NCBI GenBank assembly: GCA_016840065.1
Contig: JAEOTB010000042.1
Location: forward strand, 1-36,387
Length of the DNA stretch: 36,387 bases
Source: Candidatus Hermodarchaeota archaeon
GTDB taxonomy: Archaea > Asgardarchaeota > Hermodarchaeia > Hermodarchaeales > Hermodarchaeaceae
Direction: 5' to 3'
Part shown: positions 1-36,387 of the stretch, one piece after another
Layout of the letters: each line of letters opens with the position of its first letter
Numbering within the stretch: the first letter of the stretch is position 1
Position numbers and translations under genes: made by a program
Notes under the pieces: generated by a model
What the model saw: only the letters and a program-made list of their open reading frames with translations
What the model was told of the DNA's origin: nothing
Databases searched by the model: none

Positions 1-2
1 GG

Positions 3-320
3 CTTCTCCTAGTTGCGGGGATAGTTTCCCTTCTGCCAATTGGAGAGCCTCTCTCTACTGCCCTTATCCTTCAGTCTTTTGGGTGGTGGCTTTTTCTACC
101 CTATTTCATTAGCGGGGGTATATTCATCAGTGCAGCATTCTTTGCCGCCCTTTGGATCCCAGAAATGCGATTACAACGTCCCACTCACTTTACGGCACCT
201 GTAACTGATGTTGAGACGCCGAAAACTAGAGAGATGTTCGTTTGCCCCAACTGCAGAACACCTTTGTTGGGTGATGAGAGGTTCTGCCCAGGATGTGGCA
301 AAGTTTTAAGAAGAGGCTAA
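3..320 (+). CDS. 5'-truncated membrane protein with C-terminal zinc ribbon
   Basis: Manual translation, open from position 3 to TAA at 318-320: hydrophobic segments (LLLVAGIVSLLP..., GWWLFLPYFISGGIFISAAFFAALW), then CPNCRTPLLGDERFCPGCGK (two CxxC). Not in the ORF track. Confidence 0.8.
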   Translation, partial: LLLVAGIVSLLPIGEPLSTALILQSFGWWLFLPYFISGGIFISAAFFAALWIPEMRLQRPTHFTAPVTDVETPKTREMFVCPNCRTPLLGDERFCPGCGKVLRRG

Positions 321-420
321 AGGAATCACGTTTTCAGGCTTCGCAAGGTTTTCATGTATCCACACCCCCCCACCCCTTAATAGCCAGCACACAGAAAATA
401 AAGGAGGTTTTGAGGAGACA

Positions 421-1706
421 GGAAAAATGGTCTTGGTAACAACGCCCCTGCGGACCCCCAATATGATTATCCACAGGGCCTACAAGACCGAGATTCGCCC
501 CACCAACAAACAACGCAGCCTCCTACTGCAGCACGCTGGCACCGCACGCTTCGCCTACAACTGGGGACTCACCCAGAAAATCCAAGCCTACCAGAAGACA
601 GGAAAATCTCCGGGCGCCATAGATCTTCATAAAGAACTAAACCAGCTCAAGCCTATCCACTTCCCCTGGATGTATGAGGTGTCCAAGTGCGCCCCCCAAG
701 AAGCCCTCAGAGACCTAGATCGGGCCTTCAAGAACTTCTTCCGCCGCCTCAAGACCGGAGAAAAGCCCGGATTCCCCCGCTACAAGAGCCGCAAACAGGG
801 CATCGGCTCCTTCAGGCTCCATGGCACCATCAAGGTCTACAAGGACCGCGTCCAGCTCCCTCGACTGGGCACAATCAGACTCAAGGAGAGAGACTACCTG
901 CCCTATGAGCGCCCTTGGTGCCGGGTGTTGTCGGCTACGGTGTCTGAGAAGGCGGGGCGATGGTATGTGTCGGTGCATGTTGAGGAACGCATCACCATAC
1001 CCGAAAACAAAGGACCAAAGGCGGGGGCTGACTGGGGAGTGGCTAGTCTCCTGACGGTTTCGGATGGCACCGAGTTCAAAAACCCTAGGGCCCTTTCCCG
1101 TTATGATCGCAAGCTTCGCAGGGCTCAGCGCAGCCTCTCCAGAAAGAAGCGGGGCAGCCGAAACCGGGCAAAGGCGCGGCTCAGGCTCCAGCGGCTCCAC
1201 GCACGGGTCGCCAACATCCGTCGTGATGCACTTCACAAGACTTCGTCGTGGCTGGCGAAAACCAAGTCAGCTATTGTTATCGAGGACCTACACATAGAGT
1301 GCATGCGGAAGAATCACAGAATCGCAGGGGCAATCTCTGACGCAGGTTTTGGTGAGCTGCGCCGACAGCTCGCCTACAAGACCCGGTGGTATGGGTCCCA
1401 GCTCTACACGGCGCCCAGGTTCTACCCCTCCTCAAAACGCTGCTCAAGGTGTGGATACATTAAGGAGGAGCTGGCTTTGTCTGAGCGGGTCTTTCGCTGC
1501 GAGCATTGTGGGTTGGTCATTGGGCGTGATTTAAATTCGTCCTTGAATCTTTTGTGGTTGTTGGTCGCCGCCAGTTGGGCGGAGACCCTAAACGCCTGGC
1601 TGAGGCGGGAGGTCGCAACCCCTCACGGGGTGGTGCCCACCTATGATGCAGGAACCAAACACCAAACCTACCCTAGCGGCAGGATTGGATAAGATTTGGA
1701 CAACGG
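421..1706 (+). mobile_element. Solo-TnpB insertion element with IS607-type right end (no tnpA); left boundary approximate
   Basis: Similarity to the copy at 34107-35392 runs from GGAAAAATGG (421) to GATTTGGACAACGG (1706) and stops abruptly after the terminal GG. No transposase or serine recombinase gene adjacent. Confidence 0.75.
427..1692 (+). CDS. tnpB: RNA-guided endonuclease TnpB (IS200/IS605/IS607 superfamily)
   Basis: N-terminal HRAYKTEIRP/ARFAYNWGL, GFPRYKSRK, RuvC-I GADWG, RuvC-II IEDL, zinc finger PSSKRCSRCG...CEHCG, RuvC-III RDLN; D-E-D triad intact. Confidence 0.96.
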   Translation: MVLVTTPLRTPNMIIHRAYKTEIRPTNKQRSLLLQHAGTARFAYNWGLTQKIQAYQKTGKSPGAIDLHKELNQLKPIHFPWMYEVSKCAPQEALRDLDRAFKNFFRRLKTGEKPGFPRYKSRKQGIGSFRLHGTIKVYKDRVQLPRLGTIRLKERDYLPYERPWCRVLSATVSEKAGRWYVSVHVEERITIPENKGPKAGADWGVASLLTVSDGTEFKNPRALSRYDRKLRRAQRSLSRKKRGSRNRAKARLRLQRLHARVANIRRDALHKTSSWLAKTKSAIVIEDLHIECMRKNHRIAGAISDAGFGELRRQLAYKTRWYGSQLYTAPRFYPSSKRCSRCGYIKEELALSERVFRCEHCGLVIGRDLNSSLNLLWLLVAASWAETLNAWLRREVATPHGVVPTYDAGTKHQTYPSGRIG

Positions 1707-1722
1707 CTAAAATTTATCATGT
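1563..1722 (+). ncRNA. Predicted TnpB omegaRNA (reRNA) scaffold plus flank-derived guide (CTAAAATTTATCATGT...)
   Basis: GTCGCCGCCAGTTGGGCGGAGACCCTAAACGC...GATGCAGGAACCAAACACCAA...TTGGACAACGG is conserved with the second TnpB copy. TnpB omegaRNAs are known to overlap the ORF 3' end and right end. The 5' end and guide length are estimates. Confidence 0.7.
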
Positions 1723-1754
1723 GAAAAGGAAATGAATGTACAGGTGTTTATAGA

Positions 1755-2180
1755 TTGAGTACCAGGAAACAATTTTGGGAGCTTGTTCGGTTCCTTGTTG
1801 TCGTTGGGGTTCTTCTCTGCCTTGTGGGTTTAGTGTTAATTGCTCCGAGCCTACTTATCTTCTTGGAAGGTATGTTGCTCATGGAGACCATGACTGTATT
1901 TGCTGTTACGCTGCTGGCCAGCCCTTTTATCAAAATCATCCTCAGCTTAATACTGTTCAGGAAAGGATTGAATTTACTCTATGTTAAGAGAACAAAGAAG
2001 TGGGGCGTCTTCGTTCACATCTTATTTGGCATTCTAACCATTGTACCCTTCTTTGTCGGGGATCCCTCTATGATTATCCTAATAATATTGACTCTCGGCC
2101 CCTTGCCCTTCATCCCCTATTTCATCGCAGGAAGTCTATTCATTCTCGCGGGAATCATGGGATGGCGGTGGAAGCGATAA
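1755..2180 (+). CDS. Hypothetical membrane protein (~4 TM)
   Basis: 141-aa ORF with TTG start after AGGTG, dominated by hydrophobic helices, basic C-terminus WRWKR. Confidence 0.7.
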   Translation: MSTRKQFWELVRFLVVVGVLLCLVGLVLIAPSLLIFLEGMLLMETMTVFAVTLLASPFIKIILSLILFRKGLNLLYVKRTKKWGVFVHILFGILTIVPFFVGDPSMIILIILTLGPLPFIPYFIAGSLFILAGIMGWRWKR

Positions 2181-2265
2181 GACCTCATGATTATAGACTT
2201 TGATATTTCATGAAGTAGTTTGCCAGTTCAATAAGGTTTAATTAGGATTCTACGCGATTAATATT

Positions 2266-2325
2266 TGACAAGAAACGGAGGACTGTCTCCGGACCAAGAT
2301 AATGGTCGGGGATAGTTTCTTGTCA
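2266..2325. other. Long inverted repeat / hairpin between convergent genes
   Basis: TGACAAGAAAC (2266-2276) is the exact reverse complement of GTTTCTTGTCA (2315-2325); inner stem GACCA/TGGTC. Confidence 0.6.
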
Positions 2326-2333
2326 CTGCTTCT

Positions 2334-3401
2334 CTACCAGTCTGGTGTTAGGGCGACCTTTGCAGCTTGTTTCTTGATGATGAGGTCGAAGCCCTCTATG
2401 GCATCCTTGATGGGCAGTGTATGTGTAATGACCTGACTGACCTTCTTTCTGAAGCTTGGGCGACTGAGAAGCCCTCGTACTTGATACCAGGTTCGGTACA
2501 TGAGCCTGCCACTGATTCCGTAGATTGTGGCGGCTTTGAATATCATCAGTCGGTTCAGGTCGACTTCAAAGGGTTTTGGAAACACCCCAAGTAATCCGAC
2601 CCTGCCGCCAGCTGTTAAGGCTTCAAAACATGTGACGAGGCCGTCTGGATGCCCACTCATTTCAGCGGCGACATCAACTCCATCACCGTCGGTTGCATCA
2701 CGGATTGCTGCGACGATGGCCTCTCGTCCCTCTTCACGTGCGCTGAAAACCCTGTCTGCGCCCATCTTCTTAGCCAGTTGCATGCGGGTCTTGTTCCGAC
2801 CCCCAGCAGTAGCGAACACCTTAGCAGCCCCTAATTCCTTCGCTACAGCCACAGCCATCAGCCCGATGGGTCCCATACCGATGACTGCTACATTTCGTCC
2901 AGCAATGTCTTCTGTATTACCGATGGGTAGTAGCGTTTGAACCGCGTTCCCCAGAGGCTCTTGAATCGCTGCTACTCGTGGGTCAAGGTTTGGGTCGTTC
3001 TTCCAAGCATTGTGTGCGGGTAGTGACACGTATTCGGCGAATACACCGGCTCGGTCCACACCCAAAATGGTCATGTTCCGGCAGATATGTTCTCTTCCAG
3101 TCAGGCATTGAAGGCAGGTCCTATCTACTATGTGGGTTTCGGCGGACACGGTATCACCCACCTTTAGGTGGCTGACACGTTTTCCTACCTTAATGATTTC
3201 ACCAGACATTTCGTGTCCGACGATGAGAGGGGGCTTGATACGCCCAGCCGCCCATTGGTCCCACTCATAAATGTGAACGTCTGTACCACAGATTGAGGCC
3301 GCTTTTACTTCGACAAGGACGTCGTCGTCGTCGATTGTTGGTTTGTCCACAGTGGCCCGCTGTACACCAGGTCCTGCACTCTTTTTCAGCCAAGCTTCCA
3401 T
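2334..3401 (-). CDS. tdh: L-threonine 3-dehydrogenase (Zn-dependent MDR family)
   Basis: ASICGTDVHIYEWDQWAAGRIKPPLIVGHE, VSAETHI, GMGPIG nucleotide-binding motif, IYGISGRLMYRTWYQ. Confidence 0.92.
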   Translation of the reverse strand: MEAWLKKSAGPGVQRATVDKPTIDDDDVLVEVKAASICGTDVHIYEWDQWAAGRIKPPLIVGHEMSGEIIKVGKRVSHLKVGDTVSAETHIVDRTCLQCLTGREHICRNMTILGVDRAGVFAEYVSLPAHNAWKNDPNLDPRVAAIQEPLGNAVQTLLPIGNTEDIAGRNVAVIGMGPIGLMAVAVAKELGAAKVFATAGGRNKTRMQLAKKMGADRVFSAREEGREAIVAAIRDATDGDGVDVAAEMSGHPDGLVTCFEALTAGGRVGLLGVFPKPFEVDLNRLMIFKAATIYGISGRLMYRTWYQVRGLLSRPSFRKKVSQVITHTLPIKDAIEGFDLIIKKQAAKVALTPDW

Positions 3402-3512
3402 TGGATGTCACCTATTTGAGTTTGAGCCGTTATCTAAAAGAGATGTATTTGTTCTTTGTGTTATCACGAACTTTTAACTAGTTATTATTACTTTGAAATG
3501 AAGCGGTGTTGG

Positions 3513-4061
3513 TTATCGCTTTATGCTGATTTCTATCGCATCGTAGTCAGGTTCTTCGTATCTGCTGTCGTATTTACCCGAACTTCTAACGTATTCAAGA
3601 TATTCTTTCATCTGGAGTGCAAAGTTTTTCACGTTATCAGCGACAACCACACAACCGATGCTGAGTTGGTCTTCAACGAGTTGGAGATATTCAAGGTACT
3701 GATCCTTGGCAGCATCGATGAATACAAAATCGAAAGAGCCCTCAAGGGTTGATAATACATCTCGTGCGTCACCGACCAACACTTCTATTTTGGGCTTGAT
3801 CCCAGCGCGTTGGATGTTCGCCCAAGCCCGCTGGGCTGTCTCAGGATCGATTTCGATAGTGATGAGAGAAGCGTCCTCACCCATTTCTTTACCCATAAGA
3901 ATTGCTGAATACCCCTCATTTGTACCGATTTCCAGAACTCTCTTGGGTTTGTGTTCTTGAACTAGACTGACGAGGAGTTTGCCACGACCAGGCCCTACAA
4001 TCATCCTCGAACCGCTTGCTAAGATTTCACGAAGTACTTCTTTAGACCTATCAGAATCCAT
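3513..4061 (-). CDS. Class I SAM-dependent O-methyltransferase (COMT/CCoAOMT-like)
   Basis: PKRVLEIGTNEGYSAI motif I; FDFVFIDAAKDQYLEY; VVADNV. Confidence 0.9.
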   Translation of the reverse strand: MDSDRSKEVLREILASGSRMIVGPGRGKLLVSLVQEHKPKRVLEIGTNEGYSAILMGKEMGEDASLITIEIDPETAQRAWANIQRAGIKPKIEVLVGDARDVLSTLEGSFDFVFIDAAKDQYLEYLQLVEDQLSIGCVVVADNVKNFALQMKEYLEYVRSSGKYDSRYEEPDYDAIEISIKR

Positions 4062-4083
4062 AATCCAAAACCATCCTTAATTC

Positions 4084-4731
4084 CTAATCCCGTTTAATCA
4101 TTGAAATGGAATCTGTTGGACAACTGGAAACACAGACTCCACAGCCGAAACATTTTGCTGCGTCATAGACAAGGTCACCCTTCTCAAATTGACGAGCTTG
4201 GAAGTGACAGCGATCCACACAAACTCCACAGCTTAAGCAGGTCTCAGAGTTCTGTGATGCAACTAGGGCGGATGCTGCGACTGTATCAGGGACATCGAAT
4301 CGCATCAGTCCGCTGAGAGCATGACAGCAACAGGCACAGCAGCTACAGATGATAAAGGGTTGGGTGTCACCCTTCATTGTGTAAGCAATATGAACTAGTC
4401 CTGCCTCGTGCGAGCGTTTCAGTGCGTCCACTGCTTGTTCAATGTCTACCTTTCGGTATTTTCCCTGCTTTATCACGAGTTCTGCCTCTTTGTCTAAGTT
4501 GAGACAAACATCTAGGGGTGCATCACACTTCTGTAGGGATTTCCGGCACCCACAATCTCCTAACGCAATTTGAGTAGCATTACGGAGAATCTCCTCAACT
4601 TCATGGAGGTCGAAGATCCGGGTTTTCCCCTCTAATCGAATGTCGACAGGAATCGTCACTGCCGTCATCGTTTCCATTTCACTTACAATCTCTTCTCGGG
4701 TCCAGTCTTCCTTTTCCGGCATAGTATTCAC
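4084..4731 (-). CDS. 4Fe-4S dicluster ferredoxin-domain protein
   Basis: CLSCGVCVDRCHF and CFGCGVCVSSCP motifs; N-terminal Cys cluster CGCR...C...C...ICSCCACCCH. Confidence 0.88.
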   Translation of the reverse strand: MNTMPEKEDWTREEIVSEMETMTAVTIPVDIRLEGKTRIFDLHEVEEILRNATQIALGDCGCRKSLQKCDAPLDVCLNLDKEAELVIKQGKYRKVDIEQAVDALKRSHEAGLVHIAYTMKGDTQPFIICSCCACCCHALSGLMRFDVPDTVAASALVASQNSETCLSCGVCVDRCHFQARQFEKGDLVYDAAKCFGCGVCVSSCPTDSISMIKRD

Positions 4732-4775
4732 ACAGCAGTTACTGAGGAGAATAGGTTCTGTTTAATAATTTTCGT

Positions 4776-5381
4776 TTATTGATTGCGGCGTATCTGAATA
4801 CTACCATCTCTTTCGAGTGTGGTTTCGAGCCGTATCGTATGCATACCGGATTCTATTTCGAAGGTGAATTCACCATGGGCTTTCCAGATCTTATCCCCTC
4901 CTTCCAGTTTTGACCTGAAAACTAGAAGTAAACTAAATTGATGTTTTCCTAGCCCAATGGATCCATCGAATATGAGAAGCTCCTGTTTTTGAGCTAGTGT
5001 CTCATCTATCGAAACGGTGATTGGTTTATCGTCGAGGTGTACATACGCGCCTTGTAACACTAGTCCATCCACTTTGTTGAGGTGTAGCAATCGTAGCTTG
5101 GCCCCCCCTGGTACGCGATAGGTTAGTAGATGTTTTCTTAATCCAGCTGCAATCTGTTCAGGCATCTTTTGTATAGGACCGTTACTGAAGAACTCTTCAA
5201 ATGTCTGGAATCCCCCGAAATAACCTCCCCCAGACTGGACAGACCAATCTGTACCAACATATGTCAGTCCTGAGTGTTTGATGTGGACCTCCATCCAATG
5301 ATCCTTTTCCTGAGTGAAGTACCATTTCAATTCTAGTGGAGGAACCTGTGAGTAATCCCAGATTATCTCGTCTTCGCTCAT
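4776..5381 (-). CDS. Hypothetical protein
   Basis: ~200-aa globular-looking ORF co-oriented with neighbours. Start placed at MSEDEIIW (5381); the ORF track extends it to 5438. No recognised motif. Confidence 0.65.
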   Translation of the reverse strand: MSEDEIIWDYSQVPPLELKWYFTQEKDHWMEVHIKHSGLTYVGTDWSVQSGGGYFGGFQTFEEFFSNGPIQKMPEQIAAGLRKHLLTYRVPGGAKLRLLHLNKVDGLVLQGAYVHLDDKPITVSIDETLAQKQELLIFDGSIGLGKHQFSLLLVFRSKLEGGDKIWKAHGEFTFEIESGMHTIRLETTLERDGSIQIRRNQ

Positions 5382-5465
5382 TTTTTGGTTGACCAGCCTA
5401 TGACTATGCTTTAGGTCAGAGATTAAGTATTTTATCATCCATGGAGTAACACAGTAAAGTGTTAG

Positions 5466-6230
5466 GTGACACTTGTGACGAATCTTGTCAGAGCAATCAA
5501 AGAATTCTTAGATGAACGTGGTGCCGCCATTATTGGCACTGTACCTTCCTCTGAGGTGAAAGACGCGCTTCAAATCAGTGGCACCTCCTTGATGGAGAAG
5601 GCTCAGTCAGTGGTGTGCTTTGGGTTCCCACTCCCAGAAGGCATTTTCAAAACAGCTGCTCTCAGAGAATCACATTATTGGCGGGCGGCTAATATGCTGT
5701 ACCGCCGCATCGATTTTCTAACCCTCGACGCCGCCAACTTTCTTGAAATCAAGGGACACCTTAGCTTGCCTTTGTTTACATGTTTTCCCCAGTACACAGA
5801 GCGTCCACGTTTTATCGGCGCTGCTCAGTTAGTTCCCGTTGCCGTGGCTGCTGGATTGGGTGGATTGGCTAAATGCGGACTTTTGTTATCAGATGATTTT
5901 GGGCTTCGCTTACTTATTGGCGGAATCATCACAACGGCTAATATTAGCCTCAAGCGACAAGAGACATCGGTGGAGTGTCCTAAAGACTGTTGGAAGTGCA
6001 TCGATGCCTGTCCAGTTAAAGCTATTAGCCGAACTGGTAAAGTTGACCATGAAAGCTGCCTACGCCACTCTACGCGCAACCCCCTCTTCACTGAGTATTC
6101 TCGAGATAAGGCTCTTAGAGAAAAATACGGATTCGATCTACTTCTGAATGTCCTTGGTGCCGAGGACCATTCTATGTACACCTGTATCGAGTGTGTCCGA
6201 GCCTGTCCAAAAAATAGTCCCAAACGCTAG
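5466..6230 (+). CDS. Epoxyqueuosine reductase (QueG)-like 4Fe-4S protein
   Basis: AVAAGLGGLAKCGLLLSDDFGLRLLIGGIITTA, CPKDCWKCIDACPVKAI and CIECVRACP, as in QueG/reductive-dehalogenase-fold proteins. Confidence 0.82.
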   Translation: MTLVTNLVRAIKEFLDERGAAIIGTVPSSEVKDALQISGTSLMEKAQSVVCFGFPLPEGIFKTAALRESHYWRAANMLYRRIDFLTLDAANFLEIKGHLSLPLFTCFPQYTERPRFIGAAQLVPVAVAAGLGGLAKCGLLLSDDFGLRLLIGGIITTANISLKRQETSVECPKDCWKCIDACPVKAISRTGKVDHESCLRHSTRNPLFTEYSRDKALREKYGFDLLLNVLGAEDHSMYTCIECVRACPKNSPKR

Positions 6231-6316
6231 TATCAGATTCAACGTTATTCACCGAAAGTGAAATAAGCTTCGACCTCGTATTCCTCAGTGCCTATAAACC
6301 AGGATTCGTGAGTACA

Positions 6317-6583
6317 ATGCCTGTTGAAGAAGTTGAGAAGAGATCAGGAAAGACTGAGCCTTTCGTCAGAGAAAAGATAGTCGTTGCCTGCGTGAAGGCT
6401 GGCGCTTCTCCAGAAGAAGCAAGACGAATTGCAGACCTTGTTGCGGATACCCCAGATAGGAGAGTACGAAGCGAGACCATTCGTGGACGAGTGCTTAAAG
6501 AATTAGGCCGCAGCAGCCCCTCTGCCAGGGACAGTTGGCTATCATATGATAAGTCAAGAGGAAGAGCTCTACCACAATTCTAG
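6317..6583 (+). CDS. Stand-alone ATP-cone domain protein
   Basis: VEKRSGKTEPFVREKIVVACVKAG...SETIRGRVLKEL fits the ATP-cone consensus (V.KRdG..e.Fd..KI). ATG at 6317; ORF open from GTG 6308. Confidence 0.85.
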   Translation: MPVEEVEKRSGKTEPFVREKIVVACVKAGASPEEARRIADLVADTPDRRVRSETIRGRVLKELGRSSPSARDSWLSYDKSRGRALPQF

Positions 6584-6716
6584 AACAAAACACAAAGAAA
6601 AACAACCCGGGTGTCTCAAGGATTATTTGCAACTATTGAGACTGGAGAAACGTTCTTGTCAATTCCGTGCATAGTTCTCAAGCGTTAATGTTTTCCCATC
6701 ATTACCTAAGCAGATT

Positions 6717-6796
6717 GGGGCAGTGCCCGCCTATGATGCAGGAACCAAACACCAAACTAGATTTAGTTTCCTGTTTGGGTAGGTTTTGGACAACTG
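6717..6796 (+). mobile_element. Orphan TnpB right-end / omegaRNA 3' module (no ORF)
   Basis: GGGG.AGTGCCCGCCTATGATGCAGGAACCAAACACCAAAC...TTGGGTAGGTTTTGGACAACTG aligns without gaps to 1627-1706. Confidence 0.85.
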
Positions 6797-6841
6797 AAAC
6801 GTTTATTCTATGCAGCGTAATTTGTGATTGGTGGTTTTGCT

Positions 6842-7999
6842 ATGGATAATCGAAGTCCAAGTGATTATAGGATTGGTTTCTTACTCAACCCTATTGCTGG
6901 GCTTGGTGGAAGGGTGGGACTGAAGGGAACCGATGGTGTAATAGAGGAGGCGCTGCGTCGGGGGGCAGTCCCTATCGCGCCTGAGCGAGCACGCCAATTC
7001 TTCGAGACCCTATTCAGGTTAGTGCCGGCAGCATCTAATGCAAGGTGGATAACATGCCCTGCGCCTATGGGTGCTGGAATTACACAAGCTGCAGGAATTA
7101 CGGCTGAGGTGCTTCCGATGACCCTAGACGCCCCAACAACGGCAATGAATACTCGAGAAGCGGTTAAACTTCTTCTGGAGTCTAAAGTCGATCTTATCGT
7201 GTTTTGTGGTGGTGACGGCACCGCCAGAGACATCCTAGACGCCCTGCCAGATCCTAATGCAGTATTAGTTCTTGGAATCCCTGCAGGAGTCAAGATGTAT
7301 AGTGGCATCTTCGCTTTTTCAGCTGCGGCTGCTGCGGGTGTTGTTGCCGATTGGTTACTTGGAGCGACCCAAGTCCAGGATTTTGAGGTAATGGACGCTG
7401 ACGAGAAGGCAATCAGAGAGGATAGATTCGCAGTGAAGTTGTACGGGTACATAAGAGGACCACTCGTACCTGCTAGGATGCAAGGAGGGAAAATGGTTTC
7501 ACCCTCCTCAATCGATGAACAGGAGAACCAGGAAGCCGTCGCAAGGACCGTTATTGAAAAGATGGTGCCAGGTGACTGGTACATTCTCGGTCCAGGTACA
7601 ACAGTGCGGGTTTTAGCTGACCAACTGGGTATGGCGAAAACCCTTCTAGGCGTGGATTTGTATCGGGAGGGCATTATACACCGAGACGTAAATGAACAGC
7701 AATTACTAGAGAAGGTGACCGATTTCCTCCACGCATGGATTGTCGTTTCACCCATTGGGCACCAGGGAATGCTTTTCGGTCGAGGTAATCAACAGATTAG
7801 CCCTGACATAATCCGCCGCATTCCACCCGAACAAATTATAGTAATAGCTACTCATTCCAAAGTGAACAGCCTTGCTGAACGAGGGCTCCATGTAGACACA
7901 GGTGACCCAGAAGTGGATCGAATGCTCAGCGGCTACATCCGTGTGCTTGTAGATTATCGAACATGGCGGATGCTCAAAGTAAAAAACGGCACTCAATAA
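6842..7999 (+). CDS. ATP-NAD kinase / AcoX-like family protein
   Basis: IGFLLNPIAGLGGRVGLKGTDG, VFCGGDGTARD, GIPAGVKMYSGIFA, LFGRGNQQISP, VDTGD. ATG at 6842 (ORF open from 6824). Confidence 0.9.
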   Translation: MDNRSPSDYRIGFLLNPIAGLGGRVGLKGTDGVIEEALRRGAVPIAPERARQFFETLFRLVPAASNARWITCPAPMGAGITQAAGITAEVLPMTLDAPTTAMNTREAVKLLLESKVDLIVFCGGDGTARDILDALPDPNAVLVLGIPAGVKMYSGIFAFSAAAAAGVVADWLLGATQVQDFEVMDADEKAIREDRFAVKLYGYIRGPLVPARMQGGKMVSPSSIDEQENQEAVARTVIEKMVPGDWYILGPGTTVRVLADQLGMAKTLLGVDLYREGIIHRDVNEQQLLEKVTDFLHAWIVVSPIGHQGMLFGRGNQQISPDIIRRIPPEQIIVIATHSKVNSLAERGLHVDTGDPEVDRMLSGYIRVLVDYRTWRMLKVKNGTQ

Positions 8000-8081
8000 G
8001 GGAAAAACGCTGAAGTATGATTCAAATGCTAGAACGAAGACTTTTTCAAGTGGAAGGGAACAAGTCGATTGAATCAAAGGA

Positions 8082-8444
8082 TTGACAAATATGCCAGATG
8101 ATCCGAAACCAAGACCATCGGAAACTCCTCAAGCAGAACCGAAAACCGACGAGAGGGAAGACGACCAACAACCCGATGGAGTGGTAGATATCGCCGCACT
8201 TCCAGTTTGGCAGATTATTCCCATCTTTATGGGAATTCTAGACCGAGCCGCCTGGCAGCGAATTGGTTTGGTTGTCAACCCCCAGAGCCAGAAGATTGAG
8301 AAGGATTTAGAGCAAGCGCGAGTAGCCATAGACTGCTATGAGAGTCTACTCAAACAACTGGGTGACAAAATACCACCTGATGTGAAGCGTCATCTTGAGG
8401 GACGTTTAACTGATTTGAAGCTGAACTATTCCTCTCATCAATAA
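8082..8444 (+). CDS. DUF1844-like protein
   Basis: AWQRIGLVVNPQSQKIEKDLEQARVAID...LTDLKLNY resembles the DUF1844 pattern. Confidence 0.75.
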   Translation: MTNMPDDPKPRPSETPQAEPKTDEREDDQQPDGVVDIAALPVWQIIPIFMGILDRAAWQRIGLVVNPQSQKIEKDLEQARVAIDCYESLLKQLGDKIPPDVKRHLEGRLTDLKLNYSSHQ

Positions 8445-8494
8445 CCAATACCATTTATTTCCTATAAAGAAGCAAGAGATAGTTTGGGACGATT

Positions 8495-9565
8495 ATGACG
8501 TCAGAAAGTGAGGATGCAACTCACAGGATGCAACTCCCTGGTCAGGTTTTGATAGGACCAGGAGTAGTTCACCAACTGGGTGAAGTCTGCCGGACTTTAA
8601 CCTCATCTCCAAGAGCAGTCCTGATCTCTGACAAATCAGTAATGAAGATTATAGGGAACGCTGCAGTCGCATCGATTCAAAAGTCAAAGATAGATGTCGA
8701 GTTATTACTGATTAAGAGAGCTACAAGAGAATCTGTTGAGAAGGCACGCCAGATTATTAAAAAACAGAAAGCAGGGCTTGTAGTGGGATGCGGTGGCGGC
8801 TCAGTAATCGATGTCGCGAAGCTCAGCTCAGCAAGAAAAAGACAACCCTTCATCAGCGTACCTACTGTAGCTAGTCATGATGGACTCTCCAGCCCAAGAG
8901 CCTCCATCAAGCAAGGAGGAACCAGCGTCTCCATCGACGGGCAGTCCCCCATCGCCATTGTAGCAGACACCCGAGTGGTGGCACAGGCACCCTTCCGATT
9001 CACCGCAGCTGGGTGCGGGGACCTAATCTCCAACATCGTTGCAGTCCGGGACTGGAAGCTAGCCCATACTCTAGGATACGAATATTATGGGGAGTATGCT
9101 GCCTCCCTGTCTCTAATGTCGGCTCAGATAATAATGGAAAGAGCCCAAACAATCAAACCCAAGGATGAACAAGGAGCCCGAGTCGTGCTGGAAGCCCTCA
9201 TCGCTAGCGGTATCGCCATGGGCATCGCAGGGTCCAGCAGACCAGCCAGCGGCTCCGGACATAAATTTAGTCATGCCCTTGACCAGATTGCACCGAAACC
9301 AGCCCTCCACGGTGAACAATGCGGCGTTGGCGCAATAATGATGGCATACCTCCACGGAATCGAGTGGGATAACCTAAAACACGCCCTAGCAACAATAGGC
9401 GCTCCAACCACCGCTAAACAACTAGGCCTCAAACGCAAACACATCATCGAGGCGTTAAAAGAAGCTCATAAGATTAATCCCAAACGATATACTATCCTCG
9501 GTGACCGAGGTTTAACAGAAGCCGGGGCTGAACGACTCGCCAGAATAACAGGAGTCATCGACTAG
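8495..9565 (+). CDS. egsA: sn-glycerol-1-phosphate dehydrogenase (archaeal ether lipid backbone)
   Basis: GCGGGSVIDVAK, SVPTVASHDGLSSP, AGCGDLISNIVAVRDW, SSRPASGSGHKFSHALD, LHGEQCG, RYTILG. Confidence 0.95.
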   Translation: MTSESEDATHRMQLPGQVLIGPGVVHQLGEVCRTLTSSPRAVLISDKSVMKIIGNAAVASIQKSKIDVELLLIKRATRESVEKARQIIKKQKAGLVVGCGGGSVIDVAKLSSARKRQPFISVPTVASHDGLSSPRASIKQGGTSVSIDGQSPIAIVADTRVVAQAPFRFTAAGCGDLISNIVAVRDWKLAHTLGYEYYGEYAASLSLMSAQIIMERAQTIKPKDEQGARVVLEALIASGIAMGIAGSSRPASGSGHKFSHALDQIAPKPALHGEQCGVGAIMMAYLHGIEWDNLKHALATIGAPTTAKQLGLKRKHIIEALKEAHKINPKRYTILGDRGLTEAGAERLARITGVID

Positions 9566-9665
9566 AAACATCAATTACTACTTTCTCAACCTGTCGAGAA
9601 AGTAATTTTGATATACGCTAACCTTAAAGCACCAGTCTTAGATAATATCTGTTAGGTGTTCAGCT

Positions 9666-10736
9666 CTGTTTCACCAAATCTATATCATCAGCAAGAACGG
9701 TCCACTCCTCTTTGAGCGCACCTTCATAAAGGGCCGGACCTCCGCCGACCCAGATCTTTCCTCCGGACTCATCACAGCACTATATCATTTCACGAAGGAC
9801 ACCATGGAAGAAATGATTAGCACCGTCGGGATGGAGGACGTCAAGCTGATCTTTGAGGAGAGCGAGACGATTATTTTCGCAGCCACCGTTGATACGCGTC
9901 TACCTGACAGTGACGCGATGGCTGTGATGGCCCGTGTTCGCGACTACTGGATCCTGCACTATGGCGAACACAAGGACGGGGCTGTGGACCGGACTAGATA
10001 TATGAGCTTCGGAATGGATGTCGAGCGAATCATTGTTGATAATTTATGGTGGCTCGGTGAGGGGAGGAAATTCAGTCTTCCAAACCAAGTACGCTACCTT
10101 AAGGAGACCATCTCGAGGCCCAGCCGCTGTGTGGGTGCCAGATACCTTGGTTGGAGCTATATCTTGACACCAATCCTCATTTCAATTGCGACCCTCCTTG
10201 TATCTTATTATTTGGGTGGTCAAGTCATCGGATGGACATTCAACTTCATCGACATACCAATGCTTGGGCATCTTATCGCTATGGGCTTCAATATCTTCTC
10301 GACATGGCTGATAATGCCCGTCATGACTGCCGCTATAAACGGTAGGATGGGAACCTTGCGAGAAGTTATCACATCTTCTGGATATGCGATGATATTTCAG
10401 CTAGGACTATTCTTGGTCGCTTCACGCGGATGGTTGACCCTGTTCCTAAACCCCATAACCGCAGGCGCGTTCTCAACATTGACAGCAGCACAAAAGATTG
10501 ATACCCTCAACAGCGTCGGGTTAATTGCTGCGGCGATTTGGCAGCTCCCGGCTACCGTCCTCTTGTTCGCATGGTTAGTTCTCTACGCGTATATCACATT
10601 CAATATCCAGCGGCCTAAGCCCCTCAATCATGTATTGGCTGTAGGTATTTCCTTTGTCTTCCTTAATTTGGTCCAATCAGTCATCTACTGGTTCTTCCTG
10701 GGTGTATTCCCGCCTTCAGTGATCTATGGTCCCTGA
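9666..10736 (+). CDS. Longin-like domain fused to a 5-TM Yip1-like domain
   Basis: Frame is open from 9642. CTG at 9666 (after AGGTG) adds LFHQIYIISKNGPLLFERTF...DPDLSSGLITALYHFTKDT upstream of the tracked ORF (9804), completing a longin-type beta-beta-alpha-beta-beta-beta-alpha pattern. The C-terminal half has 5 hydrophobic helices with Yip1-like LKETISRP and NGRMGTLREVITSSGYAMIF. Confidence 0.7.
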   Translation: MFHQIYIISKNGPLLFERTFIKGRTSADPDLSSGLITALYHFTKDTMEEMISTVGMEDVKLIFEESETIIFAATVDTRLPDSDAMAVMARVRDYWILHYGEHKDGAVDRTRYMSFGMDVERIIVDNLWWLGEGRKFSLPNQVRYLKETISRPSRCVGARYLGWSYILTPILISIATLLVSYYLGGQVIGWTFNFIDIPMLGHLIAMGFNIFSTWLIMPVMTAAINGRMGTLREVITSSGYAMIFQLGLFLVASRGWLTLFLNPITAGAFSTLTAAQKIDTLNSVGLIAAAIWQLPATVLLFAWLVLYAYITFNIQRPKPLNHVLAVGISFVFLNLVQSVIYWFFLGVFPPSVIYGP

Positions 10737-10880
10737 TTGTTCCTAGGGTGTGGCAAGACCTCAAAAAGGTGCATCAAAGCTCAGACTCTAGCAACCAAGT
10801 TTCTAGTGGACTTTGTACCTTATTATCAAATATGAAGGTTCTGGGGAATTAATCGTCAAAGATTGCAAATAATAGAAGCA

Positions 10881-10918
10881 GAAAAAGAGGAGAGAGGGGA
10901 CCCCTGAAGGCCCCCTTT
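10881..10918 (-). terminator. Hairpin plus pyrimidine/U tract downstream of large paralog 1
   Basis: Minus strand AAAGGGGGCCTTCAGGGGTCCCCTCTCTCCTCTTTTTC. Confidence 0.6.
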
Positions 10919-10946
10919 ACCAAGGTTAGTAGTTGGATTCTTTGGG

Positions 10947-13900
10947 TTACGACTCTAGCCAGTAATCACTGACCGGGTCGGTGCTTCTCTTGCCATATTC
11001 GGAACCTCGGTTCCGGGCGTTCATCACTACCACAAGAACCAAGATGATTGCGATTGCTACAACCACTGCGTACAACACGAATATACTCGGTATAAGGATT
11101 TCAGGAGGCAGGAATCCGTCACCAGGATCGCCATCGTCGCCACCAGAAATCACCATATCCAAAGCCGTTGTATATATTCCGAAGGATGGGTCGTTGTCGA
11201 TGCTGTAGCCACCCCAATTCGGGAACGCTGAGAGCATGAAGAAGAAGGTGCTCTCCATCTCCCATTGAGATACTGAGCCGCTAGTATCTGATTGGTACAT
11301 CGCGCTGAATGCTCCCATAGGAACTGAAGCAGCGGTGCTGTTGTAAGTTCCACCGTCAAAGCCCCAGACATACTCTTGCCCACCCATTGCGACTTCTGCG
11401 AAGGTCCTGCCTTCTGCTCCAAACATGTAGACGTCGCCGATTTCTGTTTCGTCGTTGCTGCCGGATACTGGTGTGTCATCGATGGTGAATTCTGTGTAAG
11501 AGAAGGTGGATAGCTGTCCAAAGTAGGATATTGCTAGGCTACGTCCTTCAAGGACCGAGTTATCGAAGTGGTGGAGTGTCCAGTCGCCGATATATTGATC
11601 CACTTTTATTTGGATGAGGTTGTTATTGGGATCGGGGTTCTCAGGTGTATTAGCTAGAAGCATGTCGTAGTGGACGTTGAATGCCATCTCGTCGATGTTT
11701 GCTGTTGAGAGGGTATAGTCGAACATGGTTGCGTTTAGACCGAGTAGACCATCAGGTGATCCATAGTAGTCCCAGCAGCCCTTGACGCCGCTACCAAATT
11801 GTGATTGTACGGGGTAGAGTGTGCCATTGACATCATAGATACGTACACCGTATTCTATGGAGGTATTCGCAGGAACGGTGACTGAACCCGTATAACTAGT
11901 AGAGTCAAAGGGTAATGTGAATTCAACGCTGCCTATGCTGTCAATGAGGAAGAAGTGGGTGACTTCATCGCTGTCGACGAACCCGTCTGTGACTGTGAAA
12001 TCGGGAACACCGTTGCCACCGTATGTTGTGTTGTCAGTGAAGAGCAATAGTCCTGCAAATTCTGACCGGAAGTTCGCCCAAGTCGTTGAGTTAGAGTCAG
12101 TGGCTAGCATGAAGTCCTGTTGAGTGCCAAAGCCAAACCAGGACCATTCCCAAGTATTATCTTCTAGCCACCACCAATCATCTTGGAGCTGTTCCCAACT
12201 TCGGTTGGAGGACATCCAGGCTATACAGTTGTAACCTTGTGCAGGAATCATTTCAGTTTCGTTGGTCCATAGGAGGTCCTTGATTTCTGCCATCTCGACA
12301 GCGCTGACTGAAGACATATCGCTTGCATGGTACCAGTAGAACGTTTCGTTCCAGGTGTATGTGCAGGTCTCCGTGAAGAGGCCCATCCAGTTGCCTGAGA
12401 AGAAGACTTCGCTCAGTTCCCCTAGGTGAGGTGATGGATCGAAGATGAGTTCAACCCACAGAAAGTCATGAATCCATGATCGCTCGTCATGCCAGTTGAA
12501 ATGCTGCTTTACATAGTACTGGTCATCGGTTGTCTCGGTGTCTCCGTCAAGGTCCAAGGCTCCTTCGTCGGTGACCGCCCAGATTTCAGGCGTCCATCCC
12601 ATCCAAACCTCGCCGAGGATGAGTTGAGTAGGTTGCCATCGGCATGCGTGACCTATGTTGAAATAGTCCCCGCCTTGCCTGATGTAGTCTTCCCACTCAC
12701 CAGTTTCATTGTTTTGCCACCAGCGACCTCTTTGGGCATGTAGCCAAGGCCAATATGTTGCATCTGGTGCATCGTCTAGGAACTTGGCTTGGAAGGTGAG
12801 TTGAGAGAGGTCCTCACTAACATCAAATGCGATGTTGGTAACATCCATCATGTTTGGAAGTGGGATTGGCGATGAGCTGTTCTGTTCTGTTCTCTCAATC
12901 AGTGTCCAGTTGTAGTGTTCCCAAACCTCCCAAACGATGGAGGTGAATTGCTCCTGAACGGTAAGTGTAGTTATATTGAGTAGGATTCGGATATTCACAT
13001 TCATATTGGTGCTGTGTGTCTCATTGGACTCCCAGTAATAACCCCACAAGTCGTACTCCACTAATTCTAGTGCGGTGCGTTCACGCCACCAAATTGTGGA
13101 GTTATAATCGTATCCATCATGGTCGACGAGTTCACCAGTCGCGTTTAGGACTTCAGCAGGAGCGTATACTTCTAGTGAGATGTTGAACCACTGATTCCTA
13201 TCAACGTCGGTTAGGAGTTCTCCTGTAGTTGGGTCTTGGATGAAGGCATCGACTACAAAGTCGTGTAGTGCAAGGACGAGTCCATCCTGCATCTGGAAAT
13301 CATACGTCGGATCCGCAGGGACTCCCTCGATGTCGCATGTGCCCATATCACGTGGGTTCCAGGCCCATACACGGAAAGTGACTCCATAGTCATCCTCCCA
13401 TGGATCATAGCATATTTGGTCTGTGAAGTAACCTTGCCAGCGAATGGTGGTATCGCCTACAGGACCACTTTCACTGATGTTGAGGACATAGAAATCGTTG
13501 AGTATCGAGTTATTGATGATGAATCCGGGCTCATACCGCCAGTTGCCACCACCGTGTTCCCATGTCTCCCAAGTCCAGGTTGAGTTCTCATAGTAGCAGA
13601 AAACGTCAGTGACGCCCGAACTTGCATTGTAGGTGAATCCCAGTCTTGGTGATTCCCAGGACTCCCATGAACTCCATGTAGTGTATGGGTCGCCCCAATA
13701 ATCTGGCTGGGTTCTGTTGATAATCATGGTATAGTTCGAATTCCATGTTATGTCGGTTAATGAAAAGCTGGCAAATCCGATTGATTCAGTCATGTTCATT
13801 TCGAAGATGACTTGATCGAAGGCATCAGCATAACGAATTGGCTCATGTGCTGCGTTAAAAACGCCCATTGTGTACTCGGGCCAATTTTCAGGTTCCCACA

Positions 13901-14633
13901 TCCACCATTGGTCTTCTAGAGTGCATTCTAGGGCTATCGGTGGAAGAGGGACTTCGCCAGTGTAGCCATAACTGTACCAACCAGGGTTGATGTAGTTGCT
14001 AGCGTTGTCCATACAATGAGCCCAAGTGTTATACACACCAGCTGGGGCTGTGGTGTTGAAGTTCCCTACAAAAGTTACGTTTAATATGTCAGCGTCCTCT
14101 GAGGTTCCGCAAGCCCATCTGCTGAGTTCGAAGAACTCCTTTGGATCCTTTGCGCTAATCGGATCAGATGAACCAGATGGGTCGTTTACCATCTCGTAAA
14201 CACTGCTCCAGACATGCCACTCTGCGGGGCCAGTTTCAGGCACCCAATACTCTAGATAGAGATCAGCCCACATTGTGCCATTGCCCACATTTGCACCGAT
14301 GGCAGCTTGTTCAAGGTGAGTGGTACCTTCGAAGAACCGCTTCGGAATCACTAGAGTGAATTTGAGTGTATCTCCCCAGTTCACTTGAAAGTCATTGTCT
14401 TGGATGTTGGTGTCGTTATCGTAAGTGATTACTAGTTTGAGTGTCTCGCCGAAAAGCCACTCTTGATGTGAGCTATCCCATGTATCGTTTTGTGTTTCCT
14501 GCTTCCGCTCCCACAAAACATGAACAACGGGGTCGGTTGAGAGAGAAGTTTGAGCGTAAATAGCTACGGGAGCAGTAGAGAAGAAGGTTAACACTAGTAC
14601 AGAGATTGCCAGTACACTAACAATTTTTTTCAT
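10947..14633 (-). CDS. Large secreted type I membrane-anchored (glyco)protein, paralog 1; possible cell-envelope/S-layer protein
   Basis: Signal peptide MKKIVSVLAISVLVLTFFSTAPVAIYA, acidic Trp/Tyr-rich ectodomain with >20 N-x-S/T sequons, DLDGD motif, C-terminal TM helix, short basic tail ending DYWLES. Confidence 0.85.
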   Translation of the reverse strand: MKKIVSVLAISVLVLTFFSTAPVAIYAQTSLSTDPVVHVLWERKQETQNDTWDSSHQEWLFGETLKLVITYDNDTNIQDNDFQVNWGDTLKFTLVIPKRFFEGTTHLEQAAIGANVGNGTMWADLYLEYWVPETGPAEWHVWSSVYEMVNDPSGSSDPISAKDPKEFFELSRWACGTSEDADILNVTFVGNFNTTAPAGVYNTWAHCMDNASNYINPGWYSYGYTGEVPLPPIALECTLEDQWWMWEPENWPEYTMGVFNAAHEPIRYADAFDQVIFEMNMTESIGFASFSLTDITWNSNYTMIINRTQPDYWGDPYTTWSSWESWESPRLGFTYNASSGVTDVFCYYENSTWTWETWEHGGGNWRYEPGFIINNSILNDFYVLNISESGPVGDTTIRWQGYFTDQICYDPWEDDYGVTFRVWAWNPRDMGTCDIEGVPADPTYDFQMQDGLVLALHDFVVDAFIQDPTTGELLTDVDRNQWFNISLEVYAPAEVLNATGELVDHDGYDYNSTIWWRERTALELVEYDLWGYYWESNETHSTNMNVNIRILLNITTLTVQEQFTSIVWEVWEHYNWTLIERTEQNSSSPIPLPNMMDVTNIAFDVSEDLSQLTFQAKFLDDAPDATYWPWLHAQRGRWWQNNETGEWEDYIRQGGDYFNIGHACRWQPTQLILGEVWMGWTPEIWAVTDEGALDLDGDTETTDDQYYVKQHFNWHDERSWIHDFLWVELIFDPSPHLGELSEVFFSGNWMGLFTETCTYTWNETFYWYHASDMSSVSAVEMAEIKDLLWTNETEMIPAQGYNCIAWMSSNRSWEQLQDDWWWLEDNTWEWSWFGFGTQQDFMLATDSNSTTWANFRSEFAGLLLFTDNTTYGGNGVPDFTVTDGFVDSDEVTHFFLIDSIGSVEFTLPFDSTSYTGSVTVPANTSIEYGVRIYDVNGTLYPVQSQFGSGVKGCWDYYGSPDGLLGLNATMFDYTLSTANIDEMAFNVHYDMLLANTPENPDPNNNLIQIKVDQYIGDWTLHHFDNSVLEGRSLAISYFGQLSTFSYTEFTIDDTPVSGSNDETEIGDVYMFGAEGRTFAEVAMGGQEYVWGFDGGTYNSTAASVPMGAFSAMYQSDTSGSVSQWEMESTFFFMLSAFPNWGGYSIDNDPSFGIYTTALDMVISGGDDGDPGDGFLPPEILIPSIFVLYAVVVAIAIILVLVVVMNARNRGSEYGKRSTDPVSDYWLES

Positions 14634-14727
14634 TTCTATTGTCTCCTAACAAGTATAGTCTTATACTAAACCTCCTCGAATCGCAACTTAAAAGGACGCC
14701 CGTTCAATCTCAAGCAAAGAGACATTT

Positions 14728-14744
14728 ATTGCGAAAAACCCAAT
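14728..14744. promoter_or_regulatory. Imperfect palindromic operator upstream of paralog 1
   Basis: ATTGCGAAAAACCCAAT, 95-111 bp upstream of the start; 14/17 identical to the perfect palindrome at 18668-18684. Confidence 0.55.
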
Positions 14745-14804
14745 CGGAAATGGACGCCAACGAGTCACCTTCATGAAAGCATTTCTCGATCCTCAAAGGA
14801 AGGG

Positions 14805-14845
14805 AAAATAAGAAAAAAGAGAGGGAAGGGGACCGCGTCCCCTTT
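14805..14845 (-). terminator. Hairpin plus U tract downstream of large paralog 2
   Basis: Stem AAGGGGAC/GTCCCCTT (14826-14844) followed on the minus strand by CCCTCTCTTTTTTCTTATTTT. Confidence 0.6.
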
Positions 14846-14860
14846 ATTCTCGCTGGAAGG

Positions 14861-17800
14861 CTAGTCAGTTACTTTTGGTTCGCTTTCAATCCAGTAGTCG
14901 TGCTCCGGTTCTCTTGCAGTCTTGCCTTTTGACGGTCCTCGTCGTCTGATGTTGACCATGACCACCACGGCAACGATGGCAACAATAGCAGCAAAAACTA
15001 CTATTATGACCAGCAGAGTTGGGTCAAAGCCTCCATCGCCACCTGTGACAACCATGTCGAGAGCGGTTGTGTAGATGCCAAAGGAGGGGTCATTGTCAAT
15101 GGAGTGACCATCCCAATTCAAGAAACTGCTGAGCATGAAGAATAGGGTGCCACTTATCTCCCAGCTCGCAACGGTAGTACCATCGGAGGCCTGATACATC
15201 GCGGAGAAAGCACCGAGTGGAACTGTGGCTGCAGAGCAATTGTAGATTCCTCCATCGCCACCCCAGAGGTACTCTTGCCCGCCCATCTGTATTTGTGCGA
15301 AGGTTCTACCCTCTGCACCGAAGGAATACATATCACCTATTTCGCTGTCGTCGTTGTTTGTGCCCACAGGCGTGTCATCCACACTGTATTCAGTGTAAGT
15401 CGACGTGGACAGATCGCCAAAGTACGCAATGCAAAGGCTGCGTCCTTCAAGAACCGCGTCTTCAAAGTGGTGCAAGGTCCAATCGCCAATGTATTGGTCC
15501 ACCTTGATGCTGATCAGATTGTTGTTGGGGTCAGGATTAGCTGTAGAGTTGGCAAGATGAACGTTATAGTTGACATCAAAGGCCATCTCATCGATTGTTG
15601 CAGAGGAAAGGGTGTAGTCGAAGGCTGAAGCGTTCAGCCCAGCAATACTATCGGGTGAGTTGTAGTAGTCGTAGCAGCTGTGAATTCTGGAGGAAGCAGT
15701 TGTATGGACAGGGTAGAGGGTTCCGTTAACATCGAAGATCCGGACACCAAAGTTAATATCTTGATCAAAGTCCAAGTCCACGACTAGGGTTTGTGTTCCA
15801 CTCGATTCCGTGGAGCCGAAAGGCATTGTGAACTCGATGTCATCAACATTATCGATGAGGAAGTAGTGGGTTACCTCGTCAGAGCCCACGAATCCGTCCT
15901 GAACTGTGAAATCTGGTATCCCGTTTCCGCCATCGATTGTAGTATTGTCAGTGAATAGCAGCAGTCCAGCGTATTGAGAGTGGAATCGTGCCCAACTGGT
16001 TGAATTGTTGCTGGTGGCTAATTCGAACCGTTGCATTTGTCCAAAGCCGAACCATGAGCATTCCCAGGTATTGTCTTCGAGCCACCAGTACTTGTCCTGG
16101 AGGTCGGACCAAGAATAGTTTCTCGCAAAGCATGCGACACCGTTGTAGCCTAGAGCGGGTATTTGTTCCCCAAGGTCCTGCCAGACAAGGTCTTGTATTG
16201 TAGTCATTTCGGTCGCATTTACTGGTGACATGTCATCAGCGTGGTACCAGTAGAATTTAGCATCCCAAGTGTAGGTCATGGTATCAGTTACCAGTCCCAT
16301 CCAATTCGTAGAGTTGAACTCATCGCCAACATCTTCTGGACCTGGTGTTGGATCGAAGACTATGTGAACTACTAGGGAGTCTACTTCTCGTCGGATTTCA
16401 TCATGCCATGTGGAGACTTGTTTGACGAAGTATTGGTCGTCGAGAGTTTCCAAATCGCCGTCTAGGTCTAGTGCTCCATTGTCGCTGATTGCCCACACTT
16501 CTGGAACCCAGGTGTAAACGCTGCCAAGGACAAATGTTGATGGCGTCCAGTAGGTCTTTGCGCCTAACCCGAGCCAGTAAGTGAAGTTGGCTGCGAGTTC
16601 CCAAGAACCAGTCTGGTTTGTCCATATGCTTTGGTTTTGATAGACGTCGAAGTACCCCCAGTACCTAGCCTCGGGTGCGCTGGGTAGGAACTCTACTTGC
16701 AATCCGAAGTAGGATTGGTCTTCTCCAAGTTCATAGACGACATTATTAGCATTCACCAAGTCAGGTAACCCAGAGTATGAGTCCTGAGAAGTATAGTTCA
16801 CCAATGTAGAGGAGTAGATATCGTAGGTCGCGTTCACCAAATTGCAGTATTGACCAATCACCGTCTTTGTGTCGAGATTGATGATAACCTGGATTGTGAC
16901 ACTTGTCAACCAGTTGTGCGTAGTATTGGCATGATTAGAATATCCGTAGAGAACATAGGCTGCATAGCTAGTGTTTAGGTCTTCACGGATGAAGGTGTCT
17001 GGATAGCCTAGATGTGAGGCGTTAAAGGGATCGCCTTTCTTTTCGATTCTTTCTATGGGAGCGTAGATGTCGATGGAGACATTGAACCAGTCGTTGTAGC
17101 CTAGTTGGTTGACGAATGCGTCACTGGGGTGGTCGATTAGATATCCATCGAGTATGATATCGTGGAGCGCAAGGATGGTTCCGTCTGAACGTTGGAATTC
17201 GTAGCCCGGCTCACCAGGGACACCGTCAATGTTTTGTGTGCTCCAATGGCGAGGCTGCCAAGCATATATTCGGAATGTCGTGCCGTAGTCGTCGCCCAGA
17301 TAGTTGGGATCTAATAGACCAGGAGTGGAAGTTGAGCCGCCGCCCGAGTTGTCTGTTGTGTTGGCGAGGTGTATGCCACGCGCACAGACGTTTGTTGTAA
17401 AGTTTGTATACCAACGTACTTTGTAGGGATTTACCAGGCCGCTGGTAGCAGCGTCGAAGTCGACAAAGTAAGTGATATTAGTATTATCTACATAGGGTAT
17501 GTCGTAACCTACCCATTGTCCGTAGCTACCACCATAATCCTGCCAGACCCAAGTCCGGTTGTAGTAGAAGATGAAGGCTTCTGATGTGTCGGTTGACTGA
17601 TTGTAATAGAAGCCCAAGTGAGGTGGTTGAGGTACCTCGTGGGAGGTCCATGTTGTGGTTGGGATGTGTGAATAATCTGGATAGGTCCAGGTCATATTCC
17701 TCCAGTAGGACTGCTGTTCCCAGGAGGCGACTTGTCCTATCTCAAAAGCGGCAAATCCAATTTCTTGGTCCATCACCATCTCAAAGATAACGGTTTCATT

Positions 17801-18577
17801 AGCGTCAGCATACCTGATTGTGTCTAGGGCCTCATTGAGGATACTGAAATCATATTTTGGTGGTTTTTGCCACATCCACCACTGATCTCCAAGAGCACAT
17901 TCTAGGGCAATTGGAGGCATTGGAACTTGGCCCGTCATGCCGTAGTTGTACCAGCTCGGAGTAAAGGTATTGCTGGCATTATCCGTTGCATAGGCCCAAG
18001 TTTGATAGACACCGATAGGTGCTGATGTGTTGAAGCCTCCTGTGAAACTAACATTCAGGAGATGTGAGTCAGCTGTGACGTCGCAGCTAGCAGGGTAGAT
18101 ATTGAAGAATGCTGCAGGGTCACTAGAAGAGGACGCTGTGCTGTCGTAGATACCGCTGAAAACATGCCATGTATTACTTGGAGCGTGATAAAACATGTGA
18201 AACCGTGCATGGGTTCCTTCGGTTTCAAATGATGCGCCAACTACAGCAATTTCCAGTTCTGTTGAACCTTCAAAGAAGCGCTGGGGAATCATCAATGTGA
18301 ATGTTAGGGGGCTTCCTCGACCGGCCCAGTAGTTACCCTCCTCGATATTGATTCCACTCTCGTTAATTATCACTAGCTTCATTGTTTCGCCAAAGACCCA
18401 CTTCTCATAGTTGCAATCCCAGGTGTATTCCTCTGATTCCTGTATGTGTCTCCAACCAACGTGGAGAAGAGGATTGCTTGAAGGTGCTGTGGTTTGAGCA
18501 AGAACCATTGGTGGGATTGTTGCGATACTCACTAGTAACAGTAGAGAGATACTGAGTATACTCGTTATTTTCTTCAT
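14861..18577 (-). CDS. Large secreted type I membrane-anchored (glyco)protein, paralog 2
   Basis: Aligns end to end with 10947-14633 (FGETMKLVI, PPIALEC, GALDLDGD..DDQY.VKQ, AGLLLFTDNTT, NPDPNNNLI.IKVDQYIGDWTLHHF, SIDNDPSFGIYTTALDMV); signal peptide, C-terminal TM, tail with DYWIES. Confidence 0.85.
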   Translation of the reverse strand: MKKITSILSISLLLLVSIATIPPMVLAQTTAPSSNPLLHVGWRHIQESEEYTWDCNYEKWVFGETMKLVIINESGINIEEGNYWAGRGSPLTFTLMIPQRFFEGSTELEIAVVGASFETEGTHARFHMFYHAPSNTWHVFSGIYDSTASSSSDPAAFFNIYPASCDVTADSHLLNVSFTGGFNTSAPIGVYQTWAYATDNASNTFTPSWYNYGMTGQVPMPPIALECALGDQWWMWQKPPKYDFSILNEALDTIRYADANETVIFEMVMDQEIGFAAFEIGQVASWEQQSYWRNMTWTYPDYSHIPTTTWTSHEVPQPPHLGFYYNQSTDTSEAFIFYYNRTWVWQDYGGSYGQWVGYDIPYVDNTNITYFVDFDAATSGLVNPYKVRWYTNFTTNVCARGIHLANTTDNSGGGSTSTPGLLDPNYLGDDYGTTFRIYAWQPRHWSTQNIDGVPGEPGYEFQRSDGTILALHDIILDGYLIDHPSDAFVNQLGYNDWFNVSIDIYAPIERIEKKGDPFNASHLGYPDTFIREDLNTSYAAYVLYGYSNHANTTHNWLTSVTIQVIINLDTKTVIGQYCNLVNATYDIYSSTLVNYTSQDSYSGLPDLVNANNVVYELGEDQSYFGLQVEFLPSAPEARYWGYFDVYQNQSIWTNQTGSWELAANFTYWLGLGAKTYWTPSTFVLGSVYTWVPEVWAISDNGALDLDGDLETLDDQYFVKQVSTWHDEIRREVDSLVVHIVFDPTPGPEDVGDEFNSTNWMGLVTDTMTYTWDAKFYWYHADDMSPVNATEMTTIQDLVWQDLGEQIPALGYNGVACFARNYSWSDLQDKYWWLEDNTWECSWFGFGQMQRFELATSNNSTSWARFHSQYAGLLLFTDNTTIDGGNGIPDFTVQDGFVGSDEVTHYFLIDNVDDIEFTMPFGSTESSGTQTLVVDLDFDQDINFGVRIFDVNGTLYPVHTTASSRIHSCYDYYNSPDSIAGLNASAFDYTLSSATIDEMAFDVNYNVHLANSTANPDPNNNLISIKVDQYIGDWTLHHFEDAVLEGRSLCIAYFGDLSTSTYTEYSVDDTPVGTNNDDSEIGDMYSFGAEGRTFAQIQMGGQEYLWGGDGGIYNCSAATVPLGAFSAMYQASDGTTVASWEISGTLFFMLSSFLNWDGHSIDNDPSFGIYTTALDMVVTGGDGGFDPTLLVIIVVFAAIVAIVAVVVMVNIRRRGPSKGKTAREPEHDYWIESEPKVTD

Positions 18578-18667
18578 GATAGAATCCCCTTAGGGACTAA
18601 TTTCTCCTTCTAGATTGTATTCCGCCATTTTTAACGGTAGGAATTCCGAACACGATTAACAGAAAAT

Positions 18668-18684
18668 ATTGCGAGAATCGCAAT
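18668..18684. promoter_or_regulatory. Perfect palindromic operator in the divergent promoter region
   Basis: ATTGCGA-GAA-TCGCAAT, 91-107 bp upstream of the paralog 2 start and upstream of the divergent Sec23/24-like gene. Confidence 0.65.
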
Positions 18685-18812
18685 GGATGAAAGAACCCAC
18701 AAATAAACACCAGATTCAACAAGAATCGGGCTAGAAGACGACAGGCTTATGTACGCGTTTTTCAGAAGCAACTTTGTATCCTAGTCAAATAAAGACGGGG
18801 GATTCCAATAAC

Positions 18813-20435
18813 ATGTTTAAAACAAGCTCAACATACTTTCCACAAGAAACAAAGCTCCTCAAGGGAATGCCTTGGGTGGGTCGCATCAGCTTCGGTGACC
18901 TTGTAGAGAAGGTCGAAGAAATCGCAACCAAGCCCATCATGTGCAATTCCTGTGGGGGAGCTCTGACTAACCCAGGCATCATACAGATTGACCCCAGTAA
19001 GGGCAAATATTTTCTCTGCGAGTTCTGCGGAACCATGAATATCATTCCGAAGGACTTGATGCCCGGAGCCGACATTTCAGAATTCATGCTTGGTCGGCTA
19101 ACTGGTACCGCAAAACCCATCACCGAAGACACACTTCTTGCTGTCATCGACGTCTCTGGGTCAATGAGTGGCGGAAAACTCGAAGCAGTAAAGGAATCAC
19201 TAATCCGAACCATCACCGACTTGGGTGTTAACCAGCCTGACACAACATTCGGATTGATTACTTTCACAACCGACGTTATGATCCACGACGAAGAGATGAA
19301 GGAAATCCTGAGACTATCAGGAGATACAAGATACAGTGTCAAGGAAATCACCAAGAAAGTCGAGAAGGCTCTTGGTAAAATCAAGTTCAAGCCACTGAAG
19401 AAGACAAGGAAAAAGTGGGTAGAAGGCATTGAGAAACTTCGCCATCAGAGCGCTACCGCACTCGGTCCTGCAATGGTCGCAGCATATGTCCTTATGAAGA
19501 AGCGAGGTGGACGCGTCATCCTCCTCACCGACGGGCTCGCCAATGAAGGTGTCGGACGACTTGAAGGAGGCTCCAGCCAAGAGGGCGCAAAGCTCTATGA
19601 GAACCTGGCTGCAGAAGCAGCAAACGCAAGCATAATCGTTGACGTAGTCGGTATCAAGGACCCCAGCGCCTTCATGGCACTAGAAGCCCTAGCTATAATG
19701 TCGATGGAGACCGGTGGCACTATGTTCTATGCTGATAGAAGTGACCTTGCTTCAGCCCTTGGAACTAGCTCTAGGGAGAAAATCGTTGCCCGTGGAGTAC
19801 GACTACGAGTTATCACACCGAAAGGTGTAGAGATAGCTGAAGTCAGTGGGTTGGGTGCTCCCAAACCCGAAGCGGTTCGTGAAGGACTCCGTCTGGGATC
19901 AGTCACCGCTGACCGTGAGGTTTACGTACGCTTGGCCCCCAAGCGCAAAATGAAGGTGGACGAGATTCCCATCCAACTTCAGGTCTCCTACACGGATGAA
20001 GACGGAGCGCAGCGGATGCGTGTCTTCACCCGGCGTGTCAAAGTCACTAAAGAAGCTGACCAGATTGTCGAAACCATGGATGCTGAGTTGCCTACCACCT
20101 TTGCCGTCCAAAGGGCTGGTGAGGAACAGTATCGTGGTGATGTTCGCCGTAGCCAAGAAATCCTAGAAGAGGCGCAGAGAGCCATGGAATCTGCGGGTGC
20201 CAGCGCACCTCCTGCACTAGCTAAAGCTATGAGGAGGGCTAGTCGCGTCCTTGAAAGGGAGGCTGAGGAAGCTGAAGAAGTGGCGGTGCGTCAGAAGGCC
20301 GAATCAGCTCGGCGAGCACCGATGCGGGCAAAACAAGTGGCTGCCATCGCCGACGAAGACGCCGCCGGAAGCATGCAGCGTGCCCGAAGCTCCAGTAAAG
20401 CCCTCTTCGAAAATGCTGAAGAGGAAGAGGAATAG
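18813..20435 (+). CDS. Sec23/Sec24-like protein: Sec23/24-type zinc finger, vWA trunk, beta-sandwich and helical tail
   Basis: PIMCNSCGGALTNP...YFLCEFCGTMNIIP (zf-Sec23/24 spacing), VIDVSGSM (vWA MIDAS), ATALGPAMVAA...GGRVILLTDGLANEGVG, ETGG, VARGVRLRV, IQLQVSYTDEDGAQRMRVFT (Sec23/24 beta-sandwich-like). ATG at 18813 preferred over TTG 18774. Confidence 0.8.
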   Translation: MFKTSSTYFPQETKLLKGMPWVGRISFGDLVEKVEEIATKPIMCNSCGGALTNPGIIQIDPSKGKYFLCEFCGTMNIIPKDLMPGADISEFMLGRLTGTAKPITEDTLLAVIDVSGSMSGGKLEAVKESLIRTITDLGVNQPDTTFGLITFTTDVMIHDEEMKEILRLSGDTRYSVKEITKKVEKALGKIKFKPLKKTRKKWVEGIEKLRHQSATALGPAMVAAYVLMKKRGGRVILLTDGLANEGVGRLEGGSSQEGAKLYENLAAEAANASIIVDVVGIKDPSAFMALEALAIMSMETGGTMFYADRSDLASALGTSSREKIVARGVRLRVITPKGVEIAEVSGLGAPKPEAVREGLRLGSVTADREVYVRLAPKRKMKVDEIPIQLQVSYTDEDGAQRMRVFTRRVKVTKEADQIVETMDAELPTTFAVQRAGEEQYRGDVRRSQEILEEAQRAMESAGASAPPALAKAMRRASRVLEREAEEAEEVAVRQKAESARRAPMRAKQVAAIADEDAAGSMQRARSSSKALFENAEEEEE

Positions 20436-20464
20436 CAGACACTGCTATTGACAGTTAAACATTC

Positions 20465-20504
20465 TCTCCGCTGCTTTGTGGCGGCGGAGACTCCTTCTTT
20501 TTTT
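20465..20504 (+). terminator. Hairpin plus U tract after the Sec23/24-like gene
   Basis: TCTCCGCTGC-TTTGTG-GCGGCGGAGA followed by CTCCTTCTTTTTTT. Confidence 0.65.
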
Positions 20505-20522
20505 CGCCCACCGATTCCTAGG

Positions 20523-21698
20523 CTAGAAACGTTCCATAATAGGCTTGTATTGCTTGAAGAGGTAGCGGGAGATTACATAACGCTGAATCTGACTGGTCCC
20601 TTCATAAATCTGGTATAGTTTAGCATCGCGGAAGAGTTTCTGGATGGGGTATTGTTCCAGATAACCTTTGCCGCCATAGATTTGCAGGGCATCTGTGACA
20701 ATGCGCATCGCGTCTTCAGCCCCAACAAGTTTGGCACAGCTCGAGATGACATTAGAGAGGTGCTGTTCTGCCTTTTGGTCTACGAGCCAGGCTGCTTTCC
20801 AGGTAAGCAGACGCATGGCTTCAATCCTAGCGTACATCTCAGCAATCATCTGTTGAATAGCTTGGAAGCTGGAGATTTTGTGTTCAAAGGCTTCCCGCTG
20901 CTTCGCGTAATTAATCGCATACTCCATTGCTGACCGAGCAAGACCGGTAGCCATGGCTCCGATGGCAGGGCGGGTGTGAACGAAGGTCATCATAGCTAGC
21001 ATGAATCCCATCCCCTCACCACCCAAGAGGTTGTCTTTAGGAACACGCGCATTTCGTAAAACGACGGCGGCAGTATCGGAAGCACGATGCCCCAGTTTCT
21101 TAAGGGGCTTACCTGTGGAGACCCCCTCTGTGTCCTGGGGGACAATGAAGGCGCATAGCCCATTGTGCCGCTTGGTGCCTTTGAGGCGAGCAAAGATTAC
21201 GTAAAGGTCAGCGAAGTTCCCGTTTGTGATCCAGAACTTGCTTCCATTGAGGATGTAGTCGTCACCGTCTCGTTCACAGGTTGATTTAATGCCTGCAACG
21301 TCTGAGCCCATCCCAGACTCGCTGGTCGCGAAGGACACGAAGCGTAACTTCTCTGTTAGGAAAGGGAGCCATTTTTCTTTCTGGGCTTGGCTTCCCCCAA
21401 TGATTATGGGGGATGCTCCAAGGTCGTTGACATAGATTGAGGTGGTCATCCCTGCACAGGCAGCCGCCATCTCTTCAACAACGAGCACAGAATCCAATGA
21501 ACCGTGACCAGGACCACCGTATTCCTTGGGTATACCGAGATTCATGAGCCCTGCTTTGTGGGCTTTCGCTATGACCCCTCGGGGGAATTTACCGGTCTTG
21601 TCATACTGAGCAGATACCGGGAGAACTTCATCGAGAGCGAATTTCCTTGCCTTTTCTTGGAGTTTATTCTGCTCCTCTGTAAGTTGAAACCCAATCAT
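20523..21698 (-). CDS. Acyl-CoA dehydrogenase
   Basis: FATSESGMGSDVAGI, YILNGSKFWITNG, KKLGHRASDTA, YAKQREAF, ALQIYGGKGY, FRDAKLYQIYEGTSQIQR. Start placed at MIGFQL (21698). Confidence 0.94.
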   Translation of the reverse strand: MIGFQLTEEQNKLQEKARKFALDEVLPVSAQYDKTGKFPRGVIAKAHKAGLMNLGIPKEYGGPGHGSLDSVLVVEEMAAACAGMTTSIYVNDLGASPIIIGGSQAQKEKWLPFLTEKLRFVSFATSESGMGSDVAGIKSTCERDGDDYILNGSKFWITNGNFADLYVIFARLKGTKRHNGLCAFIVPQDTEGVSTGKPLKKLGHRASDTAAVVLRNARVPKDNLLGGEGMGFMLAMMTFVHTRPAIGAMATGLARSAMEYAINYAKQREAFEHKISSFQAIQQMIAEMYARIEAMRLLTWKAAWLVDQKAEQHLSNVISSCAKLVGAEDAMRIVTDALQIYGGKGYLEQYPIQKLFRDAKLYQIYEGTSQIQRYVISRYLFKQYKPIMERF

Positions 21699-21832
21699 GA
21701 TATTTAGCCTCCTTCCCTGTAAATCCCTTTTGCAAGTATTTGAGTTAAACTCTCTTACTAAGGAGTCGTTGTCTGCCTTATGCGACATCGTTTTAGGCGG
21801 CAGGCTCTCTAAGGAGCTAGCTTCCTAAAGAG

Positions 21833-23695
21833 GTGAGAATGATGCCTGAGAAGGGTCAGCCAACTGAATTCGCTGGTGACAGTTCCTTTGAAGAGACACC
21901 ACCTCTGAAGTCTAAGCGAATTCTTACAGCAAGAGGTATATGCCTCGCAATTTTCCTTAATATCGTATACACATTAATCAATGCCTATCTCGGGCTTAAC
22001 TTCGGTATGGGGATGGGCTTTGGCATCATCACCGTGCTTGTAGCATATGTCCTCTTTAACCGTAGAGGCGAAGGCAGTAATCGCCAAGAAGTCACCACTG
22101 CGATGGTTGCATCGACAGGCTTCGTTATGTACTATCTGCTATCCTTGTCAATCTACATCCAAGCCTACGTACCTGGTGCTAATCTGCCCTGGTGGTTGGT
22201 ACCCTCTCAAGATGTTCTTCTCTATGGTAGTATACTGGACCCAGCTTGGATTGTCCCGGTTATTTTTCATTTCGTGTTTGTGATTGCTGGAACACTACTG
22301 GGAATAGTAATCGCCCTAGCTCTCAGTGAGTTGGTTCTTGCACGGAAGAAGTCGGTTTTTCCCTTCTACACAGCCAGCGGTGTGACCATCGATACCTGTT
22401 TCCAGTCAGAAACCGAGTCACGGTTTATGTTCAAATGGCTGGGGATTGGGGTTCTCCTGACCTTCATCCAGGGGATTATCAACCTCCTTGTTGAACCCTT
22501 TGGGTACAGCGCCACCGACTGGGACTTCACCCCCTTTCTTCCGACCGGTTTCGCTTTAGGGTTTATGCTGAACATCAGCCTAATGGCGGTTAGTTACATC
22601 ATTGACCCCAAAGTTTCCATTACACTGCTTTTCGCAGGTATCATCACCTATCTGGTCCTTGCACCCCTTCTGACCGTAACGGGGCTGTTTGTGCCACCTC
22701 CTTCACCCACTGGCATGGATTTTTACTTTGATTTCCTCTTCAATTTCTCTCTTAGCCCAGCCTTAGGCATGATGCTGCTCAGCAGCTTCGTTGTCCTCGG
22801 TATCCACAAACTCCGAGCTCGCCTAAAAACCAAAGAAGAGATTGATCCTGAACCTAAATCCGAAATCCGTGACAGTCTAGGCTTTGGTGAATACACCCAG
22901 CAGTTTTTCCGAGGGCTTGGTAAAAAACCGAAGCTGGGTGTTTCCGCCCTACTCCTTCTTGCCTTCTTCGTTATACTCACTGTTGTTGTTGATCTTTTCT
23001 CACCCTATCCCTTCTGGATTAGTATAGTAATTGCCCTTTTCCTTATGATACCTGTGGCAGTCATTGATGTGTATATTCTAATCAAGTTCGTCGGTGAAGC
23101 AGGACTCGGAATGGGAATCCAGCGGCTGGCCTTCTACGAGGTACCCCTTGCCTCTGTAGGCCTTTCTGGTTACTTGCCCTTTCTAGCTTACCCCCGGCTG
23201 AATCCCTTCGCTACGACCGATCTTCTCGGGAACCTGAAGATAGGGGAAATTACAGGCACCCCCAAAGGGGCAATCTTGAAAGCGCAGCTTCTGAAAATCC
23301 TGCCTGGCAGCATTACGAGCATAATCTTTGTCTTGGCTGCGTGGTACTTCGTCGGTTTCCCCAGCGAATCCTTCCCAGCAATCGGGGTGCTCCAGAGCTA
23401 TGCTATCGTGACCCTCTTTGCAACTTGGGGCGTTGGAATCAACCTTGTGACTTTCCTCGTTGGGGGCCTATTAGTTGGGGTTCTCGCCGCTTTCGCTCCC
23501 ATCTCGTCCCTCGGTGTTGCTCTAGCGATGTTCCTCCCACCCTCTTACTTTATCCCCTTCTCCTTTGGTGGGTTCATCCGCATCTACAGTGATCGCAAGT
23601 TAGGAAAGAAGTGGTTCCAGGAGCGAGGACAAATCATCGCTATCGGCTTTATTGCAGGGGCTGCCATCACACAAGTAATCATGGCATTCCTCTAA
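21833..23695 (+). CDS. OPT/YSL-family oligopeptide transporter
   Basis: LTARGICLAI...INAYLGLNFG, many TM helices, DLLGNLKIGEITGTP, LGVALAMFLPP, IAIGFIAG. Confidence 0.82.
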   Translation: MRMMPEKGQPTEFAGDSSFEETPPLKSKRILTARGICLAIFLNIVYTLINAYLGLNFGMGMGFGIITVLVAYVLFNRRGEGSNRQEVTTAMVASTGFVMYYLLSLSIYIQAYVPGANLPWWLVPSQDVLLYGSILDPAWIVPVIFHFVFVIAGTLLGIVIALALSELVLARKKSVFPFYTASGVTIDTCFQSETESRFMFKWLGIGVLLTFIQGIINLLVEPFGYSATDWDFTPFLPTGFALGFMLNISLMAVSYIIDPKVSITLLFAGIITYLVLAPLLTVTGLFVPPPSPTGMDFYFDFLFNFSLSPALGMMLLSSFVVLGIHKLRARLKTKEEIDPEPKSEIRDSLGFGEYTQQFFRGLGKKPKLGVSALLLLAFFVILTVVVDLFSPYPFWISIVIALFLMIPVAVIDVYILIKFVGEAGLGMGIQRLAFYEVPLASVGLSGYLPFLAYPRLNPFATTDLLGNLKIGEITGTPKGAILKAQLLKILPGSITSIIFVLAAWYFVGFPSESFPAIGVLQSYAIVTLFATWGVGINLVTFLVGGLLVGVLAAFAPISSLGVALAMFLPPSYFIPFSFGGFIRIYSDRKLGKKWFQERGQIIAIGFIAGAAITQVIMAFL

Positions 23696-23712
23696 TTGTA
23701 GATGATTTCAAC

Positions 23713-24168
23713 ATGTTGTCTAAAGAAGAAACGGTAAGGTTGTCGGCGGGATATGCCGAGAGGGGATTCCTCTGCTCTGAAGCTGTGCTGCTGGCTCTGA
23801 GTAAATATCAAGAAATCAAAACTGACATCATTCCTCGGATCGCCACAGGCTTTGGCGCAGGAATCGGTCGAATAGGTGAAGTGTGTGGTGCTTTCACAGG
23901 AGGCGTGATGGGCCTGGGGCTCAAGTACGGAAGAGTAAAAGTTAGCATGGATCCCGCTGAACGCCCTGTTCACTGGTTTGCCACCGAACTTGTAAAACAA
24001 TTCAAGGCAGAGTTTGGTCACCTCCGTTGCCGAGACCTGCTAGGGTTGGATGTGTCGAGTAGGGAGGCACTGAAGAGGTATCGTGAGCAGAAGATGTGGG
24101 AGAATCAGTGTCGTGAATACATCAAGACAACGACAAGCTTAGCTTATGAGATTCTCCAGAAAGAGTAA
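23713..24168 (+). CDS. C_GCAxxG_C_C family putative redox protein
   Basis: GFLCSEAVL, ATGFGAGIG, EVCGAFTGG, FGHLRCRDLLG, QCREYI. ATG at 23713. Confidence 0.9.
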   Translation: MLSKEETVRLSAGYAERGFLCSEAVLLALSKYQEIKTDIIPRIATGFGAGIGRIGEVCGAFTGGVMGLGLKYGRVKVSMDPAERPVHWFATELVKQFKAEFGHLRCRDLLGLDVSSREALKRYREQKMWENQCREYIKTTTSLAYEILQKE

Positions 24169-24589
24169 GGGCTCTACTGGAAACATTTATTTATGTCCGT
24201 TTGTTTTTTGGCAGTTGTAGGAAGGGGTTCAACATCTGTTCGATTCAGAGAACTCTTTCTACGAGCTATTAGGAGATGCCTCAAAACATTGCTAACCTAC
24301 ACTGCATTGAAAGACGATGGCTGTGAGAATTCTTCTCCACTGGACATGCCTCCGTGGTCTGAGACCATGTCCGAATAGTGTTAGCTGGCAGCTTAGGTGG
24401 GCTGCCTTTGATGGGCATCGGTTGCTACTTCTTAGGGCTCTTACACGCAAATAGGAGTTCCTTTCGGTGATACGGACTCGACAGTAGATTCTCCTGTTTT
24501 GGGTCGGGTTCACACCAGAAGTTTCGTTGGCATCTTCAAGGCTAGTCAATAATAGGTTAATCATTTATCTAATCATATAACAAAGTAAC

Positions 24590-24610
24590 ATAACATTTAA
24601 ATATAAGTAT
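24590..24610 (+). promoter_or_regulatory. AT-rich TATA-like promoter of the ubiquitin-like operon
   Basis: ACATTTAAATATAAGT ~45 bp upstream of the 24647 start, within the most AT-rich patch of the surrounding region. Confidence 0.5.
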
Positions 24611-24646
24611 TCCTATCCTATTTTCAATAGACACCTCTGGTGAACA

Positions 24647-24904
24647 ATGCTGGCTAGGAAGATTCGGATCAGGAAACTAACCCCGATGGGCCATGAAACC
24701 GTTATGGCAGATCCGGAAGACGTGTTGCCCATCATCGAGGAGGCGTTGATGCAGCGCCGCTTCGTGTTTTGCGAGCCTATGCGGGTGATGGTTCGCAACC
24801 TCAACGAGGCGCGTCGGCTCATGAACGACCTCCAAGAGGTGGTGATTATGCCGCCGGTTGCCGGCGGCTGCTCCATCCATTTCCACCCAGAAGGACCTAT
24901 CTGA
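24647..24904 (+). CDS. Small ubiquitin-like / beta-grasp-like protein with PPVAGG motif and 11-aa C-terminal extension
   Basis: 74-aa core ends EVVIMPPVAGG (MoaD/ThiS/SAMP-like terminus), then CSIHFHPEGPI; GGTGA upstream of the start. Confidence 0.72.
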   Translation: MLARKIRIRKLTPMGHETVMADPEDVLPIIEEALMQRRFVFCEPMRVMVRNLNEARRLMNDLQEVVIMPPVAGGCSIHFHPEGPI

Positions 24905-24911
24905 TCGGTGA

Positions 24912-25442
24912 ATGTTGACAGTGATTAGTAAGCGTGATGCACGACGTAGTTTGCGTTCGAGCCTTTTGGACCGCGTTCGTAACAACCCCAGAGATGCTGG
25001 GCTTTATTCACTTTCCAAGCGGAAAGTACGAGTGCGATTAGGGAAGCAGAGTTTGGTGTTGCGTGAATGCGACCCGTTGGTAGCAGAGATTGATCGAATT
25101 CTTGGTGAGTATCGCGCACAAGTGCAGGCATCAATGGAGCCTGCTCGTGTTGTCAACGGAAAAGCAGAACGCAGGGCTAAGCGTCTACTCCATGAGATTG
25201 CTAGGAAGCACGAACGTCTCCGCCTTGAAAACGAAGAGGTTTTCGTTACTAGCACCAACGGTGGTCGGTACGTGATTTCCATTAAGGGCGGTACTGTGTA
25301 TTGGCTTCGTGGTAGGACCCGACGATATGTTTGTGTTATCGCGGACTATTGGTACAAGGGAGAGCGCCTCCCCCAGGCAGATCTTGTTATCGCTATCGCG
25401 CTCACCATTGCTTATGCCCCAAGCCTCATCCACACCCTGTGA
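24912..25442 (+). CDS. Uncharacterised protein, tandem paralog A (conserved Cys and LPxAD motif)
   Basis: Aligns end to end with 25523-26053. The true start may be GTG 24921 based on RBS spacing and the paralog. Confidence 0.85.
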   Translation: MLTVISKRDARRSLRSSLLDRVRNNPRDAGLYSLSKRKVRVRLGKQSLVLRECDPLVAEIDRILGEYRAQVQASMEPARVVNGKAERRAKRLLHEIARKHERLRLENEEVFVTSTNGGRYVISIKGGTVYWLRGRTRRYVCVIADYWYKGERLPQADLVIAIALTIAYAPSLIHTL

Positions 25443-25522
25443 AGGGTTCAGCAATTTAGTGAAATGAGTATGACAGCTTTGAGAGATTAAAGAAGAATCT
25501 TAATGATTGGTGATTATCGACT

Positions 25523-26053
25523 GTGACTAGTAAACGTGCTGTACGACGAGGAATGCGTGCAAGCCTACTGGACCGTGTTCGTAGAGACACTAGAGCCACT
25601 GTAATCAAAGTGGTTTCTAAACGCAAGGTGTTGATTGGACATGGTAACCTGAGTCTAGTGTTGCACAACACTGACCCTCTAGCTGAAGAAATCGAGCAGA
25701 TTTATGATGCATACCATGAGAAGCAGATAGCTGAATGGGAGGCTGCTCAGGCCCTCAATGCCGTCAAGGCCGCATCTCAGAGGGCCAAGCGTTTACTCCA
25801 CGAGATTGTACGGGAACACGATTGCCTTACTATTGAGGATGGAGACGTTATCGTTGATAGTGCAAATGGTCGGCGATACGCGATTTCGATCAAGACCGGC
25901 TCCACCTACCGTATTGGGAGTAAGAAGCGCCGCTTTGTCTGCGTACAGGTACCCTACTCCTTTCCTGGTGGTCATGTCCTTCCACTTGCGGACAGGATTA
26001 TTGCTAAGGTACTTACAATCGCCTATGCCCCTCGCTTCATCAATACTCTTTGA
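25523..26053 (+). CDS. Uncharacterised protein, tandem paralog B
   Basis: Shared blocks SLLDRVR, SKRKV, DPL..EI, RAKRLLHEI, NG.RY.ISIK.G, VCV, LP.AD..IA..LTIAYAP..I.TL; GGTGA 9 nt before GTG. Confidence 0.85.
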   Translation: MTSKRAVRRGMRASLLDRVRRDTRATVIKVVSKRKVLIGHGNLSLVLHNTDPLAEEIEQIYDAYHEKQIAEWEAAQALNAVKAASQRAKRLLHEIVREHDCLTIEDGDVIVDSANGRRYAISIKTGSTYRIGSKKRRFVCVQVPYSFPGGHVLPLADRIIAKVLTIAYAPRFINTL

Positions 26054-26123
26054 GAGAATCATTGAGCACCATAACGCCTTTGAATTGGGAGCGAATGTAT
26101 GAGACACAGAAGGCGATGATGAC

Positions 26124-27839
26124 ATGGTGCAGAACCGTGATATTGCAAGAGTTTTCTATGAGATTGCAGATATTTTGGACTTGCTGGGGGACCGGTTTAA
26201 AACTAGAGCCTATCGTCGTGCAGCCCGCTCCATTGAGGGGCTCTCCGAGCACCTTGCTGACATTGCAGCCCGAGGAGCCCTTGAAGAGATTCCCGGGGTT
26301 GGAAAAGCGATTTCAGGGAAGATTCAGGAGTTTCTCAAGACAGGGAAAGTAAAAGCCCTTGATGAGCTGCGGAGAAAGGTTTCCCCTGGCTTAATTGAGA
26401 TACTCCGGATACCTGAAGTGGGCCCTCGTACTGTGCAAACTCTTCACGAAAAACTAGGTATCAGTACGATTGAGGAGTTGCAGAAGGCGCTTGAAGAACA
26501 TCGGATTCGTGACCTGCCTGGCTTTGGTGAACGGAGTGAGGAGAGTATTCGCCGCAACCTCGAATTGTACCTCAAACAGCGCCAGCGAAGACCTCTCAGT
26601 TCAGCATATCATCTCGCACAAAAACTACTAAAAATCCTTAGAGAGGTTCCTGGCGTTGAACAGATTGAACCCGCTGGAAGCCTTCGACGATGGCGGGAAA
26701 CTGTGGGAGACCTTGACATTTTGATTGCTTCGGAGAAGCCAGTACCCATAATGAAGGCGTTTACTGAAATCTCTGATGTTAAGCAGGTTCTCGCTCATGG
26801 TTCAACGAAATCAAGCATTATCCTTAGTGATGGGATGCAAGTAGATTTGCGAGTGGTCAAGCCTGAGAATTTTGGTGCTGCCCTGCAATATTTCACGGGG
26901 TCGAAAGCGCACAATATTGTGTTGCGTCGTATCGCCCAGAAAAGGAAGTGGAAGTTGAGCGAGTATAGTCTAAGCGATACCAAGGATGGCAGCGTCATTG
27001 CCCAGCGAACGGAGGCTGAAATCTACGAGGCTCTGGGAATGTCATGGGTTCCACCTGAACTCCGTGAAGACACGGGAGAGATTGAAGCTGCACAGAAAAA
27101 TCAGCTCCCAAAGCTGGTGGAACTCGGTGATATTCGTGGAGATCTGCACGTGCACACGAAATGGAGTGATGGCAGAGACACCGTCGAAGCAATGGCAAAG
27201 GCTGCTATCCAGAGGGGATACGAGTACATTGTTATCAGTGACCATTCAAAGCGAGTAAGAATAGCGAAGGGGCTGGCTGAGGAAAAACTACGGGAACAGA
27301 TTGAGGAAATTCGAAAGATAGACGAAGCACTCACTGATATCCGCATTCTGTCGGGTGTTGAGGTAGAGATTCTTTCGGATGGAACACTTGATCTTACTGA
27401 TGATGCGTTGGCTGAAACTGATGTTGTCACTGCCTCAATCCACTTTGACACGAGAGGCTCTGAAGAAGAGATGACAGAGCGCTTTCTTCAAGCGATGGAA
27501 AACAAGTATGTTGATATCCTTGCCCACCCTACAGGTCGGTTAGTTGGTCAACGCCCCTCTTATTCAGTAAATCTAGACAAGCTGATGGAGGCTGCCAAGC
27601 GTCACGGTGTGTTTCTTGAGATTAACTCTTATCGTTTTGATTTATCAGCTGTTGAAGCGCGGCGGGCTAGGGAACGGGGGCTCAAGCTGGCTGTGAACAG
27701 TGACGCTCATTGGGCAATGGGACTCGAAATAATGAAGTTTGGTGTAGCTGTGGCGAGGAGAGGATGGCTAGAAGCAGGAGATGTCATCAATACTCTCTCC
27801 TTTACGAAGCTCCGTCAGATATTCAAGCACATCCATTAG
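26124..27839 (+). CDS. polX: DNA polymerase X with C-terminal PHP domain
   Basis: AYRRAARSI, HhH IPGVGKAI, AGSLRRWRETVGDLDIL, QVDLRV, LQYFTGSKAHN, PPELRED; PHP motifs DLHVHT, ISDHS, LAHPTGR, NSDAH. Confidence 0.95.
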   Translation: MVQNRDIARVFYEIADILDLLGDRFKTRAYRRAARSIEGLSEHLADIAARGALEEIPGVGKAISGKIQEFLKTGKVKALDELRRKVSPGLIEILRIPEVGPRTVQTLHEKLGISTIEELQKALEEHRIRDLPGFGERSEESIRRNLELYLKQRQRRPLSSAYHLAQKLLKILREVPGVEQIEPAGSLRRWRETVGDLDILIASEKPVPIMKAFTEISDVKQVLAHGSTKSSIILSDGMQVDLRVVKPENFGAALQYFTGSKAHNIVLRRIAQKRKWKLSEYSLSDTKDGSVIAQRTEAEIYEALGMSWVPPELREDTGEIEAAQKNQLPKLVELGDIRGDLHVHTKWSDGRDTVEAMAKAAIQRGYEYIVISDHSKRVRIAKGLAEEKLREQIEEIRKIDEALTDIRILSGVEVEILSDGTLDLTDDALAETDVVTASIHFDTRGSEEEMTERFLQAMENKYVDILAHPTGRLVGQRPSYSVNLDKLMEAAKRHGVFLEINSYRFDLSAVEARRARERGLKLAVNSDAHWAMGLEIMKFGVAVARRGWLEAGDVINTLSFTKLRQIFKHIH

Positions 27840-27872
27840 ATAGGGGGTTTCGTTGCCCTTTTGGGTAATGAT

Positions 27873-28727
27873 TCATTTTCTTCTGGCTTTTACGATCCCC
27901 ACAGGTAGGTGCTCTTCACCGTGCTGTTGGAGCTTTTCATAAGCTGCGTTCCACCGTTGTAAGAGATTTTCCCTAATTTTCTCATCTTCAATCTTCCCAA
28001 CAATCACCCTTGGGACACAAGCTAGAAAGTGTGGCTGATCTATTTCCATTATCATTGAATCGGTCACTTCTCCTCCTGCACTTTCAACTAATTTAGTTAA
28101 TTTTTCGAGGGGAAGGTAGTGGATATCATCTTTCTCTCCAGTTCGGGCCTGGAATATCTCTTCTCGAAGGTTATACATTTCCAGATGAGCCTTCTGAGCC
28201 TTCGTCTTGGCGATTGGCAGGGATTCTGCTATGAAAATCCGTGGAGATAGTCTTAGCATTTCTTTAAGAATTTGAGTGATTGTTGATTCATTTCGAAAAC
28301 TTCGTATTCCGTGAACTACTACGGCGAGATTGAAGCATTCATATTGTAATGGTAACTTGGTCGCATCGTGGGAAAGAGGGATTACTCGTTGCTTCATTCC
28401 TGCTTGGATTAGGATTTCTTCGACGAATCGCCATCTCCCAATGTCAACGGTAACGACTCTTCCTTGGTCACCTACTAGATGTGCTAGTACGGTTGTGGTT
28501 ATTGCGTGGGCCCCACAGCCAATTTCAAGTATGTTCATACCGGCTTCGATGTTTGCTTCTCTGAGAACCTTGTATCGTTCAATCATTTCAAAGTGAAGCC
28601 AGAAGGGGGCGGGTTCCTGTGAGCCACGTTTAGGAATTCGTCTGATTATTTCCGCGAATTCACTGTCTAGCTTTTCAAGCCTCGTTTGAAATTCGTCGCT
28701 ACTAGCCATTGTAAACTCAGTATCCAC
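27873..28727 (-). CDS. Class I SAM-dependent methyltransferase
   Basis: ILEIGCGAHA motif I, VVTVDIG, HDATKLP, ILKEMLR. Confidence 0.85.
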   Translation of the reverse strand: MDTEFTMASSDEFQTRLEKLDSEFAEIIRRIPKRGSQEPAPFWLHFEMIERYKVLREANIEAGMNILEIGCGAHAITTTVLAHLVGDQGRVVTVDIGRWRFVEEILIQAGMKQRVIPLSHDATKLPLQYECFNLAVVVHGIRSFRNESTITQILKEMLRLSPRIFIAESLPIAKTKAQKAHLEMYNLREEIFQARTGEKDDIHYLPLEKLTKLVESAGGEVTDSMIMEIDQPHFLACVPRVIVGKIEDEKIRENLLQRWNAAYEKLQQHGEEHLPVGIVKARRK

Positions 28728-28769
28728 TAGGGCGCTTGTAGTAATTATATGTTGAACCGCTGATGCTGT

Positions 28770-30269
28770 TTAGTATGTTCGAGCGATGTAGGTGACAGCG
28801 TTCGCTGTTTTCCCGCAGACAACACAGGGACCCCAGGGCTTCTCTTTCCGATCGAGTCGTGTTCCTCGGGTTTCACCGCCAGTTTCTTCCTTGATTTGAT
28901 CCGAACAAGCTTCACCCTCTAGCTCCATGGTACAGAAGCTTACCCGGGCAACCTGTTTGTCCTGAAGAACCTGTTCAATCTCTTTGATACTGTTGGCATC
29001 ACGAATCGCACCGGTGAATCGTTCCTTGGCACGCCTGAACAGCTCCTTTGTTAACTCCTTACCGAGTTGCTGAATCTTCTTCTTCAAACTGGCTAGCGGC
29101 ACAACAATGCGCTCACGAGAGTCTCGACGGAAGACGGTCGCGGTTTTTTCCTCCACTTCACGATTGCCAATTTCAAGGCGGAGCGGAACCCCTCGCATTT
29201 CCCAATGATAATACTTGTCACCCGGGCGGCGATCAGTGTTGTCAGTGTGAACCCTGAAACCTGCCTTAAGGAGCTTCTTCTCTAACTCTTTACATCGTTT
29301 CTCTACGGCCTGCTTTAAGCCCTTTTTCGGAATTGGAATGATAACGACTTGTATCGGGGCTAGTTCGAAGGGAAGGAGCAGACCATCGTCGTCACCGTGG
29401 ACAGCAATAAGCCCTCCGTAGATGCGGCTAATCGCGGGGCCATAGCATGTCTGGAAGGCGTATTGTTCTTTCTCGTCTTCGTCGATGTATTTGATGCCGA
29501 AGGCTCTGGCGAAGTGGTCTCCTAGATAGTGGGTGGACGGCAGCTGCATTAGTCGTCCGTCTGGCATGAGTGTGTCCGCAGCACAGGTGTACACAGCCCC
29601 TGCGAATTTGTCCCATTGTGGACGTTTGAAGGTGATTGCTGGGATGCCGAAGCGTTTTGTCACAACGTTCTCTGTCATTTGCATGTCTTCTAGTACTTGA
29701 GCCTCTGCCTCCTCACTTGTGGCAAAGACATCGTGGGCTTCTAGCCAATAGAATTCCCGGCTTCTTAGGAATGGACGGGTCATCTTACCCTCATAGCGCC
29801 AGACCTGGCAGCTTTGGTAGCGCTTGAAGGGAAGGTCACGCCAGCTGCGAAGCCAGAGCTTGTACATCGGATACATCGCTGATTCGCTGGTTGGTCGGAG
29901 AGCTAGTGGATCCTCGAAGGTGTAATCCTTCCCTGCTCGAGTTACCCAGAAGACCTCCGGTGTGAAGCCTTCAACGTGATTCGCCTCTTGTTCTAGGTTG
30001 GCTGAGGGGATAAGGGCAGGGAATATGACGGGCTGATGGCCATGGCGTTCAAGCTCTTTTTCGTAGATGTCGTACATAATCTTCATTGTCATGACCGACC
30101 AGGCGCGGAAAACTACAAACCCTTTGACGCCGTACCTTAGGTCTGATAGCTCCGCTCGCTTATTGATCTCGGTGAACCAGTTACTGAAGTCTTCTCTCTT
30201 GTTGAAGTGGAAGGTTACTGGTTCCTCCGTGGCTGTTTGCGTTTCTTTCGAGTGTTTTGATTTTGTCAT
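28770..30269 (-). CDS. proS: Prolyl-tRNA synthetase (archaeal/eukaryote type)
   Basis: FSNWFTEI, HVEGFTPEVFWVT, LRPTSE, WRYE...RPFLRSREFYW, anticodon domain LAPIQVVIIP/GVPLRLEIG, C-terminal Zn domain and terminal ARTY. ATG at 30269 (ORF open from 30278). Confidence 0.96.
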   Translation of the reverse strand: MTKSKHSKETQTATEEPVTFHFNKREDFSNWFTEINKRAELSDLRYGVKGFVVFRAWSVMTMKIMYDIYEKELERHGHQPVIFPALIPSANLEQEANHVEGFTPEVFWVTRAGKDYTFEDPLALRPTSESAMYPMYKLWLRSWRDLPFKRYQSCQVWRYEGKMTRPFLRSREFYWLEAHDVFATSEEAEAQVLEDMQMTENVVTKRFGIPAITFKRPQWDKFAGAVYTCAADTLMPDGRLMQLPSTHYLGDHFARAFGIKYIDEDEKEQYAFQTCYGPAISRIYGGLIAVHGDDDGLLLPFELAPIQVVIIPIPKKGLKQAVEKRCKELEKKLLKAGFRVHTDNTDRRPGDKYYHWEMRGVPLRLEIGNREVEEKTATVFRRDSRERIVVPLASLKKKIQQLGKELTKELFRRAKERFTGAIRDANSIKEIEQVLQDKQVARVSFCTMELEGEACSDQIKEETGGETRGTRLDRKEKPWGPCVVCGKTANAVTYIARTY

Positions 30270-30550
30270 AGAATTCACCTGCCGTTGGTCTCACCACTGC
30301 TATCGACGAGTACCAGCGGAAAAAGTGTATCGAGTATAGTCCAAGCTAGGCGGAGGGTCTTAGTGACCAAGTTGGAGGCTGGGAAAATGAACACCTAGCA
30401 TTGTTCTAACCTCGGAGCTTCTGACTATATCAAACCTTAAAAAACCTTCTCTTTCTGTGCATCATTCTTGCTATATACACTAACTGTGTGACAATTTTTT
30501 TACTAGAGGACACAATTGTAGAAGAACCTGTATTTGTTGAGGGTAAGAGT

Positions 30551-31513
30551 ATGACTTCGAGCCAAGAGATTTTTGATTCGTTGATTATTGGAGCAGGACC
30601 TGCGGGGCTTTCTGCAGCTCTTCATCTGGGATTTCAACGTCGGAAAGTTGTAGTCGTAGATCGCCGCAGTTCACCGATGTACTTCTACACTAACCCTGTG
30701 AATAACTACCCAGGGGTTAAGCCAAACTGTAGTGGTGTCCAGATTCTGAAAAAAATTCAGGGAGAGGTTAGTGAATATGGTATTCCCATTCAAAGCGGTA
30801 ATGTGATCAGCATCCAAGGGAAGTGTCCTGATTTCGAAGTCGAAGTTCTACCAAAACGGCGTACAGCACCTCCAACGATGTTTAAGGCTAAGACCTTGGT
30901 ATTTGCTACAGGTACAGCTAGGATGCACCCATGCGTGAAAGGGGATTGGCGGCGGTGGTTACGTTACGCTGGAAAACAGAATATTAGCTTTTACTGCCCT
31001 GAGTGCGAGAGCCCCTTGACCACAGGGAAAGATATTATCGTTGTAAATACAGGGACGGTAAATTCAGCCTTGTATATTGCTAATCGGGTCAAACCATTTG
31101 CTAAAAGAATCCGCATCTTCATGACTGAAGATAGCTACATGCCCTTCAAGGAAGAAGACAAGGATATTCTTGACAGATCAAGGTTCGAGTGGACAAGTGG
31201 ACTAATTGAACGTATTGAAGCTGCCACTCCAGGGGAAAACCAGCGATTAATCACAACAACAGAGCAGGTGTTCGAGTGTAACCATTTCTTCGTTGCCTGG
31301 GTAGCAATACCCCGCAGTGAGTTAGCTGTGAAGATGGGGGTTGAAGTCGATCAGAAGGGCAATATAATCACTGACCATCGGGGAAAGACCAACGTCGAAG
31401 GCGTATGGGCGGCGGGTGACATCCGCCCGATTACTCAATCAGTAGCCATGGCTGTTGGCACAGGTAACTACGCTGGAGTGATGATAGATCACTTTCTCCG
31501 AAAGCTAGACTAG
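30551..31513 (+). CDS. Thioredoxin reductase-like FAD-dependent oxidoreductase
   Basis: IIGAGPAGLSAA, FATG, FYCPECE redox motif, TNVEGVWAAGDI. ATG at 30551. Confidence 0.85.
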   Translation: MTSSQEIFDSLIIGAGPAGLSAALHLGFQRRKVVVVDRRSSPMYFYTNPVNNYPGVKPNCSGVQILKKIQGEVSEYGIPIQSGNVISIQGKCPDFEVEVLPKRRTAPPTMFKAKTLVFATGTARMHPCVKGDWRRWLRYAGKQNISFYCPECESPLTTGKDIIVVNTGTVNSALYIANRVKPFAKRIRIFMTEDSYMPFKEEDKDILDRSRFEWTSGLIERIEAATPGENQRLITTTEQVFECNHFFVAWVAIPRSELAVKMGVEVDQKGNIITDHRGKTNVEGVWAAGDIRPITQSVAMAVGTGNYAGVMIDHFLRKLD

Positions 31514-31543
31514 TAGACCTCTTGGAATCGTCAAGATACACTT

Positions 31544-32755
31544 CTAGTAGAAGGAGGGTTGCTGTTCGTAGACGTGCTTGGGAGGTTTCATTTTCCCAGT
31601 TTTTTCTGGTGATAGCACTTCTACAAGCTCGTAGTCTCGTTTCCCTAGTCCGTATTTTTCAGCATAGTCTATTACTAGGTAGGGATCTTTCATTTCACCC
31701 CAAATCCGTTGGAATGGATGGAGTTTTGCCTTCGGATCAAGGTTTGTGTGTTTGAAATAGGGAGGAATTGCCTGCTCGATTAGACCTTCTTGGGCTATGA
31801 GGTCTAATGTTGCCATATCGACGGCGACAATATCATGGCTCGCAATTAACCCTATTTCCGGAACGATTATGGGTTGACAAAGACCCATACAATCGCAGTG
31901 GGGAGTGATTTGTAGTGCAAAGTTTAGGTAGAAACATTTGTTCTTGTCGAAGGTATCTAAGACTTGCTTTGTCGCAACTGCCATCATTTCCTGGAATGAG
32001 CTGAACGTTTCAGGGAGCACCTGAAAGGACCCGACATCTTTGTCAACTTTGAGGCATTCCATACAAAGGGAGTTGCGGCAGTTAAACATGACAAATCCCA
32101 TTTTGTGCTTTTCCTTATCATAGCGTAAAGCATTGTAAGGACAGGATTTGACGAGTTTCTCAGCATGTTCAGGTGTGCATTTATCCGCATCCCAGAACGG
32201 AACTGCGTATATGACTCCATGAATCTTTTGCCAACGTGAAGGTCCAGAGTAAGCGCCCAAGGCTAGATTCTTTATTGCACCGCCGTAGCAGCAGGCACCG
32301 TGGCCTTTTGCATGCGTTAGGTCGATTAATGCGTCAGCGTCGTGCATGACGCCACCCAGGTCTAAGTCCTCGACATTGGCAAAGTCTACCTTGACCGATT
32401 TTGTATACCCGTCTTTGACTCCAGCAACAGGGATGATTGGGCACCCGCAGGTCTCGGCTGTGTAACCCCGGTCAGCGGCATTGTAGACTGAAGTCGGATT
32501 ATCAGTGATAAAGGGCCAGCCACCAGCCTCTTTCACGGCTTTTACAACTCGCCGGACGAAAAACACTGGGACTGTTTGATAGCCATCTTGGAATCCTAGA
32601 TGCATCTTTATGGCTACTTTGTCTTTTTCTTCGATGGTTGAGAAGTCTAGTTTCTCGATGATTTTGTCCATCTTTGCTCCGAGGGAGGCAAATAGAGCGT
32701 CTCGGCCCTGTTGGATAGAGCCAAAATACACCTTTGTTTTAGCCATTATAACCAC
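31544..32755 (-). CDS. DUF362-domain Fe-S protein
   Basis: KVAIKMHLG, THAKGH...GGAIKNLALG, ITPHCDC, ASHDIVAVDMATLD, YAEKYGLG. Confidence 0.85.
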   Translation of the reverse strand: MVIMAKTKVYFGSIQQGRDALFASLGAKMDKIIEKLDFSTIEEKDKVAIKMHLGFQDGYQTVPVFFVRRVVKAVKEAGGWPFITDNPTSVYNAADRGYTAETCGCPIIPVAGVKDGYTKSVKVDFANVEDLDLGGVMHDADALIDLTHAKGHGACCYGGAIKNLALGAYSGPSRWQKIHGVIYAVPFWDADKCTPEHAEKLVKSCPYNALRYDKEKHKMGFVMFNCRNSLCMECLKVDKDVGSFQVLPETFSSFQEMMAVATKQVLDTFDKNKCFYLNFALQITPHCDCMGLCQPIIVPEIGLIASHDIVAVDMATLDLIAQEGLIEQAIPPYFKHTNLDPKAKLHPFQRIWGEMKDPYLVIDYAEKYGLGKRDYELVEVLSPEKTGKMKPPKHVYEQQPSFY

Positions 32756-32824
32756 GAACTATTCTCAGTAAGTGAGAATACTGGTGCATTATATGATAAA
32801 AACATTACCATATAGTGAGAAAAA

Positions 32825-34009
32825 TCATCTGATTCGGCTTTTCAGTTCCTGAAGGGCAGACGGTATCTGTTCTAGTTTTTCCGGTCGACTCTTTGCAGTT
32901 AGTATCACATCATCGTCGATCTTGAGGACACGAAGTTCAGGGCAAGAGAAAAGTGGAGAAATATCAACCCTTTCTAAGGGATTGCCTTGAAGCTCAATTT
33001 GCTGGATTTTGGGGCAATGTTGTAGGCCCCAGAGATCTATATCACTCAGCTTGTTTTCTGAGAGGGTTAGGAATTGCAGGTTTTGACTGTGTTGCAAGTT
33101 ATCTAGCTTTATATCCTTCAACCGATTTCCAGCAAGATCGAGTGTTCTCAACCCTGAGCAATTACGAAGAGCCCGAATATCGATTCTGATTAGCTGGTTA
33201 CCCCTGAGAGATAGCCTCTGTAAATCTGTACAATTTCGCAGAGGTTCAAGTTCAATATTGGCTAATTGGTTCCAGCTAAGAGTCAATTCAGCAAGGTCTC
33301 GGCAATACCCCAAGGGATCGATGTCTATCTTCTCAAGTTTGTTTAGAAATAAATGAAGAGCCTGAAAATCCTGACACTTACTAAGGGGCTTCAGGTCAAC
33401 TCTAGTTAGCTTATTACGATAGAGATCGAGGGACTGAAGGTTTGTACAACTCTTGAGGGGATCAAGGTTTACTTTTACTAGTTTGTTTCCTGCAAGGTTC
33501 AGGGTTTGGAGACTACTACAGTTGCTGAGTGGAGTAAGGTTTATCGTTCTTAGGTGATTTTCTGAAAGATCAAGCTCTAACAGGCTAGGACACTCTTGAA
33601 GAGGCTTTAAGTCTACGGTGGAGATACGGTTGAAAGAAAAAGATATTGATTGTATTCTAGGACCTTGTAGAAGCCTGAGATTTACCTTTGATAACAGGTT
33701 TTCAGAGAAGTCAACCTCTCGAAGACTAGGGTGTCTCCTTAAGGGACTCAATGCAACACGTTTCAATTCATTAGCACGGAGATCTAGCACTTGTAGTTTT
33801 AGGCATCTTTTCAGAGGGCGGAGGTCAATCTTCTGAATACCATTCCCAGCAAGAAATAACACCTGCAATTCGGAACACGCTTCAAGTTGGGAAAGATCAA
33901 TCGAGGCTATTCCAAGAAGGCTGAGTTTAATCGTAGTTTCCTGTGTTGAAATTCTTGTGTCAATGGTTTTCCCTGAACTAGTAGTGAAAGAAAGAAGCGC
34001 TGTTTTCAT
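32825..34009 (-). CDS. Leucine-rich repeat protein (~13 repeats of 24 aa)
   Basis: Repeat unit xxLxxLxLxxNxLxxIDLxPLxxC, e.g. SSLQTLNLAGNKLVKVNLDPLKSC; no signal peptide or TM. Confidence 0.93.
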   Translation of the reverse strand: MKTALLSFTTSSGKTIDTRISTQETTIKLSLLGIASIDLSQLEACSELQVLFLAGNGIQKIDLRPLKRCLKLQVLDLRANELKRVALSPLRRHPSLREVDFSENLLSKVNLRLLQGPRIQSISFSFNRISTVDLKPLQECPSLLELDLSENHLRTINLTPLSNCSSLQTLNLAGNKLVKVNLDPLKSCTNLQSLDLYRNKLTRVDLKPLSKCQDFQALHLFLNKLEKIDIDPLGYCRDLAELTLSWNQLANIELEPLRNCTDLQRLSLRGNQLIRIDIRALRNCSGLRTLDLAGNRLKDIKLDNLQHSQNLQFLTLSENKLSDIDLWGLQHCPKIQQIELQGNPLERVDISPLFSCPELRVLKIDDDVILTAKSRPEKLEQIPSALQELKSRIR

Positions 34010-34090
34010 CGGTCAAACTCCTTAGTTTTGTAACACTGTTACTCGTTTAAGGGTAAATTCTTTTCCAAAAATGAGGAAAGAGAGAAGGCG

Positions 34091-34250
34091 GAGAAGAAAC
34101 CCGACACCGTTGTCCAAATCCTATCCAACTTGGGCGTAGGGCCCGTGTTGGTGTTTGGTTCCTGCATCATGGGCGGGCACCACCCCCTGGGGGGTTGTCA
34201 CCTCCCGCCTCAGCCAAGCGTTTAGGGTCTCCGCCCAACTGGCGGCGACC
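34091..34250 (-). ncRNA. Predicted TnpB omegaRNA scaffold plus guide (TGTCGGGTTTCTTCTC...)
   Basis: Reverse complement matches 1563-1706 and ends GATTTGGACAACGG at 34107. The guide extent is estimated. Confidence 0.7.
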
Positions 34251-35392
34251 AACAACCATAGAAGGTTAAGAGCAGAGTTCAGGTCTCGCGCAATGGCTAG
34301 TCCACACATTCGACAGCGGTAGATTCGCTCTGATAAGGAAATAACTTCTTTGATGTGACCACACCTCGAGCAGCGCTTAGAAGATGGGTAGAAGCGGGAA
34401 GCCTGATAGAGTCGAGAGCCGTACCATCTCGTCTTGTAGGTGAGTTGTCGACGTAGCTCCCCAAACCCCGCATCAGAGATAGCTCTTGCGAGCCTGTGAT
34501 TCTCGAGCATTTCCTCCACACAGAGGTCCTCGATTATAATGACTGACTTGGTTTTCGCCAGCCACGCTGTGACCTTATGGAGGGTGTCTCCTCTGATGTT
34601 GGCGATGCGGGCGTGGAGCCGCTGGAGCCTGAGGCATACTTTTGCCCGGTTTCTACTGCCCCTCTGCTTTCTGGAGAAGCTACGCTGGGCTCTGCGGAGC
34701 TTGCGATCATAACGAGAAAGAGCCCTAGGGTTCGGGAACTTTGTGCCATCAGAAACCGTTAGGAGGGTTTCCAGCCCCCAATCAGCCCCCGCCTGAGGTC
34801 CCGTGTTTTCGGGTACTGTGATGCGTTCTTCCACCTGCACCGATACAAACCACCTGCCTGCCTTCTCCGAGACCGTTGCAGAAAGCACCCGACACCAAAA
34901 GTTCTTGCTGGGCAAGTAGCCCCGCTCCTTCAGACGAATGATGCCGAGTCGGGGGAGCTGGATGCGGTCATTGAAGACTCTTATAGTTCCAGTGAGGCGG
35001 AAGGAGCCCACACCCCGTTTACGGGACTTATAACGGGGGAAGCCGGGTTTCTCCCCATTTTTGAGGCGGCGGAAAAAGTGCCGGAAAGCTCGATCTAGGT
35101 CCCGCAGGGCTTCTTGGGGTGCGCACTTGGACACCTCATACATCCAGGGGAACTGGATGGCTTTGAGTTGGTTGAGTTGGCGGTGGAGCTCCATAGCATT
35201 GGACGATTTTCCAGTCTTCTGGTATTGGCTGAGCTTTTGTGTGAGCCCCCAATTGTAAGCGAAGCGAGCAGTTCCCGAGTGCCGGGAGAGGAGGGTTCGT
35301 TGTTTGTGGTTGGGACGGAGCTCCGTCTTGTAACCTCTGAGGATGAGCATGTTAGGGTTTCGGACGAGGGCTTTAGCTAGGACCATTTTTCC
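34107..35392 (-). mobile_element. Second solo-TnpB element with IS607-type right end; left boundary approximate
   Basis: Colinear with 421-1706; no tnpA adjacent. Confidence 0.75.
34121..35386 (-). CDS. tnpB: RNA-guided endonuclease TnpB, copy 2
   Basis: Same motifs as copy 1 (GADWG, IEDL, CSRCG...CRMCG, RDLN). Starting at MVLAKAL (35386) gives 421 aa, the same length as copy 1. Confidence 0.96.
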   Translation of the reverse strand: MVLAKALVRNPNMLILRGYKTELRPNHKQRTLLSRHSGTARFAYNWGLTQKLSQYQKTGKSSNAMELHRQLNQLKAIQFPWMYEVSKCAPQEALRDLDRAFRHFFRRLKNGEKPGFPRYKSRKRGVGSFRLTGTIRVFNDRIQLPRLGIIRLKERGYLPSKNFWCRVLSATVSEKAGRWFVSVQVEERITVPENTGPQAGADWGLETLLTVSDGTKFPNPRALSRYDRKLRRAQRSFSRKQRGSRNRAKVCLRLQRLHARIANIRGDTLHKVTAWLAKTKSVIIIEDLCVEEMLENHRLARAISDAGFGELRRQLTYKTRWYGSRLYQASRFYPSSKRCSRCGHIKEVISLSERIYRCRMCGLAIARDLNSALNLLWLLVAASWAETLNAWLRREVTTPQGVVPAHDAGTKHQHGPYAQVG

Positions 35393-35613
35393 ACTCCGAC
35401 TTGTTCTTACTAGTCTAAGTGAGTCTTTCACATTTTAACTCCCGGTATTACCCAGCACTAGACCTTACGATATAAGTGGAGGTCTTCCAGAGGAACTAAT
35501 CGATAATAGAGGGTAACCGACGAGTGGGTGTTTTATTACACTGGATTTTTACGCTACAAAGAACCATTCACATCTGTAGGTAAATTCCATCTAAAGAGTA
35601 TTAAAAGAAGAAG

Positions 35614-35741
35614 TGGTGAAGGGGAAGTGCCTCGACACCCTCTGCGAGGACGATTCCCCTTCGAGACCAGTGCATCCGGCTATACGGTTGCTGCTGGTGT
35701 TTGTGGACCTACGTGCCTTCAAAGACACACGATTGTGTGTC
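35614..35741 (-). other. Three consecutive hairpins followed by a U-rich tract (structured 3' region/terminator)
   Basis: Minus strand: GACACAC/GTGTGTC; ACCAG..GCAACCG/CGGATGC.CTGGT; GAAGGGGAA..CCTCG/CGAGG..TTCCCCTTC, then CTTCTTCTTTT. Confidence 0.55.
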
Positions 35742-35752
35742 AGAAGTAAGTG

Positions 35753-35875
35753 TTAATGTCGGGAGAGGAGGATCTGAAGTGCTTTGCGCTGGATTGGCCT
35801 TGCTTGCGGGTTGTGGCATCCGGTGAAGGCACGTTCTGCCTGGGGGGCCTTTGTGAAGTTTATTTTTTCTTTCAT
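35753..35875 (-). CDS. Putative 40-aa basic small protein MKEKINFTKAPQAERAFTGCHNPQARPIQRKALQILLSRH
   Basis: Perfect GGAGGTGA RBS 6 nt before the ATG; below the ORF-track cut-off. Confidence 0.5.
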   Translation of the reverse strand: MKEKINFTKAPQAERAFTGCHNPQARPIQRKALQILLSRH

Positions 35876-35905
35876 TGCACATCACCTCCGGTGTTGTTTG
35901 TTAGT

Positions 35906-35992
35906 TTATTTTCGTGTGAGGATTAGTCCGTGGGCGAATGCGTTTCGGGCTTGGTGGGGGTTGTGTGTTGGTTTGTTTTGCTTTGAGTTCAT
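35906..35992 (-). CDS. Putative 28-aa basic small protein MNSKQNKPTHNPHQARNAFAHGLILTRK
   Basis: GAGATGA RBS-like site 6 nt before the ATG; TTTATAT TATA-like box near 36057-36063; shares HNP(H)QAR...IL.(T/S)R with the downstream peptide. Confidence 0.4.
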   Translation of the reverse strand: MNSKQNKPTHNPHQARNAFAHGLILTRK

Positions 35993-36387
35993 TTCTATTC
36001 ATCTCGTGTTCTGCGTGTTTGTTCTCACGCTACGAGAATTGTGGTACACACTATGATATAAATGTTCTGGTCTAAGAGAAATAGACACTTATGTATGAGA
36101 TAATACGAATACGTGATGAGGAGATAAGTAATACAGTTGAAAACACACTATAATGTAGGGAGATTATTCAGACTAGCCAGAATAAGTGAACCCGCCCCAT
36201 ACACCTAACCTCATACCCTCTAGTGCAATAGGATCCTCTGGCAAGAACGCGTTAAAACACGTTGTAATCCCTAGAGTATAACCTTGAAAGAGGTAAAAGC
36301 CCGGGGCAGTCCCTCTCCACTACCTCCACCCCGCAGGAGTTTGGTCAGTTGATCGAACTACTAACCTAGAATTCTAATCTACTTGAA

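Follow-up and report, generated by a model that had tools for sequence, protein, structure and literature searches.

A longin–Yip1-like fusion gene paired with DYW-tailed surface glycoprotein genes beside a Sec23/24-like gene in an Asgard archaeon

In eukaryotes, the ligands of Sec24 include short tail motifs and the longin domain of Sec22, Yip1 acts in COPII budding, and the C-terminal gelsolin-like domain of Sec23 provides both the contact with Sar1 and the GAP arginine. Whether the Sec23/24-like proteins of Asgard archaea already handled membrane cargo is an open issue in the origin of the endomembrane system. Such Asgard Sec23-like proteins have already been published; all members are reported to lack the gelsolin domain, and a helical domain is reported in their predicted structures (PMC11914678). 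The Yip1/YIPF family (PF04893) occurs in all three domains of life, according to Eme et al. 2023 as cited in bioRxiv 10.64898/2026.10.28.762692, and known Asgard fusions combine a longin domain with a GTPase, TRAPPC3 or a coiled coil (PMC10933270). In a Hermodarchaeia-like Asgard archaeon from marine sediment, one locus seemed to offer an unusual genomic way into the cargo question. Comparison across genomes gives the relationship of coat to cargo no support; it does yield, in a longin–Yip1-like fusion and the DYW-tailed glycoprotein that goes with it, a concrete candidate pair for membrane-protein handling in Asgard archaea.

The window, which is the whole 36,387-nucleotide stretch of DNA analysed, contains four adjacent genes at 9666-20435. 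All four are real and largely as set out in a preliminary description of this DNA: a fusion of longin-like and Yip1-like parts, two paralogous single-pass surface proteins sharing a tail motif, and a Sec23/24-like gene divergent from the second paralogue. The features are listed below.

9666..10736, + strand: longin and Yip1-like protein with five TM helices (P0024); ~356 aa if CTG 9666 is the start, with the first canonical start at ATG 9804
9663..10067, + strand: longin-like cytosolic domain of P0024, residues 1-135, from a 36-sequence profile against the PDB
10140..10733, + strand: Yip1-like multi-pass TM domain of P0024, from the AF2 model and an ESM-Atlas fold match
10947..14633, - strand: giant surface glycoprotein, paralogue 1 (P0002, 1228 aa), with signal peptide, C-terminal TM segment and sequons
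10959..10967, - strand: DYW-encoding codons of the cytoplasmic tail, paralogue 1, from the orthologue tail alignment
14861..18577, - strand: giant surface glycoprotein, paralogue 2 (P0003, 1238 aa), with signal peptide, C-terminal TM segment and sequons
14891..14899, - strand: DYW-encoding codons of the cytoplasmic tail, paralogue 2, from the orthologue tail alignment
15023..16585, - strand: conserved ectodomain module of P0003, residues 665-1185, a galactose-mutarotase-like beta-supersandwich by AF2 and VIA-align
18578..18812, no strand: intergenic region from which paralogue 2 and the Sec23/24-like gene diverge, 196-235 bp depending on the start
18813..20435, + strand: Sec23/24-like protein, 540 aa from ATG 18813, with an alternative TTG at 18774; Pfam and PDB matches

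The Sec23/24-like gene is single-copy in the source genome. Its product matches the Pfam model Sec23_trunk (PF04811; E 1.4e-14, 54.7 bits against a cut-off of 27) ahead of the generic VWA model (40.1 bits), and further matches are to Sec23_BS (PF08033; E 2.8e-7, 31.5 bits, just below the 33.5 cut-off) and zf-Sec23_Sec24 (E 0.006 and 16.9 bits, where the cut-off is 25 bits). All 10 of its 10 PDB sequence matches are to Sec24 (Sec24A/B) or Sec23. The protein does not group with generic vWA proteins, an outcome that would have counted against the proposal in the preliminary description. Across 8 orthologues there is no variation in the four cysteines of the zinc finger (CxxC...CxxC) or in the full MIDAS (DxSGS, T, D); human Sec24A has, in the alignment, DVSHN, and Q opposite the MIDAS Asp. 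The protein shares a Zn finger, a vWA-type trunk and a probable beta-sandwich with eukaryotic Sec23 and Sec24 (e.g. PDB 1M2O, 3EGD), but is 540-553 aa long rather than ~750 aa, and nothing at the locus points to a Sar1-type partner; no small GTPase homologue was found on the source contig with the query used, in agreement with what had first been noted for the window. There was no match to a gelsolin domain in the protein, which ends at 553 aa, nor to Pfam Sec23_helical; the C-terminal 120 aa are rich in Ala, Glu and Arg. The lack of a gelsolin domain is a likeness to the published Asgard Sec23-like proteins (PMC11914678), of which this would be an ordinary member, composed of a Zn finger, a vWA trunk with intact MIDAS, a probable beta-sandwich and a putatively helical, acidic C-terminus.

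At the other end of the locus, the P0024 gene appears to use a non-canonical start. Upstream of ATG 9804 the frame stays open for 46 codons, which show 85% conservation with orthologues starting there and contain no in-frame ATG, GTG or TTG; an assembly error was considered and rejected, since contigs from three samples are identical in this region. A 36-sequence profile of the N-terminal ~135 aa finds the MON1 longin domain as its best PDB match (E 1.2e-3), followed by the longin domains of AP sigma, Bet5, Trs23, SRX and VAMP7, such that longin-fold proteins make up more than 20 of the best 35 rows. This likeness to the longin domains of MON1/Fuz, TRAPP Bet5/Trs23 and AP sigma extends over ~95 residues, and sub-threshold matches to Pfam Fuz_longin_1 occur in homologues of P0024. 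As against known longin proteins, the match reaches an E value of only ~1e-3, and AF2 did not model this part confidently, residues 1-90 having a pLDDT below 50 from an alignment of only 13 rows (close orthologues), which leaves the longin part unmodelled. The full-length profile returned a single weak row among the PDB sequences, TRAPP Trs33 (E 0.37).

The TM half of P0024 was modelled with a pLDDT of ~80, and its top ESM-Atlas structural match is a bacterial cluster annotated 100% as Yip1 (PF04893), with a TM-score of 0.65 by target and 0.39 by query over 170 aligned residues. The PF04893 HMM gave no match at E <=1 to either the whole protein or the TM half, nothing in Pfam or NCBIfam exceeded threshold for P0024, the ESM-Atlas feature search returned nothing usable, and VIA-align of the model against the PDB found only generic helical matches (Z <=6.2), none of them informative. 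The longin fold is read from weak profile matches and the Yip1 likeness from one structural match. As in Yip1/YIPF proteins, a cytosolic N-terminal part would precede a tightly packed group of about five TM helices; unlike them, P0024 has a longin-like domain, probably folded, as its N-terminal part, as well as having no Pfam Yip1 sequence match. It also differs from the described Asgard longin-domain proteins (PMC10933270), in that the longin domain is joined to a membrane domain rather than to a GTPase, TRAPPC3 or a coiled coil. A longin-like domain of the P0024 type heads many Asgard proteins of 133-723 aa, and full-length orthologues of the fusion were found only in family f1 and in a single distant lineage, that of P0069, which at 33% identity is the sole distant homologue over the full length. 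No description of a longin and Yip1-like fusion, or of its glycoprotein cassette, was found in the literature searched, and both appear to be previously undescribed.

The two giants, P0002 and P0003, are 47% identical to one another, their tandem duplication being common to genus g1. Each has a signal peptide and one C-terminal TM segment, giving a type I topology with a cytosolic tail of ~30 aa, and each contains 30 N-glycosylation sequons, compared with 11.3-11.6 (sd ~3) in shuffles. A signal peptide, a sequon-rich ectodomain and a C-terminal TM anchor are features of archaeal surface (S-layer-type) glycoproteins; nothing above threshold was found for either giant in Pfam or NCBIfam. The conserved tail motif proposed from the window alone holds up: D-Y-W is kept without exception in the tails of 11 orthologues, its spacing from the membrane being fixed at 18-19 residues. 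It is confined to family f1; the giant homologues of Thor, Loki and Hod stop directly after the TM segment in RRK/RRR.

Residues 665-1185 of P0003 gave a confident AF2 model (pLDDT 86, pTM 0.83), which VIA-align matched with Z scores of 9-11.5 to GLMP, mutarotases, and the supersandwich domains of GH and lyase enzymes; Foldseek of this module against the PDB found no meaningful match (TM <=0.24). The module is common to surface proteins of Thor, Loki, Hod and Odin, of 742-2161 aa, and the model hence identifies a surface-protein module found in several Asgard classes as a galactose-mutarotase-like supersandwich. The top structural match is GLMP (PDB 8R8Q; Z 11.5, rmsd 5.2, 235 aligned), but this Z is within ~1 of those obtained for numerous glycosidase and lyase domains of the galactose-mutarotase-like supersandwich kind, the identity is 8%, and GLMP is ~400 aa long against the 1228 and 1238 aa of the giants. 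The pairing of GLMP with MFSD1 provides a parallel, by analogy only and not by homology, for a heavily glycosylated single-pass protein encoded or acting with a multi-pass partner.

Within family f1, full-length P0024 orthologues occur only with DYW-tailed giants and are always adjacent to them; the pair was seen in G000, G001, G005, G012, G018, L060, L061 and the P0029 contig, and in L061 the longin–Yip1-like gene is inverted, yet still adjoins the giant. These observations support a tight link between the two gene types among genomes that are 72-91% complete, with few independent co-occurrence events, because all cassette-bearing sequences belong to one family. Complex prediction adds weakly to this: P0024 with the TM and tail segment of the giant scored 0.35, against 0.01 for the best of 3 controls, a mark that 58 of 80 solved complexes attained, as did 2 of 110 mismatched pairs, although scores <=0.60 comprise only 7 of the 80 solved complexes and both of the mismatches that passed. 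At least 83% of contacts agreed between runs, with a partner pLDDT of at least 64; the controls were unrelated natural proteins, and any TM bundle might accommodate a hydrophobic helix.

The reading that we favour, with moderate confidence, is that the four genes represent two separate units, neighbours by descent rather than a coat-plus-cargo module. One would be the Sec23/24-like gene, and the other a dispensable, family-restricted cassette comprising the longin–Yip1-like protein and the glycosylated type I surface protein. The former would act as a dedicated membrane partner of the latter, as an adaptor, chaperone or anchor, contacting the TM segment and/or the DYW tail of the giant at the cytosolic face, and the longin domain of P0024 might double as a platform for a small GTPase. 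What the data show directly is who the genes are, that they co-occur side by side, and how they were lost; we infer that the two proteins may bind one another physically, and any role in trafficking would be of the same standing.

Alternatively, the two gene types might have no functional link at all, the giants being variable envelope proteins in a hypervariable slot, and P0024 a general housekeeping protein of the membrane, or a GTPase platform, that happens to share their indel. The distant homologue P0069 is encoded alone among housekeeping genes, between those for a primase and an HMG-CoA reductase and with no giant beside it, and therefore the fusion family does not need an adjacent giant; as the linker motif NLWWL..G.KFS..NQ..YL.E...RPSR of the P0024 orthologues is also kept in P0069, there may be a core function that is independent of the giant. 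That the complex score was only a weak pass, and that the slot between FeADH and the Sec23/24-like gene is occupied variously by the cassette, a beta-lactamase-family gene or nothing, would fit the same explanation. However, gain or loss of one gene type has strictly accompanied that of the other in at least 8 contigs, whose identity ranges over 54-85%, their adjacency survives inversion, and the DYW tail is restricted to exactly those lineages with the fusion next door, such that we regard the lack of any link as rather unlikely.

The separation of the cassette from the Sec23/24-like gene shows in the surrounding housekeeping backbone, the conserved order of which is NADK-DUF1844-FeADH-[cassette]-Sec23/24-...-ACAD-OPT. 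In three relatives (G017, G008 and G006), FeADH directly adjoins the Sec23/24-like gene, and in two others (G007 and G009) the beta-lactamase-family gene occupies the cassette position; no giant was found anywhere in any of the five with the queries used, whilst the Sec23/24-like gene is kept at the same site. Cassette-bearing lineages are basal in the Sec23/24-like tree; the tree implies at least two losses of the cassette, and branch lengths are similar.

These losses bear on the central proposal of the preliminary description, that the four genes form one proto-COPII sorting system in which the Sec23/24-like protein picks the giants via their DYW tails and engages the longin domain of P0024. 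The Sec23/24-like gene does lie within 4 kb of a giant in every cassette-bearing contig seen, mostly divergently, with the same layout found in G012, G011, L060 and L061; because of this proximity, synteny alone still permits a three-way link. The eukaryotic roles of Sec24, the Sec22 longin domain and Yip1 also give precedent, and the short conserved cytosolic motif expected of a COPII cargo is present in the invariant DYW. In integrin I domains, a MIDAS has the precedent of coordinating an acidic residue, and by analogy the intact MIDAS here could in principle coordinate one in the tail. Yet the cassette has been lost at least twice without change to the position or sequence divergence of the Sec23/24-like gene, and in G005 the latter is separated from the giant by three unrelated genes, of which two are TldD/PmbA. 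The synteny comparison across Asgard genomes suggested in the preliminary description shows the adjacency to be restricted to one family, within a conserved backbone, with distant Sec23/24-like genes not located beside giants; conservation of the arrangement in relatives, without which the preliminary description would count its proposal refuted, is therefore largely wanting.

Nor do the components occur together more widely. Of 400 Asgard genomes, 146 have a Sec23/24-like gene, and its presence follows neither the giants nor the DYW tail nor the fusion. In Thor-like genomes, Sec23/24-like genes and giants are both present but unlinked, and those giants have no DYW tail, whilst in Odin-like genomes giants are present and no Sec23/24-like gene was found. 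Hence the five relatives, the Odin-like genomes and the one-family distribution of the DYW tail all differ from the occurrence alongside the coat that would be expected of its cargo. The parts of the proposed sorting module were correctly recognised, and the pairing of the longin–Yip1-like gene with the giant stands, but the link to the Sec23/24-like protein is not supported, and we consider a single proto-COPII system very improbable. An extended version, in which P0024 captures the DYW tail and the neighbouring MIDAS-bearing Sec23/24-like protein is recruited to the same site, would make this an archaeal arrangement of cargo, adaptor and coat predating COPII; its chances seem slimmer still.

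The two-unit reading also accords with the company kept by Sec23/24-like genes elsewhere, where roadblock and small-GTPase genes alone are conserved as co-directional neighbours and offer a better place to look for partners. In the Thor-like family f6, the Sec23/24-like gene stands at the head of such a cluster, co-directional with roadblock genes in 8 of 8 sampled genomes and with a small GTPase gene in 7. A 1196-aa ORF divergent from it was considered as a surface protein and rejected, as its translation looks like SMC. The source genome has this cluster on another contig (C61), in the order SMC, roadblock, roadblock, GTPase, roadblock and without a Sec23/24-like gene, which in this family, in contrast to f6, lies beside the surface-protein cassette.

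The four adjacent genes proposed at this locus in the preliminary description were borne out by ORF listing and translation:

9666/9804-10736, + strand: fusion gene, encoding the longin-Yip1-like protein P0024
10947-14633, - strand: P0002, giant type I surface glycoprotein with a DYW tail
14861-18577, - strand: P0003, second such giant
18774/18813-20435, + strand: P0004, Sec23/24-like gene, by Pfam and PDB sequence matches
19143-19540, within P0004: MIDAS-bearing part of the trunk (residues about 113-240 from the ATG at 18813)

The genome (2.6 Mb, 84% complete), of which the window is contig C17, has proteins whose close homologues are labelled 'Candidatus Hermodarchaeia' or 'Promethearchaeota' in the source records, and the window DNA is present in marine-sediment metagenome runs from one study.

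The Sec23/24-like protein, encoded by one gene copy in this genome and found in 146 of the 400 Asgard genomes sampled, is a member of a known Asgard family. Its Pfam Sec23_trunk match (54.7 bits) exceeds the generic VWA score, the Sec23_BS match (E 2.8e-7) lies slightly below the cut-off and that to the Sec23/24 zinc finger is weak; a PDB sequence search returned Sec24A/B and Sec23 chains, and nothing else. When aligned with seven orthologues drawn from three families, the protein shows four invariant cysteines and a complete, invariant MIDAS, composed of DxSGS, the Thr of TALGPA and the Asp of LLTDG, whereas human Sec24A, with DVSHN and no last Asp in the printed alignment, is missing two of these positions. 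A conserved acidic LFE-D/E run closes the protein, which has no gelsolin domain. The absent gelsolin domain agrees with what has been published on Asgard Sec23-like proteins, which are also reported to bind an Asgard Arf weakly and independently of nucleotide (PMC11914678).

The backbone order in the family is NAD kinase, DUF1844, Fe-ADH, a slot, the Sec23/24-like gene and, further along, acyl-CoA dehydrogenase, OPT and GCAxxG. The slot holds a cassette of the fusion gene and one giant in genomes G005, G012 and G018 and three metagenome contigs, as well as in G011, where the contig is cut; the genus of the window's genome has two giants. In one compared stretch (L061) the fusion gene is inverted, with its adjacency to the giant kept, and in G005 three genes (two TldD/PmbA and one with no family match) separate the giant from the Sec23/24-like gene. 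The slot is empty in G017, G008 and G006, and in G007 (L023 7005-8720) and G009 (L030 4978-6693) a gene for a 571-aa beta-lactamase-family (PF00144) protein replaces the cassette; hence the slot is variable and takes up envelope-related genes. Two queries that match in relatives detected no giant anywhere in G017, G008, G006, G007 or G009, which are 83-91% complete. In a tree built from the Sec23/24-like proteins by maximum likelihood, G007 groups with G009 and branch lengths are similar; as the cassette-bearing lineages are basal (L061, then genus g1), the cassette was ancestral, and was lost at least twice while the Sec23/24-like gene was retained.

These distributions bear on the proposal that the locus is a proto-COPII module, in which the Sec23/24-like protein would take the giants as cargo through their tails. 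Such a coat-cargo link can draw only on the adjacency of the two, inherited within one family, but it is improbable given that the cassette has repeatedly been lost where the Sec23/24-like gene stays and that the two show no co-distribution; for these reasons we file the Sec23/24-like gene apart from the cassette. On balance, we lean towards a known Asgard family member lying beside a new combination of known kinds of domain, within which we infer a partner relationship.

Across the 400 Asgard genomes, full-length fusion orthologues were found only in those bearing the cassette, the remaining matches covering the longin domain alone. P0069, a distant homologue that is also full-length (33% identity), is flanked by primase and HMG-CoA reductase genes, with neither a giant nor a Sec23/24-like gene nearby. 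With 47% identity to each other, the giants P0002 and P0003 both have a signal peptide and a single TM segment at the C-terminus; each carries 30 N-X-S/T sequons, where composition would predict about 11. A cytoplasmic tail, N-x-R-R/K...(E/K)P-x-x-D-Y-W, is found in 11/11 family orthologues, the D-Y-W being invariant; Thor, Loki and Hod homologues end directly after the TM segment, with RRK/RRR.

A complex was predicted for the pair favoured by these genomic data, full-length P0024 (43-row alignment) and the TM and tail segment of the giants (11 rows). Weak support resulted, with a score of 0.35 (best control 0.01): 58 of 80 solved complexes reach this mark, as do two of 110 mismatched pairs, with passes at 0.60 or under comprising seven of the 80 solved complexes and both passing mismatches. 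Across runs, contact agreement was at least 83%; partner pLDDT was at least 64. As any TM bundle may pack a TM helix, the prediction would add only a small increment. The suggested four-gene module holds in part: strict co-occurrence, adjacency after inversion, the lineage-restricted tail and the weak complex pass support the link between fusion gene and giants, but not one to the Sec23/24-like gene.

The C-terminal ~520 ectodomain residues of the giants form a module common to surface proteins of 742-2161 aa in source-named Thor-, Loki- and Hod-archaeota, with matches also in small Odin-like genomes. Its AF2 model (pLDDT 86) is grouped by VIA-align with galactose-mutarotase-like supersandwich domains (Z 9-11.5), among them GLMP, mutarotases, beta-galactosidase C-terminal domains, polysaccharide lyases and the YidC periplasmic domain. 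This modelled likeness points to, without proving, a carbohydrate-facing envelope role.

Residues 1-135 of P0024, used in a sensitive search, brought up 39 relatives; in these, the domain forms the N-terminal part of proteins of 97-696 aa. The 36-sequence profile matches the MON1 longin (E 1.2e-3), as well as AP-3/AP-2 sigma, Bet5, Trs23, SRX, delta-COP and VAMP7, and several relatives have sub-threshold Pfam matches to Fuz_longin_1. The AF2 model is confident in the TM half alone, whose closest match by fold in ESM-Atlas is a cluster of bacterial origin, 100% Pfam Yip1 (TM 0.65 by target); the Yip1 HMM, however, does not match P0024. The label 'longin-like + Yip1-like' is thus reasonable but not proven. 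Yip1 is described as a recognised family across all three domains of life (Eme et al. 2023, cited in bioRxiv 10.64898/2026.10.28.762692), and no description of such a fusion was found in the literature searched. In genus g2, a 723-aa protein (L034 2582-4753, G017:C71) carries this longin-like N-domain, with some 550 aa of mostly coiled-coil-looking sequence after it; it is kept in every g2 genome examined, in frames of 696-736 aa.

Fusion orthologues are ~360 aa long, and their first ~50 residues match, with 85% conservation, an open frame that precedes the first ATG (9804) of the gene in the window. Their own start codon, ATG, TTG or GTG, precedes L-I/F-H-Q by two to three codons; no in-frame ATG, GTG or TTG occurs at the equivalent position in the window (9642-9668), the sole table-11 candidates being CTG 9666, the start originally put forward and a possible one, and ATA 9642/9645. 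An assembly slip was rejected as the cause, because contigs from three samples are letter-for-letter identical here.

In a Thor-like family of several genera (f6), two Roadblock/LC7 genes follow the Sec23/24-like gene on the same strand in 8/8 genomes sampled, and in seven of them the next gene encodes a small GTPase (best Pfam hit Arf, E about 2e-14). An SMC gene, identified by eye from translation, is divergent upstream in 5/8, where the fetched stretch includes it. Ten samples drawn from other families all lack the roadblock/GTPase run beside their Sec23/24-like gene, and gene neighbourhoods are not discussed in PMC11914678. The window's genome has the same cluster, in the order SMC, roadblock, roadblock, GTPase, roadblock and without a Sec23/24-like gene, on contig C61:

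L026 6157-9741 (also L027, L051-L056): Sec23/24-like, Roadblock/LC7 and GTPase run of f6
L058 (G000:C61:19500-31000) 4506-7022: roadblock/GTPase cluster of the window's own genome

Elsewhere in the window, two ORFs of ~420-436 aa, 77% identical and inverted to each other, lie near the ends (427-1692, + strand; 34121-35431, - strand), and tandem 176-aa paralogues with 49% identity and no Pfam match are found at 24912-25442 and 25523-26053.

Follow-up and report, generated by a model that had tools for sequence, protein, structure and literature searches.

A Predicted Beta-Grasp Protein and a Candidate E2-Like Partner Encoded in a Compact Asgard Archaeal Operon

Organization of the operon

The window, by which is meant the whole 36,387-nucleotide stretch of Candidatus Hermodarchaeota DNA that was analysed, carries three co-directional open reading frames (24647-24904, 24912-25442, and 25523-26053) that form an operon flanked by a C_GCAxxG_C_C gene and a PolX gene. 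The first encodes a small ubiquitin-like protein (Ubl), and the other two encode paralogs referred to here as the partner.

24590..24603, + strand: putative TATA-like archaeal promoter box in AT-rich DNA, with TTTAAATA at 24596-24603
24639-24643, 24907-24911, and 25509-25513, + strand: GGTGA, a ribosome-binding-site-like sequence motif, one before each gene
24647..24868, + strand: predicted beta-grasp core of the Ubl (AlphaFold2, structural matches, conservation), 74 aa, ending PPVAGG; Gly-Gly codons 24863-24868
24869..24904, + strand: tail of 11 residues after the Gly-Gly, starting CSIHF and followed by TGA; tails occur throughout the window clade
24912..25442, + strand: partner paralog 1, 176 aa from ATG; Cys codon 25332-25334; Ile replaces the Lys of the family
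25523..26053, + strand: partner paralog 2, 176 aa; H99, C140 (codon 25940-25942), D157, and K162

The three co-directional genes and the AT-rich upstream DNA (27 per cent GC) agree with a preliminary description made from this DNA. The TTTAAATA box recurs ∼45-55 nt 5' of the small gene in the related loci L001, L029, and L049. The GGTGA motif is kept in loci L001 and L003. Paralog 1 probably starts at GTG 24921 (173 aa), because this codon lies 9 nt past its GGTGA, the same spacing as in paralog 2. Both 176-residue paralogs carry the shared motifs originally listed for them and are 49 per cent identical over their full length (tblastn E 5e-43). Beyond these two, no further partner copy was found in the window genome, and close relatives have one or two, so that a pair of paralogs is not a constant feature. 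As part of the explanation preferred below, the two paralogs would stem from a duplication that is recent and variable, and would not carry out separate steps of a cascade. What had been described as a protein ending in PPVAGG does have that 74-residue core; the reading frame, however, is 85 residues long, and the Gly-Gly is followed by 11 residues that the earlier account omitted.

A contig from another sample run matches 24782-26300 without any difference. None of the three proteins had a meaningful match in Pfam, NCBIfam, PHROGs, or PADLOC. An antisense gene overlying the Ubl gene was considered and rejected, as the stop of the antisense frame is not conserved. Elsewhere in the window are an IS605-family TnpB (Cas12f1-like) gene with high GC3 (427-1692, + strand; 0.70), two adjoining large reading frames of 1228 and 1238 aa (10947-14633 and 14861-18577, − strand) that had no Pfam match at E 0.01, and a Sec23/Sec24 homolog with zinc finger, trunk, and beta-sandwich (18774-20435, + strand), which also occurs near the cassette in L049 and marks the contig as Asgard archaeal.

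The small protein

AlphaFold2 models residues 1-74 of the Ubl at a pLDDT of 93, with the strand-strand-helix-strand-strand-helix-strand order of a beta-grasp. Nearly all of the 50 best structural matches to this model are beta-grasp domains (PB1, MoaD, ISG15, SUMO, and bacterial Ubl) at Z 4.2-5.6, the best of them having an rmsd of 3.4 Å over 70 residues at Z 5.6. These scores are modest, yet the uniform match list, the topology, and the tail agree, and the predicted fold of the protein is a beta-grasp, as had been anticipated. Profile searches yielded forty-two homologs in which L11, G15, G73, and G74 are invariant; the Gly-Gly pair, whose conservation had been set as a test, follows the last strand in 42/42.

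The relation to named families is distant. The ThiS profile (PF02597) scores the window Ubl at 13 bits, below the cut-off of 22.5 bits, and Pfam ThiS matches in 7/42 homologs are weak (best E 0.013). Judged by these profile scores the Ubl is a family separate from ThiS, set apart because it falls below the ThiS cut-off. Sequence searches of the PDB were uninformative (SAMP1, E 0.6). Since PPxxGG-like ends occur in 5/9,679 short reading frames of the window genome, the motif alone is weak evidence; a chance origin of the PPVAGG end was nonetheless rejected because of its conservation across the 42 homologs and the gene linkage.

The codon composition of the Ubl gene (24647-24868) is unusual. 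Its GC3 is 0.77 against a genome mean of 0.46, which places it in the top 0.2 per cent of short reading frames, and its four-fold synonymous divergence from two relatives is 0.14-0.17, compared with 0.35-0.63 in neighbouring genes. The RNA of the gene folds at a z of −2.5, and GC3 in sister lineages is near 0.5. High expression was rejected as the meaning of the high GC3, given that GC3 is average in the thermosome genes (0.42-0.47) and in an EF-1a fragment (0.49). Constraint at the RNA level or a gene-specific sweep from a high-GC donor might be involved. Contigs from RNA libraries span part of the Ubl gene of relatives, although contigs cannot show transcription.

The partner protein

A profile search of 1.84 billion representatives with the partner gave 46 proteins. 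The homologs share a domain of ∼100 residues with an invariant Cys, Asp, and Leu (C140, D157, and L164 of paralog 2), the Cys and the Asp being present in 47/47; conservation of the Cys had been another of the tests, and the residue also lies in the predicted interface described below. The V-C-V and LPxAD motifs first reported as invariant are so in the window paralogs, whereas family-wide only the Cys, the Asp, and the one Leu are. In one homolog (P0011) the Cys domain occurs twice, in tandem, within the same chain.

The domain of paralog 2 (residues ∼85-176) was predicted by AlphaFold2 at a pLDDT of 92. The model opens with a long helix, continues through a meander of five strands, the fifth of which holds the Cys, and closes with a loop and a second helix. 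The top 50 matches among solved structures are mostly RWD, UEV, and E2 domains, led by FANCL (Z 5.4, rmsd 3.0 Å over 74 residues), the GCN2 RWD domain (5.3), and the Vps23 UEV domain (5.0). E2 enzymes proper follow with UBE2S (Z 4.4) and the Serratia CBASS E2 (8hsb_B, Z 4.1), and proteins of bacterial systems with 9eav_D, which contains BubB (Z 3.9), and the Bil E2 8tyz_C (Z 3.7). These matches have an rmsd of 3-4 Å and an identity of at most 16 per cent, in a Z range that may reflect a mere common arrangement, and the alignments to E2 structures end after the crossover helix. Frataxin/CyaY also matches, at Z 4.0. The C-terminal ∼100 residues of the partner are thus likely, on the strength of the model, to be a truncated E2/RWD-like domain; this is likely and not proven because frataxin scores nearly as well. 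Foldseek against the PDB and BFVD returned nothing at E≤0.001. The fold had initially been left between E2-like and protease-like, and the RWD, UEV, and UBC matches make it more E2-like than was supposed, though at modest Z and with that negative Foldseek result. No papain-like, MoaE, ThiG, or rhodanese fold was among the top structural matches, which does not by itself exclude such folds.

In a profile alignment (hhalign) to 21 Asgard E2s, the partner Cys fell on the catalytic Cys of the E2s, a result short of significance (P 0.088, against 0.26 and 0.30 for reversed controls). The homologs gave no UQ_con (PF00179) match, and the family alignment has no HPN motif before the Cys. Among predicted structures, the named family closest to the partner is DUF7737, clusters bearing this domain matching at TM 0.68 and 0.65 over ∼95-99 residues, both sides of the comparison being models, and unnamed phage and Chloroflexota clusters match at TM 0.71-0.72. 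The DUF7737 profile (PF24879) matches 17/47 partner homologs weakly (best E 1.4e-3, below the 27-bit cut-off). By its modelled structure the partner is a remote relative of Pfam DUF7737 and, as a domain, is not unprecedented.

Gene linkage and distribution

In 400 Asgard genomes the Ubl and partner profiles each match 10 genomes, and nine are common to both; the tenth genome of the partner profile has the small gene on inspection, and the tenth Ubl match is marginal. The partner is preceded by the small gene in 17/17 loci whose upstream DNA can be read, including those of Atabeyarchaeia and of the giant phages LR756511 and Rctr197k, and the linkage between the two families that was to be looked for is therefore present. 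The small proteins of the phages were identified from where their genes lie, from their terminal Gly, and from an alignment, and not through the Asgard profile. Searches with each of the two LR756511 genes recovered only Rctr197k, where the matches are adjacent genes. In LR756511 a short reading frame lies between the Ubl and partner genes. The small protein of Rctr197k (L048:3174-3602) has a single-Gly end (IPG) and a seemingly duplicated N-terminal unit, and its gene is near a phage CRISPR repeat region.

The distribution is patchy: 15 genomes of the sister genus and 2/3 other genomes of the genus (72-91 per cent complete) yielded no copy of the module. Pattern scans of viral and metagenome contigs found none, nor did tblastn against plasmids. 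Matches in phage PaBG and in Xanthomonas/Pseudomonas phages were discarded (E 3-8; PaBG failed the family profile).

Several loci have gene arrangements of their own. At Atabeyarchaeia-type loci (L004:1480-2960, also L005 and L010) the Cys domain is part of a fusion, joined N-terminally to a Ras-family domain whose P-loop is degenerate; an M54 archaemetzincin gene follows the fusion gene, and the opposite strand carries a radical SAM gene upstream. Another Asgard genome (G021, L035:871-1830) has a fusion in the reverse order, a Roc/small-GTPase-like domain followed by a weak DUF7737-like domain, and no Gly-Gly gene was seen beside it. At L031:354-3062 a gene for an FtsH-like AAA + M41 protease directly follows the Ubl-partner pair, an adjacency that would fit tagging for degradation in that organism.

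The predicted complex

The predicted complex of the Ubl with paralog 2 scores 0.82, a mark reached by 58/80 solved complexes and 2/110 mismatched pairs; the best of three controls scores 0.01. The runs agree in at least 97 per cent of contacts, and the pLDDT of the partner is at least 88. On the partner side the interface includes C140, D157, K162, and H99, and on the Ubl side residues 11-16, 37-41, 46-48, 66, and 68-74. L11, F41, V66, and M68 of the Ubl pack against the partner helix after the Cys, a placement of the sheet face that we take to be like the closed E2~ubiquitin arrangement. Interface columns are better conserved than the others on both chains (0.59 vs 0.38; 0.69 vs 0.51). The score may partly stem from likeness to solved E2-ubiquitin structures. 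Docking of the Gly-Gly tail at the conserved Cys, which the preliminary description had put forward for complex prediction, is borne out to the extent that both are in this interface, but the Cys-Gly pair is absent from the 25 best-resolved contacts.

A clade with a capped Gly-Gly

Among the matches listed, the Gly-Gly end is free in 33/34 other Ubl homologs, whereas every copy read from the window clade carries a tail of 3-15 aa, of the CSIHF/CPIHF type in the genus and ATTSSG and THH in two sister lineages. All eight members of the 90 per cent cluster of the window Ubl carry tails. Capping of the Gly-Gly thus appears, from the sequences compared, to be peculiar to the window clade, an observation that is new here. 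Sequencing error and recent loss of a stop codon were rejected as origins of the tails, which occur in independent assemblies and in three sub-lineages. Within the genus the Ubl core is 97-99 per cent identical, compared with 75-91 per cent for neighbouring proteins, while the tails diverge, and a stable core with diverging tails is the pattern expected of a removable pro-peptide.

Changes in the partner coincide with the cap. The seven partner proteins from the capped clade group together in the tree (support 92/91), a placement that is not fully settled. K162 is present in 40/40 partners outside this group and in 1/7 inside it, the exception being paralog 2 of the window; the partner search did not select for the Lys, because its profile was built from the capped clade. 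Only two residues were fixed by the capped group against the rest, H93 (6/7 vs 4/40) and H99 (7/7 vs 4/40), and H99 touches the Ubl in the predicted complex. Cap, loss of Lys, and gain of His on one branch are a single coincidence and not a statistical test, and they are suggestive only. H16 of the Ubl was also considered as a catalytic base; the residue is Asp in phage and two cellular homologs.

E1, E2, and JAMM proteins

The window yielded no ThiF/E1, UBC, or JAMM homolog, and phmmer searches with the window genome's own proteins found no E1, E2, or JAMM in 20 module loci (2-36 kb, several on short contigs). Elsewhere the window genome encodes four ThiF/E1, two UBC-family, and four JAMM proteins, including a Ub-E2-E1 cluster on contig C69, and a separate canonical SAMP/MoaD on contig C10. 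The original characterization of the system as one without E1 or JAMM thus holds for the window and not for the genome, and the module cannot be read as independent of either, because the genome encodes both in trans. A second ubiquitin-system cluster (contig C84, L038) contains a ThiF/E1, a JAMM, and a 273-aa protein that resembles a fusion of a ubiquitin-like and an E2-like domain, joined after a VG motif. In the flanks examined, genes for sulfur relay or cofactors do not recur.

Interpretation

The explanation favoured here, with a probability of about one half, is that the operon encodes a dedicated Ubl and mini-E2 acyl-carrier module. The folds, gene linkage, invariant residues, and complex are computed, and from them we infer all of the covalent chemistry. 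The mini-E2 partner would bind the Ubl through its beta-sheet face and Gly-Gly tail, the invariant Cys would take the Ubl as a thioester, and the Ubl would then be transferred to an amine of a target protein or of the partner itself. In lineages with a free Gly-Gly, the Ubl would be activated in trans by a housekeeping ThiF/E1. In the capped clade the tail would have to come off first, through a genome-encoded JAMM protease or the partner's own Cys, and removal by the Cys would load the Ubl without ATP. A bolder form of this proposal, credible but unlikely, is that the capped-clade module is an ATP- and E1-independent Ubl ligase in which the Cys, aided by the newly fixed His, cleaves after the Gly-Gly and stays bound to the Ubl in a thioester that serves for transfer; a switch from E1-driven to self-driven loading would then be recorded in the cap, the missing Lys, and the new His. 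The suggestion that the paralogs are a Cys-dependent conjugating enzyme for the Ubl is supported as far as the E2-like fold and the invariant Cys at an interface shared with the tail, conjugation itself being part of the proposed chemistry. Four ThiF/E1 proteins in trans, the linkage, the invariant Cys, Asp, and Gly-Gly, and the complex score of 0.82 against 0.01 argue for the Ubl and mini-E2 explanation; the modest Z-scores (5.4 at best), the missing HPN, the lack of an E1 in the 20 loci, and the capped Gly-Gly of this very copy argue against it.

There is some reason to consider a non-covalent pair instead, in which the Ubl would be a stable subunit, an adaptor, or an antitoxin-like inhibitor bound by a UEV/RWD-like receptor. 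The Lys would then bind the carboxylate of the free C terminus, having been lost once the tail was capped, and the Cys would have a structural or redox role. Non-catalytic RWD/UEV domains (FANCL, GCN2, and Vps23) give the best structural matches, no E1 was detected nearby, and the coincidence of capped Gly-Gly and Lys loss is what would be expected if the tail were never removed. Yet the Gly-Gly is invariant even in the capped clade, where tails diverge freely, the Cys, kept without exception in Asgard archaea and phages alike, is part of the predicted interface, and an interface His was fixed in the capped clade, all of which makes such a pair credible but unlikely. An E2-like scaffold might also serve a Ubl-specific cysteine protease, a maturase or deconjugase that hydrolyses after the Gly-Gly without transfer. 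The invariant Cys and Asp and the fixed interface His of the capped clade would suit this role, and a cysteine protease of E2 fold has been documented (10.1101/2022.05.25.493364), but the family as a whole has no conserved His (4/40 outside the capped clade) and maturation is unneeded in most lineages, which have a free Gly-Gly; we regard a protease as distinctly improbable.

A sulfur-carrier pair like MoaD-MoaE or ThiS-ThiG, with a thiocarboxylate on the Ubl and a persulfide handled by the partner Cys, is harder still to credit. The nearest named families are ThiS/MoaD/SAMP (weak ThiS matches in 7/42 homologs; MoaD at Z 4.9 and 26 per cent identity) and the PPVxGG end is MoaD-like; against this, sulfur-relay and cofactor genes do not recur in the flanks examined, the partner is E2/RWD-like with no MoaE, ThiG, or rhodanese in its top matches, and neither the presence in giant phages nor the fusion to a degenerate GTPase suggests cofactor synthesis. 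The module might, finally, be real elsewhere and degenerated in the window clade through loss of a stop codon and of an active-site Lys. The TGC after the Gly-Gly is one change from TGA, an otherwise invariant Lys has been lost, and paralog number varies, but the Ubl core is kept at 97-99 per cent identity in a genus whose neighbouring proteins are at 75-91 per cent, and the Cys, Asp, Gly-Gly, and promoter box are retained in three sub-lineages with different tails. Such decay is very improbable.

If the Ubl and mini-E2 module does act covalently, it would be a very small unit of Ubl conjugation, of two genes and with an E2-like domain of ∼100 residues, that is common to Asgard archaea and giant phages and has structural relatives in bacteria. 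It would then bear on the origin of the E2 fold and of ubiquitin conjugation and give DUF7737 a function. The window clade offers a built-in comparison of capped with free Gly-Gly and of Lys with His, and the proteins of the module are all small and soluble.

Comparison with known systems

No paper describing the Ubl-partner pair was found in the literature searched, outside which most subscription papers lie, and none was found that uses the term DUF7737. DUF7737 (PF24879) is the C-terminal domain of bacterial DUF4132 proteins and has the same predicted fold as the partner (TM 0.65-0.68), but the partner is a stand-alone protein of 176 aa without DUF4132. Above the family cut-off the DUF7737 profile had no match in the 61 genomes searched, and in the window genome none at E≤0.01. 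The DUF4132 operon of D. radiodurans (drA0165-drA0166) is DdrO-regulated and has no assigned function (PMC8533742).

With a canonical E2 (PF00179) and ubiquitin, as found on contig C69, the module shares, as modelled, the layout of helix, beta-meander, Cys, and crossover helix and the placement of a beta-grasp Gly-Gly protein against the helix after the Cys. The partner differs in having no HPN, no C-terminal helix pair, no Pfam match, and no linked E1, and instead has an invariant Asp and a near-invariant Lys on the crossover helix. Among bacterial E2s, the non-canonical ones are likewise without the two final helices of the UBC fold (PMC11601596).

The E2 of the Serratia marcescens CBASS system works without an E1: by means of a Cys and a His it trims from cGAS the residue that follows the reactive Gly and makes both thioester and isopeptide bonds (Yan et al., 10.1101/2022.05.25.493364), which is a documented precedent for removal of the cap by the E2-like partner itself. 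If the partner is E2-like as modelled, both systems pair an E2-fold protein, in an operon that lacks an E1, with a substrate that extends beyond its reactive Gly. The substrate there is a CD-NTase, whereas here it would be a beta-grasp protein; the His there is catalytic, whereas H99 is fixed only in the capped clade (7/7), where it touches the Ubl in the model. No CD-NTase was seen in the flanks of the module, and its proteins had no match to a defence system in PADLOC.

Like the module as modelled, the Bub and Bil operons (PMC11601596, PMC10557695), together with the operon classes that Iyer et al. 2006 described (PMC1779556), combine a Ubl with a truncated, divergent UBC-fold partner, and the Ubl is made as a precursor, as in the capped clade. 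Those operons, however, have their own E1 and JAB peptidase, and the module has neither in any locus read. SAMP, MoaD, ThiS, and Urm1 share the beta-grasp fold and the PPxxGG end with the Ubl, which differs from them in falling below the ThiS cut-off, in its distinct L-x-x-x-G-[HD] hairpin, and in its dedicated E2-like partner. Conjugatable Ubls and sulfur carriers have a free C-terminal Gly in the encoded product, unlike the window Ubl with its 11-aa tail. As reconstructed here, the module would work like known Ubl-E2 systems and yet falls outside each of the named families.
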